Part shown: positions 1 through 64,000 of the stretch, one piece after another | Position numbering within the stretch: the first letter of the stretch is position 1 | Layout: the number at the start of each line of letters is the position of its first letter | Assembly (NCBI GenBank): GCA_973851085.1 | Contig: OZ316775.1 | Location: 12,524,001 to 12,588,000, forward strand | Source of the DNA: Ptychomitrium polyphyllum | Taxonomy: Eukaryota | Direction: 5' to 3' | Length of the DNA stretch: 64,000 nucleotides | The notes under the pieces: generated by a model | Told to the model about the DNA's origin: nothing | Seen by the model: only the letters and a program-made list of their open reading frames with translations | The model's database searches: none | Translations under genes and position numbers: made by a program

Positions 1-1501
1 ATTTGGTGAATTCTGGTGGTTTTGTCCTCGGCGAACACTGAAAACGTAATACAGTGGGTAGTGATCCAGCTTTGGGATACAGTACTGGCAGAGACTGTAG
101 ACGGGACCACTCTATACCCGGGATATTTTAGATACTCCGGGGTCACTTCCGCGTAAAATCATCAGACTACGTTTTATGCATTGGGATACACTGGCAGTAT
201 CTTTTTGTACAAATTTCTGCCTGCACAGATTCTAAGCTACTTTTATCACATTTTGATTTATGGCTTCTTGTATAGATGTTCACGCTGGGCCTGAGGTTAT
301 AACTTTCCACATTTCATTAAGAAGGTTTCAGAGAAGACCTGGGTTTGAAGTCTTTAGCGACGAGTGACAAGAACATTAGGTTACAACCTAGGCTTTTTGC
401 CTAACTTCCAAAATTGTTGTAACTTTCCCACATTCTGTTCTTGCAGTCTAATTTAATACTTGCTAGCCTCGTATTACAGTGACTTCTTTAGGATCAGTAT
501 ATGTTGATTGTTCTCGATAGCCTTGGATTGTCTGGAACGGAACCAATTTAATTCTCAGAAGTGGCTCAACTTCCCTTTGACTGGTTTGAAAATGAGATTT
601 AATCGCTACAATAATGTTTCGAAGTTTTGGTCCTCTCAAGTGAGATAGATTGTACAGTAGTGTAGGAGTTACTGTAGCTTAAAGTTACAGCAATCAAGGG
701 CTCAAGGCCGCTGACTCGGTTGTAAATTTTTGTACAGGCATGTTTGTTGATACACGTAGACCGAAGTAATCACAAATACTATCTGAAATTGGACGTAGAC
801 CAATACTAAGGCATTTGCTTCTTTGGTGGAAGGAACGTACTATTACATTCGGATAGCTATAAATTTGTGATGACTTGTGATAACTTCAGCGGGCCATAAT
901 TTTTGGGGCGAAAAGCTCTAGGAGGGACCAAGAAAAGCCCAGAGGCTGGCTCATTTAAGAAGCGAACAACCTTTGTTGGCTCTCCCACAGAATTAGTCTT
1001 CCTACAGAAGGAGACCGTGAACTTTAAATCTTTCATAAAATTTGCTTGAGAATTCAATTGCAGAATACAAATACTTATTTATTTCTCAACCTTATTGAAA
1101 GCCTACCCTTATGCAGCGTAAGAATATGGGACAGATTCAATAATGATTATTAGGTTTTCAGATACACACTTAAAACACTCCCAAGAATTGAGAGCGTTAC
1201 ATTAAAGAGGTCCATACTTTCCCTCATACTCCAGAACTAGCTCAGAAACAAGCAAAGACGCTTCCACGGCCATAGCCAAGAACACAAACAATCGTGCAAG
1301 CTGGCAAGCATGCTGACAACATATTGTAATAATTTGAAAATTTATAGAGCACCACTTTATTCTTTCTCCACAGTAAAAGCTCTAGCATGAGCCGACATCG
1401 TGGAGTTTACTATATGAATTCGCAATATAGACAATGGTAATGAAGTTAGTCGTTGTGTAGAAATCTCAATGAAGGAATGCCGATGCCGATGAGGGTGGCC
1501 A

Positions 1502-1872
1502 CTAAGCTGGCCGTAATAACATCTGAAACTCGGGTAGGCTAATTCGTTCATCTCCTTCTGTATCAGCCTCTTCTAATATCGTCTCCATTGATCCCTTGAT
1601 TCCTGTTGCCTGCAGATTCAGCAGGCATTATGAGGGAAAATGAACACGTAAAATATTGAGAAATCAAAATTACATATACAAATGCCTGTATACTTACGAA
1701 TTGCAGCTCATCGGCAGTGATGTAACCGTCACAATCGACACAAAACATGGAAAAGGCGGCTTTGCTTCGGTGTTGCCATTCTACAATATCCATCTCCACG
1801 AATTTGGCAGACATGAAAAGCTGCTGGAACAATCACATGGAAGTCTAACACCCCACGCTTACTGATGTCCAT
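1502..1872 (-). pseudogene. Decayed 3' fragment (EF-hand region, two exons) of a calcium-dependent protein kinase, CPK16/18/28-like
   Basis: Minus strand reads MDISKRGVLDFHVIVPAAFHVCQ/[frameshift]FVEMDIVEWQHRSKAAFSMFCVDCDGYITADELQF (1872-1698). A GT-AG intron (1697-1610) follows, then ATGIKGSMETILEEADTEGDERISLPEFQMLLRPA* (1609-1502). This matches the CPK28-type C-terminus (W-Q-x-R-S-x-A-A-F...DGYIT.EEL...G.GS...LL.EAD.D.DG.IS..EF..LLR). There is a 1-nt frameshift, the upstream acceptor reads CAC instead of CAG, and I found no kinase exons. Confidence 0.8.
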
Positions 1873-2369
1873 GTGTCAATCAGAGTGTCGATCAGGTCAC
1901 AACGAGTACAAACTGAGCTCTTTGTAAACTCGAAAGCCTAGCCGCTTCTCGACAAACAAACCATGAGCTTGTGAACAACAATCCTTTCTGCACTGTATGT
2001 TGCCAAGCATTCTATTCAAGCTCAATGTTTGCGGTCTCTGCTCTTCGACTCGCAAGAACAGAAACTATGGCTATGGCAGCAGCTTCAGCCGGGTCCTCCT
2101 AGGGCCTCGTTGCAGCACCGCATTCTTCTCCTAGCAAGGTGGGCTGCATTGGTGTTTCTGCTTTTCTGGGGAAATCGTTGGTGTGGGTGCAGGGTGGTGG
2201 AGGAGCGGCTGGGGTACGGAGTGAGCGATGTGAGGTGCAAGCGTTAAAGAAACTGGCACGGGTAGTCGCTGAATGGGCGAACTAGCGCTCAGATGCGGCC
2301 AGGCGGTTCACAGACTCTGTTGCGTATCCCATCCTTTCCTGCTAGAGTGGGTCCCCACACCTAGTATAA

Positions 2370-2444
2370 TCTGGAATAGTTCATCTTGAATCATTCATCC
2401 TGGAATAGTTCGTCCTCGAATAGTTCATCTGGAACAGTTAATCC
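2370..2444. repeat. Degenerate ~15-bp tandem repeat (consensus TGGAATAGTTCATCC), about 5 copies
   Basis: ctggaatagttcatct / tgaatcattcatcc / tggaatagttcgtcc / tcgaatagttcatc / tggaacagttaatcc read directly in sequence. Confidence 0.7.
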
Positions 2445-3138
2445 AATTACTCTCCAAAGGCAAGGTTTTGGGCTTGAGAGTTCTCTAGCAAGCTGACGGC
2501 TATGGCGGACCATCTCTCAGCAGATTCAAGCTGATGAAATCGGTAGGGAGTCTCATTACCCAAGGTGTGTGAAGCTTCTATTCACACCTCGCTTCCATGC
2601 TCTATTTTAATTATTTTTCTATGTTATGTCAGGCAAGGGAGGATCGAAGCTTTGATTAATTTCAGAAGCGAAAATCAAGGCTCATGTTTCCGTTCTCCTG
2701 ATACAGAGTTCAGTGGCTTTTTGCAAAGATTGCACGTATTCTTCTAAATAACTAGACCATGTTGTGTTTGGTAGAAATCCGTGTAGAGTAGGCGTGCAAG
2801 GTGCATATTTTCCTATCTACGAGGCTGAAAATGGAAGATTGGTTGATTTAGGGCTTTGTTGTGTTGGACTCTAGGATAGCTCTGGAATTAATTTCCTTAG
2901 ATTAAGAATGTAGTTCACATGTAAGCAGCTGACTTTTCCTGAGAAACTGAGATGCATCATAGTGTGAGAACTTTACATGTGAAGCATTTCTGGCTTCTGT
3001 TGATTCATAACTACAATGCTGTGGGAGAACCGGAATATCCACCAAGTATACGTCTCAAGTTTCTCAAATGTGAGTGTTCAGGCGCAAATTAGCTCATGGT
3101 AGAGGCGGTAACGAGGCACCTCATGCGGAAGGTTCAAG

Positions 3139-6100
3139 ATGGGACAACGACGGGCTTTGTTACGTCTTTTCTTCTCCAGTCAAGGAAGATGGGAACGAGA
3201 TCTGAGGTTTGTGTCATCTAGTTTGAAGTGTTTCCTTGGGAGCTCCACGCCCCATGGAAGAAAGTTTTGGAGTGGGCGTCATCGTGCTCACATCCGCCCT
3301 CCGGCTGCTCCAAAGAAGCCGTTCTTGAAAGAAGCGCATGGCATCGAGTGGAATGATCCATATCACTGGATGTCCACTCCCGCAGGTAAAGCACATTTGA
3401 TCGAGCATCTTCATCGGGAGAATCGGTATGGGGATGCAGTGATGGCTGATACTCTGCCCCTGCAGCGGTGCTTGGTCGAGGAGATGGAAGGCAGGATGAG
3501 CACAGAGCTTGCTACTCCGCCAGAGCGCTGGGGAAGCTGGTAATGGTCTTTCCTGGTTCTGCAGTAATAAAACTGTACCCTTTCCAAAGATTTGAACGTT
3601 TTGTGGAAGTTGGACGTGTTTTTTTGCGTAAGCCTATGCTTAGATTGTTTCCAAGCTTCACAAAAAGTGTGCTTGAATTTATATGATTTTAAGTTCAGTT
3701 CAATTACTTTGTCAGGTGGTATTACAGCAAGGTTCCAGAAGGAGGAGAGTTTCCGATTTATTACCGGAGGCGAGCAGAAGGATCCGATGTAGAGGCTTTT
3801 ATGACCGCACATGAGGAGATTCTGCTTGACCAAAATGATATTGCTAGGCAGTTTGGTATGAACTGGTCTTCGCACTGTATCATTACCAATCTGTAACGAC
3901 TGGTAAAGCGTGCTCACAACAGCGTGAGAGTGTTTAAAAGTCTAAAATTTTAGCTATAAGCGTAGTAGTCCTTATCATTTGCTCTCGATGTTCATTCTTG
4001 CAGGAGTGATTTATGACAACAGTGCTTGTTGATATAGAGTTTACTGATAGATGATATGGAAACTGGGACGCAGGTTATGCGCATTTGGGGATGTGCAAGT
4101 TGTCAGCAGACCATAAGTTATTGGCTTACACGCTGGATAAAAATGGTTCTGAGGAGTTCACGCTATTTGTGAAGGATTTAAATACCGGGCAGGTGTTGGC
4201 TCAGCACACTACAGAAGGGGTCGTGAGTGTTGAATGGGCTCAGAGGGAGCCATCCCTATTCTACACCGTTATTGACAACTTGATGCGACCTTCCAAGTAC
4301 ACTTCAGTTGTGTTATTCCTAGCTGCCTTAATTTGGCTATGATGTTCTCACAAATGCATAGGTAGATATTCTATGTTGAATTATATGTGCGTCTTATATA
4401 CCGATTCGTCGCCTTCAGATGTTAGTTATTCCGCAAACGCATATCTGTGTTGCAATTCCCACGTTGCATCACCTTAGAAGTTATTGGTCCTAAACAAGAG
4501 TCTAATTTGTTGCTGATGTATGTACCTGTGTATTGGCCTCCTTTCTATGCAGTTCCAAGCTTTAGAAAGATGAATAGCCGTAAATAGCATATGGTCAAAT
4601 ATTAAGCACAATGAAATTGAGGAGATGGGGACATAATTGTTCATTTTTGTAATTTTTAGGTGAAGCAACATCGACATAGTTGGTTGCCCTTTTCTGCGTT
4701 GAACGGGAAAGACAAACGGGGTTAAGACTTGTTTTTTCGATCTGCCAAAACTTCTGGAATACGAAGTCGTACACTATTTCACGTTATCTTTGTTCACTCA
4801 AATTTGTAACGGATATTGATGTGACGTTTCAGGGTGTATTGTCGCAGCTTGTACTCCACCACTGAGAGCAAATTGGTGCTACAAGAGAATGATGCTAGTA
4901 GATTTGTGGATATTGCGAGAACCAAGGACTGGCGCTTTTTAACAATTAATATCAACTCAAAGACGTCATCAGAGGTCGGACGTGGCTTGGATTGTATTGA
5001 ATTTTTGTTGAGATTACATCTATGATTGTGGTCGTTGTAGCTAACAACCCTTTACTGCTCGATGTTTTGAATTTTTAGTGGTCATACTGCTTTATTAGTA
5101 GCAAACATTTTCTACAACTAGATATTACTTTCAGATATGAAGACAAACCATGCAGGTCTATCTGGTAGATGCAAGAAATCCTGGAGGAAGTGTACGCGTA
5201 GTGGAGCCTCGTAGGTCAGAAATTGAGTATTTCGTGGAGCACCATGATGGATGTCTCTACATTCTTACCAATTTAGGGCCTTCCCCCAATTATCGACTAG
5301 TGCGATGTCCTGTTCAAACACCTGCTTCAAAGCACTGGGAGGTAAACTCAACTGTATATCCTACTTCAATCTTTACGTGTCTTGTGGGTGTAGATTAGGA
5401 TACTCTGCACAATGTACATCATGTCTTTTTCGCTGGTGTTGACTCTTCACATTTTGATTCTTGTGCTCTTCAGTTAATGTGAGTGTCCCATGAATGCAGG
5501 AGGTTGTTGGGGTGGAGGAGAACATTGCCATAGTAGATATGGATGTGTTTCACAAACATCTAGTGCTCTACAAGCGACGAGCAGGCTTACCTTGTGTACA
5601 AATTTTAGATCTGCCTCTGAAAGCCAGGATTTTTGGCGTACGTTTCAGTGTCCTTTTTAGCAAATGCATGGGTTGGTGATTTTTCCTGCTTTCATAAGGC
5701 CACTAGAAGTACGTACACTTCTAACAGATCTTTTTACCAGATTAAATATGTGATAATTACATTAATGTGGTTGTTTCAAAATGCAGGAGGAAGGAAGAAA
5801 AGAACTTTTTCTTCCACAGCAGGTTTGCAATACTCTCCCAGGTGCTAATCAAGACTTCTTCTCATCATCTCTCCGACTCACCATTAACTCACCACTGGTT
5901 AGTTCTTTTCTGCTGTTATGCACTTCTGGATTTTACACCAGATTTACTCTCTGCACCATTTGAGCTGACAAATTTGCTGGATACTCTATCGTTTGTATTG
6001 ACAGAACTACCGGTACGTTGTGGTCATGTTCATCATTTCTCACGGCGAAATTTGATTTCAAGTCATTTCCACTTTATTGTTTAGAGGTCTTGATCGATCA

Positions 6101-7763
6101 ATTGACAACACGTAGCAAATTTTCCAATATAGAATTATTTCTTAAAGTGAACCTGACCCGAATGTAGGGTATCTTGTGCAGTGAGGGTCATTGTTACCCC
6201 CTTTTGGTTTGTGTCCTCACTGAATTTTAAATGTCTCTATCACCTGATGTGCAGATGCCCGAAGCAACATTCGACTATGATCTTGCTACTGGGAAAGCGA
6301 CTCTTTTGCAGCAGGATCAACCTGTGCTTCAGCCCTCCGGCCTGGGAAGAAGAGCGCTAAGTACGACTAATGAGTGGCATGATCTTTCCTCTCTATATGT
6401 GTGTAAACAGGTGATGGCAACGTCATCAGATGAGGTCCACGTTCCGCTTACTGTAATTCATTCCAGCAATCTTATAAAGGAGGGGACTGCTCCGGCACTC
6501 CTGCTTGGCTATGGAGCTTATGGTCAGATGCTTGAGGCGGAATGGTGCAGCGACCGATTGTCTCTTCTTGATCGAGGTTGGGTTTTGGCATTTGCTCATG
6601 TAAGGTGGGGCTCTGAGCATACAGTTTACACTTTATTCCGGATCTCACTTGCGTTCTGCTTCTTGTTCTCTGCTTTGACCAAGTTCTATTACGTTTATTC
6701 CTAGATATTTTCTAATTTGAAGCATTTGATTTCAGAGGCGGTGGAGAGCTGGGGAGGGTGTGGCACCATGCTGGAAGGCTGACCAAGAAGTGCAATTCTT
6801 TTCAAGATTTTATTGCTTGTGCCAATTACCTTGTGGAGCATGGTTATGCACATCCAAAAAAGTTGGCTACGTGGGGAACCAGTGCAGGAGGTCTGCTGGT
6901 CGGTGCCACCATCAATATGTTCCCTAACCTATTCCGTGCTGCTATACTCGAGGTACGTTTAGGAGATAAAAGGAGTTCCACATTTTGTGCATGTCTCGCT
7001 TAACTTGGATCTAATCAATCTGCACCCAATATGTTCAAACGATTACACCGAGGTCTTCGTGGGTATTTCTCATTGTCCTGTTCGAGTCTGGTTCTGCAGT
7101 ACTTACCCTCTATCATCAACAAAGATTTGTTCTTCAATAAAACGGGCCCTATAGAGCAAATTTGGTTATTATGTAGCATTTAACCTTCTGAATTACCCGG
7201 AAACGCTTGTTTTGAAGGTGCCTTTTGTGGATATTTGTAATACGATGCTGGATCCCTCCTTACCTTTGACAATAGCTGAGTATGATGAATGGGGCAATCC
7301 CGAGGATCTCACCTATTTCAATCATATCCGTGAATATTCACCTTATGACACAATTAGGGAGAAAGCCACCTATCCAGCATTGCTGGTTTCAGCCTCCTTG
7401 CATGATACTCGGTAAGGTTTTTGCACACATTTTATTTTTTATATCTTGAATTTTAAATGATCATAACCGCTGGCACTGAGCTTCTATTTCGCGAACCCCC
7501 AAAACGTGATTAATTGGCTCAGTGTTCAGTATGTCTTGTATTACTCAAGAACTCCATTTTGATTGCATTTGAGCAGGGTGGGGTATTGGGAAGCGGCAAA
7601 GTGGGTTGCCAAGATTCGGGATTTGGCACTTGTGGACGAGGATAGGACTGTAGTTTTAAAGACTAGCATGAGCACAGGCCACTTCGGTGAAAAAGGCCGG
7701 TACCAGCACTTGAGAACAACAGCGTTGCAATATGCCTTTTTGATGAAGATGTTGAATAATTGA
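3139..7763 (+). CDS. Prolyl oligopeptidase family S9A peptidase (oligopeptidase B / protease II-like), about 11 exons, probable organellar presequence
   Basis: Exon ORFs give PPAAPKKP...HGIEWNDPYHWM, a beta-propeller region, LLGYGAYG, RLSLLDRGWVLAFAHVRGGGELG, the catalytic Ser motif WGTSAGG, VPFVD, EYDEWGNP, YSPYD, HDTRVGYWEAAKWVAKIR and the catalytic His in STGHFG. Approximate exons: 3139-3538, 3716-3856, 4074-4296, 4833-4974, 5156-5341, 5500-5637, 5787-5897, 6255-6604, 6736-6952, 7218-7411, 7577-7763. The N-terminus is rich in Arg, Ser and Leu. Confidence 0.93.
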
Positions 7764-10700
7764 GTGTGTCACTCATTCTCTACCATATGGCTTTGTTCTA
7801 TGTTATCCTCAGCTGATAATCTATGTGCAAAGATTTTCTCATGGCTTTCATGAGAATCTCAACCCCATCCACTTACATTAGTGGTGGTGTCCAGAATAGG
7901 CAGCCTTTGGTTATCAAGCTGACCGACTCGATACTAATCTTTCAAATGATGGGTTCAAAAGCACCCGCTTTTTTTTAAGTCTAGGAGTTAAGAAAGATAT
8001 AAATTTCCTGGCACGTGCAAATTGTGGAAATAAATTCTTCATGCTGTATCAGGGCATGTTTACATGGAACCACCGACCTGACTTGCAAATTAGAAAGTTT
8101 TTTGAGTCATGTCTCATATGGTCTGGTTTTCCCAATGTGTGGTCCTACCTACTGACGTGCACCTGATGGCTACTGCAGTCAGATTCTTTTCTTGGCAATG
8201 CACCTTTATGAGCAGGAAGTTGCTTGCCTTGTGAATTCCCTGGCATTTGTGACACAGTGTGTCAATTGCTATCTGATCTGATGAGAAATTTGCGTATGCT
8301 CTGGATGGATACTCCTAAGGTTTGTCCCAAGTTCAGCCTCCATTGTCTGTAGCAGCTAAGATTTTGTCCTCAGAAAGGACTAGCATCAACTTGCAGGACA
8401 GGTTTTCTTATGCAGTTCTAGGTATGCTCAAGGTATGCTCAAACATAATTTGAAGTGATTCAACACTTTGCAAGTTGAGATGACCTTGATCTGTGTGAGC
8501 CTTGACAAAGACAGGCATGTTGGTTATAAAATGGCCACACAGGTGAGTTAGGAATTGCATCTGCAGGCATCATGATTCATGAGGTGTATCATCATCACCT
8601 TTTTCTTCTTGGTGGCGTCATGTCATCCTTAGTTCACTTCTATTATCAATGACCCTTGTGGGTTTGCTTATGCTTTGCAAAGTGTGGCATTTAGTGGCCG
8701 TGTTCTGCACAATTGTTACACAAAACCTAACTGTGCTCTTTCCTTTGTGTCTGGTTGGCCTCTTTGACATTTTAATTGTACATTTTAATTGTTTAGCTTG
8801 AGGTTTGGAAAGGGCATTGATATGCTAAGTTTTGATTTTCCACATACATTTGATCTTCTGAAGACCTGTAATCATGTACAATTATAGGATTCATTTGAAG
8901 TTGTCTTTCCAAATTGTGATTGTCATTGTTTTTACAAATTCTCAAATTGTGCTTTACAAATTGTCAAATTGTCTTTTCAAATTGTCAACTTATGATTTAC
9001 ATGCATACCATGGGTGAACATTACATTCTTAGAAAGTGAGAAATCAATAATAAATGATAGTGAAAGTATAAGTTCATTTTAGTGACTTAACACGCAAACT
9101 CTCTCAATCTATGCTGAAGAAAGGATTTAATAATGAAATTGTATCTTCACATGATGGAATTGTGCTGTGAGAAAATGTGTTCTGAGGCGTCCTTTGAGAA
9201 TGTTGTGAACTGTGGAAACATTCACACTCAAACTTTTGAGAAAAGGAGCACAGTACTGTACTCCACAGTATGTAGTGACTGAATGATTCAAAATTATGAG
9301 ATTCAACAATTTGTCGAAATTGCTGCACCACACTGATTTTGTCATTGCCTAGACTTGCAACTCCTGCATGTGGTCTCAAACCATTTGGATGCCCTTGCAC
9401 TGAGGGATGATAAATTTCCCAACCATTAAGCATACTTCCCAGGAATGTGGGCTTTAATTGTTAGTTGTTCACATTAAATGAATCATGTAATTAGTGTATT
9501 ACAATAAATGCACACACAACACAATATTTGAGTGAGTGCAGAAGGTTTTTGCAATACTCAAAGGTATTGAATCATGTCAGCCTCTGTTAAATCACTCCAC
9601 CATTTCATATCTCAACTTTCACATTAGAGGCAGGGAACACATCATCCTACATTGTCCATGGAAGGGCTGCTGCCAAAAAATTCTGGCATTATGCTTTTCC
9701 AAAGTTCACAATACTGATTATTTGTTATTTATATTTACTACTTCTATTAACCTCAGGGTGTAGAACCAAATTTTTTCTAGCCTTCTAACTTCACCTATAT
9801 CTGCAAAGATTCTATGGTTTCTAAAGTACTGCAGTAAATTCATCTGACAAGTGCAATATAGCACTTATGAAATCAATGAGGACTGATATGCAATCCATCA
9901 TACAGTATGTCTTTAGGGCCTGAAAAGCTGGGTACTATACCTCCATACAGATGCCTACTTCTCAAATCCTGCAAATTTTTCATTGCATAATTCATACTCA
10001 ACTAATGAATAACATCTGTAATGTAAAGATACACAATAAATTACATAAAACAGACCTGGAGATGTTTGCTTCAGATGAGGGTGACTTTCCAGGATTCAGA
10101 AGCAAAGGTGAGATAAGATTGGCTGACCTTAAACCACCACCTCTCCTTATCTTTGTTGTAGAGTTTTCCTACAGTCACCAATTGTAAATACCTAAAACCA
10201 CAAAAATTCATTCTTTGCAAACTAATGGCGTGCCAACATTGGGAGGAAGTAAGTTACTTTTTTGTGTGTTGTCAAGACTTGAATTATCTACTTTGGATAT
10301 TAGAAAACCAACATAAAGATGTTGGAAAGCAAAGTGTTTTCAACTTTAGAAGTTTGTAGTAAATCCAATACTCGAAATAAAATTGTTAAATAATTTACAG
10401 TTATTGTGAATATTTCTCTTTCTATTATTGTATTTTCAGGAATAGTTGTGCCAAAAATAGCTATAATTGCTTAAGTTAGTGGTTTAAGAGCAACCAACCA
10501 TGATGCAAGTTGCAATTGGAACCAGCAGATTTGTGTATGAATAAATCATGGTAATAAAGAGAAGACAACAGAGGACTGCATACTAAAAGCTGCGTGTAAT
10601 TACTTCATACACAGTAATAAGTCACACTGCACATTGCTGGGTTCTCAAGTTGAGCAAATGCAGTCATTCAACACGTAAGGTTACACAAGTAGCCATGCAA

Positions 10701-13700
10701 ATTTCAAAATGACAACCACTTTTTCTTTTCTGTACCAGGGCACAGTGCCAAAGGATTTGAAATTGATTCCCAGCTTAGCTTTGCATAAACAAACAAAACT
10801 ATGCTCCCACACCTACCTTCTCCACATGTTCATTTCTTGCAAGATTGCACATTACTCTTAAAACCACAGGAAAATTGCCAAGAGCACTGGACAGGACCTG
10901 CCACTTCCATGAAATATCTCTGGATGAAAATCACAGATTTGGGACTCAAATGAATCCACCCTATGCACATTTGAATGCACACATGTATGCACACTCATAG
11001 AGCATATATTCTACAGCCATACCCTTTGGGCATTGAGTTAAAGTTATTGCATGATCACTACTATCAAGCCTACTGGCCAGAAAGAATGATTCTGCTCAGG
11101 TCTCAGGTTCACAGCCTGCTGAATATTGAGTAGGTTCCTTCTAACTATCGGTCTATATTCATTGAATGTGCCAAGTTCATGATAAGGGAAGATTTCATCC
11201 AACAACATCATGAGAGGCCAATAACACAAAAAATGTTTTGCTTATGTACATTTCAAAAAATAATGTAGTATGATAATAAGGAATGGAGTTTGGAGATTAA
11301 TACTTGAAAGGTGAACATAGGTTCCATAGTGTATATTTAAATCTCTTTAATTTGTTGTTAAGACCAAGAGTCTGGGATTTATTGTTTTTCAGACAACAAT
11401 TTGATAATATTGGAAAAAGAATTTTATTAATTTCTCTTTTCTACGCATTATCCATGAGAAAAACAAGTACGTTCTTGCACTTTTGTATGTAAATTGTTTC
11501 TGTTTTGAAAGGTTGACCTTGCTTATCAGCATGTACAATAAATTGACTTGAGTTTCTTTGTCCCACATTCCAATTTGGCTAACATGATTACATAATATCT
11601 CACATCAGTGCAAAAGAATCCATGCAACATTTGAGAGTACCTATTGGTCTTTTGCTTTAGAGTCTTGGGTGATCATTTGACATTCCCAGTGTTAAAATCA
11701 CAATTATACACACAGAACCTGCTTCTCTTCCAGCAGAAGACCTCACTTGACTGTATGAGATATGGTTGTGTACAGATTTCAATTCCTGATTTTAGGCTTG
11801 GTGAGCAATGCTAATGGATTAAGATTGGATGTAGATGGGATTACAAAGTGGCGGTACTGGGAAGTTAAGAAGGAATATTTACATTATTTTATAAAGAAAA
11901 TCTATATAATTGATATAGACTTGGGCGTAGTGTTTATTGGATAGAATTTGGATGAGTATACATTTTTTATTTAGATGGTTAATAGACTACTTTATTGGTG
12001 ATTTTTAACCTTTTGCAAGAACGCCCTTAAAAAGATACATGACTAATTTAAATTCTACCAAAAATATTTGTTTTCAACTACATTGGTCTATAAAACCTCA
12101 TTTTCTATTCACCAAAAATTGTCAAAAATTTATACAATTTAGAAAAAAAAGGGGAATTCCTTACTGTGGTGGTACTGGGCTCTTCCACCTTTACTTCCGA
12201 TCTAAAGCCTTTGCCCTCCATGTATAAGTTAATACAAGTCTACAGTATTTCTTCATCTTTGAGGATTCTGTATTGCACCAGATACCTGAAAGTCTGCAAA
12301 ATAAGGTACACAGTCAACTGTATCAAGCCACACAAAAATTTTAGTCCAAGCTAAACCAGCTTTTGAGCATGTTGGCAAGGTGCATGATAGAACTGGGAGC
12401 ATTTCACGTAACCTCCATCGGACAAGTGTGAATGTAGGATTGTGATTTATAGTGTGGGCCTCTATTTTTGAAACAACAATGTACATGCCAAAGAACTTAC
12501 TCATCACACCAATGGGATGGCACAACAAATTCCAGAGGGGTAGGTTGGGTTGTTGTCTTTTTCCATTTCCACCAACCTGAAGGAAATGAAGTCATTTGTG
12601 CATCATATCCCAAAGAAAGAGGTTGATATGTTGACACTTTGTTCACAATTTTGACATTGTTTGGGCTCAGTCAACCATGCTTTAGACAATTCCACACTCC
12701 ATGCAATTGAACAAGCACTGGGGAGCATTACATGCAAAGCTGAGTTCAACAAATCCTGGATTCTATATTCACACAACATTGAGTTCATGAGTCACAAAAT
12801 ATCAAGCTTGGTGGAGGATTGACTTAGAAATCTAGCATCTCAATGCATTTCATTGCTTGACATGTAGCTACACATGGGTTCAGACTCATCATGAAACCCT
12901 GCATGTATGCCAGATTTAACAGCTCACACACGTATACTAATTCAATTACTCAATGTAAGTACAAGCAAATCTGCATTGGGTCAACCTCCTTGTATGTTTG
13001 TGATGAGTTAACATTCTTAAAATCTTGTTATAGAAGTTGTTTTGATATTTCTCATTTCATTTTCAGAAGATGACCTAGATTTTGCTGAAGAATGCAGATA
13101 CTTTGTAGATTCGAGCGTCTTTGTAGATATGCTAACCTTATATGATGTTTAGAACTTGGAAAAGTAGAACATTATTAATCATGGTGCAAGTTCATTTAGT
13201 TGAAGAATGTTTGTAGATTGATTAGTGGTCCTATTCAACACCCAAAATTTCATGTTTTATCCATAATCCACAAAATTAATATGTCATCTAAAGAATATAA
13301 GTGGAATGTGTTTGTCAACTTAATTAGCTTGTAATCTTTTAGCCAAAAAGTTTTGGTTCAATATCAAATAATGCCTTAAGCATGTCTATTTTCAAACTTT
13401 AATTGATTCAAATCAATATAAGATTCTGAACTACAATTTCTTGAATCAATGCTTCCAAATATAGATGCATTTAATGATGAATGTGTGACTTGTTTTTCTT
13501 AGAGTTGGAAGATTGTTGTTAAATACATGTAATATTGCCTGTTGTTAGTGAGGCCTAGAGGATCTATGAATTGCTGAATAAGAATATTATGTATAAGTGG
13601 ACTACATTTAATCACTAAGGTTGCTATTTTTGAATGAGCCATATATATTGATTAATCTAATGGTTCCAATTGTGTACATATTTATATACTTGTATAAAGA

Positions 13701-15158
13701 AATACAATGATTGTAAATTAACACTTCTAATCAAATACACACTACTCCTTCTGATGTATTATGGACAAAGAATTATTTCAAAAACAAACTCTAGAATAGC
13801 ACCAAAAAATCAGCATTCAATATATATGCATCAAATTCAACTTAAGATCTTTTAATCATAGTATTAGATTTTTACTTGAAGACTTGATGATTTTACTTTT
13901 TAGTTTACTTTCACTCAAAAGCATTGAAGTATATGAAAATAAAAGTAAAAGAAAAACATATAATAGTTAAAAGATGTATGTATAGGGTAAGGAGAGAATC
14001 AAATAATATTGTCACATCCTACTTTAAGAGTGGTTTTATAGGTGAGTAGACATTAAAGTTATCAATACAAGATTTTGCTATTTTATTCTGAGCATGTTCA
14101 CAACTTCACACAAAAACAATTAGTTTCTCATATTTTCTCAGCATATGTAATATCAGTTTCAATCGCATTGAATGTTTTAGATTCTTGTCCGGCACAGAGA
14201 ACATAAAACACCCCTATACTCTTTTGGAAAGTGAAAGGAATGAATCAGCACTAAGACACGGCAAGGAGTGTCATACTAACACCAAATAAACCTGAAAGAG
14301 AAAGAAGAGACTCGAAGGCGGACCGCCCGGTGTGAAGTTAAGAGGCAGAGCCTGAAATTAAGATGCAGTGTTGCACTTGATTGATGATGGCGAAGGTGGT
14401 GCAGAGCTGGGCCCTGGCAAGCTATGGCATGGTCACCGGCACTGCATGATGGCGCCTAGCTCTTGTTGGTCCCTCCAACACAGGACCACCTTCCCAGGAC
14501 CCAGGTACACACATGCAGGCAATCAAGCACTTAATCCAGATGGTGCTCAAGTGCTCAACGCTCATCATCAGTGCTAACAAGTCCCTTTCTAATTAGCCGC
14601 TGTTGCCCACAGTCTGCAGCGCCAAGGAGATCGATTACTTCCTGTTTGTGGAGGGAGACGTGCAAGCGTGAGTGGCTACTAGTCTGAGATCGAGCCCCGG
14701 ATGTGGTTGAACAGAGAGAGAGAGAGATTAGAAGCTTAGTAAAAGTCATTTGCTTTCGGAAAGTTCGACTTGATTGGAAGGTGATGGTTGTTGTGGAGAG
14801 GCACCTTTTCTTGAACGCGTCCTGAATCATGAGGCAGCCGCACTGCGTTTGAATAGTATTATTTTTGGTCGATTGGAGCAGCCACAAGCAGTGACGCTGG
14901 ATTGGAGTCTCCGTCACACCAACTCCGCAGAATTGTGTTCTCTGGCAAGGTGTCGCTGTTGCTGCTGCCGTGGCGTTCAATCTTCGGCATGACCAGCCCG
15001 CTGCAGGGTTGATTGCTGTATGTTGTGCTGCTTTCTGTCTCCCCACAAGTGCAGCGCTTAGCTGCTACCTTGGAGATTGGAAGTTGGAGAAAGGTCTACA
15101 ATCTTCGTTCCAACAGCGAGTGCCTGCAAGGATTGGCTAAAGTTTGATTGGTGCCATT

Positions 15159-18100
15159 ATGGTGGCGAGCGAGGCAGAGGGAGCAGCCATGGAGCTCATG
15201 AGCACCAACGAGGACAGCAAAGCAGAGTATATGTATGTCACTGTTAGAGGTACGGAGTGCTTGTCTACTCTGTGCTGTCTTTCTGCTTTTGCTTCAGTTT
15301 TGTGACAGAATTCTGCAACAGAGAATATCTGAAGCCAGAGGAGACAGGCTTATGAACATTTCTCTGCAGAAATCCTGTAAAGAGATGGGCGGCAGAGCCC
15401 TTGCTCACTCTGTTTTCCACTCAGCTATTCTTTACTGGCTTCTTTTTGAGCTAGCATGTGTCGCAATATCATCTTAGCTTCTTTCCGAACCAATCGTCAG
15501 ACTCATACTTGCGGAAATGGACCCAGCCGGACTTACATGAACCCCTAGTTCCGAGTTTTACGTCTTCCCGGGATTACTGGATTAGCTTGTTATCCGCTGT
15601 ACTAAATTGGGCGGGGTTTATGCTCCTGCGCATATCTCTTTTCGTGAACATTCTCGAATTTTTTTGAACCTAGAGAAGGTGGGTTCGCTGTAATCGATGC
15701 ACAAACGTACTTGTCTCGAATTGCGAGGTTTGTTGTTGGGAGAAGTGCTGCAGTTAAATTCCTTCTCCAAGAGTCGCTTAAGTTCCTTTCTCTGTAAACC
15801 TACCTAATGCTTGAGAAGGTTGCCAGCAGTGTCTCGTGTATAGCAAATGGGAAAGTACGATTAAACTGAGGCTAGCATTGTTTGTCCTGATTTCATATCT
15901 AGGGAGTAGAAATGCCTGTCGAAATGTTTGTGGAAGTCGGACTGACGAAAGATTTATGTCCTGACTCCGTCTGTGCTGCGCAGCACCGAGATTGGCTGCA
16001 TTTCCCCTCAAGTGCTTCACATGGCTCTTGGAGACAGGAGTGACAAGCTCCCTCATATTGCCCAAGTTGAAGAAGGACAACCTGATTACCAAGGTAATTG
16101 CAAAACGAAGCCAATCGTCCCCACCAGTCACTAGCTCTTCACGCAGTGAGCAGATTTCACATCGGAGATGCTAATGGACATGGTGCCCAATCGTGGACAT
16201 ATGTTGGTTGCAAAGAAATGTGAGCGGTACATGACTTTCTTGTGTTTCCATGTTGTCCAGACATTTTTGGAGTCGCGGTATGAAGAACCACCGATGTACA
16301 TTCCGCAGTATAGTAACGAAATTGGTAATCTCTCATCCCGGTCCTGATCAGCACCATATTCAGCAGCAACCATGAATTTTCTTAACAAACTTGACAAATC
16401 TATTTTGATATTGATTGTAATGCAGCGGAGCTTACTCAGGAGCACATGGTGCAACGAGTTGAGCCTGGCACAATGCCAACTGAGAGTGTCAAGTCTGCCG
16501 TAGAGGGCCTGGCTCCACACATGGCAAGAATATCAAACAATAAAGTGGACGAGAAACATACATTCCGCCATTGGACCATTCGTGACTATGCCCATGCATA
16601 CGCTTCGGGAAGGCTGACTCCTACACAGGTAACTGTCACGCTTGTATATTTAAACTGGCAATAAAAGGCCTCACTTTGTCTCATGTGTATCAAATTAAAT
16701 GACATTAACCAGCTTACACATGGTGCAGGTGGCGGAGCGGTTTATATCCGCGGTGGAGGATTCAAATAAACTAGTGCCTGGAATGAACTTGTTCATAGCT
16801 GTAGATTCAAGAGACGTGCTTTCACAGGCTGCCGCTGCTACTGAGCGTTACAAACAAGGTGCTTTGTATACAATAGATATCTAGATACTGTGCTCTCTAG
16901 ATGTTGTTACAACCATATCCTTTCGAGAAATTATCACTCCATGGACTTTGTCCGGCTCCCTATCACAAGAAATCATTGCTCACTTTTGGGCTTCGTCGTG
17001 TGTTTATACAGGAAAGCCGTTGTCCATATTGGATGGAGTTCCAATTGCTGTGAAGGATGAGATAGACTGCTTACCTTACGCAACTACTGGTATGAGAATT
17101 GCAAACGATCAACTGGGGTAAAGTTGATGAGTAATATAAAGATTGAATAGTAGATTTTTTAAGCAGAATGTGTAGGGTTGTAAATAAAAATAGTGTTGTG
17201 GCAGGGGGGACGACATGGCTGGGCAAAGCGCGGCAGGTAAAGGAGGATGCTGAAGCAGTGAAACGCTTGCGTTCATGCGGAGCAGTGATGGCCGGGAAGA
17301 CCAACATGCATGAACTGGGTATGGGAACCACTGGCATCAACCCGCATTATGGGTACGTCTATAACTTCTTGAGCAGAAGCATCTCCTCCAACCATATCAA
17401 ATTCCAAAGCTAACATGAATTCACAGTTCATACAGAATTTTGGCCACAATCTGCAATTCTTCATGGAGACTGTACTATCCCCCCCTTGAACTGCCTTGAT
17501 CAGCAACAACCGAGTGATGAAGCGCTTTGTAAAGCGAACTGGTCCTCTTTACGGATCTCTGATGTCCTGATTCTTTTCCTGTGTGATACAGGGCAAGCCG
17601 TAACCCATATGACAAGACAAGAGTATCTGGAGGTTCATCAGGAGGCTCAGCAGCAGCAGTGGCAGCTGGCATTTGTCCAGCTGCACTGGGTGTCGATGGA
17701 GGAGGTGCTCTTTAAGACTTATCTCGTCGTAATTAACGTACCACAATCTGTTATAGACCAGTGAACACTCTGAAATTGTATCTCCCTTTTCAAGTGAAAA
17801 ATCCTTACTTCCATTATCAGTACCTAACCGCACATGGTTGGAATGGGTTACAGGCTCAGTGCGGATGCCTGCTGGTTTGTGTGGAGTAGTGGGCTTCAAA
17901 GCCACATTCGGCCGGACTTCAAATGCTGGGTATTTCCTCTCCCTTAAACACTCTGGCATGGCCTAGAAACCGAAGCTGTCAATGGTTACGATTACGTCTG
18001 AGCTTGAGGATCTAAATATTTATTACGATCATCGTCAAATCTCATGCTCAGTGGAGTCAGTCAGGAATGATTGTTTTGTCTTCGAATCATGTGCAATAAC

Positions 18101-20765
18101 TGTAATTTGATGACTCATGATTACTTGTTGAGTGTTCCTGCAGTGTTTTACCATTGAATTGGACGGTAGGAATGCTGGGCACTCTTACGGGGTCCGTGGA
18201 AGATGCAGTCATCATGTAAGCTTTTGATTTGTTTGCCATTGTCATAACAGGGTTACACCCCAAACTCCATAGAAACCAAGGTTGTAAATAATCGATATTT
18301 AAGTTTAAATTCTTCAGGTTAATTGAAATTTGATATTGTAGGTATGCAGCAATGAACGGGTCTCTTCCACATGACGATATTGTGACCTTCCCGGTAAAGC
18401 CCTCATCTCCACGATTTTCTTTACAATTTTAATTCAACATTTTCTTCCTCTTCACGATAGTTCAGCTAGCACTAATTGGGTTTGTATGTTTTGCAGCCAC
18501 CTGCAAACTTGCCTCTCTTTAAAAGTTCAGATCCAGAGCTCAACAGCATCACACAGCTGATAGGAGATCTTAAATTTGCCAAGTACTCAAAGGTAGAATG
18601 AGCTTTTGACCATGAAGTTCGATGCTGAAGACAAAGCAATACTGAATGTTCTTGTTGTTTCGTGCTTCTTTTCTATGTATGTTCTCTCACCAAGAAAGTT
18701 AATTAAGGTTTTGGCTATTTGCTTTTTTGGGTCATTTTGCAGTGGTTCGATGATTCTGATGAACCTGTACGGAATGCATGCTATCGAGCATTGCAATTAG
18801 TACAAAGCTCCTTCAATACCAAGGTGAATAATCATATGTTCCTAGAATAATTGTTTTTTACATGTGACTTGGAATAGATATATCTTGCAATTCAGCGTAC
18901 TCTGCAAGTTCGTGGTGAGCTCCAGATAAAAGCATAGATGGATTGTGAATACTTCTAAATCAAATGGTTTTCTGTTGCTGGGTATATTTGATGCATCGTA
19001 GGTAGTGGAAGTGACCATTCCCGAGCTTGAAGAGATGCGGTTGTCACATTTTGTGACAATAGGCAGTGAAGTGACCACTTCCATAGGGGGTGACTATCGA
19101 AAATTGTAAGCCTTTCACAAGTCATCATCCTTTGTAGTTTTGTTTTCTTACAAATATAGGCTGTCTTGATTGATCTGATTATGATGTATTGACTTTGTTA
19201 ATGATTCACAGGGGAATTGACGCATCTGGTGCAGACGTGCGTGTTGGATTCTCCATTTATAATGGTTTTAACAACCGAGAATTCATCACTGCACAAAGGA
19301 TGAGGTACTATTGAGATCTTAGCTACAGTAAGCAGGTTACCTAGTATGTCCCACATTATGTATCAGCTTATCTCTCAAACGATATCGTTGCATTGTTTCT
19401 TCCAGGTTTCGGCAGATGCATTATCATTTCGAGATCTTCAAGAAGGCTGACATCATCATCACACCGACTACAGGGTGAGGCACAAGCTAGAACTCAGCAG
19501 ACTTGAGTCTTACAAGCCTCAGTTTTGGAATTTACATACGGTAGAATTTGAATTGGTCACAGCACCGAAGACGGAGTACGTATGATTAATTTATGATCAC
19601 ATTCTTTTGTAGGGCAACTGCACCACCATTACGAGGCAATGCTGAAAATTGCGGAGAACTAGACTACGTTATCGGAGGTAAAGCATCACGTATACTCGTT
19701 TGTTTAATCGTCATAGGACGAATTCAGCTTCGTTAACTGTCTCATATTAGTAGCTCTCAGATTGTGTGAAATTGAAGCAGATATGTATACACCGTGTAAC
19801 ATGGGAACCATTATAAATTTCGCATATTGCTTTCCCTTTCATACTTTTTTATTTGATGCACATCAATTCACGTTGAATTTTTTAAACAGTTGCAGAAAGG
19901 AACTTTGAAACTGGCCACTATTCCTAAGCTAGATATTGCTCTGTTGCAGCCAAGCTGATGCGTTTTCAAATCGCTGGAAATTTTCTGGGGTTGCCAGCCC
20001 TCTCTGTACCGGTACGTTCACTTTCCAATAGTTGCTCGCCCCATTTTGCACGTTATTTCAAACCAAGTACTCAAGAATGGTTTTGTTGTTACCCAATATA
20101 TTCTCGATTGACACTTCTTCTAAATTTACTCTTTTCTATTGTACAAGGAAAGTTACTTTGCTTGGAAGAAGGTTTGAAAAGGACGATAGCGTCAACCTCA
20201 CTTCTGTTAACAAGTTAACTTGTTCTCACTCCCACCAACATTGTTATTGTACTCAGATTGATTTTGTGACTTGGCTCAACTAATCGCGTGAAATTGGGTT
20301 TCCAGATAGGACATGATGAGGATGGTTTACCAATCGGGTTGCAACTCATCGGCCGTCCATGGTCAGAAGCTACACTTCTGCAAGTGGCAGCTATTATTGA
20401 GGTTTGCACACTTTCTTGCTCATTCTTTCAGTTTGGGGCCTGTTGATATGTATTGAGCTGCATGGTATTCATCAACACCCAAGTAGGAGAATCACACAGA
20501 CTCTTCCCTGCAAAGGTGAATAATATGAACCTTTAATTTGCAACAGTGAATTTCTAAACTTGTTTAACTACCCCTGATGAAGTGAAGTTATATCACATAA
20601 ATTTATACCCGTATGTTTAGGACTTCAGCCTAATTTTGAGTTCGGCACGTATCAGGTGTCTGTACTTATATGCGTACTAATGGATAGGTTGGGCTGTCAT
20701 GATTACAGAGACTCTGTGCCCCGTATCGACGACAACCAGAGGTGTTATACGATCTCATCTTATAG
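15159..20765 (+). CDS. FAAH: Fatty acid amide hydrolase (amidase-signature family), multi-exon
   Basis: Exon 1 (15159-15249, MVASEAEG...VTVR) splices to [10 protein letters not shown]...LKKDNLITK. Later exons give [27 protein letters not shown] (catalytic Lys), [55 protein letters not shown] (Ser-cisSer), [12 protein letters not shown] and [19 protein letters not shown]. The last exon 20709-20765 reads [18 protein letters not shown]. Colinear with plant FAAH. Confidence 0.93.
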
Positions 20766-22025
20766 CATTCTACGCGATACTGAAATCAGAAGGTCCTGCC
20801 GTGGCTTTTCCAACTTAGTCCTGTTGCCTAAAAAGCTTCGTAATAGAAGCTGGTTTTCAAATTTCTTATTGCATAGCTCTGATATTGGGTTCGCAAAATT
20901 TTGCCAAAATTTTGGCCATTAACTTTTAGGCTCTAGGAATGTGATAGAGGTATGCATAAACGATTCTCGAGGTTATACAACTGGGATCACGAATATACAG
21001 TATCTTGACCACATCAGCAGTGACTTAATGCGGTAATGACATCCTGCATGAGACTGACATTAGGCACCTGAGATGCTCTTTTCTAAGAATACTGTAGGAA
21101 AAGGATGGACGAAAGGAAAGGAAGCATTTTCCCTTTGCAACTTAATGTGAAGTATACCGTAGCGTTGCATCTCGACTAAATATGTGGCTAGCTTTACTAT
21201 AATTGGGTTATATTTCGTATTGGGATACACTTCAAAAAAACTGCTGGTTCAGAGTCTTCAAACGTTACTTTGACGAAGGAATTTGAGACTCAGGAATTTA
21301 TTACTTGTTCTTACGATGCCAATACGACAATAAGCCTTTCACAAATAGGATGATTACCGTAAGGCCTGCTCAATGAATGTAGTAAGTGGTCATACCAAAG
21401 GGTGAGATTTTTTGCTGTGATTCATACCTGATACCTCAGGTTATTCGAGTGGCCATGTGTTTGGTATCAAGGTTTGAATAAATTCAGTTACAGCAGGGGA
21501 GGAGGAGCAGTGTAACTGCCTCACCTCGACCCTTCCAAGGCACATTGTACTCCCTGGTGCTAATCGCTCTTCATGTAGACATAACTTGGTGAAATAAAAG
21601 AGGCTTGAAACTTCGAAAGTACTTCAACATTCAACATCATTTATTAGCCAAGCCTGTCTCAAGTGAGTAAAGCTGTTCGCTTCACCTACTTGTATGCATC
21701 ACTTGATGCATCGGCACATGAGAAAGTATCATAACAAGCCATACTACACTTGAGAATTACTAGATTACATTATCATGGTTGCAAATCCGGCTTAACAAGA
21801 GCTAATGAATTCTTCTTTCCAAATGATCTAGGCTGCAAGAGGCTTGATACCACAGAGACAAAACCTCAACTTGAATGCCCTCCGGAAGACACTCTAATGT
21901 GAACTATCGAAAGGCCAGAAACGTAGGGCTGGTTCAGGACCATAAAAGAACAAAGGGGTCCATCATTACAGGCGTTCTACAATTTCGGTAGGTAAAAACA
22001 TTTTACCTCTTCCTTTTCGGAATGC

Positions 22026-24566
22026 TCATATTTCATACAAAGTACTAGATAGTCGTGGAGTGGCTCTCAAAGTCAGAGGCATTGACCTGAAACAGACGAG
22101 CCTCGATGACTCCTGGACGTCGTAGTCGTGAGGAAGTTGCCCTTTGATTGGCGCCCAATCGAAGCCTTGCACGAGGTAAGCCAATCCCAGTTGCAGCAAA
22201 CTAATTCCAAGATTTGCCCCGGGGCATCCTCGGCGACCATACCCAAAGGGTAAAAGCTTAAATTTGTCTATTTGTGATGCTGCGTCTGTACCTGTAAACC
22301 GCGTCGGATTGAAATGGAGCGGATTCTTCCATATTTCAGGATCACGTCCAATGGCTGCGTAGTCAATTACCACGGATGTGTTTGCCGGGATTTCGTACTG
22401 ACCAATTGGAGTTGCGACCTTGTTCATGTGCGGGAGTGACATGGGCACTGTTGGGTGGAGTCGGAGGGTCTCTTTCACAATTGCCTGCACGTCAGCCAGT
22501 TAAAGTCTGAGTAGTTTTAAAAGAAGAGACAACGTCTGGTAATAAGACAACAACCATATTAGAGTTATTAGAGCCAACCTAACAACCTACAAAGACGACT
22601 GATCTTAAGCGGCAACCAAATTCACTTTAAGAATCCAGAAAATACAAGTTGAATATTAAAACTGTCCAACATTTGATTGCCGCCTAGGAAGATCCAAAAA
22701 CATGCTAGAAGACTCACCTGGAAGAGAGAAAGCTGAGAAAATTCGGTATTATCTACGATCTTGTACGGACCGACAAAATCGGCCATTTCCATTTGAACTC
22801 TCTCCAGCAGTGCAGGGTGGCGAACAAGCTCTATAAGAGCCCATTCTATAGTAGCGCTGATTGGATATACGCCTCCTATCAAAGTATCCTGCAAATATGA
22901 ACTCAGCATCCGTCAATGTCTTGTGTGAAGATCTTAAGAACAGATACTAAGGAATAAGAGCCAACAAGGGTGCATACCAAGAGAATGCCCATGATGGCTT
23001 CGTTGGAGAGTTTGTCATCCTCATCTAGTGACAGCAGGACATCCACAAGAGCCTCTGGTTCTCCTTTGTCAAAGCGGTGGGAACGATCTTCAAGAATCTC
23101 TTGAAAATATGCTTTGAGACGTCGATGCAAGTCCTTCATTTTCTCTTCTCGACCACACAAGTCCAGCCACTTTAGCCCAGGTGTGAAGTCGCACAACGTC
23201 ATCTCACCCGCCACAGAAATGGTCTCATCCAGCAACGTGGTCAAGGTGTCCCTGGTAAACTGGATGCTGATATTCTCGATGTCCAGATGTGCCGTGCCCA
23301 ACAACATCCCACATAAGCTGTTGCGTACAAAGGTGGTAACTGTCTCTCGAACAGAGATGTCCTCCCCTCTCTGGGAGGCCTCCCAAATAGAGTGCAACAT
23401 TTTCGCCGCTTCGTTCTTTTGAATGTGTAGATAAGAGTCAGAACAGTCTCGGGAGAATAGACGAGTGTCGCAGAGCTTGCGCAGACACCAATGATGGTTG
23501 CCTTCCCCAAATGCTATGTCCGTGAAATCGAATCCCAAGTGCTTTCCTGCTGAGCATCGCGGCCGAAAGTAAAACTCCGCGTCATGCGCAACAAGCACCT
23601 AGCATAATTTCCAAAACATAGTGCTCAGGATACTTCCATAAACCAAGAGTAATGAAAAGAAACTGTGCTGATGCAATCGAACTTCTAAACCCTAAACCCC
23701 TGTGATCAATTCCAGGCAAGGCAATGGAAAGCTTCACCACGAGTGGCAACGAATGACAAGAATAAACTTGAAAAGACTAATTGCACAGAAGGAATGGTCT
23801 AACATAATTTCGTATCGTTACGCAGCAGCTCGTGAGAACCGCATCATACTACTGTCTATGAATTACGAAAAGTAGTAACAGCTGACGAACTTCCTCAGAC
23901 TATGAGTTAAAAACTCATCCGCACAGATTCAGAGATACTGCTTAACAAAATTTGTGATCGGATATAGGAAGCTCCGCACAACGATGAAGCTGTTTTTTTT
24001 AGTGCTCAATGCTTACCACACGATTTGATCATAAATTCTCACTTGAAGAATTGCAGACATGCATCGAGGGTTCTCGCGACACAAGCTGAAATGCAGAACA
24101 CGAATTATCTTCTTCGGTCTGAAAGAAAGCAAGAAGAGAGACTAATAGAGAGAGGGCTTCCACTGACCTCCTTGGCAAGCTCCCCACTCGAAACGACCAA
24201 AATCGTCGCATCCGCGATTTGCAGAAACATGAGCGGCCCATGCTTCGTGGCGAGTGCGGTGACCTTCTCCCGCAATCTGGACGACGATCTCACACCCGCA
24301 GTCAGGACAAGCTGCGGAAGGCTGCCCAGATAAGGCCACTGGAAAGGCCCGGGCGGCAGCTTCGAAAGCCTCTCTTTCCGCTTGTTATACTGCTCGAAAA
24401 ACACCACCAAGAAAAACACCACTGCTGCCAAGATGTACAACGCCCGCCCCACGCCGGCCGCATTCAGATCCCATCTCTGGTAGCTCTCCACCTGCGCCGT
24501 CATCCACGCCCTGGCCTCCTCCGTTAGCTGCCTTGGCACCCTCCCCGATCCCATCACCTGCGCCAT
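22026..24566 (-). CDS. Cytochrome P450, CYP71 clan (A-type), 4 exons, atypical I-helix
   Basis: Exons 24566-24168, 23598-22978, 22888-22718 and 22484-22026, all joined by GT-AG phase-0 introns. It has a membrane anchor, the LPPGPFQWPYLG hinge, K-helix KETLRLHP, FNPTRF (PERF equivalent) and heme motif PFGYGRRGCPG. The I-helix reads IGGVYPIS. Confidence 0.93.
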
Positions 24567-26388
24567 AACTCCGCAATAAAACTCCCTCCTTCCCCTCCCC
24601 CACACCTCACACGCACTCCCGAATTCAACCCCACCTCCCCGTCGGGCTTATGATCTCACCGCATCCCCAAAAAGCCAAAACTCACGACACCCCTGTCAAA
24701 AACCACAACAGCCATGAGAAACCACGATTCGGTTCCTGTTCCTCGACCACAGGACACGGAATCACGCCAAGCTTCGAAATAGATGAATGTTTCGCATTCT
24801 GTTTCACACTTTTTGAATGGGGGTTCAAAAGAGATGGTCTGTGATTGCGTAACAGAACAAGAAAGTCTAGTACGGCGATATGTGCGCTGTCTGTGCAAGA
24901 TTCGGCCGACCCTCTCGGAGTAGAACATCAGCGATGAGCGATTATGTCGGAACAGTCGCGAAGATTGGGGCTTATTCACAACGTGGGACTTTAGGAAAAT
25001 TCTATAGGCAGCATCTCCGGATCTTTCCACAAACTCGGACGAAACGATTCAATTCTTGTTTCCCCGACCCTCGTGTAGTTCATTTCTACCTTTTCTATGC
25101 TTTATCAAATGCAGGTGCCGCTTGCCATGACTTAGAGACTTCAGTTGCACATCAGATTCCAAGCCGAATCAAGAGGAAGGAAATTGGATCCCGGGCTCGG
25201 AGGCTGGCACGAGCAGGTCTCTTACATTGGGGCATCGGCTCGTTAAAGCATTGCTTCACATCATACAAACCTATAGGTTTTAAAAAAAGTACTGTACACT
25301 CCACAAGAACAATCAATCCATGATAGGATCGCACCCAAGGAATGAGCAGACTGGAGACATTACCAAAACCCTGAACCTCTACTAAAGGCTCCATCCACGT
25401 CCACTTCATTCAATCCTTGCGGTAAGGGAATCAAGACCATACAATTACTGCAAGGATATCGCATTGCAAACGTTTAATCTCACCTCAAAGCTCTTATATC
25501 CAACCACTTATTCACGCTCTGGTCCTCTATTGCAAAATCATGATACTTGTGGATATTCACAACAATGGCACCATTTCAAACTGTACAACCATTTTAGGTC
25601 TACTGCCACTACAATAATAACTAAACTGCACAATAAACTGAATCTAGGGCAACTTCTGCTGATATAGCTAGCAGAATATCCAAACAAATATCCATGCCTG
25701 CTGCAGAAGACAAATATGATCTTCGTACACTGTTGTGACATAGCAAAGCTGGCGTTACAAACCTCGCTGAATCTAGTCAACCAAAAATTTGTTACCCGCC
25801 TGCTTGGATATTCTTGAGGGGCTCATGTCGCAAGTAGAGCTGCGAAGTGTTATAAATACCTGAAGCAACATATGAATGCCGTGGTCAATAACCAGCTCCA
25901 GGTATGAAGCTCAGTAATGTTATCTTTCAGAAACCACTACATTTACAAATTCACTCAGAAGACAAGTCACATACTTAAACTACCACACTAAGTTCATGAA
26001 TTAGCAAGTAGAAATTAAGCCGCATCAGCAAAGATTTAATAACCAAAAACTTTCAAGTACACAGCTTCAAAGATGATGACAGATGATCGTCCTAATCAGG
26101 TGACCTACCTCAGAACACCATAGGATAATCATTAAAAAATGCCTCCCTACAGTACGGTCCTGAAATCAAAACGACAGAAAACATCTACTCACCCCACGGA
26201 ATTCCAAGTAGGTGTTCTTCAATTGTGTTGCCAGAACTACATCCTCCAAATATACCATAGTCCAAGTATACCCCCCAGGGGCAGCACTATATGTCCTGCG
26301 CCAGTACCACGCATTTCTCCTGGGCTCCCATACAGGTACTGACAGCCGCAGCTGGTACACATGTTTGAAGTATCACATTCCCTGGCAA

Positions 26389-27814
26389 TTATATGACAAT
26401 GTTCATATCCAAGTCATCTATAAAGACCCTCCCCATATGCAAGTCATCATGATGTCGAACACACAAGGGAATGTGTTTCTTGTTCAAAGCAGATTGCACC
26501 GCCTTGATGCCCTCCAGAATCTGTGCTTCTCTAGCTGACCGAACTTTGTGCCGTCCACCCGCCCTCTCAATTTGTCTAATATGGTGCATCTCCACATGGC
26601 GTTCGTGACAACCCTTTACTGCACACCTCTCCGCAAGTAGCCCCTTCCGAACCATCCGTGCAAACAGCATGTCGATGAGTTCCTCAGGAGAAGTTGGGTC
26701 TAGATCCACAAGAAACTTCTTCTTATAGTCACTAATCTCCGTGGGGCTTAGATACGCAGCCAGCGTTTTACCCTCCTTCGAAATGACCAAGCTTTTGGTA
26801 TGCTTGGCAATGATCTGACTTGAGCTTGACTTGTGCTTCTTCGCAAGAGTGTAAATAGCTGACCACCGGAGTAGATAATTCACAATAGATCTCACTTTAA
26901 TGAGGTTATCGCAAAACGAGTGGTACCTCAAAAGACCAATTGCAATGCTTCGGTACCATGCGACAATCCGGTAATCATCCTGATTAGCCACTTGATCAAT
27001 TGGCAAAGGTCTCATCTTCACATCGATAAATCCCTTCTTCTGAAGTAACTCGTACAGAAGCTTCACGGGAGCTTCCAATAGAACAGGGGCTTCAAACGGT
27101 CTAACCGTGAGATGTTCCTCGCTAGGGTCATCGCCTTCCAAATGGGAATCATGCTGCGCAACCATAAGCAGCATCCGCGTTTTAAGAGCGTTTTGAAAGA
27201 AAGGAGAATTACCCTGATTCGACACAACCGCCCCTTTCTACCCTCAATCACACATTGAAAACCTAAAAATACATGCTCCTAAGAAAAATCCGAATTCCGA
27301 AACAAAGAAACTCATAGGCTACTTTGCGAACAACTCAACCTGTATATCTCGGTTCTCATCTGTATGAATTCATGAACTCACTCGTGATTCTGGAATCCCA
27401 GCAGGTCGTCTTCCCACTCGAGCTGCTGCAACGTCAGTGTACATCGACCGCTTCACCCCTCCATCCCACGACCTGCTCCACTCACTTCCACATTCCGACG
27501 CGTCGTCACTCCCAGAAACGTTGCTCAAATCCCGCCCCAGCAACGTCAACGCACCCGAGCTCAACGGAGCTGCCGCCTGCCTTCCCCACATTCAATGCAC
27601 CAACTCCGCCACAACCCATCAGCACCCCTCGCTCTCACACCCCTAAATCCTAAATCCTAAACCCTGAACCCTAAACCCTCGAAGGCCCAAACGAAAAAAA
27701 AAACATCCACGAACCCTAACAGTGCACACCAAAGAGCGGCAGGACGAGCACCTGTAATGGAGGCAGCAACGACGATCGCCGCAGCAGCAGCCTCGCAGCC
27801 ATCGCCCTCGCCAT
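26389..27814 (-). CDS. Nuclear-encoded matR-like group II intron maturase lacking the RT domain (domain X plus C-terminal Zn/HNH-like domain) with a mitochondrial presequence; predicted 3 exons, about 360 aa
   Basis: Exon 3 (27213-26389) reads EAPVKLLYELLQKKGFI...DDYRIVAWYRSIAIGLLRYHSFCDNLIKVRSIVNYLLRWSAIYTLAKKHKSS...EGKTLA. This aligns by eye to matR domain X (EAPIKKILRRLRDRGII...CDNLYQVRTIVDHQIRWSAIFT.AHKHKSS...GKTLA). The tail is CAVKGC...VEMHHIR...HIPLCVRHHDDLH. Exon 1 (27814-27752) encodes [21 protein letters not shown]. Exon 2 (27576-27382) joins in phase 0 with GT/AG sites. Confidence 0.85.
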
Positions 27815-27847
27815 GGCCACAGCAAATCGGAAAACCTTGTGAGTGCA
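27381..27847 (-). repeat. Left copy of an inverted duplication (5' UTR, presequence exons 1-2 and intron 1); partner at 31659-32052
   Basis: The reverse complement matches 31659-32052. Exon 1 is 61/63 nt identical, and the exon 2 peptides are 51/65 aa identical. Confidence 0.95.
27641..27679. promoter_or_regulatory. Interstitial telomere-like / telo-box array (CCCTAAA variants, about 5 copies) in intron 1 of the maturase gene
   Basis: ccctaaa tcctaaa tcctaaa ccctgaa ccctaaa ccct; the plant telomere heptamer is TTTAGGG. Confidence 0.65.
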
Positions 27848-28683
27848 GCGCAATGAGCGTCTCTTGCTCCCCAAGTCCCCGCTTCAAGAGGACCCTAGAG
27901 CCTACCCTATTGCCGTTGGACCCCCTTCAATCCAACAGGGATCCCAGTTTTTCCTGTATCATGGTTTCTCATGCTTTTCCTTGGAGATGTGCATGGGCTT
28001 TGCCATCATGCACTTTGAAGATTCCACTAGTAGCTAGCTAACGTTGCTCTTCGTCAGAAAGCAATTGAGAACAATATCACCCAGCCAGGAGAATACCACA
28101 TCTTCTATTTCGCAAGTAGCTGGGGAGCACATGTAGTTTGTCTGCAGAAGCTCCTAGGCTGTTATTGGAATGTTTTTATAGTACTTAAGGGATTCCTTAT
28201 TTTTAGATTCAATAGTTGTGGATTTTTAGAAGAAACGTTTCCTTTCTAGTTATTTTTAAATTTTTTCAAAACCAATCTTTGAATATCTTGGGATTTCTGG
28301 AAAGAGGGGTTAAAAGTCCTGTGATGACGTGTGGAGACGTGTATATTCAAGATCAACAATGCCATTTTGATGCCTCGAAACAAAAAGGCAGGCAGTTAAT
28401 TGCTAGAGCTAAAACATGGTGCAACTGGATTTTTCCATAAATGATGCAAGAGAAGTTTATAAGTTTACAAAGTCATAAACGACATTGGTCTCAAAACAAC
28501 TGAATTTTAATGTAAATTTGACAAAGCCTTGTAATATAATGCACAAGTAAACAATATATTCTGTTAGATTAAAAGCATTGATGTAAAAAAAGTTGTCATT
28601 ACTGTAACATTTGAAAATATGAACGAAGTATTCACTAAACATTCCAATGTCAATTTAGCAAATATGTCGTCAGTGTCTCAAGA

Positions 28684-31274
28684 CTATCTTGTCACCCGAA
28701 CAACCAGCCTGTTCTTCTTGCCTGCAGAAAGTAGAAAAATCTTTTCATCTATAATATCCTCAGCTACCATGGCCTTCCCTTCATCTTCCACCTTCTTGTT
28801 GTTCAAATAAAGACCACCCTGGCAACAGCACACATCCTCACCACTGAGTATTTTACTAGAACTCAAAATCATCAAGAAAACATTACACACCCACTAAGAA
28901 ACATTAGTGTACCCTATGCAAACTGTTTGGAGAAAAAAATCATTCGGATGTATGACCATACCAGGCTTTTAAAACAGAATGTACTATTCACAATACAAAT
29001 GCTCGATTGAAAGATTGAATTCGATACCTGCTTAATCAAACGTCGAGCTGCAGCTTTGCTTTGAACAAGCCCTGTGTTGACACTCAAATCGACCAGAGTT
29101 GTGTCCACCACAGAGGAGTAAGAAACAGAACACGATGGAACGTCCTGAGCAATGGCCTCCAAGGCTTGAGAGTCCAACTCAGCAGCTGCCCCGGGTGCCA
29201 AAGCTTGCGTGGCTTTCAGGGCTTCTGCTAAACCCTGCTCTCCGTGGACAAACCGGGTCACTTCTTCTGCCAATCTTTTCTGTATTGAGTTTGGGGCATA
29301 TCCTGGTCGTCCCATGCTGGATTCCAGAGCTTCAATTTCGTTGATATCAACAAAGGTGAGTCGCTTCATAAACCTGATTACGTCTGAATCAGGTACGGCA
29401 AACAAGAGTTGATAAAAATTATAAGGGGAGAGTGCTGACGAGGCCAGCCAAATTGCACCACTTTCAGACTTCCCGAATTTGGTCCCATCACTCTTGAGTA
29501 GGAGAGGAAACGTAAGACCATAAGCTCCTTCTTGTTGAAGCAACCGTCGAACTAAGTCTGTCCCTGCTGTAATGTTACCCCATTGATCACTCCCACCAAT
29601 TTGTACAGAAACTCCCTCCTCCTGTAGTAAAAACAATCCCATGAGAATTTTACAAAAAACAAGATAGTACTAAATTCGCTTCAACACCAATGCATGCTTA
29701 ATAAAAATAGAGGCTGTTCATATTGGTACCTTGAAGAGATGCACAAAGTCGTATCCCTGAAGCAACTGATAAGTGAACTCCGTGTAGCTCATGCCTTCCT
29801 CTGAATTTAGCCGTGTTTTCACACTTTCCTTCGCCATCATCGTCCCAACTCTTGCATACTTGCCAACGTCCCTTAAGAAATCCAACAGGGAGAATTCCTT
29901 CCACCAATCATAATTGTTAAGAACAACAGCCTTTGCATCCGCACCGGAGTTCACCTGTCAACGTAGTGCCAGATCATGAAGTGCAGAACCAGGATATACC
30001 ACATTAAAAATCACACAAATGCACAATTCCACACGTCAAATATTCCTGCTATTTAAAAGCGTTTGAAAATTTGCATGAAATCCAAACAAGTACCTCCAAT
30101 ATTTTTGCGAGAATCTCGCCAATTCCATTTGAATTCCTGGCTATCGTCTCATCATCAAGCACAGGTCGTTCTTTGCTCTTTCCCGAGGGGTCCCCAACTC
30201 GAGCAGTGGCGCCTCCAAGCAACGCAACTGGGATATGGCCACACCTACACGACAGAATCAGCACGAATTCACCTCAACATGACCACAATCGAACGCTCAA
30301 ACTCCTCTCAACACACTCATATCTACTGAAGAGTACACTCAAAACCCTCCAACACTTCTGCTGACATAACTTGTTACATCACCATCTCTTCAAACAAGCC
30401 GTGAACACGGAACCTTAACCATTCATGAATTTAGAACCCGTTTCTATTCATTATACTGTCAACCACAAACATAACCCCTAACCCCTAGCTAGTACACCAC
30501 TTAGTTATAACTCAGGAGAACAAGTATTTCAAAACAACTTGCTTAAGCTAAGTGAAACACATTGGTAGTGATAAATCAGATAGGTCTGCCATGAGAAGAT
30601 GCAGATCTCCTCAATTATAATCTCACTAACTCATCAAATGCAAATTCGTTATCCGAGACGGAATCCAATTGCGGGGGACAAGAAAACCAGGCATTGCAAG
30701 CAGCAGGACATATCGAGACTCTCGAGAACGAAGTAATCGAAGCTTATCTAGCTCGGAGCAAGGGAGAATGAGATTGATTGGGTCTTGTAACAAACCATTC
30801 GAGAATTCAAAACCTTCCAATAAAACTCAAAGAGTGTGTAATATCAAACCAAGCAAGAGCAAAGCGTACACACCTTTGGAACCACGAGAGCACAATGATG
30901 CCCAGCAAGTTGCCCAAATGCAGCGACTCCGCCGTGGGGTCGAACCCACAGTACACTTTGAGCCGCTGCTTCATACAAGCAGAACGCAACTCCTCGCTCG
31001 TCACGGACTCAATCAACCCTCGCTCCGCCAAAACGTCCACCACATTGCGCGACACGCCTTGCATTGCCACACCCATACACGTTGCCGTGGACAGAGGAGA
31101 CGCGGAGCACGACACCGCGCTTCCCCGCGGCACGCACAATCGACGAGCGACATAGCTTGCGTCCAGAACCTTCACTCCAGCACCAGGTCTCGCAGCAAAC
31201 GCGAGCGACCATAGTCGCAGAGCAGGCCCGCAGGTGTGCGCAAGGCATTGCGACAAGCAATGCCCCGAGGCCAT
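28684..31274 (-). CDS. tyrS: Organellar (bacterial-type) tyrosyl-tRNA synthetase, 5 exons, with N-terminal transit peptide
   Basis: Motifs [15 protein letters not shown] (HIGH), [38 protein letters not shown] (KMSKS) and a C-terminal S4-like domain ([14 protein letters not shown]...SAGKK). Exons 31274-30874, 30244-30094, 29954-29730, 29621-29028, 28818-28684. Confidence 0.96.
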
Positions 31275-31691
31275 GTCGAGGGCGGACACAAAACTTCCAA
31301 TCCTTCACAACCTCTTCTTCCGAAGAACCCAAATCCGAAGAAACACGAGTGCTGTCATCTTTTCCACATTCAGATCGATGTTCGTCGAACATTTGCAAAC
31401 GGGCACCGAAACTCGTCATCGCCGGTAATAAGTGACGATATCCTCTTTTTTAGGGCTTCCTCCGTTAATCGTTCGTTTTATGATGGTTTTCTAGGGTGTC
31501 AGTTTTCAGTCCTGTTGGTGGGACCACTAACTGAGGTGGATTCACTGTTTTGGAAATGCGAGACCATCCCCGCTCCAGTTTTCTGACGAAGGTGTTTTTG
31601 GTTCGGTAGGCAGAGACCATTTGAGGTCACTTCACCTCAGTCAAAGGCCACACCTTGGTGCACTTACGAGGTTTTCCGATTTGCTGTGGCC
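31275..31691. promoter_or_regulatory. Probable bidirectional promoter between divergent tyrS and rps10
   Basis: The start codons at 31274 (-) and 31692 (+) are head-to-head and only 417 bp apart. Confidence 0.6.
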
Positions 31692-32052
31692 ATGGCGAGG
31701 GCGATTGCTGCGAGGCTGCTGCTGCGGCGATCGTCGTTGCTGCCTCCATTGCAGGTGCTCATCCTGCCGCTCCCTGTGTAGGGTTTAGGGTGTGAATGCG
31801 AGGGTGCTGATGGGTTGTGGCAGTGTTGGCTTGGGGACTGCAGGTGAGCGAGCAGCCGAAAGCTCCGTTCAGCTCGGGTACATCGACGTTGCTGGGGCTG
31901 GATTCGAGCAACGTTGCTGGATTCGACCACGCGTCGGAATGTGGAAGTGGGTGGAGCAGGTCATGGGCTGGAGGGGCGAAGCGATCGATGTACACTGACG
32001 TTGCAGCTGCTCGAGTGGGAAGACGACCTGCTGGAATTCCAGAATCTCATGT
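31659..32052 (+). repeat. Right copy of the inverted duplication (presequence exons of rps10)
   Basis: Matches the reverse complement of 27381-27847 and ends at the exon 2 donor (GAATCTCAT|gtaagc versus GAATCACGA|gtgagt). Confidence 0.95.
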
Positions 32053-32692
32053 AAGCAAATCTATCTGAGGACAAACAAACTCAGCAGGTTTCTTCTCCAA
32101 AACTCTTATTTGATATTTGTAGTCCTCGTAGACTGGTTGGAACATGATTAGGGTTTCCTCTACTTGGACTAGAGGGCATCTTCTCAATAAATTTGTTTCT
32201 GTTATTCGAACATGCCGTCAGAACTGTACCAAGTCCTGGCAATCTGAGTATGTCCAGGCTGTAACTTAGCAGGTGGATGCACTTGATGGCATCGAAGAGA
32301 TGGCCGCGGGCTCCGGAGCAACCGCCAAAATGTCTATAGTGTTGAAGTCATTCGAGAAGATCCATCCAGGGAAGTTAAAGAACGTCAGTAAAGTGGGCTT
32401 GCCAACAACGCGAATCCTCTTCACTTTCAACCGATCTCCTCATGTGGACAAGAAGGCGCGAGACCAGTTTGAGATGAAAACACGGAAGAAGCTTCTAGTC
32501 ATGGATATGGATGTTGGGAAGCTACGGGAGAAGTACAACCAGCTGAAGAACAACAACATGTTGGGCGTCCAGCTCAAAGTGAACTTTCATTATAAAACTC
32601 GACTGGACATGAGCAGGATTAAGGGTCATGTCACGCTGGCAACGGTCGTGGAACAGTGTGAGGAACAAAGGCAGATCGAAGCAAAGCAATGA
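31692..32692 (+). CDS. rps10: Nuclear-encoded mitochondrial ribosomal protein S10 with acquired presequence, 3 exons
   Basis: Exon 3 (32273-32692) contains KMSIVLKSF...[29 protein letters not shown]...[16 protein letters not shown], the plant mitochondrial S10 signature RSPH.DKK.R.QFE. Exon 1 (31692-31754) encodes [21 protein letters not shown]. Exon 2 is 31856 (or 31844)-32050. Introns are phase-0 GT-AG. Confidence 0.92.
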
Positions 32693-33831
32693 GATGAGAG
32701 CTTCGAAGGCCTCCTCTGAGCTCTCATCAGTTCACAGATTGGAGCGAATGATTTGCAGGTATACATGAAACTACTGGAGATTGAATACTTTGGTCTTCAC
32801 TGCAGCAAAATATTCACTTGCTGTTCAGCATAATCAGGTATCTGGCTTTCAAGTCTTTGGTGCATCCATATAGGACATTTTTTTGAAGATTAGGAGTAGA
32901 AAAAGAGCCGCAGTTAACCTTGAGGATTGATTTGTTTGGTTCTTTAGGTGTCATCAATTGGATTGTAAAGCATGCCCAGATGCTTAGAACAGATACTACA
33001 CTTGGTGTGCATGAAGTTGGTTCTCAAGATTACGATAAACATCAATTCAGTCTAGTTTCATGTTTGTGTTGTTGTGAGTTTCAATGGTTTGATCGAGCCT
33101 TTCCAGTTGCTGGTTTTTATGTTCTATCCTATATGTGATAATGCCTTTGTTGGCATAGTATATTTAGCCGTTTTCTTTGTTGTGATGGTTGTTTGTCAGC
33201 TGTCAATTTCGTAGATTCTGTCGAATGTGCATATATGTGCGATGTTTACTGCTGGTTATGTTTCACATTGAAAATTTACAGAGCTCTTGAACTCTGCCTT
33301 GGCATTGCAGAAGCATAAGTAGTTGAATTTGTGTACACCTTTCTCAACTCTGACTCCCTTCTGCATTGCGAAACCTTCCTTTTGCAACACTGTTAGATTC
33401 GTTTACCAGCATACTACTGAACGTAGATCACTGTTAGGATGGAAGGATTAATGGAAACTTCAACCTGGGAAGAGCGAGCATGACGGTGTAGGGAATAAGT
33501 TTGTTTCGCGTAGTTGTGTTTAACAGAGTTTTCAGTTCCCAAGAGCCAGTTGTTCAATGTATCATGCTTGGGCGTGCACCACGTAGAAGCAGTTTTCATG
33601 TGGTAATTTATTGGCAAACTGAAGGTTCTTTGACGGAAAGTTTGGTTTTACGGAGAAAGTTCAACTACCAAACTTTAGTAAACTGGGAAGCATTAGCCTA
33701 ACCCGGCAAACTTCTTTAATCTTGACACCATCAAGTACTGTGGTGAAGAACAAACTGCATTTAATTAACTTCAATATTACTTATTACATTCAAAACTCCT
33801 CATTTGCCTATTAGACTAACTTGTTGCCTTG

Positions 33832-34000
33832 AACTCCTTTACCTAAGCCTATACAACCACTAACTTGTAGAACTTGCTCCAACTCCTTTACCTAAGCCTA
33901 TACAACCACTAACTTGTAGAACTTGCTCCACTAACTTGTAGAACTTGCTCCAACTCCTTTACCTAAGCCTATACAACCACTAACTTGTAGAACTTGCTCC
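33832..34000. repeat. 49-bp tandem minisatellite, 3 perfect copies plus one 22-bp partial
   Basis: Unit aactcctttacctaagcctatacaaccactaacttgtagaacttgctcc at 33832, 33881 and 33952; partial actaacttgtagaacttgctcc at 33930-33951. Confidence 0.95.
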
Positions 34001-34851
34001 ACAGGAAAAAAAATTATATATATGTGTGGTTTTTCCAAGAAAGGAACAATTCTCTCTTGATGTGACACCCCAGACTATACCACCACTAACGTTGCCACCT
34101 TCATGATGATTTTTTCTCACTTTGGACCTTGACAGCCCCACGTCACCTTCCAATCCCTTGCAAGATCATTCCAACTGGCGTGAACCTCTAAGTTTCAGGA
34201 TCTTACACAAGAAGTCCAGCATGCCATCCTATTTAGGCTAAGTCACACAAACTCAGCAATCTCAAGCTCAAACTACACCACCCGGTGAGGTGCCCCTAAA
34301 AGCCACAAAGGGAAAACTTTTTGAAACGCCACTCAAGGTGGACCTTATCGCATGAGCGAGGGCAAGGCGAGGGGCTCAGGTGGTCACGGCTGAAGCTTAG
34401 CACACGGCGCCCCTTCAGTTCTGTGGAATGTGGAATCAATTTGCCGCGGAAGGGCCCGTGCGGTGTTGGCTAGGCTATGGCCACTGCAGGTCTCCATACC
34501 ATCGCCCTTGCCCGGAGAACGTTTCACGATTTTCATTGCATCCCGCCACACAAGTGACTCGCACGCGAGCCTCCACCACACTGATTTCTTTCTTACTTGT
34601 AGCATGCACTTGCTGATTGCTTACTGCTTTCTTGCGTTCCTTATGTCGACATACCTGCAAACACACCTCTCTCTGTGACAACTAAGTTAAGTAGAGCGAA
34701 TTGACATGGCGTAGATCATTTTGTTGGTCATTGCTTAGCAGTGTATGCATCTCCGAGAAGATATTGAAGAACGAAAGGCAAGGCAGGGGCTTATGAGGGC
34801 GCGAGCGAGCCAGCTAAGGGGAGAGTGATGTGGGGTCGTTAGGGATCTTCA

Positions 34852-37800
34852 ATGCCTCCAGTCTCTAGTTTGGTGGGACCTTGCGGTCGTCGATCAAGTA
34901 AATCAGCTCTGCAATTCGGAATTTGTGTAGCCAATGCAACATGGGGACATCACCTGCAATACAGGTGGGCTGCTGCATGTTCGTTGGAATGGAGCTTCAG
35001 ATGGAGTAGCTCTCATCAGCTGAGGAGTAAATGGGTTGTCGATCGAAAACCTCCTGCCACCAGGCGGGGGACAAAATCAACAGTGAAGGGGAGACATGAA
35101 ATTAAGAACAGAGAGTCTGCTTCGCATGTGGCACTTGCACCATTTGGAGGCTCTGCACCTTATTATTCCAAAGTACGCACTAGTGGGCGGGGGCAGAGAG
35201 CGCGGAGGGATACCCCTGGAAGCGCACCATTCCAGAGGGAAGAGGAGGACAAGAGCTCTTCGGAGGCACCGGAGAATGAGTCTGGCAGCCGGGGCTTGAC
35301 AGCTCGGAACCTGGTTGGGACGTATGCCGCGAACACAGCATTGGCAGTACAGGAGTCTCTTCCGCCGGAGGGAGTGATCGTCTTGTTGGCGTGCCTTGTG
35401 GGCGTTCTCACGGGTGGCAGTGTCGTCCTCTTCAATCTTGCGGTGAGCTGTTGCTATGTGTCCCACTCATCTTCAATTCCTTCTGTTAATTGATTTGGAT
35501 TTCAAGCTCCAGGACCTGCGCATGAATCAGTCTTATGTTAGTCAATCCGGGACCCCGGGCAAGCTCCTAGTATTTCATCTTTTTCCCGCGGCGTTTTCTA
35601 AATGGGGGAGGCTTTAGGGTTTTAGCCTGTGTGGAGATGAATGATGGTTTCATAGGGATGGCTGTGGTTGAGATTTAGGTACACAGGATCCACGATGATG
35701 TGTGGGAGGGAATCCCGGAAAGCGGAGCTGCTTGGTTGCGAACACGGCCACTGAACGAAACTTGGGTGCGACTCTTGGCGGTGCCATTTGGGGGTGGGGT
35801 GCTGGTGGGACTCCTTAACTCGATGCGCCATTCATTAGACAACGACACCAAGACTGACAAGTCTAAGGCAAAGGACAAATCCTCCCGGTTGGATGATTTG
35901 CGTGGCGTTCTCCGAGCCTTTCTGAAAGCTGTAGGCGCTGCCGTCACTCTAGGAACCGGGTGCTCCCTCGGTCCTGAAGGCCCCAGCGTTGAAATTGGCG
36001 CCTCCATCGCCAATGGCGTGGGCACAATGCTGAGTAATAGTCGCGAACGCAAGCTGTCGCTGGTTGCTGCTGGCTCCGCTGCAGGCATCTCCTCAGGTTT
36101 AATTACTCAAATGCTCCTTCCCATCTACAACATTCGTTTTTATTTTATTTTCTTCTATTAGATGGACTGTTCTAGAAGAACTACTGCAAAGTTGGTCAAT
36201 TCAAAGATGTGCTGCATTGTCAGTGCTGCATTCTCTTTTGTATTTTGCCTTTGTAGAAGAGACGTCACATGTACTAACATCTTCGTCTGCTCGGGATGTC
36301 AGGGTTCAATGCGGCTGTGGCAGGATGCTTTTTTGCACTAGAATCAGTGTTGCGGCCTTCGTCCTCAGACTCGGCATCGTCGCTCACCACAGCCATGCTG
36401 TTGTTGAGCTCTGTTCTGGCTAGTGTCATTTCGCAGGCTGGATTGGGGTCCGACCCTGCATTTAAGATCCCTGCATACGACTTCCGCTCACCTGCTGGTA
36501 TACTCGACCTTCACCTGTGAATTTTGCTGGACTACAATTCTGCACCAAAAAAAGAGATTAATACATTATTGTGTGTGTATATTTCCAACATTAGTCTACA
36601 GCGTCATTAGAGTAGGCACAATCTGCAACCTGTGAACATTTATAATGTGATTTGAAGCTTAGAGATACAGCTGTCTTTGCAAAGACACTATAATCGTTGT
36701 ATATTCGTGTGTAATGAAACAGAACTTCCGTTGTACCTGCTGTTGGGAATCCTTAGTGGCAGTGTGTCAGTGACTCTTGTCAAGGGGAGTGCATATGCAA
36801 CAACCTTGTTTGAGAATTTGAGAAGAACCACCGGAATTCCGGCAGGCTTCCTGCCACCAGTGGGAGGGCTGGCAGTGGGCGTGATTGCGCTGGCATATCC
36901 GGAAATACTGTACTGGGGCTTTGAAAATGTGGACGTTCTATTAGAATCACGCCCCTGGGTGCGAGGTCCGTCGGTGGAATTGCTACTGCAATTGGTTGGG
37001 GTTAAAGTGATTGCAACTTCGCTGTGTCGCGGTTCGGGGTTGGTGGGCGGGATGTATGCTCCGTCACTGTTTATTGGAGCTGCATTGGGGTCAGCATATG
37101 GAAGCATTGCCAGGAATGTCTTCGTACATGCCGATCCTGCGTTCCATTTGGAATGGCTCAAGGTCGCTGCCCCTCAAGCCTATGCATTGGTAAGTTATTA
37201 AGGACTGTTAACTTCGTTAAATGCACCTTTACTTTATTATTATTGATGCTGCATTGCAATCTTTGAATGTCACGGCTATGAATGTAGACACTAGCTGCTG
37301 ATAGTGCGCATTACGGCCATGTGCAGGTGGGCATGGCAGCCATGTTAGCTGGAGTATGCCAAGTCCCACTCACATCCGTCTTGCTTCTGTTCGAGCTTAC
37401 TCGAGATTACCGTATTATTCTGCCTCTCATGGGTGCAGTAGGTCTATCATCCTGGATTGCATCCTCGTTCATCAAGAAAAAGAAACGCTCCTCGAAATCT
37501 GAATCTGCCCTTCCGTTGCCATTGTCTGCACCTGTCTTGCAACCTCAGCCAGGCATCGCATTTGAATCTTCTTCTGTGCTGTATCCCAATGCTCCCAGCC
37601 AACAGAGTCTCTTGAGCAGTAGTGTCGTAGGAAATGAGGGTCTTCAAATCACCTCGGAGGAAGGCCAAGAGCCAATGCTTCTGGCTTCGATGGAGATGAA
37701 GGTGGATGTTTACACGAACGACGGGAGTGCCGAAGACTTTGTGGAAGAGAAAGATTTGTGTAACGTTGATGAGTCCCTCTGTTTAGCAAATTTTGAGATC

Positions 37801-38670
37801 AGCGAAGAGAAGTTGGCAGAGGAGATACTGGTATCCATGGCTATGAGGACGAGATTCGCCACTTTGCCTCCAGAATCAACGGTGCGAGAGGCAATGTCAG
37901 CCATGGTGCTGGAGAAACAGTGGTGTGTGCTTCTGCTGGACTCAAATCGGCGCCTTTCAGGTCTTTTAACTTTGGCAGATATTCAGCAAGCTGCAGGGAA
38001 TGCTACAAGTGTCAATCTGCAGATGAAGGTTTGATTTTTTTTTCCAGAGAAGAGCCTCTTCTATATGCATGTCGTACTGTCAGCGTCAGTCTGTTCATAA
38101 CCATTTCTTATGGTGTGGAGATCATTACCGTTGCTTTGGACCCCCGACGCCTACTGTACGCCTGCAGCGGTGCGTACTGGGTCTTTGCAATCCTCATTTC
38201 TCTAAAGTAGAATAAGTTATTTTGTTTTTGCAGATAGAAAACAAGCTAGTGTCCACATTATTCAAGAGCAGGCGGCTGCAGCAAGTGGTAACAGCAACAA
38301 AAGACATGAGCTTAAGAGCTGCACAACATCTTATGGCACGGCGTGGATTGAGGCAAATCCCTGTAGTGGATGTTAGCCAACGAGTAGTCGGCCTCTTGGA
38401 CAGAGACTCCATTGCTCTTGCTTGCCGGTTAGAGCTCATTCTTCAATTATCAGTGGATGAGGCTTAGTGAACTGGTTCAACCTTTCACTTCATTGTAGTC
38501 TTAACTGTAAAATACCATGTTCTTAGGTGACAAGCCTTACAGGCATGACACTCGTGCCTGGAACTTGTCGCTGAGGCGTGTGGTTGGTTTGCAGGGCGGA
38601 GGCCACGCGCAGATTGTTGGGTCTTTCCCTTTGTACAACAGCATCGAAGGGCTCTAACGAAGGCCTTTGA
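34852..38670 (+). CDS. CLCe: CLC chloride channel, prokaryote-like CLC-e/f subfamily (closest to thylakoid CLC-e), with C-terminal CBS domains
   Basis: Motifs TLGTGCSLGPEGPSVEIG, AAGSAAGISSGFNAAVAGCFFALESVL, YDFRSPAELPLYLLLG, YPEILYWGFENVD, GLVGGMYAPSLFIGA and GVCQVPLTSVLLLFELTRDY, plus a CBS pair. Long Ser/Arg-rich N-terminal transit-like region. The last exon ends TGA at 38670. Confidence 0.9.
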
Positions 38671-40968
38671 TATTCTTTATTTAGGTCAGACTAGCTGATT
38701 CCGTTGTTTTCCTTATGGGAGCTTTTATACTTCCTTAGCGCTGTCAGGATTTTCTCCTTGGCTATACAAACGTAAGTACTAGATCATGCTATGGGAGAAT
38801 TTAAATCATTGACTTGAATGCTGTTGGACGTTCCAATAGATTAATTGTGGATATCTGAAGCTCAGGATTCTCGCTTATTCTTAGATGCTACCACCCAAGT
38901 TCTGGTACGTTTTTTTCGCATTGTTTTCAAACGTGTTTAGCTTTACCAACCTAGGTACCCTGGAGAGGCATCTGCTGATTTGTCATAGGAAGTCCGACGA
39001 CCTCGCTTCTGAGTTTCTTTATAATCTGTACGAGTGGCAGTCGTGAGATTGTCAGAATATTTTGCCATAACCGCTGTTCAGTTTTGAGTTATGCAGGGGG
39101 CAGTGCGAAGCTTTCGACAATCCACATTAATGGTGACTTCGTTGACAGAGTTTCTTTTTGAAACCCGACATACAGAGCCATGTTATGTTGGAGTGTATCC
39201 TATATTGAGTTGTTTCTACATACCTTAGTCTTATGACAGCGACTGGGACAATGTTTACATAGCTGTTAAATTGAATTTAAATTACACAAGTAGAATTTAT
39301 TTAGGGTTTAGGATACATAAGGCCCAATTTCCTTGCAGAGCCTACCTTCGGGGCCCTCATTAGAAAATACCGTAATCAAGATACAGAAATTTTGCTACTT
39401 ATCTGTTTTTATTATGTGCGGTGTGCTTTGAAAGACAGAACTGTCGAAGTGGGTGTGGATTTGCTTTGTGTTGTATTTTGCAAATCTATGAAGGGTTATT
39501 GAATTCGAAGTACTTTTTACTGCACCTAAATTAAAACCGGAGACCTAATGACAGGTGTGTTTGTTCAATTCATCTTGTAGTTAGAGATTCACAAATTTCA
39601 AGTCACACATAATGCATATACCATTTGAATGTTTGATCATCACAAGGGTATGGAGTGTGCAGGTATGGGTAACGTGACCTCCATTCTTTGCAGATGCATA
39701 GCCACAACTTACTTGAAGGTGCAGCTACTGGCTCACTGAGTGCACATTGGAGGGTCAGAAACTCAGGTGCTTCAAAAGCCTGACAGTAATTCCAGCTGCT
39801 CCGAAGAAACAGTCCGCCGCTTACCCTCAGCTCTGATCAGACCACTTTCAGTGCTAAGCAGGACTTAGGGCAAGGCAGGACCCAGGGCAAGGCAGATCAG
39901 ATTTGAAAACATCCACACCTGAGGCTTTGTCTTGGACGTGCCTAAAAAGAGGGCTGTTTGCATGCTGGGACTCGACCTGCTCTTGTGCTCTTGTGCGATC
40001 CACATTTAGCAAAATCCAACGCAAATTCTCATATGGAGCTCCAGTCCCTCCCCTCTCATTGAATTTCGGCTTTGCCAGCTCTCTTTCCTCCTCTTCAACC
40101 CAATCTGCTATTTATTTTTCCCTTAGCTTTTATAACTCTACATGGCAGCTACACATTTTTGTTAATGAAACAAACCTTTTTTATCCTTGACTTTGAGTGG
40201 TGGTACATTTGGAAGTCAAGTGTTTTGGTGACTTAATCGTCCAAGTCAGGTGACTTCAGGTCTAGAGTGGGTCAGGTGAGAGCATGGGAATAAGCCTTGA
40301 GACATGCCTTTATGCTGAGGAACATGGATTGCTCTGCCACTCTATGATGCAATTATTAATCTAGTGGATGGCTATTGAATGTAGGCTCAAATATGCAATG
40401 GCACAGGCAACAGCTGTAGTCACAAAATGAGGAGCACCCAAGCTATGAGGGTTTGCTCTGAATTTGAGCCTCCATCTTTGATGCATAACTTCTGCATGAC
40501 TCATCATGGCGTGAAACTAATTTTGGACTTGCATAATAAATTCACAAGCTCCATTGACTTGGTAGCCCATGACTTTGAATCTTCCATTTGGATCTAGCTG
40601 TTTCGGTCCATATTCATAGGAGGAAGTAAGAAGAGAAGTATTATGTAGGCAGACTATGTGAGAGACTTGGAGGCATTAGCGTTTAATGAAATCGACAAAG
40701 AAAAGGGAAATGGAAATTCTCAGTTCTCTGGGTGCTGGTAATTATAGAACTGTTGCTCCATTATTTAAGTTCTACACTGTCATCATTTGTCACCAAAACA
40801 CTAGTCTAAAACATTTGTCAGGTTGCCTATGGCTAAAATCTTGTCCTTTTTGAATAGACAGAAGGATGGAGGGTCAATCTCAACATCATTTGTGAACAAG
40901 TTCGTGTTAAAGAATAATTACATTCTGAACATTTCTTTTATATTTCATCCAAAGTTGTTATTAAATGA

Positions 40969-41053
40969 CTACTACGCAGAAAGAAGTGTAACATGGATTA
41001 CTATGCAGAAAGAAGTATAACATGGGTTCCTACACAGAAAGAAGTATAACATG
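40969..41053. repeat. ~29-bp tandem repeat, 3 copies
   Basis: ctactacgcagaaagaagtgtaacatgga / ttactatgcagaaagaagtataacatggg / ttcctacacagaaagaagtataacatga. Confidence 0.85.
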
Positions 41054-42947
41054 ATATGTACGTTGGTGTTGTTTAAAAGAAACAATGAAATATTGTGGGA
41101 TGCAATCAAGAGGGGCTTGTGCACTAGATTGGAAATTTTATTTTATTTTCTTTATTTTTTATCTTTTTTCTTTACAAAGACTTTGTGACATATTAGTTAG
41201 TATCTATATCCTATGTATTGTACAAATGGAAATTGTGATACACAATAAATATGATGTCGTAACTATTATAAAATTTGCAGTCAATAAAATTATATCAAAA
41301 AGACATCATAAATAAGTCTTCAAGGAACAAAGAAAAAATCATAAAGATAGTCAAGCTATCTCTCACTCTACAAAAATAAAATTCAAGAATGGAAGTTTCA
41401 GAAAAAGTCTAAAGCTTTGATAAATGATTGTACCACAATCTTTAAAAAAAAACCTAACAAAATCTTTTAATTTTCAAAACAACACTTACAAAACCTAACT
41501 TGGCAAAAAATGTTGAGCCAAAAGAATTTATCCATTTAACACTTATGAGCTATAAAAATCAGTTCATCATAATTTTTCTTTTTAAAAAATGACAAAAATT
41601 GATGTTATAGAAGGAATTTAGCTTAATTAAGGCAAAGAGCTTAAATTATAGTTGTTATTCAAGGAATTATAGGAAAATTAGGCAGATGCTTATGGTCCAT
41701 GATAGTTAAGGCCAATAAAATGATAGAATTATAAAATAGTAGATGGTTTCCACAATTTAGATAAATTAATAATTAAAAGCTGATTAGCCAAAGGTGTAAT
41801 TTTAGTATTTAGACTAGTAGCTAAATTTAGCATAATAGCTAAAATCTAGGATAGAAGCTAAGCTTAGAACCAATAGTTGTATTTAGAATTATAGTCAAAA
41901 TCTATGAAAATAATTAAATTTGGAATATAGCTAAAATCAAAGAAGCAATTATATTTAGAAGAAGTTAAGACAAGAGCTAGGATTAAAAGGCCTAGGAAAT
42001 TTTAGCACTTGGAAAAATTGGCAATTGGAGAAGAAAAACCATATAAAAGAAGAAAAGAAGATAATGTATGAGAATTTTTTTGAACAATAGGAGGAATTAA
42101 ATATTCAACAATTAGAGAATTTTTTCTAAAATAAGGCGGTTAGATTTTTTTTGCAAGAGTATCAATGGATGGAAGAAAGAGAGGAAGAAAAATCTTTTGG
42201 AGAAAATTAGGAATAGAGCAACTTAAGCCAAAGCAAGCAAGGAAACAAGAATGAACATTTGTAGTAAAAAGAAACAATTACAGCAGCTTGGATTTTGGAA
42301 AGTAGGGAACAATAAAAATAATTGGATAAGAATAGGACAAGAAGATGCAAGATCCACAACAACTAGATGTGACGCCACTATTGTTGGGACTAGGGACAGC
42401 ATGGACTGTGACTACAATATGATTCCGTGAAACATGACAATTATGACAAAAAAAGAATAGGTGCTCTTTACGTACTTAGACAACCAGCCAGATATATTAA
42501 TCCAAATGTATAAAGACAAAACAATGCGGATGCGATACAACAGCTTGCTGGAAAAATTTGAGTTATTAGAGATCTTGCTGGTGCCATGCAGCATGCCGCA
42601 GATCACACTGTGCTTTGACATGGACCCAAATTGGATCTCAAATGTATCAATGTAGACCAAAACATCAAGGCAAAAGAATAAGATTATGATTACAAACAAC
42701 AATGGGCAACTGTCGAAGGATGAGAGCAAGAAGATGGTGTAAGAGGGCGGGAATCTAGATTGACGTCTAAGCCTAAAAAAATTATTTGTGTGAAGACTCG
42801 TGTGGTGATGCTGCAAGAAATCTGCGACTTTAGGTGAAGCATGGTGGCGCACTAGGCAATTAAGGAGCAATAGAGTAATTCCTTGCGGTAGTGCGAGGCG
42901 TCGTTTCTACAAATTTTAGAAGCAACATAAGCTACAATGTTTGAGAA

Positions 42948-43900
42948 ACTAATCAAACCATACCTCGTTAATATCAAGATTATACAGACGTTTTTGAAAG
43001 AATAATGCGGACATGTTACCAAAGCATGAGCCTTATAATTGTGCAATTGAGTTGCAAAAAGGACCCCAACCACCTTTTAGACCTATCTATAATCTATCAC
43101 AAACCAAGTTGACTGCCTTGAAAGAATATATTGATGAAAACCTTGGAAAGGGCTTCATTCAACATTCTAAATCTTCTCCTCAAGCATCCATCCTATTAAA
43201 GAAGATGGATGGATCATTATATATGTACGTGGACTATCAAATCATCAAAAAAGTGACCAAGAAGGATTGCTATTCATTATAATTAATATCAGGACTTTTA
43301 CAGCAACTTGGCCAAACATAGATATTCACCAAAATTGATCTTAGAAGAGCCTACAATCTTGTATGCATCAAAGAAAGAAATGAATGGAAGAAATTTTTTG
43401 ATCCAGGTATGGTCATTTTGAATATAATGTCATGCCTTTAGACCTTATTAATGCCCTTGCAATCTTCCAACACATGATGAACAATATCTTTCATGAACAC
43501 TTGGAAAATTTTATAGGCATCTACTTGAATGACATTTTGATATATTCAAAGAATCAACAAGACCACGAATGTTATGTGCGCTTGATCTTAGAAAAACTAT
43601 GCCAGCAAGGATTATATGCCAAATTAAAGAAGTGCCTTTTCCAAAAATCTTTGGTTGAAGTTTTAGACTACATCATTTCCAAAAAAAAAATCCATATGGA
43701 CGAGAAGATAATAAGCACTATCATGGATTGGAGTACACCAAGATTAATTTGAGATGTTCAATGCTTCTTGGAAATTGCAAACTTCTACAAAATATTCTCC
43801 AAGGATTTTCCCAAGATTGATGCAGTATTGATTCGTCTTACCGGGAAGCAAAAATTTCATTAAGAATAAAGAGGCGGAAAGTGCATTTTAAGGTCTTAAG
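42948..43900 (+). mobile_element. Degraded Ty3/Gypsy pol (RT) fragment, cut at 43900 by insertion of a same-family element
   Basis: LPKHEPYNCAIEL...[15 protein letters not shown]...YLNDILIYSK (YLDD equivalent), with several stops. Confidence 0.9.
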
Positions 43901-46900
43901 TGTCATAGACATAGATCATACAAACTAGTGTTTAGAACCTTCTAGAACCTTCTAATATATCATAGTAGCTTCTTAGAATACTTTCAAATGTCTCCAAAGT
44001 CATTTATACGTTTCTGGAAAATCTCCTATGAAGGTTTAGCCACCTCAGATAACTTCCTAGAAAGGTTTCAATTCATTAGGAAAACGTCCTAAGAAAGTTC
44101 TACCACCTTGAGAAATTACTAGGAAAGGTTCCAATTCTTTGGAAGCTTCTTAAGAACGTTCCAATATCTTAGAAAAACTTCTAGGGAAGGTTCCATAGAC
44201 TTTTAGAACATTCTTAAGCCTTGTAGGAAGCTTCTTTAAAAATAAAATGGCTGAACCTTCATAGGAGGTCTGGCAAGACTATTCTTCATCTTTGTCAGCA
44301 CTAAGGTTCTTTAAAGAAGATTGTAGATTATCCATCTTCTTTAGGATTCCACAATGTCTTTGAGGTTGCGGCTTACCTAATTTTAAATTAACTAGATCTA
44401 AAATTGGTTGATTCTTCTAAAATCAAGTACTATTTCTTTTGAAGAAGTATCAATCTTTTAAAAGATATCAACTACCTTCCTTTGAAGGTATTCATAATCT
44501 TCTTGTCTTTGACAATCTTAAGAAATGGATAATATGCCTGGAACATCTCAAAAAAAGATTTGCAACTATTGCAGACCTTCATGAGTTATTAAACATAGTT
44601 CAAACGGAAGTCTCTAGCTTCAATACTACCAACAGATTACAGCAGCATACTTATCAAGCCAAAAAATCCAATGGTGATATTCAAAGTTTATATCAAGAGG
44701 TTGTGTAATTATAAGAGGCCAATATTGGAAGAGAAGGCTTACGTAAAATCCATGTAGAGCCAAAGATTAGCATGCCTAATAAGCTTGATCGATCAAGATC
44801 AAAGTTAAGAGGCTTTGTTCAACAAGTAAGTTTCTTTCTTAATTTGTATCAATCTTGCTATCTTGATGGCACAACTCAAGTGGAATTTATAGCCACTCTT
44901 TTATCAAACAACGCACTATTGTGGTTTGCATCCTTAATGGAAAAGCAGTCACCATTGTTGAACAACTTAGATGCTTTTATAGAAGCATTGGCATCTACTT
45001 TTGAAAACACTAATTGAGAGAAGGTGGCTGAAACAAGGATCTAGAGTCTACAACAAAAACAGCACTCAGCTGCTACATATGCTACAGAGTTTCAACAACT
45101 AACTTGCGACCTCGATTAGAATGATAAGGCCTTGGTCACACAATTCCAATGAAGCTTAAGAAATAATGTGAAGGACTTGCTACTTACAGTGCCAAGAATT
45201 GAAACATTGAACGAATTCATCACTCAAGCAATAGCATGTGACAATAATCTATTTGAGAGGCGCCAAGAATAATGCTTGGAATGGCGACCAGTACATCAAA
45301 GTATGGCAATTACTTCTTCAAAAGTGTTGAAAAGCTGACCAAAAGAACCAAAACCTATGCAAATTAATGCTGCCCAATTTAGACGTTTGGTTCCAAAAGA
45401 AAAAGAAAGGCGTCAAAGAGAAAACCTATGTTTGTATTGTGGCAAATCTGGACATAAAGTGCACGATTGCCAAATCAAAGGATCTGCCTTTAAGGCTCAA
45501 AGCACAATGGTGGAGTTGGAAAACGAGGCTATTCAGTCACAATAGGGACCATGCGATTGGACACTACAAGGAAACCACCATCAAATCAAGGTCTCTTATT
45601 ACCTTCAAGCCCTACCTCTTGTTTTACATTTCCTATCAAAATTAAATTGTTAGATGATGAAATAGTTAGTGAAGCTCTTTTAGACACTGATGCAACGATA
45701 TGTTTCATGAATAAGAATTTTGCAATCAAACATCACATAGTGCTTATGAACAAAAAATTTCCCGCACTTGTTGAAGATATTAATGGACGACCTATCGCAT
45801 CTAGCAAAGTTACTTAAGAAACTCAACCCTTGCAGATTGTTTTGGGCGACAAAGCATCTAAGATTGTTTTCAACATCATTCATTGCCAAATAAATTCTAT
45901 TATCTTGGACCTTTCTTGGTTTGAATTACATAATTCAGACATTGAGTGGTGTCACGGAGTGTAGTCTTAAGGAAAAGCCGTCAAGATACAAAAAATCTTG
46001 GACCATCATTTATTGGAGCTAAAGCATTCATGAAAGCGGCAAAAGATGAATCAATCAATGCCATTTATGCCACATCAATGTCCCGCTCAATAATAGACAA
46101 TAAACAAAGCATACCTCGTCAATATCAAGATTATAAAAACGTTTTTGAGAAGAAAAATGCAGATATATTACCTAAGCGCCGGCCTTACAATTGTACCATT
46201 GAGTTGTTAGTAGGAGCCCAACCACTTTTTGGACCTATTTATAACTTATCACAAAATGAGTTGACCGTCTTGAGAAAATATATTGATGAAAACCTCGGAA
46301 AGGGCTTCATTCAATATTCTAAATCACTTGCTGGAGCATCCATTCTATTTATAAAGAAGAAAGATGGACCATTATGTATGTGCATGAACTATCCACGCCT
46401 CAATAAAGTGAGCTAGAAGAATTGTTATCCATTACTATTAATCTCAAGACTTCTACAGCAACTTGGACAAGCAAAGATATTTACCAAATTAGATCTTATG
46501 AGAGCTTACAATCTTGTACGTATTAAAGAAGGAAATGAATGGAAGATAACTTTCCATTTTAAGTATGGCCACTTTGAGTACAATGTCATGCCTTTTGGCC
46601 TTACTAATGTCCTTGCAGTCTTCCAGCACATGATGAACAATATCTTTCATGAACACTTGGACAATTTTGTAGTCATTTACTTGGATGATATTTTGATATG
46701 TTCAAAGAATAAACAAGACTACAAATGTCATGTGTGCATGATCTTAGAAAAGCTATGCCAGCAAGGATTATATGCCAAATTGGAAAAGTGCCTCTTTCAT
46801 GAATCTTTAGTTGAAGTTTTAAGCTATATCATTTTTAAAGGAGGAATCTATATGGATGAGAAGAAAATAAGTATTGTCATGGAGTGGAGTAGGCCATGAT

Positions 46901-47022
46901 CAATTTGAAATGTTCAATGCTTTTTGGAAATTGCTAACTTTTAAAAAATATTCATCAAGGAATATTTCAAAATTGCGGCACTATTGACACGTCTTATGGG
47001 GATGAAAAATCTCACTTGGAAT
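43901..47022 (+). mobile_element. Truncated Ty3/Gypsy chromovirus copy: partial 5' LTR, PBS, gag, protease and RT
   Basis: Starts TGTCATAGACATAGATCAT, like the LTRs at 48030 and 54072. The gag has a CLYCGKSGHKVHDC zinc knuckle, the protease has LLDTDAT and the RT has YLDDILI. There are many stops, and the copy ends within RT. Confidence 0.9.
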
Positions 47023-48029
47023 GGAGACTCTATCATGCTGTACATAGTTACTTGACTTAAAACTTAGCTAATATGTTTTATTTTGTGGATTTTGATTTAT
47101 TGTGTTTTAAAAAGGAGTATCAAGATGGAATGAGAAGTTAGGTGAAAAGGATTGTGGTAAAACAACAATTTTGAGTGTCTTGGAGGTAGAATTGCATTTT
47201 GTCTTAACTCAGGTGAAGGCGCCGGTTGACTAGCAAGTGTCGCCATTCTAGTCAACAAATTTAAGGAGAATTGAACTCGGACCGCTTCTGCAGCTAAACT
47301 TTATCTAGTTAACCAAGTTTGTGGCTTGGTATTTAATTCTATCTCAACAGTGACTTTATATTCAATGAACTTCAATCTATTACCTGTTTTTTTCCTTTTA
47401 TTTTAGTTTTATTTTCCTACTTTAAATTTGTGAGGATTGGTTTTGCCTTCTATTGTAGTTTTGAACCTAGAAGCTTCAACCAAAGGACAGAAAAGAAAGA
47501 AAAGCAAAAAATAAAGATTTAGATTGTTTTTTATTTGAAGATATGGTAAGATAAGGGCTTGATAAAGGAGATTAGGGGCTGATGTGGAGATATAAGGCTA
47601 ATGTAGAGTGATAAAAGGTGAATGTAGCAGTTTGACCACCACCCTCTTTTATTCTCTTGGCCTCTTTTACTTGTTACTTAAGGCAGTCCTTTCTTTGACC
47701 ATATTTCATAGCTTACTTCTTAGTTTGAGTTCTTTTTGTTGTCTTTTCTTAATTTCTTTGTTAGCTCTTCAAAATGATATTACACGCTTCATTTGGAATT
47801 AATATGTGACCGTGGCTCTTGTTTGAGTGAAGTTAAGTCAACTACCTTGAGTTTCATGGAGCAGTTGCTTTGGATGCTTATAACTTCTTGAGTAATTAGA
47901 AATTGATAATGAAATTTGCAAGATAATAATTTGATCAATTCAAAATGATATTCTAAAACTTTGAAAAAAAAAAAAACTTATATAGTGAAAGATATAAACA
48001 AAAATGTAGCTAGGACTTTGAGAGCTATA

Positions 48030-48672
48030 TGTCACGGATATAGATCATGCAACATAGTCCTTAGAACATTCTAGAACCTTCTAGGATACTATGATAGCTT
48101 CTTTGAATACTTTTAGATGTCTTTATAGTCTTTCCATGTTCTTAGGAAGCTTCCTAGAAAAGTCCCCCACTTTAAGAAACTTCCTAGGAAGGTTCCATCA
48201 TCTTAGGCAGCTTCATAGGAAACTTCCTTGGAAGGTTCCATCATCTTTGGAAACTTCCTAGGAAGGTTCTACTTCTTTAAAAAACTTCATATGGGATTCC
48301 ATCATCTTAGGAAATTTCCTAGGAAGGTTCTACTTCTTTAGGAAACTTCCAAGGAAGATTCCAACTCCTTGGAAGACTCTTAGGAAGGTTCCAACATTTT
48401 AGGAAACTTCTTGGGAAGGTTCCCTAGACTTCCAGAACATTCTTAAGCCTTGTAGGAAGCTTCTTTAGAAGTATTCTAGGAGATACAAACGTCATAGTAT
48501 AAATAGGAGGTGAGACAAGGTATTCCTTAGTCTTGCCAACACAAGTTGTGGATCATCTTGAATCCTGCCTTGTTCTAGTCTTTGTATCAAATTCTTGTTA
48601 ATCATTAGCTCTTTGGAAGCTAATTCTTGGGAAACACTTCGTTTCTGCTTCTTGTTTCTTGTATCCCTAACA
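48030..48672 (+). repeat. 5' LTR with internal tandem AAACTTCCTAGGAAGGTTCC-like units and a TATA box at 48498
   Basis: Direct repeat of 54072-54610; TGTCA...TAACA termini. Confidence 0.95.
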
Positions 48673-51600
48673 ATTTGGTAAGATTACTCTTCATCTCTGT
48701 CAAAGACTAAGGTTCTTTGAAGAAGATTGTGGATTACCCATCTTCTTTAGGATTCCATAGCGTCAAAGAGGTTGCGGATTACCCTCCTCTAAGCTGCCAC
48801 CATAGAGTTGGTTTCTCCTTCTCGAACCAAGTATTACTTCTTTCAAAGAACGTGGATTTTCCTCCTTCAAAGGTACTCATAGTCTTTCTGTCTTTGAGAG
48901 TCTTAAGGTATGGATAATGTGCCTGAAACATCAGAGAAAAGCTTTGCAACTATTGCAGACCTTCAAGAATTATTAAACACAGTTCGAACGGAACTTGCCC
49001 GTTTTAATACCACCAACAATTTGGAACAATATACTTGGCAAGCTAAAGAATCCAATGGTGATATTCAAAGCCTATATCAAGAGGTTGTTTGATTGCGAGA
49101 GGCCAATATTGGAAGGGAAGGCTTACGTCAAACCCATGCACAGCCAAAGATTAACATGCCAGACAAGTTTGATGGATCACAATCAAAATTGAGAAGCTTT
49201 GTTCAACAAGTAAGGCTCTTCCTTAGTTTGCATCAATCTCGCTATCTTGATGGCACAACTCAAGTGGGATTTGTGGCCACTCTTTTATCAAACAATGCAC
49301 TATCGTGGTTTGCACCCCTAATGGAGAAGCAGTCACCATTATTGAAGAACTTAGATGCTTTTATTGAAGCATTAACATCTACTTTTGGAGACACCAACCG
49401 AGAGAAGGTGGTTGAAACAAGGATCTAGAGTCTCCAGCAAGGACAGCGCTCAGCTGCTACATATGCTGCAGAGTTTTGACAATTAGCTTGCGACCTTGAT
49501 TGGAATGATAAAGCCTTGGTCACACGATTTTGATGGGGCTTAAGAGAGAATTTCAAGGATATGCTACTCACAATGCCAGGAGTAAAAACATTGGACGAAT
49601 TCATCACTTAGGCAATAGCATGTGACAACAAATTATTTGAGAGGCGCCAAGAACAACGCTTGGGATGGCGACCAGTACATCAAAGCATGGCTACCACTTC
49701 TAAAAGAATATTGAATAATCGACCACAATGACCAGAATCTATGCAAATTGATGCTGCCCAGTTCAGACGCTTGACTCCAAAAGAAAAAGAAAGGCGTCGA
49801 AGAGAAAACCTATGTTTGTATTGTGGCAAGTCTGGACATAAAGTGCGCAATTGCCAAATCAAAGGATCTGCCTTTAAGACTCAAAGCACAATGGTGGAGT
49901 TGGAAAACGAGGCTGTCCAATCACAGTAGGGACCATGCAATTGGACACCAGAAGGAAACCACCATCAAATCAAGGTCTCTTACTACCTTCAAATCCTATC
50001 TCTTGTTTTACATTTCCTATCAAAATTAAATTGTTAGATGATGAAATAATTAGTGAGGCTCTTTTTAGACACTAGTGCAACGGCATGTTTTATGGACAAG
50101 GACTTTGCAACCAAACATCACATGGTGCTTGTGAAGAAAAAATACCTCGCACCTGTTGAAGTTATTGATGGACAATGTCTTGCATCTGGCAACGTTATTG
50201 AAGAAACTCAACCTTTGGAGGTTGTTTTAGGAGACCAAGCATCTAAGATTGTTTTCAACATCATTCAATGCCAAACGAATCCTTTTATTTTGGACCTTCC
50301 TTGATTTGAATCACATAATCCAAACATTGACTCGCGCTCACGGAGTGTGGTCTCAAGGAAAAGATGTCAAGGTACGAGAAATCTTGGACCATCATTTATT
50401 GGAGCTAAGGGATTTATGAGAGCGGCAAATGATGAACCAATCTATGCCATTTATGCCACACCAATGTCTAGCTCTACAATAGAGACTAATCAAAACATAC
50501 CTCGTCAATATCAAGATTATAAAGACGTTTTTGAAAAGAAGAATGCGGACATGTTACTAAAGCACCGGCCTTACGATTGTACCATTGAGTTGCAAGAAGG
50601 AGCCCAACCACCTTTTGGATCTATTTATAACTTATTACAAATTGAATTGGCTGCCTTGAGAGAATATATTGATGAAAACCTTGGAAAGGGTTTCATTCAA
50701 CATTCTAAATCACCTGCTGGAGCACCCATTCTATTTGTAAAGAAGAAAGATGGATCATTACGTATGTGCGTGGACTATCAAGGCCTCAACAAAGTAACAA
50801 AAAAGAATCGCTATCCATCACCATTAATCTCAAGACTTGTACAACAACTTGGCCAAGCAAAGATATTCACCAAAATTGATCTTAGAGGAGCCTACAATCT
50901 TGTACGCATCAAAGAAGGAGATGAATGGAAGACAGCCTTTCGATCTAAGTATGGTCATTTTGAATATAATGTCATGCCTTTCGACCTTACTAATGCCTTT
51001 CCCAATCTTCCAACATATGATAAATGATATCTTCCATGAATATCTGGATGATTTTATAGTCATCCACTTAGATGATATTTTGATATATTCAAAAAATGAA
51101 CAAGACCACAAATATCATGTGCAAGTGGTCTTAGAAAAACTATGCCAGCGAGGATTATATGCCAAATTGGAGAAGTGCCTTTTCCATGAATCCTCGGTTG
51201 AATTTTTAGGCTACATCATTTCCAAAGGAGGAATCCATATGGATAAGAAAAAAATAAGCACTGTCATGGAGTGGAGTACGCCAAGATCAATTTGAGATGT
51301 TCAATGCTTCTTGGGATTTGCAAACTTTTAGAGAATATTCATCAAGAATTATTCCAAGATTGCGGCACCATTAACACGTCTTACGGGGAAGCAAAAATTC
51401 ATTTGGGATGAAGAAGCGGAAAAAACATTTCAAAGTCTTAAGAAGTCATTTACATCGGCTCCAATCCTTATTCATCCAAATCCATCAAAGCCTTTTTATT
51501 TGGAAGCGGATGCCTCAGATTTTGCGCTTGGCTAAGTACTCTCACAATATGATGAAGACGGAAGACTTCACCCTCTTGCTTTTCGTTCAAGGAAGTTCTC

Positions 51601-53557
51601 AGCGGCAGAGATCAACTATGATATACATGATAAAGAACTACTTGCAATTGTGGATGCGTTTGAAGAATGGCGACACTTATTGGAAGGAGCTCAACACACC
51701 ATCACAATATACACAGACCACAAGAACTTGGAGTATTTCATGAGTGGCGCGCGTTTTGAATCGCCGTCAAGCAAGGTGGAGTATGTCGCTTTCCAGATTT
51801 GACTTTGTCATTACCTATCGATTGGGTAGCTTGCAAGGTAAGTCAGATGCCTTATCTCGAAGATCTTATTTAGCTCCTCAACTTGGAGATGATGTTTTAA
51901 ATCAACAAAGGACAATTTTATTGAAGCTTGAGAATCTTCAATTGAAAGCAGCCATTATTACGACAACATCCCATTTTGACAAAATTCGGAAGGCTTTAAA
52001 GAATGACGTCTTTGTTTCAAATATAAAGAAGCGCCTTAAAGACAATGGAAATCCTTCAAATAGCAATGAAGATTTTGAATTCCAAGAGGGCATACTTTAT
52101 TATAAAGGACTTTTGTACCTACCTCCAGGCCCTTTGCGGTTGAAGATCCTTCAAGTACGTCATGATTTTCCAGCAGCAGGACATTTTGGATTCAATAAAA
52201 CAATGGAATTGATTGCTAGAGACTATTGGTGGCCACAAATGTAGAAGTACGTAAAGGACTTTGTTTGATCATGCAACACTTGTGCAAGAGCCAAGGTACC
52301 AAGACACCAACCTCATGGTCTCCTCCATCCGCTTCCAGTGCCAAAGGACCCATGGTTGTCTTTATCAATGGATTTTATCACGGACCTTCCAAATTCCAAA
52401 TCAAAGGATTTTATTTTGGTAGTGGTGGATCGATTTACCAAAATGGCACATTTCATTCCATGCAACAAGACGGTAACGGAAGAAGAAACTGCCAAGTTGT
52501 TCCTAAATCACGTCTACCGCATACATGGACTACCAGATGATATTGTATTCGATCGGGGGCCGCAGTTCATTTCCAACTTTTGGAGGGCTCTATTCCAGTT
52601 GTTGCTTGTAAAGATCAATCTTTCTTCAGCACACCATCCGCAAACTGATGGCCAAACCGAACGTGTAAATTAAATTTTGGAACAGTACCTTCGTTGTAGC
52701 ATAAACTACCAGCAAGACAATTGGATGGACCTCTTGCCTTTGGCAGAATTTGCTTACAACAATACGGTGCATTCTTCAACAAGTCAAAGTCCATTCTTTG
52801 CAAACTATGGGCATCATCCTCGAACAGATCCATTTCAAGTGAAGCATGTTGGAAGTCCTGCAGTTAAGGATTTTGTAACTCAACTTGCTAAAATCCATCA
52901 AGAAATTACCTTCCAATTACAACAAGCTCAAGAGCGTTACAAAACTTATGCAGATCGCTATCACAAAGACCATTCAAAGTTCAAGGTTGGAGAGAGCGTA
53001 TGGCTCCTACGACAAAATATACAGATAAACAGACCATCAAAGAAGTTGGACTATCAAAGGTTGGGACCGTTTGATATCAGCAAACAAATAAATCCGGTTA
53101 GTTATCGCCTAAAGCTACCACCAAGCATGCAAATTCATCCAATATTCCACGTATTGTTGTTGGAAACCTATAACAAATGATGTATACCAGAGAGAATTGT
53201 TCTTCCACCTCCTCCGCTGGAAATCAATAATGAAATTGAATATGAAATGGAAGAGATCTTAGATTCACGCATCAAGAACGGACGTGTGGAGTACCTAATA
53301 CATTGGCAAGGATATGGCATCAATGACCAAACATGGGAACCTTCAACGAATGTAACAAATGTATCCGAGAAGGTACACGAATTTCATCAAAGATATCCTT
53401 AGAAACCAGGTTAGTGATGATGTGTCATCAGCGGCCATTAGCTTTACAGAGAAGTTTTTTCTTCATAGACAAGTATAAGAAGGGAAGAGAGATATCCAAA
53501 CTTCCAATTGTATGCAGCATTATTTCCAAGATAGATCATTTCCAGATCCTAGCCAGT

Positions 53558-53989
53558 ATGTCAAATCTTTGTGTTATCATGGATATGCGTGAAGAGCAGT
53601 CGGCCATGCCTTCATCAACAACAGCATCTGTTGAGCCAATTCAACTTTCTCAGCCCTCAGTAACGGAGAATCTAAGTCAAGATATGAGAGGGACATCCCA
53701 ACGTCAAGTACAACCTCGTGCAGAAGTATTGACCAGTCGCCCTTCACATTCCAGTCTTGATTCAGATGCTGGCGCTCTAGTCATCTTGTTAGAAATTGGA
53801 AGAGTCACTCCTGGAGGATCCGAAATCTTGTTTGGAGGATGTTTTGAAGGACTTAATCAAGATCAGATCTTGGGATGGGACATTTCAACAACAGAAGTCT
53901 TGGCTGGTGGCCATCGGCGTTTCTTGCAAGGACCAGTTGAACCAGTGAACAGAGAACAACGAGCAGAGTATGTTGCTTCACTCCTTTGA
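53558..53989 (+). CDS. Extra ORF (143 aa) of unknown function between pol and the 3' LTR of the chromovirus
   Basis: MSNLCVIMDMREEQSAMPSSTTASVEP...RAEYVASLL. A colinear homolog lies at 62795-~62367 (-) in another copy. Confidence 0.5.
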   Translation: MSNLCVIMDMREEQSAMPSSTTASVEPIQLSQPSVTENLSQDMRGTSQRQVQPRAEVLTSRPSHSSLDSDAGALVILLEIGRVTPGGSEILFGGCFEGLNQDQILGWDISTTEVLAGGHRRFLQGPVEPVNREQRAEYVASLL

Positions 53990-54071
53990 CAAATTTTGGA
54001 ATTTGTAGAAATGTGATAAGCAAGCCAAGAAAAGAGCTCCTCATGGGACTCGTCGCTAAATGGGGAGGTGA

Positions 54072-54610
54072 TGTCATGGACACTGATCATGCAACATAGT
54101 CCTTAGAACATTCTAGAACCTTCTAGTATACCATAATAGCTTCTTAGAATATTATTAGATGTCTCCATAGTCCTTCCATGTTCTTAGGAAGCTTCCTAGG
54201 AAAGTTTTCCCACCTTAGGAATCTTCCAAGGAAGGGTCCATCATCTTAAGGAACTTCCTAGGAAGGTTCCAACTCCTTGGAAGACTCTTAGGAAGGTTTC
54301 AACTTCTGTGAAGACTCTTAGGAAGGTTCCAACATTTTAGGAAACTTCTTGGGAAGGTTCCCTAGACTTCCAAAACATTTTTTATCCTTGTAGGAAGTTT
54401 CTTTAGAAGTATCCTAGGAAATACAAACGTCATAGTATAAATAGGAGGCAAGAGAAGGTATTCCTTAGTCTTGCCAACACAAGTTGTGGATCATCTTGAA
54501 TCCTGCCTTGTTCTAGTCTTTGTATCAAGTTTTTGTTAATCATTAGCTCTTTGGAAGTTAATTCTTGGGAAACACTTCGTTTCCGTTTCTTGTTTCTTGT
54601 GTCTCTAACA
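54072..54610 (+). repeat. 3' LTR
   Basis: Preceded by the PPT; homologous to 48030-48672 but with fewer internal repeat units. Confidence 0.95.
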
Positions 54611-56519
54611 GTACCAATTAGAGTCATTCTAGTGACTAACTATGGTTAAGGGTGGTTAGGCTAGTTGAGTTTATGAAAAATATCAAAAAATTATGGAAGC
54701 ATTTATTTATGGCAAAGAAGTGAATCAGTGGTTAGACTTAATTAGTATTTTACAATGATTAATGACTAGGAAGTATGATTAGATTAGCAAGTTGTATAAG
54801 GAGGTTCTAGAAGAATTTCCTCCATGTAAAAGTACTATAGAACACTTGCTATAATCAAGTGCAAACAAAGTACAAAAAGAAAAGAGAAAAGACATTGCAA
54901 GTAGTTTAAACTAAGTTAGTGATAGACTACAAAAATTTAGTAACAAGTTAGTATTTAGTTACTAGAAACTTAGATGAATTGATTGAAGTTAATTGTAAGT
55001 AGATTGGAACATAAGTTAAGTTAGTATGACCATCCAAGTTAGTGCAAGGAGTTAGAAATGGTTGAGGTTGGTTAGGTGCCTACCTTGTCATGGAGATAAA
55101 GCAGCTTAGTCTAAAATTAGGTGCTGGAATTCAAAGTTAGGGCACAATGCTAAAACATAGAAAGGTAGCCAAGACAGAAGTAGGAGAAGAAAGTGAGGGT
55201 GAAAGTGGGGAATGCCAAAACTTTGACGAGAGATTGCAAACAAATGATAGTTAATTATAATAGTGGATTTTTGTAAGAAGAAGGTAGAAGAAGCAAGGAT
55301 TTTAATAAGCTAAGAGTCGCCCAATTCCAATAAGGGACAAGGCGGTGGCGGATTTTTTAGTGGAAGGAGGCTGGCTGCCGTTGCAGCTTAAGATTTTCAA
55401 CTTTGGAGGAGCAGATCATTGCGCATACAACTCCAAACAGAGCGAGAATTGTTGGAGAGGGTAGATTAAATTGTAAAAAATTTATACACACTAAGATTAC
55501 AAGATTTGGAGCTATAAGGCGTGGGTGGCGGCTGATTTGGTGCGACAACGTCTATTGCCGGCAATTTCATTGTGGTTACTTAGGATTGAAACTTGCCCTC
55601 AGATTTTGGTTGTTTTCCCTCTCGCCTTTAGATATCAAGTTTTGAAATTTTGAAAGGAATTAGATCTAGTTGTTGCAGTTCTATAAACACCAAGATCATA
55701 AGATTTAAAGTTGTGAAGCACCTGTGGCATCTAATTTGGTGTGAAGGAGTCTTGCTGCCTTAAGCAGAAAGTGTTGTGAGGTTGATTAGAGTAATAGTTT
55801 GGTGGCTAGTGGTTTGGACCACTGAATAAGTGAAAATACCTTCTTAAATGAAGGCCAACTAACTCATCAAAGTCTTCTAAAAATATTAAGTCGTTAGAGT
55901 TGTAGTAAACAAGTAGTAATTTAGTACATAGCTATTTTACTACACTTCTAGTTAGATGTTCATTAATGTATGAGAAGACTTGAACAATTATGAATTTGAT
56001 TCTAATCTAATAAAATTTGACCTTGGACTACAATGCAGCTTAGATAATCATAGCCTTAATAGAATTATGTGAACTAAATTGGCTTTTTATAAAACAAAGG
56101 TTAATGTAGGCTCATAAAGTTCCGTACCTTTGTTACGATAGCGTGCTTCAAAAATCGTTTTTGGATAATCTTTGTAAGTTGGTTCCACTTCAAAAACAAT
56201 CATTAACAATCTATTGTTGAATATACGTTGTTGTCTTCTTGGTCCAATCTATTCTTCATTACAAGGTTGTCCATAAGAGCCACTTGATTGAGTTGACACC
56301 ACTGAAATGGTATTTGCATCTTGATTGTCTATATTTAATGTATCGAGCTATTCTCAAGGTACTATGACAAATTTAAAAATGCAAACAACTAATTTCTAAA
56401 TCAATACGACGGCTATGGAAACTTATGATTTAGAAATTGCTTTCTCTTCTATATGAAAACCTAAACTTTAAGAGCCTTCAAGGTTACGCAATCTTACCGA
56501 GCCATTGTTCCTTATGCTG

Positions 56520-59500
56520 CTATTTTTTGTTTGAATGGATGTTGTCAATGGAATTCACAAACTTTCATTAGTGATTTGGCTTGATTATTAATTGGCTTCC
56601 ATGTATGTGCACTGATGCCATATTTGCGCCAATGTACCTAGTATACCAACTTTCCACGTCTTATTTGTAAGTCAAGTACTTCTTCTATTTCAAATTCATG
56701 ATGATTGTCGATTTTGACCACAAGTGGTGGTAATTTCCTTTGTCCAAGAATATTTAATTCCTTATAAGTTTTCAAAAGTGAAACATGAAAGACAGAATGT
56801 AACTTCATTGATATTGGTAGTTCCAAAAAACATTTTATATAATTGACTAATTTTTTGTTTGCAAATGGTCCCAATCTGCAATAGTCTAGCTTGTCACATT
56901 GCCTACTAGTCCTTATATTGCCTCAAAAGAGCCACACCTTCTCACCAACTTGAAATGGAGGTTGTTCCTTCTTTGTTGCATCTGCTATTGTTTTGTATTG
57001 TTCTTAAGCTTCTTTTAGTTGAGTCTTCATGGTTGTTTGAAGCTCTTCCATTCTTGTGGCAAATTCCTATGCAGTTGGATTTTTAGGTTGTGGAGGCTAT
57101 ACCATATCTATCTTTGGATGACGTCCATAATTAGAGTAGAATGATGTTTGTTGGATGGAAGTGTGAGTGGTGTTGTTGTAAACAAACTCAGCCTATGTCA
57201 AATAGGAAGTCCAATCATCTTATTGATAGTTGATGGTGCATCTTAAATATTGCTCCAAGATCTAGCAAACTTGCTCTGTTCGGCCATCGATTTGAAGATG
57301 GAAGGCAGAAGAAAGTTTGATGTCCATCTTAATGGTTTTACAAAGTGACTTCTGAAATCTTGATACAAACTGTGGTCCACAATCCGATATGATATTGTTG
57401 GGTAAACCATGGTAGCGGTAGACATTATCCATGAAGAGTGTGGCAATTTCTTCACTTATAATTGTCTTCTTGCAAGGTACAAAATGTGCCATCTTAGTCA
57501 ACCGGTCTACCACAATAAAGATGGTATCAAAAAAAATTGACGGTATAAAATCCGTAATGAAATCCATTGAAACAGACGTCTACGGTTGTTTTCAAATAGG
57601 TAGTGGTTGGAGAAATCCATATGAACGATGTCGAGGGTTTTTTGACCTAGAGCAACTATCACACTAGAGTACAATTTTCTTAATGGCCTTTCACATTTGA
57701 AGCCACCAAAAGTCGCAAGAGAAGAATTCCAAGGTTTTATTGAATCCAAAATATCCAGCCGCAAGAAAGTCATGACGTATTTGAAGGATACAAAGGCAAA
57801 CTGATCCTTAAAGAATATATAAACGTTCTTCAAAGTAGAGAAAGTTGTCTTCTAATTTGACCTCAGATACATCTTCAGGGAGGTTGTTGGAACGACGCTT
57901 GATATCAAGAACAAGAAGATCCTTTATAGATTCCACATGCACATGGTCATCAGAGTTGAAATGATGGTTGTGCATATACAAAATTGTTTGGATTTCAATA
58001 AAGCTGCTCGTTGTTGATTGTGTGCTGCCTTTTTCTCTTTTGGCGCAAGGTATGATTGCCTTGACAAAGAATCTGATAATACTTGTTGTTTTTCATATTG
58101 ATATGATGCAAAAATCAAATTAAAATAGAGACATACTCCAAAGAGCTTAACAGCGATTCAAAACACGGGCTGACATAAAATATTCTAAGTTCTTATAATT
58201 TGTATATACAATAACTAGATGTGCGGTTCCCTTGAGCAAGTGATGCCATTCTTGGAAGGAATCCATAATTGCAAGGAGTTCCTTGCCGTGGATCTCATAG
58301 TTGATTTCTGCAACTAAATTTTTTCTAAAATGGAATACAATTGGATAGGGTCTCACTTTTTTCCTTGTTTGTAACAAAAATGCTCCTGGTGCAAAGTTGA
58401 AAACATCTATCTCAAAATAAAATTGCTTTAAAAAGTCTAAATGAATTAAAATAGGAATTGTGATAAAAACTCGCTTCAAATTTTAAAATGCATCTTCAGC
58501 ATTGGAACTCCACTCAAACACTTTCTTGCATGTTAGTTGCGTAAGTGGTATAACTGTTCAAGAATAGTCCCTGATGAAGAACCTATAGAAGTTTGTAAAT
58601 CCAAGAAAGCATTAAACATCACGTATTGATTTTGGCCTTGTCCAATTGCTAACTACTTTGACCTTATTTGGATACATCAATAGTCCTTTGTTGGAGATGA
58701 TATATCCAAGGAATTCCACCTGAGGTTCTTGGAATACACATTTTTCCAACTTGGAATACAAACCGAAATCTTGTAGCTTTTCTAAGATTATGGGGACATG
58801 TCCTTCATGTTCCTCTGGATTCTTTGAATAGATCAAGATATCATCCAAATTTCATATGACAAGACCACCAAGGCATTTCCAAAATGTGTCATTCATCAAG
58901 TACTAAAAAAGAGTGGGTGCGTTGATAAGTCCAAAAGACATAACATTGTATTTTGAATGTCCATACCTTATTTGAAAAGACATCTTTCATTTGTCTCCTT
59001 CTTTGAGGCGCACTAAATTGTAGGCTCTTTGCAGGTTTATTTTGGTATAGATGTTTGATTGGCCGAGTTGATCAAGAAGCCTAGGTATAAGCAGCAATGG
59101 ATATTGGTTCTTCACCGTCAATTTGTTGAGGCCGCAGTAATTGATACACATTTGTAAGAATTCATCTTTCTTCTTTACAAAAAGTATCGGAGTACTAGTA
59201 GGAGGCTTTGATTTTTGAATGAAGTTCTTGGCTTAATTTTCATCAATATACACTTTCAATTTTGAAAGCTCGTTTTGGAATAAATTATAAATAGATCCAA
59301 ATGGTGGCTTAGCACCATCTTGGACATCTATGGCACAATTGTACGGACAATGTTTTGGTAAGGTATTTGTAGCCTTTTTTTTGAATCTATTGTTGAATTC
59401 TTTATACTTTCCTGGAATGACTAAGGATGAAGCCACAACTTTGGACATTAAAATTGCATATACAACAAAAGAAGCACTAGTCTTTGCTACTTTTACAAAT

Positions 59501-61551
59501 GCTCTAGCTGTAATGAAAAGAGGCTTTATGGACTTAGATTTATAAGATGCTTCAGCTTGCTCCCTAGACTTAGTAGTTACAGATTTTAATGATGGAAATT
59601 CTATTTTGCAAGATGCTCAATCTATCTGCGGTTGTACTTTTGAAGCTAAGAAAGCCTTAGAATGATGGACTTGACGAAGATCTAATGACATTAAATATCA
59701 CTATGCTACTATGATTGTTCAATGTTACTGTTAATGGATTGGATTCATGAATAACATCTCTAGAAGATAACGGTCAACCATCTATGATTTGTATATGGAC
59801 GGGTTTGGATTTTCTACTAAAAGGAAATTGATGGGTTTTTATAAATTCTTTGTTACTAAAGGAAAGAAAAATTCTTGAATCTATAATAGCATTGTTTTTT
59901 AGCTTGTGAATACCTAAACAAACAAGTATAGTAAAACCAGAGGAATGATGGATCAATGGAATAGGACCTTTATTTTCTTGCAAACTTTTTTCTAATTGCA
60001 AAGCCTCTACTATGGTTGAACGTCCTCGTTTTTCTGCAACGCATTTGGCATGGTAGTTGTATTTCTCATTGGATATGTACGTAGAGGTTTCTATAAGCAA
60101 TTATCAACCTTATGGCTGGATTTTTCACAGTACAAATGCAACCTTTGTTTCCATCATCAATTCTTCTCATGTTCAGTAAGGAGTTTGAAGCAAATTGTAT
60201 TAAATTGCATGGCTTCCGCTCCCAAAGAATTCTTTGAGGTAGATCGGACTGCAGCTACTGAAAGATTGATATAAGGCCAAGGCGTAATTAAAGTCTGTTT
60301 ATCTTATCAATGTTGAAATAGACAATTATCATACTACAAAGCTTGGGTAGTGGCCTCATTATGTGTTTGAAGGTTTGGCATGGATAGCAATAAATCCATA
60401 ACCTTGTTGCATACGTCCTAATGAAATTGACTCATCAGCACTTCTTCTTTCCAATTGATGTTGCATGCAAGTTGTCAAAAATTTGATGTATAAAATTGAC
60501 ATAATACGTGGCCCTTGGCGCAAGGCATGAATTTTAGTAGTTGGTTGTCATGGTCACCAAATGCTTTTGCAAACGCGGCTAGAAACACATCAAAGTTGCT
60601 AAGTATGACGGAATTCTTCTCAAAAAGTATTGCAAACCAGAACAATGCTTGTCCTAAGAGCAATGTTCACATTAAACCAACACACAAAGCGTCTGTAGGA
60701 TACCGTTGAGGTTGAAGCAAGGTAACAAATTGAACTTGGTTTACAAAGCCTCAAAATTTTGGATGGATACCATAAAACTTCTCCGAAAGGCTCATTCTTG
60801 GTTCTTTGGTTGTTGACATTGAATTCCTAGTTTGAACTTGTCTATCATCTACCAAATCAGGTCTAAATGATAAAGCACCTAAGTAAATTTGGGATAGCAA
60901 TTGCGGTGCTTTTGCTCCTTAACCATTGTATATAGTCAAACACAGTTCTTCATTTTGCTTGAATAAAGTCTTATTTTTTATTCTCAATGCTTCAAAAGCA
61001 TTAATAATGGACTTTAATTTTGTTTATTTTGAAATAATCATATTCAATTTTCCACCCCTTTGCTTAAAAATGAAATGGGAATAGATAAAAATTGCTAACT
61101 ACGTAAGAAACTAAAGAAAATTTTAGAAAAAATATCAGTCCAAAGGAAGGTAATCCACAAATCCTAGAATGCTATAGTGCTTTCAAAAAAGAGGGATGAT
61201 CCGCTCTCTATCAAAAAAGACCAAGTTCTAATATTAATATATAATAGTTCCAAGAAACTGTTACAGACAGATCAACCACAAAACAAGGCTCCAGGATTCC
61301 TGGATGTTGAACAAGATATATCCAAAATATAGTAGAGGTAAAGAACTACAATGAGGTACAAAAGACAAGGCTATAAAGTCTGAGCTAGACCACAAAAGAT
61401 TTGTTGTCCAGATTGAAGAGCACTTCACATTCATCTCCTATATATACTAGAATTACAAGCCTTAAAAGCATCTTGGAAAGCTTCACCTACATCTTTTTGT
61501 ACTCAAGCAACCTTGAGTTGCTTCTTTGGAAGTTTCCTAATCTAAATTAAA
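56520..61551 (-). mobile_element. Older, heavily degraded Ty3/Gypsy chromovirus of a related but distinct family (partial 5' LTR ~61259-61551, gag, PR, RT, RH, IN, chromodomain)
   Basis: Minus-strand fragments LPKHCPYNCAIDVQ, DDILIYSKNPEEH, NYEIHGKELLAIMD, MDFITD...VVDRLTKMAHF and HSVFHVSLLK...FEIEEVLD. The LTR-like segment ends ...TGTAACA at 61259 and contains a TATA box. Confidence 0.88.
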
Positions 61552-64000
61552 TATTAAAGACACAACAAACAAGAAGCAGAAACGAAGTATTTATTAAGAA
61601 TTAGCTTCCAAAGAGATAATGATTCACAAGAATTTGATATAAAAACTAGAACAAGGCGGGATATAAGATGATCTACAACTTGTGTTGGCAAGACTAAGGA
61701 ATACCTTATTTTGCCTCCTATTTATACTGTAGCGCTTGTATTTCCTAGGCTACTTCCAAAGAAGCTTCCTACAAGGCTTAAGAATGTTTTAAAAGTCTTT
61801 GAAACCTTTCCAAGAAGTTTCTTAAGATATTTGGACCTTCTTAAGAAACTTCTCAGAAATAGGAACCTTCCTTAGAAACTTTCCAAGGTGGTCAAACCTT
61901 CTTAGGAAGTTTCTTAAAGAGCTAGAACCTTTTCACGAAGTTACATGAGGTGGTGGTACTTTCTTAGGAAATTTCCTGATGTGATGGAAATTTCCTAGGA
62001 AGTTTTATAACGTGGTCTAAACTTTTTGAGAAGTTTCTTGAGGTAATGCAACCTTCCTAGGGAGTTCCGTGAGGTGGTGAAGCTTTCTTAGGAAGTTACC
62101 TAAAATGAACAGAACAATTTTAGAAGGTTTCTTGAGATAGTAGAACTTTCCTTGGAAATTTCTTAAAAATGTAGAAATATATTTATGGAAAATTTTGATA
62201 GTATTTTAAAAAGCTACTACAATTATCTAGAAGGTTTTAATATATTCTAAGGACTATGTTGCATAATCTATGTCCATGACATCACCTCCCCATTTAGTGA
62301 TGAGTTCCATGAGGAGCTCTTATTGTGGCTTGTTCGTCACATTTCCACAACTTCCAAAATTTGTTGAAGGAGTGAAACAACATATTCTGCTTGTTGTTTA
62401 TTGTTCACTGATTCAACTGGTCCTTGCAAAAAACATCGATGACCACCAGCCAAGAATTTTGTTGCTCAAATGTCCCATCTCAAGATCTGATCTTAATTAA
62501 GTCCTTTAAAATATCCTCCAAACAAGATCTCGGGTCCTCCAAGAGTAATTCTTCCAATTTCTAATAAAATGATTAGAGCGTGAGCATCTGAATCAAGATT
62601 GGAATGTGAAGGGCAACTAGCCAATACTTCTGCACAAGGTTGCACTCGATATTGGAATGTCCCTCTCATATCTTGACTTAGATCCTCCTTGACTGAAGGC
62701 TGAGAAAGTTGAGTTGGCTCAACAGAAGCTGTTATTGATGAAGGCATGGCCAATTGCTCTTTATGCATATCCATGATAACACAAGCATTTGACATCCTGG
62801 CTATGAAGAAAAAAATTCTTTGTTAAGCTAACAGCTAGTGATAATATGTCATTACTAACCTGATTTTTAGATATATTGTTGATGAATTTTGTATACCTTC
62901 TTACATGCATTTGTTGCATTCATCAAAGGTTCCCATGTTTGGTCATTGATGCCATATCCTTGCCAATATATAAGGTACTCCACACGTCCGTTTTTGATGC
63001 CCAAATCTAAAACCTCTTCAGCTTCATATTCCATTTTAGTATTGATTTCTAAAAGAAGAGGTGGAGGGCAACTCTTTCTAGTATGCATAACTTGTTATAG
63101 GTTTCCAACATCAATACGTTGAATACAAGATGAATTTGCATCCTTGGTGGTGGTTATAGGCAATAATTGACTGGATTTATTTGTATACTGATTTCAAATG
63201 GTCTTAGCCTTTGATAGTCTAGCTTATTCAACTATCTTTTTTTTTGTATATTTTGTCATACAAGCCATACGCTATCTCCAACCTTGAATTTTGGATGGTC
63301 ATTCCATTAACAATTTGCATAAAATTTATAACATTCTTGAGCTAATAATAACTAGAAAGAAATTTCTTGGTGGATTTTAGCAAGTTGAGTTGCAAAATCT
63401 TCTATTGCAAGACTTCCAACATACTTCACTTGAAATGAATTTGCTCGAGGATGATGGCCATAGTTTGCAAAGAATGGACTTTGAGTTATTGAAAAATACA
63501 TCATATTGTTGGAAGTAAACTATGCAAAAGGCAAGAAGTCCATTCAGTTGTCTTGCTGGTAGTTTATGCTACAACAAAGGTACTGCTCCAAAATTTGATT
63601 CACACGTTTGGTTTGACCATCAGTTTACAGATGATTTGCTGAAGGAAGATTGATCTTCACACGCAACAGCTAGAATAGAGCCCTCCAAAGTAAGGAATGA
63701 ACTACGGCTCTCGATCAGATACAACATCATTTGGTCATTCATGTATGCAATAGATGTGATTTAAAAACAATTTGGCAGTTTCTTCTCTTGTTACAATCTT
63801 ATTGCATGGAATGAAATATACCATCTTGGTAAATTAATCCACCACTACCAAAATACAATCTTTAGAATCGGAGTTTGGAAAGTCCATAATAAAATCCATT
63901 GATAATGACAACCATGGACCCTTTGGCACTGGAAGCGGATGGAGGAATCTATGAGGTTGGTGTCTTGGTACCTTAGCCCTTGTTCAAATGTTGCATAATC
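61552..64000 (-). mobile_element. 3' part of another copy of the 48030-family chromovirus (integrase, chromodomain, extra ORF, PPT, 3' LTR 61552-62281), running off the window end
   Basis: The reverse complement of 62281-61552 matches the LTR. PPT at 62282-62295. Chromodomain EYEAEEVLDLGIKNGRVEYLIYWQGYGINDQTWEP. Appears inserted into the LTR of the older element. Confidence 0.92.

What the first reader, a model, noticed from the sequence alone, without database searches (positions are those of the whole stretch)
26389..27814. RT-less nuclear matR-like maturase (domain X plus Zn/HNH tail) with a mitochondrial presequence
Seen: an intact 274-codon last exon aligns by eye to matR domain X (CDNL..VR.IV....RWSAI.TLA.KHKSS...GKTLA). 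It is followed by a C-x4-C...HH...LC-x2-HH-x3-H tail typical of the D/En region of group II intron-encoded proteins. No RT motifs precede it; the only upstream coding exons are a presequence. Known: matR sits in mitochondrial nad1 intron i728, angiosperm matR lacks the En tail, and nMAT1-4 keep an RT-like domain. In Pelargonium, nuclear matR was split into separate RT and X genes. Inference: this is an independently transferred, split or truncated maturase that may act in trans as a mitochondrial splicing factor, perhaps with a separately encoded RT half. It could preserve an ancestral En-bearing form of matR.
Basis: partly seen in the sequence, partly recalled or inferred. Interest (0 to 1): 0.9.

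Follow-up and report, generated by a model that had tools for sequence, protein, structure and literature searches.

The report
Moss RT-less maturase from atp1 intron
This moss nuclear gene keeps only the maturase (domain X) and zinc/HNH-like end of a mitochondrial intron protein, most likely came from the decayed gene inside the moss-only atp1 intron rather than from matR, and is predicted to return to mitochondria to help splice that intron.

Summary
The gene is real; the matR label is wrong. The window is moss nuclear DNA. The minus-strand gene has two leader exons and a last exon with domain X (Pfam E 3.7e-17) and a Cys/His HNH-like tail, and no RT. Orthologues run from Sphagnum to Ceratodon under purifying selection (dN/dS 0.06-0.12).

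Its closest mitochondrial relative is a stop-ridden maturase remnant inside the moss-only intron atp1i1127g2: 45% identity over 205 residues, ending at the same codon. Trees join the two (95/89) and reject a matR origin (p-AU 2e-5); the moss's own matR remnant groups with matR.

A second moss nuclear family (domain X only, no tail) comes from the same intron lineage. The leader exons are a near-copy of those of the rps10 gene 4 kb away. The last exon is probably 254 codons, not 274.

Best reading: a trans-acting splicing factor for the atp1 intron (inferred, untested). Nuclear maturases are known in Physcomitrium, and its orthologue may already be catalogued there. I found no paper naming this donor intron.

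The parts
27752..27814 (-). Exon 1, 21 codons: Arg-rich, acid-free start of a predicted mitochondrial presequence
   Evidence: GT donor, in frame; 4 Arg, 0 Asp/Glu; 61 of 63 bases identical to rps10 exon 1; homologous N-terminus in Ceratodon P0002
27577..27751 (-). Intron 1, 175 nt, GT-AG, with telomere-like CCCTAAA repeats at 27641-27679
   Evidence: partly alignable to rps10 intron 1 (78 of 89 aligned bases)
27382..27576 (-). Exon 2, 65 codons: rest of the leader, with a conserved R-S-M-Y/H-T motif that may be the processing site (inferred from recalled cleavage rules)
   Evidence: 171 of 195 bases identical to rps10 exon 2; for the motif in P0002 and P0013
27154..27381 (-). Intron 2, preferred form, 228 nt, GT-AG (alternative acceptor at 27214 gives 168 nt)
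   Evidence: not confirmed by RNA
26389..27153 (-). Exon 3, 254 codons plus stop: acidic linker, domain X, D region, En-like tail
26794..27081 (-). Domain X (thumb), Pfam PF01348 match
   Evidence: E 3.7e-17; model from a 66-sequence alignment, pLDDT 85.7; Foldseek best hit group II intron RT 8h2h_D, E 1.6e-4; VIA Z 7.5 to 6me0_C and 6.2 to 6zym_A
26437..26625 (-). Zn/HNH-like tail, C-x4-C...EMHH...PLC-x2-HH-x3-H
   Evidence: Cys, HH and HH columns invariant in 18 of 18 rows; last His is Gln in 4 of 18
31692..32050 (+). Second, inverted copy of the leader exons (31692-31754, 31844-32050), serving the nuclear rps10 gene
   Evidence: 95.6% over 114 nt; 84.5% over 271 nt; (an 82-nt contig shared by both copies at raised depth)
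32273..32692 (+). Ribosomal protein S10 exon, bacterial type; read as mitochondrial rps10 from a recalled motif
   Evidence: PF00338, E 4.5e-10; PRK00596, E 2.1e-11, below its cut-off
28684..31274 (-). Organelle-type tyrosyl-tRNA synthetase gene lying between the two leader copies (context only)

Best explanation
The gene encodes domain X plus a Zn/HNH-like tail without any RT, most likely descends from the maturase of the moss-only mitochondrial intron atp1i1127g2, and is predicted to be imported into mitochondria to help splice that intron in trans. Steps: (1) In early mosses the 3' part of the intron's reading frame reached the nucleus and gained leader exons (inferred from trees and gene structure). 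(2) The mitochondrial copy decayed by stops, frameshifts and a deletion of about 1 kb through RT4-7 (shown in L015). (3) The nuclear copy has stayed under purifying selection from Sphagnum to Ceratodon (shown). (4) After import and leader removal (predicted), the basic thumb domain would hold the intron RNA in its active fold, as domain X does in full-length maturases (recalled), so that atp1 mRNA for ATP synthase subunit alpha is made. (5) The tail likely serves as a zinc-held nucleic-acid-binding or structural module rather than for mobility, since no RT is attached (inferred). A tail-less sister protein from the same intron lineage may share the job. Confidence in the origin is about 0.9; confidence in the splicing role and target together about 0.6.
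For: Remnant in the atp1 intron of moss mitochondrial contig L015: 93 of 205 residues identical, E 2e-46, tail included; both frames stop at the same codon; still about 69-72% alike as DNA over 108-161 nt. Removing L015 8812-10717 restores an unbroken Atp1 frame of 518 codons; Rfam finds the group II domain V-VI end at 10616-10681. Exon 1 is 1142 nt, which is position 1127 if five extra N-terminal codons are subtracted (the Marchantia start is recalled). Tree of 76 rows: this family plus the two remnants 95/89, with the tail-less family 100/100 (bootstrap not fully settled); on domain X alone 99/94 and 96/100. dN/dS 0.075 (window vs L001), 0.058 (L001 vs L002), 0.12 (L002 vs L004) against about 0.62 for two broken copies. 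P0048 maps in four blocks on L003 and L005, as a spliced transcript would, and runs from leader to domain X without RT. The intron is listed in moss mitogenomes without an intact ORF (PMC5654404 table; PMC13662536 table). Precedent: nuclear genes similar to the decayed mat-atp9i87g2 in Physcomitrella (PMC7049729 passage).
Against: No experiment shows import, RNA binding or splicing. Nuclear maturases of flowering plants act on subsets of several introns (PMC9321910 passage), so donor need not equal target. The protein lacks RT0, thought to give intron specificity (same passage). The tail is the best-conserved part against Sphagnum (63 of 78 identical, against 51 of 73 in the X core) and keeps the motif of intact algal intron proteins, which a pure splicing role does not obviously need. 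No member of this family from Physcomitrium came up, although that moss keeps the intron. Whether this species' own mitogenome holds the intron was not established. Only one remnant (L015, with its identical piece L012) has a known host intron; P0061 is assigned by likeness (66%).
Confidence: 0.6

Rival explanations
1. Same origin, but the protein has become a general mitochondrial splicing cofactor acting on several maturase-less moss introns (for example nad1i728 and nad4i461), with atp1 only one target or none.
For: nMAT1-4 act on subsets of introns, and matR persists after loss of its host intron. Loss of RT0 would remove the usual specificity module. One sequenced moss mitogenome has 22 group II introns and only two intron ORFs.
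Against: Physcomitrium has about ten nuclear maturases falling near different donor introns (supplementary tree text), which fits a one-donor, one-helper pattern. No target data either way.
Confidence: 0.22
2. The tail is a live HNH nuclease. The protein is the X-En half of a split intron protein that works with a separately encoded RT, or acts alone on mitochondrial DNA in nicking, recombination or repair.
For: The tail is as conserved as domain X or more (40 of 78 columns invariant, against 37 of 73 in the X core); it has the same Cys/His pattern as intact Coleochaete intron proteins P0055 and P0059; Atlas neighbours are AI2M-like HNH domains. Pelargonium shows that a maturase can be split into two nuclear genes.
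Against: The last His is Gln in one whole lineage (P0006 group). The sister family has lost the tail (0 of 57 fetched members carry the motif). No RT half was found among fetched proteins, though none was searched for genome-wide.
Confidence: 0.12
3. One reading: a nuclear, split or truncated matR that preserves an ancestral En-bearing form.
For: 46% identity to a lycophyte maturase over 119 residues; the donor lineage lies in the same broad part of the tree as matR.
Against: AU tests reject this family plus matR (p 2e-5; p 2e-61) and, more weakly, the whole atp1 lineage plus matR (p 0.013). The moss nad1i728 remnant is 58% identical to the lycophyte maturase and 43% to this protein.
Confidence: 0.03
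4. A recent NUMT or pseudogene that happens to lie behind duplicated rps10 leader exons.
For: The leader exons are a young duplicate (dS 0.16, dN/dS 0.65); broken nuclear copies of this family exist elsewhere (L009-L011).
Against: Intact frame, low dN/dS, orthologues across mosses, the same leader on the Ceratodon orthologue, no DNA likeness of the window to L015 at E 1e-4, no Rfam match in 20000-40000.
Confidence: 0.03

Closest known systems
Physcomitrium nuclear maturases (Guo and Mower 2013, seen only as cited; mat-nuc1 to 11 in the supplementary tree of PMC10012718)
   Same: Moss nuclear genes derived from mitochondrial intron maturases, proposed to act in trans; two are described as similar to the decayed mat-atp9i87g2. 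The pair mat-nuc9 (Pp3c13_4900) and mat-nuc10 (Pp3c2_31660), printed with 100/100 next to the matR superfamily, may be this family and its tail-less sister.
   Different: That match could not be checked. No atp1i1127 maturase appears in the text of that tree, and the paper lists atp1i1127g2 as a solitary moss intron. In what I could read, neither this donor nor the RT-less X+En build is stated.
Pelargonium nmatRX (PMC5174742)
   Same: Nuclear, mitochondrially targeted C-terminal part of a mitochondrial maturase.
   Different: nmatRX derives from matR, keeps RT subdomains V-VII, and has a known partner gene nmatRT. This protein derives from another intron, has no RT subdomain, keeps an En-like tail, and spans Sphagnum to Ceratodon.
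matR (mat-nad1i728g2)
   Same: Homologous domain X, 46% over 119 residues; same broad maturase group.
   Different: Different clade and host intron; matR has a degenerate RT and lacks En (PMC3927076 passage).
nMAT3 and nMAT4 (type II nuclear maturases)
   Same: Nuclear, mitochondrial, domain X followed by D/En.
   Different: They keep an RT-like domain, have aberrant En, and group with family F10. The F10 representative in my trees (P0059) lies apart from this family. Named nMAT sequences were not in my trees.
LtrA and other full-length group II intron proteins
   Same: Residues match LtrA 368-575 (X, D, start of En) by profile and by fold.
   Different: No RT, free-standing, nuclear, with spliceosomal introns.

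Membership tests
Group II intron maturase (domain X) proteins | Domain X / thumb | tested here: met
   PF01348 E 3.7e-17 above cut-off; LtrA match
Group II intron maturase (domain X) proteins | RT domain in front of X | tested here: not met
   No hit of eight full-length proteins outside exon 3 in the window or in 8 related loci; no RT BLAST hit in 44 + 57 fetched family members, which were however found within a length window too short for a full RT
Group II intron maturase (domain X) proteins | Promotes intron splicing | not testable with these tools
   Needs knockout or binding assay
matR (mat-nad1i728g2) and its nuclear derivatives | Groups with matR in a maturase tree | tested here: not met
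   p-AU 2e-5 and 2e-61; matR labels on unnamed rows are mine, from a recalled motif
matR (mat-nad1i728g2) and its nuclear derivatives | Closest mitochondrial relative lies in nad1i728 | tested here: not met
   atp1-intron remnant 151 bits against nad1i728 remnant 54 bits
Derivative of the atp1i1127g2 maturase | Forms a supported clade with the intron remnant | tested here: met
   95/89, 99/94
Derivative of the atp1i1127g2 maturase | Remnant lies inside a group II intron of atp1 at position about 1127 | tested here: met
   one mitochondrial contig (L015) and its identical piece L012
Nuclear maturases nMAT1-4 | RT-like domain retained | tested here: not met
Nuclear maturases nMAT1-4 | Orthology with nMAT1/2 or nMAT3/4 | tested here: inconclusive
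   No named nMAT sequence was in the trees; the F10 representative P0059 falls apart from this family
Mitochondrially targeted protein | Cleavable N-terminal presequence that directs import | tested here: inconclusive
   Arg-rich, acid-free N-terminus, modest hydrophobic moment 0.46, shared with rps10; no targeting predictor or import assay available
HNH endonuclease (En domain of intron proteins) | Cys/His and HH motif pattern | tested here: met
   Atlas 0.93 to AI2M-like HNH
HNH endonuclease (En domain of intron proteins) | HNH fold | tested here: inconclusive
   Model shows two strands and a helix in the tail; fold searches barely tested that part
HNH endonuclease (En domain of intron proteins) | DNA cleavage | not testable with these tools
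   Needs a biochemical assay
Split maturase of the Pelargonium type | A second nuclear gene encoding the RT half | not testable with these tools
   No genome held

The most novel reading that the evidence does not exclude
Mosses took apart the retroelement protein of a single atp1 intron and kept two RT-free pieces in the nucleus, one with a still-active HNH nuclease tail and one without. The pieces would act as a pair, or with a separate RT gene, as a minimal trans-acting maturase: a natural test of what the thumb domain alone can do in group II splicing, and of why an endonuclease outlives intron mobility.
Probability: 0.15. Interest if true: 0.8.

Novelty: new variant of a known kind. Interest (0 to 1): 0.5.

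Why it matters
It gives a donor, and so a likely target, to a moss nuclear maturase family, and shows that an intron listed as solitary once carried a full RT-X-En protein. Ceratodon carries both families and Physcomitrium at least the tail-less one, so knockouts can ask directly whether domain X without any RT supports splicing, a question that also bears on the Prp8 thumb. The strong conservation of the En-like tail without an RT is unexplained. The leader shared with the neighbouring rps10 gene is a clear, young case of targeting-exon reuse between two genes of mitochondrial origin.

Tried and rejected
No RNA holder was listed for this stretch; this says nothing on expression. The two listed runs behave as DNA of one sample. 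A search for longer homologues (444-2000 aa) found none, weak evidence by the tool's own note. The first metagenome scan found nothing; the repeat with an alignment gave 18 loci. The first structure model, from 18 close sequences, was poor (pLDDT 45) and was not used. Pfam gave no HNH hit for the tail alone, and the fold searches listed no HNH protein; neither excludes the fold. The Atlas search with the tail-less paralogue gave only hits under 0.9.

Homology of the L001 upstream exon to the leader was tested and is not significant (59 of 1000 shuffles as high); the Sphagnum orthologue has a different leader in four exon blocks. One transfer followed by duplication versus two transfers is unresolved: the two nuclear families as one clade gave p-AU 0.031 with the tail and 0.25 on domain X alone. 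A sister relation of the atp1 lineage to Coleochaete mat-cobi399g2 is neither shown nor rejected (p 0.35); grouping with the cox1i44-like rows is rejected (p 5e-5).

Complex prediction for the two paralogues was not available, so pairing is untested. Whether this species' mitogenome keeps the atp1 intron remains open. The records behind the loci could not be searched. Gene identifiers of the candidate orthologues gave no paper. A weak NCBIfam hit (E 0.054, cut-off 800 bits) was taken as chance.

Full report
Observation. The minus strand holds an open frame of 282 codons at 26389-27237 with one Pfam match, Intron_maturas2, E 3.7e-17. Upstream lie two GT-AG-bounded exons, 27752-27814 and 27382-27576, that join in frame to either of two acceptors. 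No RNA was available to decide. Eight full-length intron proteins match the window only in this exon. The tail carries C-x4-C, E-M-H-H and P-L-C-x2-H-H-x3-H; the two Cys, both HH pairs and the third Cys are invariant in 18 of 18 aligned rows, the last His is Gln in 4 of 18. A profile of these 18 matches LtrA 368-575 (E 2.2e-7). A model built on 66 sequences is confident (pLDDT 85.7); its only Foldseek match under E 0.001 is a group II intron RT, and its best VIA matches are another intron RT (Z 7.5, rmsd 3.2, 110 aligned) and a spliceosome chain (Z 6.2), middling values. The tail alone resembles AI2M-like HNH clusters in the Atlas (0.93).

Organism and family. Of 12 hits of 150-480 residues, 7 are close orthologues at 63-90% identity, among them Ceratodon purpureus KC19_1G024300 (88%, 347 aa); the cluster of the 63% hit holds Sphagnum jensenii proteins of 373 aa. 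The window is therefore moss nuclear DNA; the species was not determined. My own Nei-Gojobori counts over 228 codons give dN/dS 0.075 (window vs L001, dS near saturation), 0.058 (L001 vs L002) and 0.12 (L002 vs L004, only 10 differences); window vs L002 is saturated; two broken copies give about 0.62 over about 97 codons. P0048 maps on L003 and L005 in four blocks, as a spliced transcript would, and leads from its leader into domain X with no RT.

Donor intron. The metagenome scan returned 18 loci. One, L015, is a 110-kb moss mitochondrial contig (genus not established) whose match lies inside an intron of atp1. Removing 8812-10717 restores an unbroken 518-codon Atp1 frame, Rfam marks the group II 3' end, and the insertion site is position 1127 after allowing for five extra N-terminal codons (reference start recalled). 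The literature calls this intron atp1i1127g2, 1128 or 1129, moss-only. The intron holds a broken frame with RT pieces, a gap of about 367 codons against Coleochaete P0055, and then X and En. It is 45% identical to the window protein over 205 residues (E 2e-46) and stops at the same codon. A profile search of 1.84 billion representatives found 1281 proteins at E 0.001 and listed 150; the best full-length ones are Coleochaete mat-cobi399g2 (42%) and mat-nad1i669g2 (37%).

Trees. I chose 76 rows by hand from the fetched proteins and loci, trimmed to the X-En region; subsets of 34 and 36 rows were used for AU tests. The labels 'matR' on unnamed rows and 'mitochondrial remnant' on P0061 are mine. 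The window's family groups with the two remnants (95/89) and these with a second nuclear family (100/100); matR rows sit in a separate clade with Coleochaete mat-nad4i461g2 (98/97) (bootstrap correlation 0.952, so values are rough). Family plus matR is rejected (p-AU 2e-5). With the tail cut off, and a moss nad1i728 remnant from the NUMT-like contig L016 added, that remnant joins matR (97/88), the family still joins the atp1 remnants (99/94), and family plus matR is rejected again.

A sister family. The profile search also found proteins with an acidic linker and domain X but no tail. A search with five of them gave 23 hits, among them Ceratodon KC19_9G160200 and Physcomitrium LOC112294667, with Sphagnum members in one cluster; the Physcomitrium protein is 54% identical to the window protein over 146 residues. 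Sphagnum and Ceratodon have both families, so both are as old as that split. Whether they arose by one transfer or two is unresolved (p-AU 0.031 and 0.25).

Shared leader. Exons 1 and 2, part of intron 1 and about 35 bases of 5' sequence recur inverted at 31692-32050, in front of a ribosomal protein S10 exon, with a tyrosyl-tRNA synthetase gene between. Exon 1 is 61 of 63 bases identical, exon 2 171 of 195; dS is 0.16. Contigs of both DNA runs collapse an 82-base piece of the two copies at raised depth, so both exist. The two leaders are 71 of 86 residues alike, against 47 of 79 and 53 of 83 to the leader of the Ceratodon maturase. The maturase therefore had this leader before the present pair last shared sequence: either rps10 captured it recently or conversion keeps an older pair alike. 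No other moss rps10 could be fetched to decide.

Mechanism. Shown: structure of the gene, conservation, selection, kinship with the atp1-intron remnant, decay of that remnant. Inferred: import into mitochondria, action in trans, the atp1 intron as target, a non-mobility role for the tail. The intron in L015 begins GAGCG and ends CTCG, off the usual group II consensus (consensus recalled), which may make it dependent on helpers. Against a simple picture: the tail is the best-kept region versus Sphagnum (81% against 70% in the X core), no Physcomitrium member of this family turned up, and angiosperm nuclear maturases serve several introns.

What is in print. I read PMC5174742 parts 1-2 of 4; PMC10012718 passages, section 28, and supplements 2 and 7 as text, the tree without reliable topology; PMC3927076 passages and section 12; and passages only of PMC7049729, PMC5654404, PMC13662536, PMC9321910 and PMC5457027. 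Guo and Mower 2013 is not held and may describe these genes. Nuclear maturases in Physcomitrium are known, two of them tied to mat-atp9i87g2, and the pair mat-nuc9/mat-nuc10 may be the two families here; I could not test that. Searches found no paper linking a nuclear gene to the atp1 intron, and none on the shared rps10 leader; the library lacks most subscription journals.

Verdict. A real, old, selected moss gene; a new variant of the known kind 'nuclear maturase from a mitochondrial intron', with the donor corrected from matR to atp1i1127g2. Interest 0.5.

Noticed in passing
window 31692-32692 (+): Nuclear rps10 gene whose two leader exons are an inverted near-copy of the maturase's; head-to-head with the tyrosyl-tRNA synthetase gene, start codons 417 bases apart. 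Three likely mitochondrial proteins are encoded within 6.3 kb.
   Followed up: partly
P0226, P0227, P0230 and relatives: Second moss nuclear family with an acidic linker and domain X only, from the same intron lineage, in Ceratodon, Physcomitrium and Sphagnum.
   Followed up: partly
L015 8812-10717: The atp1 intron starts GAGCG and ends CTCG, has a long domain VI, and still holds RT, X and En remnants although it is listed as a solitary intron.
   Followed up: partly
L009 7582-8287, L010 5526-6234, L011 9810-10485: Broken nuclear copies of this maturase family with stops and frameshifts, dN/dS about 0.62 in the two tested.
   Followed up: partly
L016 9183-10373: Degenerate mitochondrial-derived block (cox3, nad1 with nad1i728 and a matR remnant, cob) in a low-GC contig, probably a NUMT.
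   Followed up: partly
P0088, P0275: Unnamed protein with a long acidic, repeated N-terminal extension, RT and X but no En, falling in the clade that holds matR and mat-nad4i461g2; a candidate for a true nuclear matR-family maturase of unknown lineage.
   Followed up: no
P0164, P0166: Short acidic domain-X proteins that group with a cox1-intron protein (P0065, 98/98); possibly another RT-less nuclear maturase family.
   Followed up: no
window 27641-27679: Five to six telomere-like CCCTAAA units inside intron 1 of the maturase gene, mostly absent from the rps10 copy.
   Followed up: no
window 42900-64000: Cluster of nested, partly inverted LTR-retrotransposon copies with RT and integrase remnants, 80-87% alike.
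   Followed up: no
window 33832-34002: Perfect 49- and 71-base tandem duplications between rps10 and the chloride channel gene.
   Followed up: no
P0013: An orthologue on a 21.7-kb contig reads from exon 2 into exon 3 without a break, which suggests loss of intron 2 in that lineage.
   Followed up: no

What the first reader, a model, noticed from the sequence alone, without database searches (positions are those of the whole stretch)
27381..32052. One mitochondrial targeting module duplicated as an inverted repeat serves two mitochondrion-derived genes (rps10 and the maturase)
Seen: 27381-27847 (-) and 31659-32052 (+) are inverted homologs. They cover ~35 bp of 5' UTR, exon 1 (MARA[I/M][16 protein letters not shown], 61/63 nt identical), intron 1 and a 65-codon exon 2 (51/65 aa identical, including KRSMYTD, a plausible processing-site context). 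Homology ends at the exon 2 donor. Each copy then splices in phase 0 to a different organelle-derived coding exon. Inference: a mitochondrial-derived sequence was activated in the nucleus by local inverted duplication of a neighbour's presequence exons, i.e. exon shuffling preserved ~4 kb apart. The high identity implies a recent event or gene conversion.
Basis: partly seen in the sequence, partly recalled or inferred. Interest (0 to 1): 0.88.

Follow-up and report, generated by a model that had tools for sequence, protein, structure and literature searches.

The report
Moss genes keep re-copying targeting exons
In a moss nuclear genome, two unrelated genes of mitochondrial origin (ribosomal protein S10 and a shortened intron maturase) sit about 4 kb apart and begin with inverted copies of the same first two exons, a predicted mitochondrial address tag that is old and has likely been re-copied from rps10 onto the maturase more than once.

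Summary
The arms 27382-27847 (-) and 31659-32050 (+) are inverted homologs (exon 1 61/63 nt; exon 2 51/65 aa). Similarity stops at the exon 2 donor, and the run contigs show only two copies. The models give a 229-aa Rps10 and a 340-aa maturase with domain X and an HNH-like tail but no RT. The maturase groups with the broken ORF of the moss mitochondrial atp1 intron.

The duplication is not recent. Ceratodon has both genes a few loci apart with the same module, and a deeper moss has the same three-exon maturase. Sphagnum rps10 carries the module, while its nuclear maturase has an unrelated N-terminus. So rps10 is the likely donor, and the event was likely a presequence swap rather than first activation.

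The high identity likely reflects later homogenisation. Modules group by lineage, not by gene (AU p=0.005), and synonymous distance between the copies is 0.15 against 1.9 between maturase orthologs. Splicing and import were not tested directly. Presequence borrowing is known; recurrent homogenisation between unrelated genes was not found in nine literature searches.

The parts
26389..27153 (-). Maturase exon 3: domain X (PF01348) plus HNH-like C-terminal tail, 254 codons, no RT domain
   Evidence: Pfam E 3.7e-17; matches LtrA 419-576; acceptor position fits orthologs
27154..27381 (-). Maturase intron 2, 228 nt, GT-AG, phase 0; not similar to rps10 intron 2
27382..27576 (-). Maturase exon 2, 65 codons; copy of rps10 exon 2 lacking its first 4 codons
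27577..27751 (-). Maturase intron 1, 175 nt; homologous to rps10 intron 1 at both ends, with extra telo-box-like repeats
27752..27814 (-). Maturase exon 1 coding part, 21 codons; arginine-rich, no acidic residue
27815..27847 (-). Shared 5' leader, 31/33 identical to the rps10 copy; outer end of the left arm
28684..31274 (-). Tyrosyl-tRNA synthetase gene with N-terminal extension, lying between the arms, head to head with rps10
   Evidence: PF00579 and PF22421; start and stop
31659..31691 (+). Shared 5' leader of rps10
31692..31754 (+). rps10 exon 1 coding part, 21 codons
31755..31843 (+). rps10 intron 1, 89 nt, GT-AG, phase 0
   Evidence: acceptor chosen by match to P0059 and P0058
31844..32050 (+). 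rps10 exon 2, 69 codons; predicted presequence end and likely mature N-terminus
32051..32272 (+). rps10 intron 2, 222 nt, GT-AG, phase 0
32273..32692 (+). rps10 exon 3: uS10 domain (PF00338), 139 codons
   Evidence: Pfam E 4.5e-10; homologs

Best explanation
Nuclear rps10 and a neighbouring RT-less maturase gene carry inverted copies of the same leader and first two exons, a predicted mitochondrial presequence that was likely copied from rps10 onto an already nuclear maturase early in moss evolution and has likely been re-homogenised by gene conversion at least twice since. Each gene is predicted to splice exon 1 to exon 2 to its own exon 3. The N-terminus would direct import and be cut near the KRSMYTD motif. 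Rps10 would replace the gene lost from the moss mitochondrion. The maturase (domain X plus HNH-like tail) would act in trans as a splicing factor, most likely on the atp1 group II intron whose own ORF is broken. Because the arms stayed close and inverted, intrachromosomal conversion or crossover can overwrite one with the other without damaging either gene body. Selection on the Rps10 mature N-terminus would favour tracts that run from rps10 to the maturase. Shown: the repeat, its limits, the copy number, the shared module in other mosses and the tree pattern. Inferred: splicing in this species, import, cleavage, conversion as the mechanism, the order of events and the target intron.
For: Age: Ceratodon maturase P0002/P0027 and rps10 P0058 both have the module and neighbouring locus tags (KC19_1G024300 and KC19_1G025000; M758_1G023300 and M758_1G023800). 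L001 (74% identical maturase) has the same two phase-0 introns. Direction: the Sphagnum rps10 N-terminus matches the module (z 6.1-7.4 in 4 of 4 comparisons) and the Sphagnum maturase N-terminus does not (z -1.5 to -0.6 in 4 of 4). Homogenisation: at 11 columns where Ceratodon maturase differs from rps10 orthologs, the window maturase has the rps10 residue at 8, the maturase residue at 0 and another at 3; 5 residues are shared only by the two window copies among the rows compared. The module tree pairs the window copies (92/90) and L001 maturase with P0066 rps10 (84/67); AU rejects one maturase clade at p=0.0054 and p=0.0071 without the mixture model. dS between copies is 0.15 against 1.9 for the maturase body versus L001. 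Splicing, indirectly: P0059, P0058, P0011 and P0013 read across both rps10 junctions, and P0001, P0021, P0023 and P0024 across the maturase exon 2/3 junction. Origin: nuclear maturases and the broken ORF in the atp1 intron of mitochondrial contig L015 form a 100/100 clade. Physcomitrella mtDNA lacks rps10 and has this intron without an ORF (PMC5654404, Table 1).
Against: The module alignment is short (93 columns) and neither lineage pair reaches starred support. The window event alone is rejected only at p=0.033, in a test chosen after seeing the tree. L001 and P0066 are both long branches, and that they come from the same lineage is assumed from their similar distances (74% and 80%), not shown; the rps10 tree leaves P0066 unresolved. 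No DNA of Ceratodon was available, so the window-Ceratodon dS was not measured. Linkage is shown only by locus tags in Ceratodon and by an equal longest-contig length for P0025 and P0010; orientation there is unknown. Sphagnum is the only outgroup, so its maturase N-terminus could be the derived one.
Confidence: 0.65

Rival explanations
1. The rps10 module activated the maturase when it first reached the nucleus in the moss ancestor, and Sphagnum later replaced it. Homogenisation happened as in the best explanation.
For: Only one outgroup lineage was seen. The X-only paralogs fall outside the clade of the mitochondrial pseudogene plus this gene (90/78), so separate transfers are possible.
Against: It needs a loss of linkage and a complete 5' replacement in Sphagnum. 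The Sphagnum gene has four exons with an unrelated N-terminus, and no rps10 or TyrRS hit within 10 kb on either side in L005 and L007.
Confidence: 0.2
2. No conversion: the rps10 5' end was duplicated onto the maturase independently in several lineages, each time replacing the older copy.
For: Gives the same lineage-wise tree. The arm ends are sharp.
Against: The same exon limits and phases recur in the window, Ceratodon and L001. Identity is patchy within the arm (leader and exon 1 about 96%, exon 2 87%, intron 1 with indels), which fits tracts of different age better than one copy.
Confidence: 0.1
3. A single recent duplication activated the maturase in this lineage.
For: dS of 0.15 between the copies.
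Against: Orthologs in Ceratodon, P0021 and L001 already have the module, and the maturase body is strongly conserved across mosses (64-90% identity).
Confidence: 0.02
4. The repeat is an assembly artefact or a dispersed element, or the maturase copy is not used.
For: Short-read contigs break in the identical 37- and 44-nt tracts, so they do not fix the orientation of the middle 3.9 kb.
Against: Each arm lies on its own contig joined to its own exon 3 at single-copy depth. Both frames are open. Codons 42-65 of exon 2 show dN 0.03 against dS 0.24 (binomial p 0.011-0.073).
Confidence: 0.03

Closest known systems
Presequence gain by duplication of an existing targeting signal (rice rps11-1 from atp2, Arabidopsis sdh3 from hsp70, carrot rps10 from hsp22; as summarised in PMC2631504, passages read; the original papers were not read)
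   Same: A gene of mitochondrial origin uses 5' exons copied from another nuclear gene for a mitochondrial protein.
   Different: Here the likely donor is itself a transferred gene, donor and recipient stay about 4 kb apart in inverted orientation, the recipient probably had a presequence already, and the copies appear to be re-homogenised over long times.
Shared presequence by alternative splicing (rice and maize rps14 within sdh2; PMC2631504, passage and reference list)
   Same: Two unrelated mitochondrial proteins begin with the same targeting exons.
   Different: There one physical copy serves both by alternative splicing. Here there are two copies in two divergent transcription units.
Nuclear-encoded maturases (nMAT1-4 of angiosperms; nuclear maturase loci of Physcomitrella reported by Guo and Mower 2013, known here only through PMC3927076, section 12)
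   Same: Free-standing nuclear gene derived from a mitochondrial group II intron ORF, with domain X and a predicted targeting signal.
   Different: It has no RT domain at all, keeps an HNH-like tail, is limited to mosses in these searches, and groups with the atp1i1128/1129g2 ORF rather than with the sources of nMAT1-4. The Physcomitrella ortholog may be among the loci of Guo and Mower; this could not be checked.
Concerted evolution of inverted gene copies by gene conversion (general knowledge, recalled)
   Same: Paralogous stretches more alike within a species than between orthologs.
   Different: It involves only the 5' targeting exons of two otherwise unrelated genes.

Membership tests
Presequence acquired by duplication | 5' exons homologous to those of another nuclear gene, with homology ending at an intron or exon boundary | tested here: met
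Presequence acquired by duplication | Gene body of mitochondrial origin, lost or broken in the mitochondrial genome | tested here: met
   Maturase groups with the broken atp1-intron ORF of L015; rps10 absent from Physcomitrella mtDNA (PMC5654404). The window species' own mtDNA was not examined.
Presequence acquired by duplication | The N-terminus directs import into mitochondria | not testable with these tools
   Only composition: net charge +4 and 0-1 acidic residues in the first 30; no TargetP or GFP test
Presequence acquired by duplication | The duplication was the step that activated the transferred gene | tested here: inconclusive
   The Sphagnum ortholog is nuclear with another N-terminus, which favours replacement; single outgroup
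Nuclear-encoded maturase (nMAT) | Domain X | tested here: met
   PF01348 E 3.7e-17
Nuclear-encoded maturase (nMAT) | RT domain, even if degenerate | tested here: not met
   No RVT_1 hit in full-length P0002 or P0046; no maturase-RT tblastn hit in the window; the exon model leaves no room
Nuclear-encoded maturase (nMAT) | Free-standing gene with spliceosomal introns, outside a group II intron | tested here: met
   GT-AG introns, nuclear neighbours
Nuclear-encoded maturase (nMAT) | Promotes splicing of mitochondrial group II introns | not testable with these tools
   needs a knockout
Concerted evolution by gene conversion | Paralogous copies group by lineage rather than by gene | tested here: met
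   AU p=0.0054; subsets p=0.004-0.033; branch support moderate
Concerted evolution by gene conversion | Discrete conversion tracts shown at DNA level against close relatives | not tested
   No DNA of close relatives could be fetched; only patchy identity within the window pair
Dispersed repeat or transposon | Many copies in the genome | tested here: not met
   Two copies at 80% likeness in both runs; no assembly was available for a search below 80%

The most novel reading that the evidence does not exclude
For most of moss history, two unrelated organelle-derived genes have been held together as an inverted pair whose targeting exons are repeatedly overwritten from rps10, so that a ribosomal protein's address tag and intron 1 keep being imposed on an RT-less, endonuclease-tailed maturase that splices the atp1 intron in trans. 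Crossovers in the arms would also flip the TyrRS gene between them without breaking either gene.
Probability: 0.4. Interest if true: 0.7.

Novelty: new variant of a known kind. Interest (0 to 1): 0.52.

Why it matters
Borrowed presequences are usually seen long after donor and recipient have drifted apart. Here both stay side by side, so the fate of a borrowed presequence can be followed across a whole plant class. The case also warns that near-identity of donor and recipient does not date a gene transfer, and that a presequence can be swapped on a gene that was already active. It names a short, RT-less maturase with a specific candidate target (the moss atp1 intron) that can be knocked out in Physcomitrium or Ceratodon. 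That would test whether domain X without RT is enough for splicing in trans.

Tried and rejected
No whole genome is held for this window. No RNA holder was listed, so junction reads were not seen. A search with exon 2 alone among longer proteins returned 1 weak hit among 92 candidates, an rps10, and no third gene with the module; this is a weak search. None of the 18 metagenome loci had an rps10 or TyrRS hit; L001 holds only 2.3 kb upstream of the match, so it says nothing on linkage. The X-only paralogs P0084 and P0085 show no significant match to the module (z 0.1-1.8 in 4 of 4), although a look-alike motif had suggested one. A split maturase with its RT half nearby was considered: no maturase-RT hit in the window; the RT ORFs at 43-59 kb lie among retroelement domains. 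The AlphaFold model was poor (pLDDT 51) and Foldseek gave no match at E 0.001 or below, so neither is used. DNA similarity between the L001 5' region and the window module was limited to telo-box-like repeats. The Ceratodon and P0021 maturase modules do group together once the window and L001 rows are removed (55/66), so homogenisation is not evident in every lineage. Three look-ups of earlier findings returned nothing.

Full report
Observation. The two arms are real inverted homologs (204 nt at 87%, 114 nt at 96%, 28 nt at 93%; reciprocal blastn E about 1e-93, next hit E 0.25). Exon 1 is 61/63 nt identical; the 195-nt exon 2 core is 170/195 nt and 51/65 aa identical. Similarity starts 33 nt before the ATG (31/33), is absent further upstream (11/53) and ends at the exon 2 donor (15/42 in intron 2). 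Contigs of two runs from one sample tile 24000-35000 with no listed differences. Laid at 80% likeness on the rps10 arm they show two copies (depth 111.8 = 56.7 + 55 in X1) and two short contigs at depth 3. No listed piece spans the whole locus, and contigs break in the identical 37- and 44-nt tracts, so the orientation of the middle 3.9 kb rests on the window assembly.

Gene models. The minus gene has exons 27814-27752, 27576-27382 and 27153-26389 (340 aa). The plus gene has exons 31692-31754, 31844-32050 and 32273-32692 (229 aa). All four introns are GT-AG and phase 0. Exon 3 of the plus gene is uS10 and exon 3 of the minus gene is maturase domain X; a TyrRS gene lies between. No RNA holder was listed, so splicing is supported only through relatives. 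P0059 is 229 aa and matches the rps10 model at 196 of 229 positions without gaps, which favours the upstream acceptor. The maturase copy lacks the first four codons of exon 2. P0001, P0021, P0023 and P0024 read across the maturase exon 2/3 junction. P0021 is seen on 16 contigs up to 21.7 kb, which suggests that intron 2 is lost in that moss (inference). The first 30 residues have net charge +4 and 0-1 acidic residues, which fits a mitochondrial presequence by general knowledge; no predictor was available.

What the maturase is. It has domain X and a Cys/His tail that aligns with LtrA 419-576 (E 0.0008), but no RT. Seven close clusters were found among 479 candidates of 140-448 aa. An unrestricted profile search of 50% representatives found one orthologous cluster (485 bits), four X-only relatives among the top six rows, and RT-bearing algal maturases from 212 bits down; a longer member could hide behind a representative. 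Locus L015, a mitochondrial contig, has a group II intron in atp1 (Rfam Intron_gpII at 10616-10681) with a broken ORF 45% identical to the query. In a 43-row tree the nuclear genes and this pseudogene form a 100/100 clade. The intron sits about 1142 nt into that atp1 frame, which I equate with atp1i1128g2/atp1i1129g2, the single atp1 intron listed for mosses (PMC5654404 Table 1; PMC13662536 passage). That table shows Physcomitrella without mitochondrial rps10 and this intron without an ORF. A role in splicing this intron in trans is an inference.

Age and direction. Ceratodon purpureus has both genes with neighbouring locus tags in two annotations and both carry the module. P0025 and P0010 share a longest-contig length of 442,433, which suggests linkage in a third moss (inference). 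L001, a maturase 74% identical to the window's, has two upstream exons in the same phases. Sphagnum rps10 matches the module (z 6.1-7.4 against 1000 shuffles, 4 of 4 pairs); the Sphagnum maturase, nuclear and RT-less with four exons, does not (z below 0, 4 of 4). L005 and L007 show no rps10 or TyrRS within 10 kb on either side. So the module is older on rps10, and the simplest history is that it replaced the maturase's earlier 5' end after the split from Sphagnum. With one outgroup, replacement in Sphagnum instead cannot be excluded.

Homogenisation. The window's maturase module is closer to the window's rps10 (71/86) than to Ceratodon maturase (48/80, 51/80) or P0021 (32/60). The L001 module scores 90 against P0066 rps10 and 30-48 against four other rows. 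Of 11 columns that separate Ceratodon maturase from rps10 orthologs, the window maturase has the rps10 state at 8, the maturase state at 0 and another at 3. Five residues are private to the two window copies among the rows compared, and nine to L001 plus P0066. The 12-row module tree (the Sphagnum maturase and two paralogs were left out as unalignable) pairs copies by lineage, and AU rejects one maturase clade (p=0.0054). Subsets chosen afterwards give p=0.033 for the window event, p=0.004 and 0.014 for the L001 event, p=0.007 without the mixture model, and no rejection for Ceratodon plus P0021. dS is 0.15 between the window copies against 1.9 (L001) and 2.9 (Sphagnum) for the maturase body. 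Whether L001 and P0066 were homogenised with each other or simply kept the old state while the lineage leading to Ceratodon and the window was homogenised, at least one event besides the recent one is needed. Limits: short alignment, unstarred lineage pairs, long branches, and the assumption that L001 and P0066 share a lineage (one search does not resolve it).

Mechanism. Two close inverted copies can exchange sequence by intrachromosomal conversion, or by crossover that inverts the TyrRS segment and swaps 5' ends, without cutting either gene body (general knowledge). The segment after the predicted cleavage site is conserved in rps10 as far as Sphagnum and drifts in Ceratodon, P0021 and L001 maturases, so tracts from rps10 to the maturase would be tolerated more easily than the reverse. 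In the window, codons 42-65 of exon 2 show dN 0.03 and dS 0.24, and codons 1-41 dN 0.18 and dS 0.15, which fits selection on the processing region in both copies (binomial p 0.011-0.073).

Comparison with the literature. Presequence gain by duplication and sharing by alternative splicing are established (PMC2631504, passages; PMC8317393, passages). Nuclear maturase loci in Physcomitrella are reported (PMC3927076, passages and section 12; PMC10012718, passages). Guo and Mower 2013 and Kadowaki 1996 were not read and are cited second-hand; the former, or supplements of PMC10012718 that I did not open, may include this maturase. PMC5664110 (passages) has nothing on mosses or maturases. Nine searches listed no paper on a shared rps10/maturase presequence in mosses or on conversion of presequences between unrelated genes, judged from titles and abstract starts; the library lacks most subscription journals.

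Verdict. The feature is real and is a new variant of a known kind. The 'recent activation' reading should give way to an old, probably replacing duplication with recurrent homogenisation. Interest 0.52.

Noticed in passing
proteins P0082, P0084-P0086, P0231: A second family of RT-less maturases with domain X only, ending before the HNH-like tail; it falls in the same 100/100 clade as the atp1-intron ORF. Organisms unnamed.
   Followed up: partly
L009:7582-8287, L010:5526-6234, L011:9810-10485: Broken copies (43-48% to the query; stops and frameshifts seen in L009 and L011) of the Sphagnum-type maturase at another locus; probably a pseudogene duplicate.
   Followed up: partly
protein P0021: Exon 2 and exon 3 sequences are contiguous in a protein seen on contigs up to 21.7 kb, suggesting loss of maturase intron 2 in that moss.
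   Followed up: no
window 27620-27700 and 31775-31790: Telo-box-like repeats in intron 1 of both copies, expanded in the maturase copy; also present in the 5' regions of L001 and L005.
   Followed up: partly
window 27577 versus 31840-31855: The maturase copy lacks 12 nt at the start of exon 2 between two identical 4-nt words, as expected of a microhomology deletion or an acceptor shift.
   Followed up: partly
window 31274-31692: TyrRS and rps10 start codons are about 420 nt apart, head to head; three genes with likely organellar products cluster within 6.3 kb.
   Followed up: no
window 33808-33998: Local direct repeat, three copies of 71 nt with 49- and 71-nt spacing.
   Followed up: no
window 43402-58482: Fragmented retroelement ORFs: RT, Ty3 capsid, integrase, RNase H.
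   Followed up: no
window 22026-24647 (-), 34843-38442 (+), 3112-3540 (+): Neighbouring genes: cytochrome P450, CLC chloride channel, prolyl oligopeptidase.
   Followed up: no
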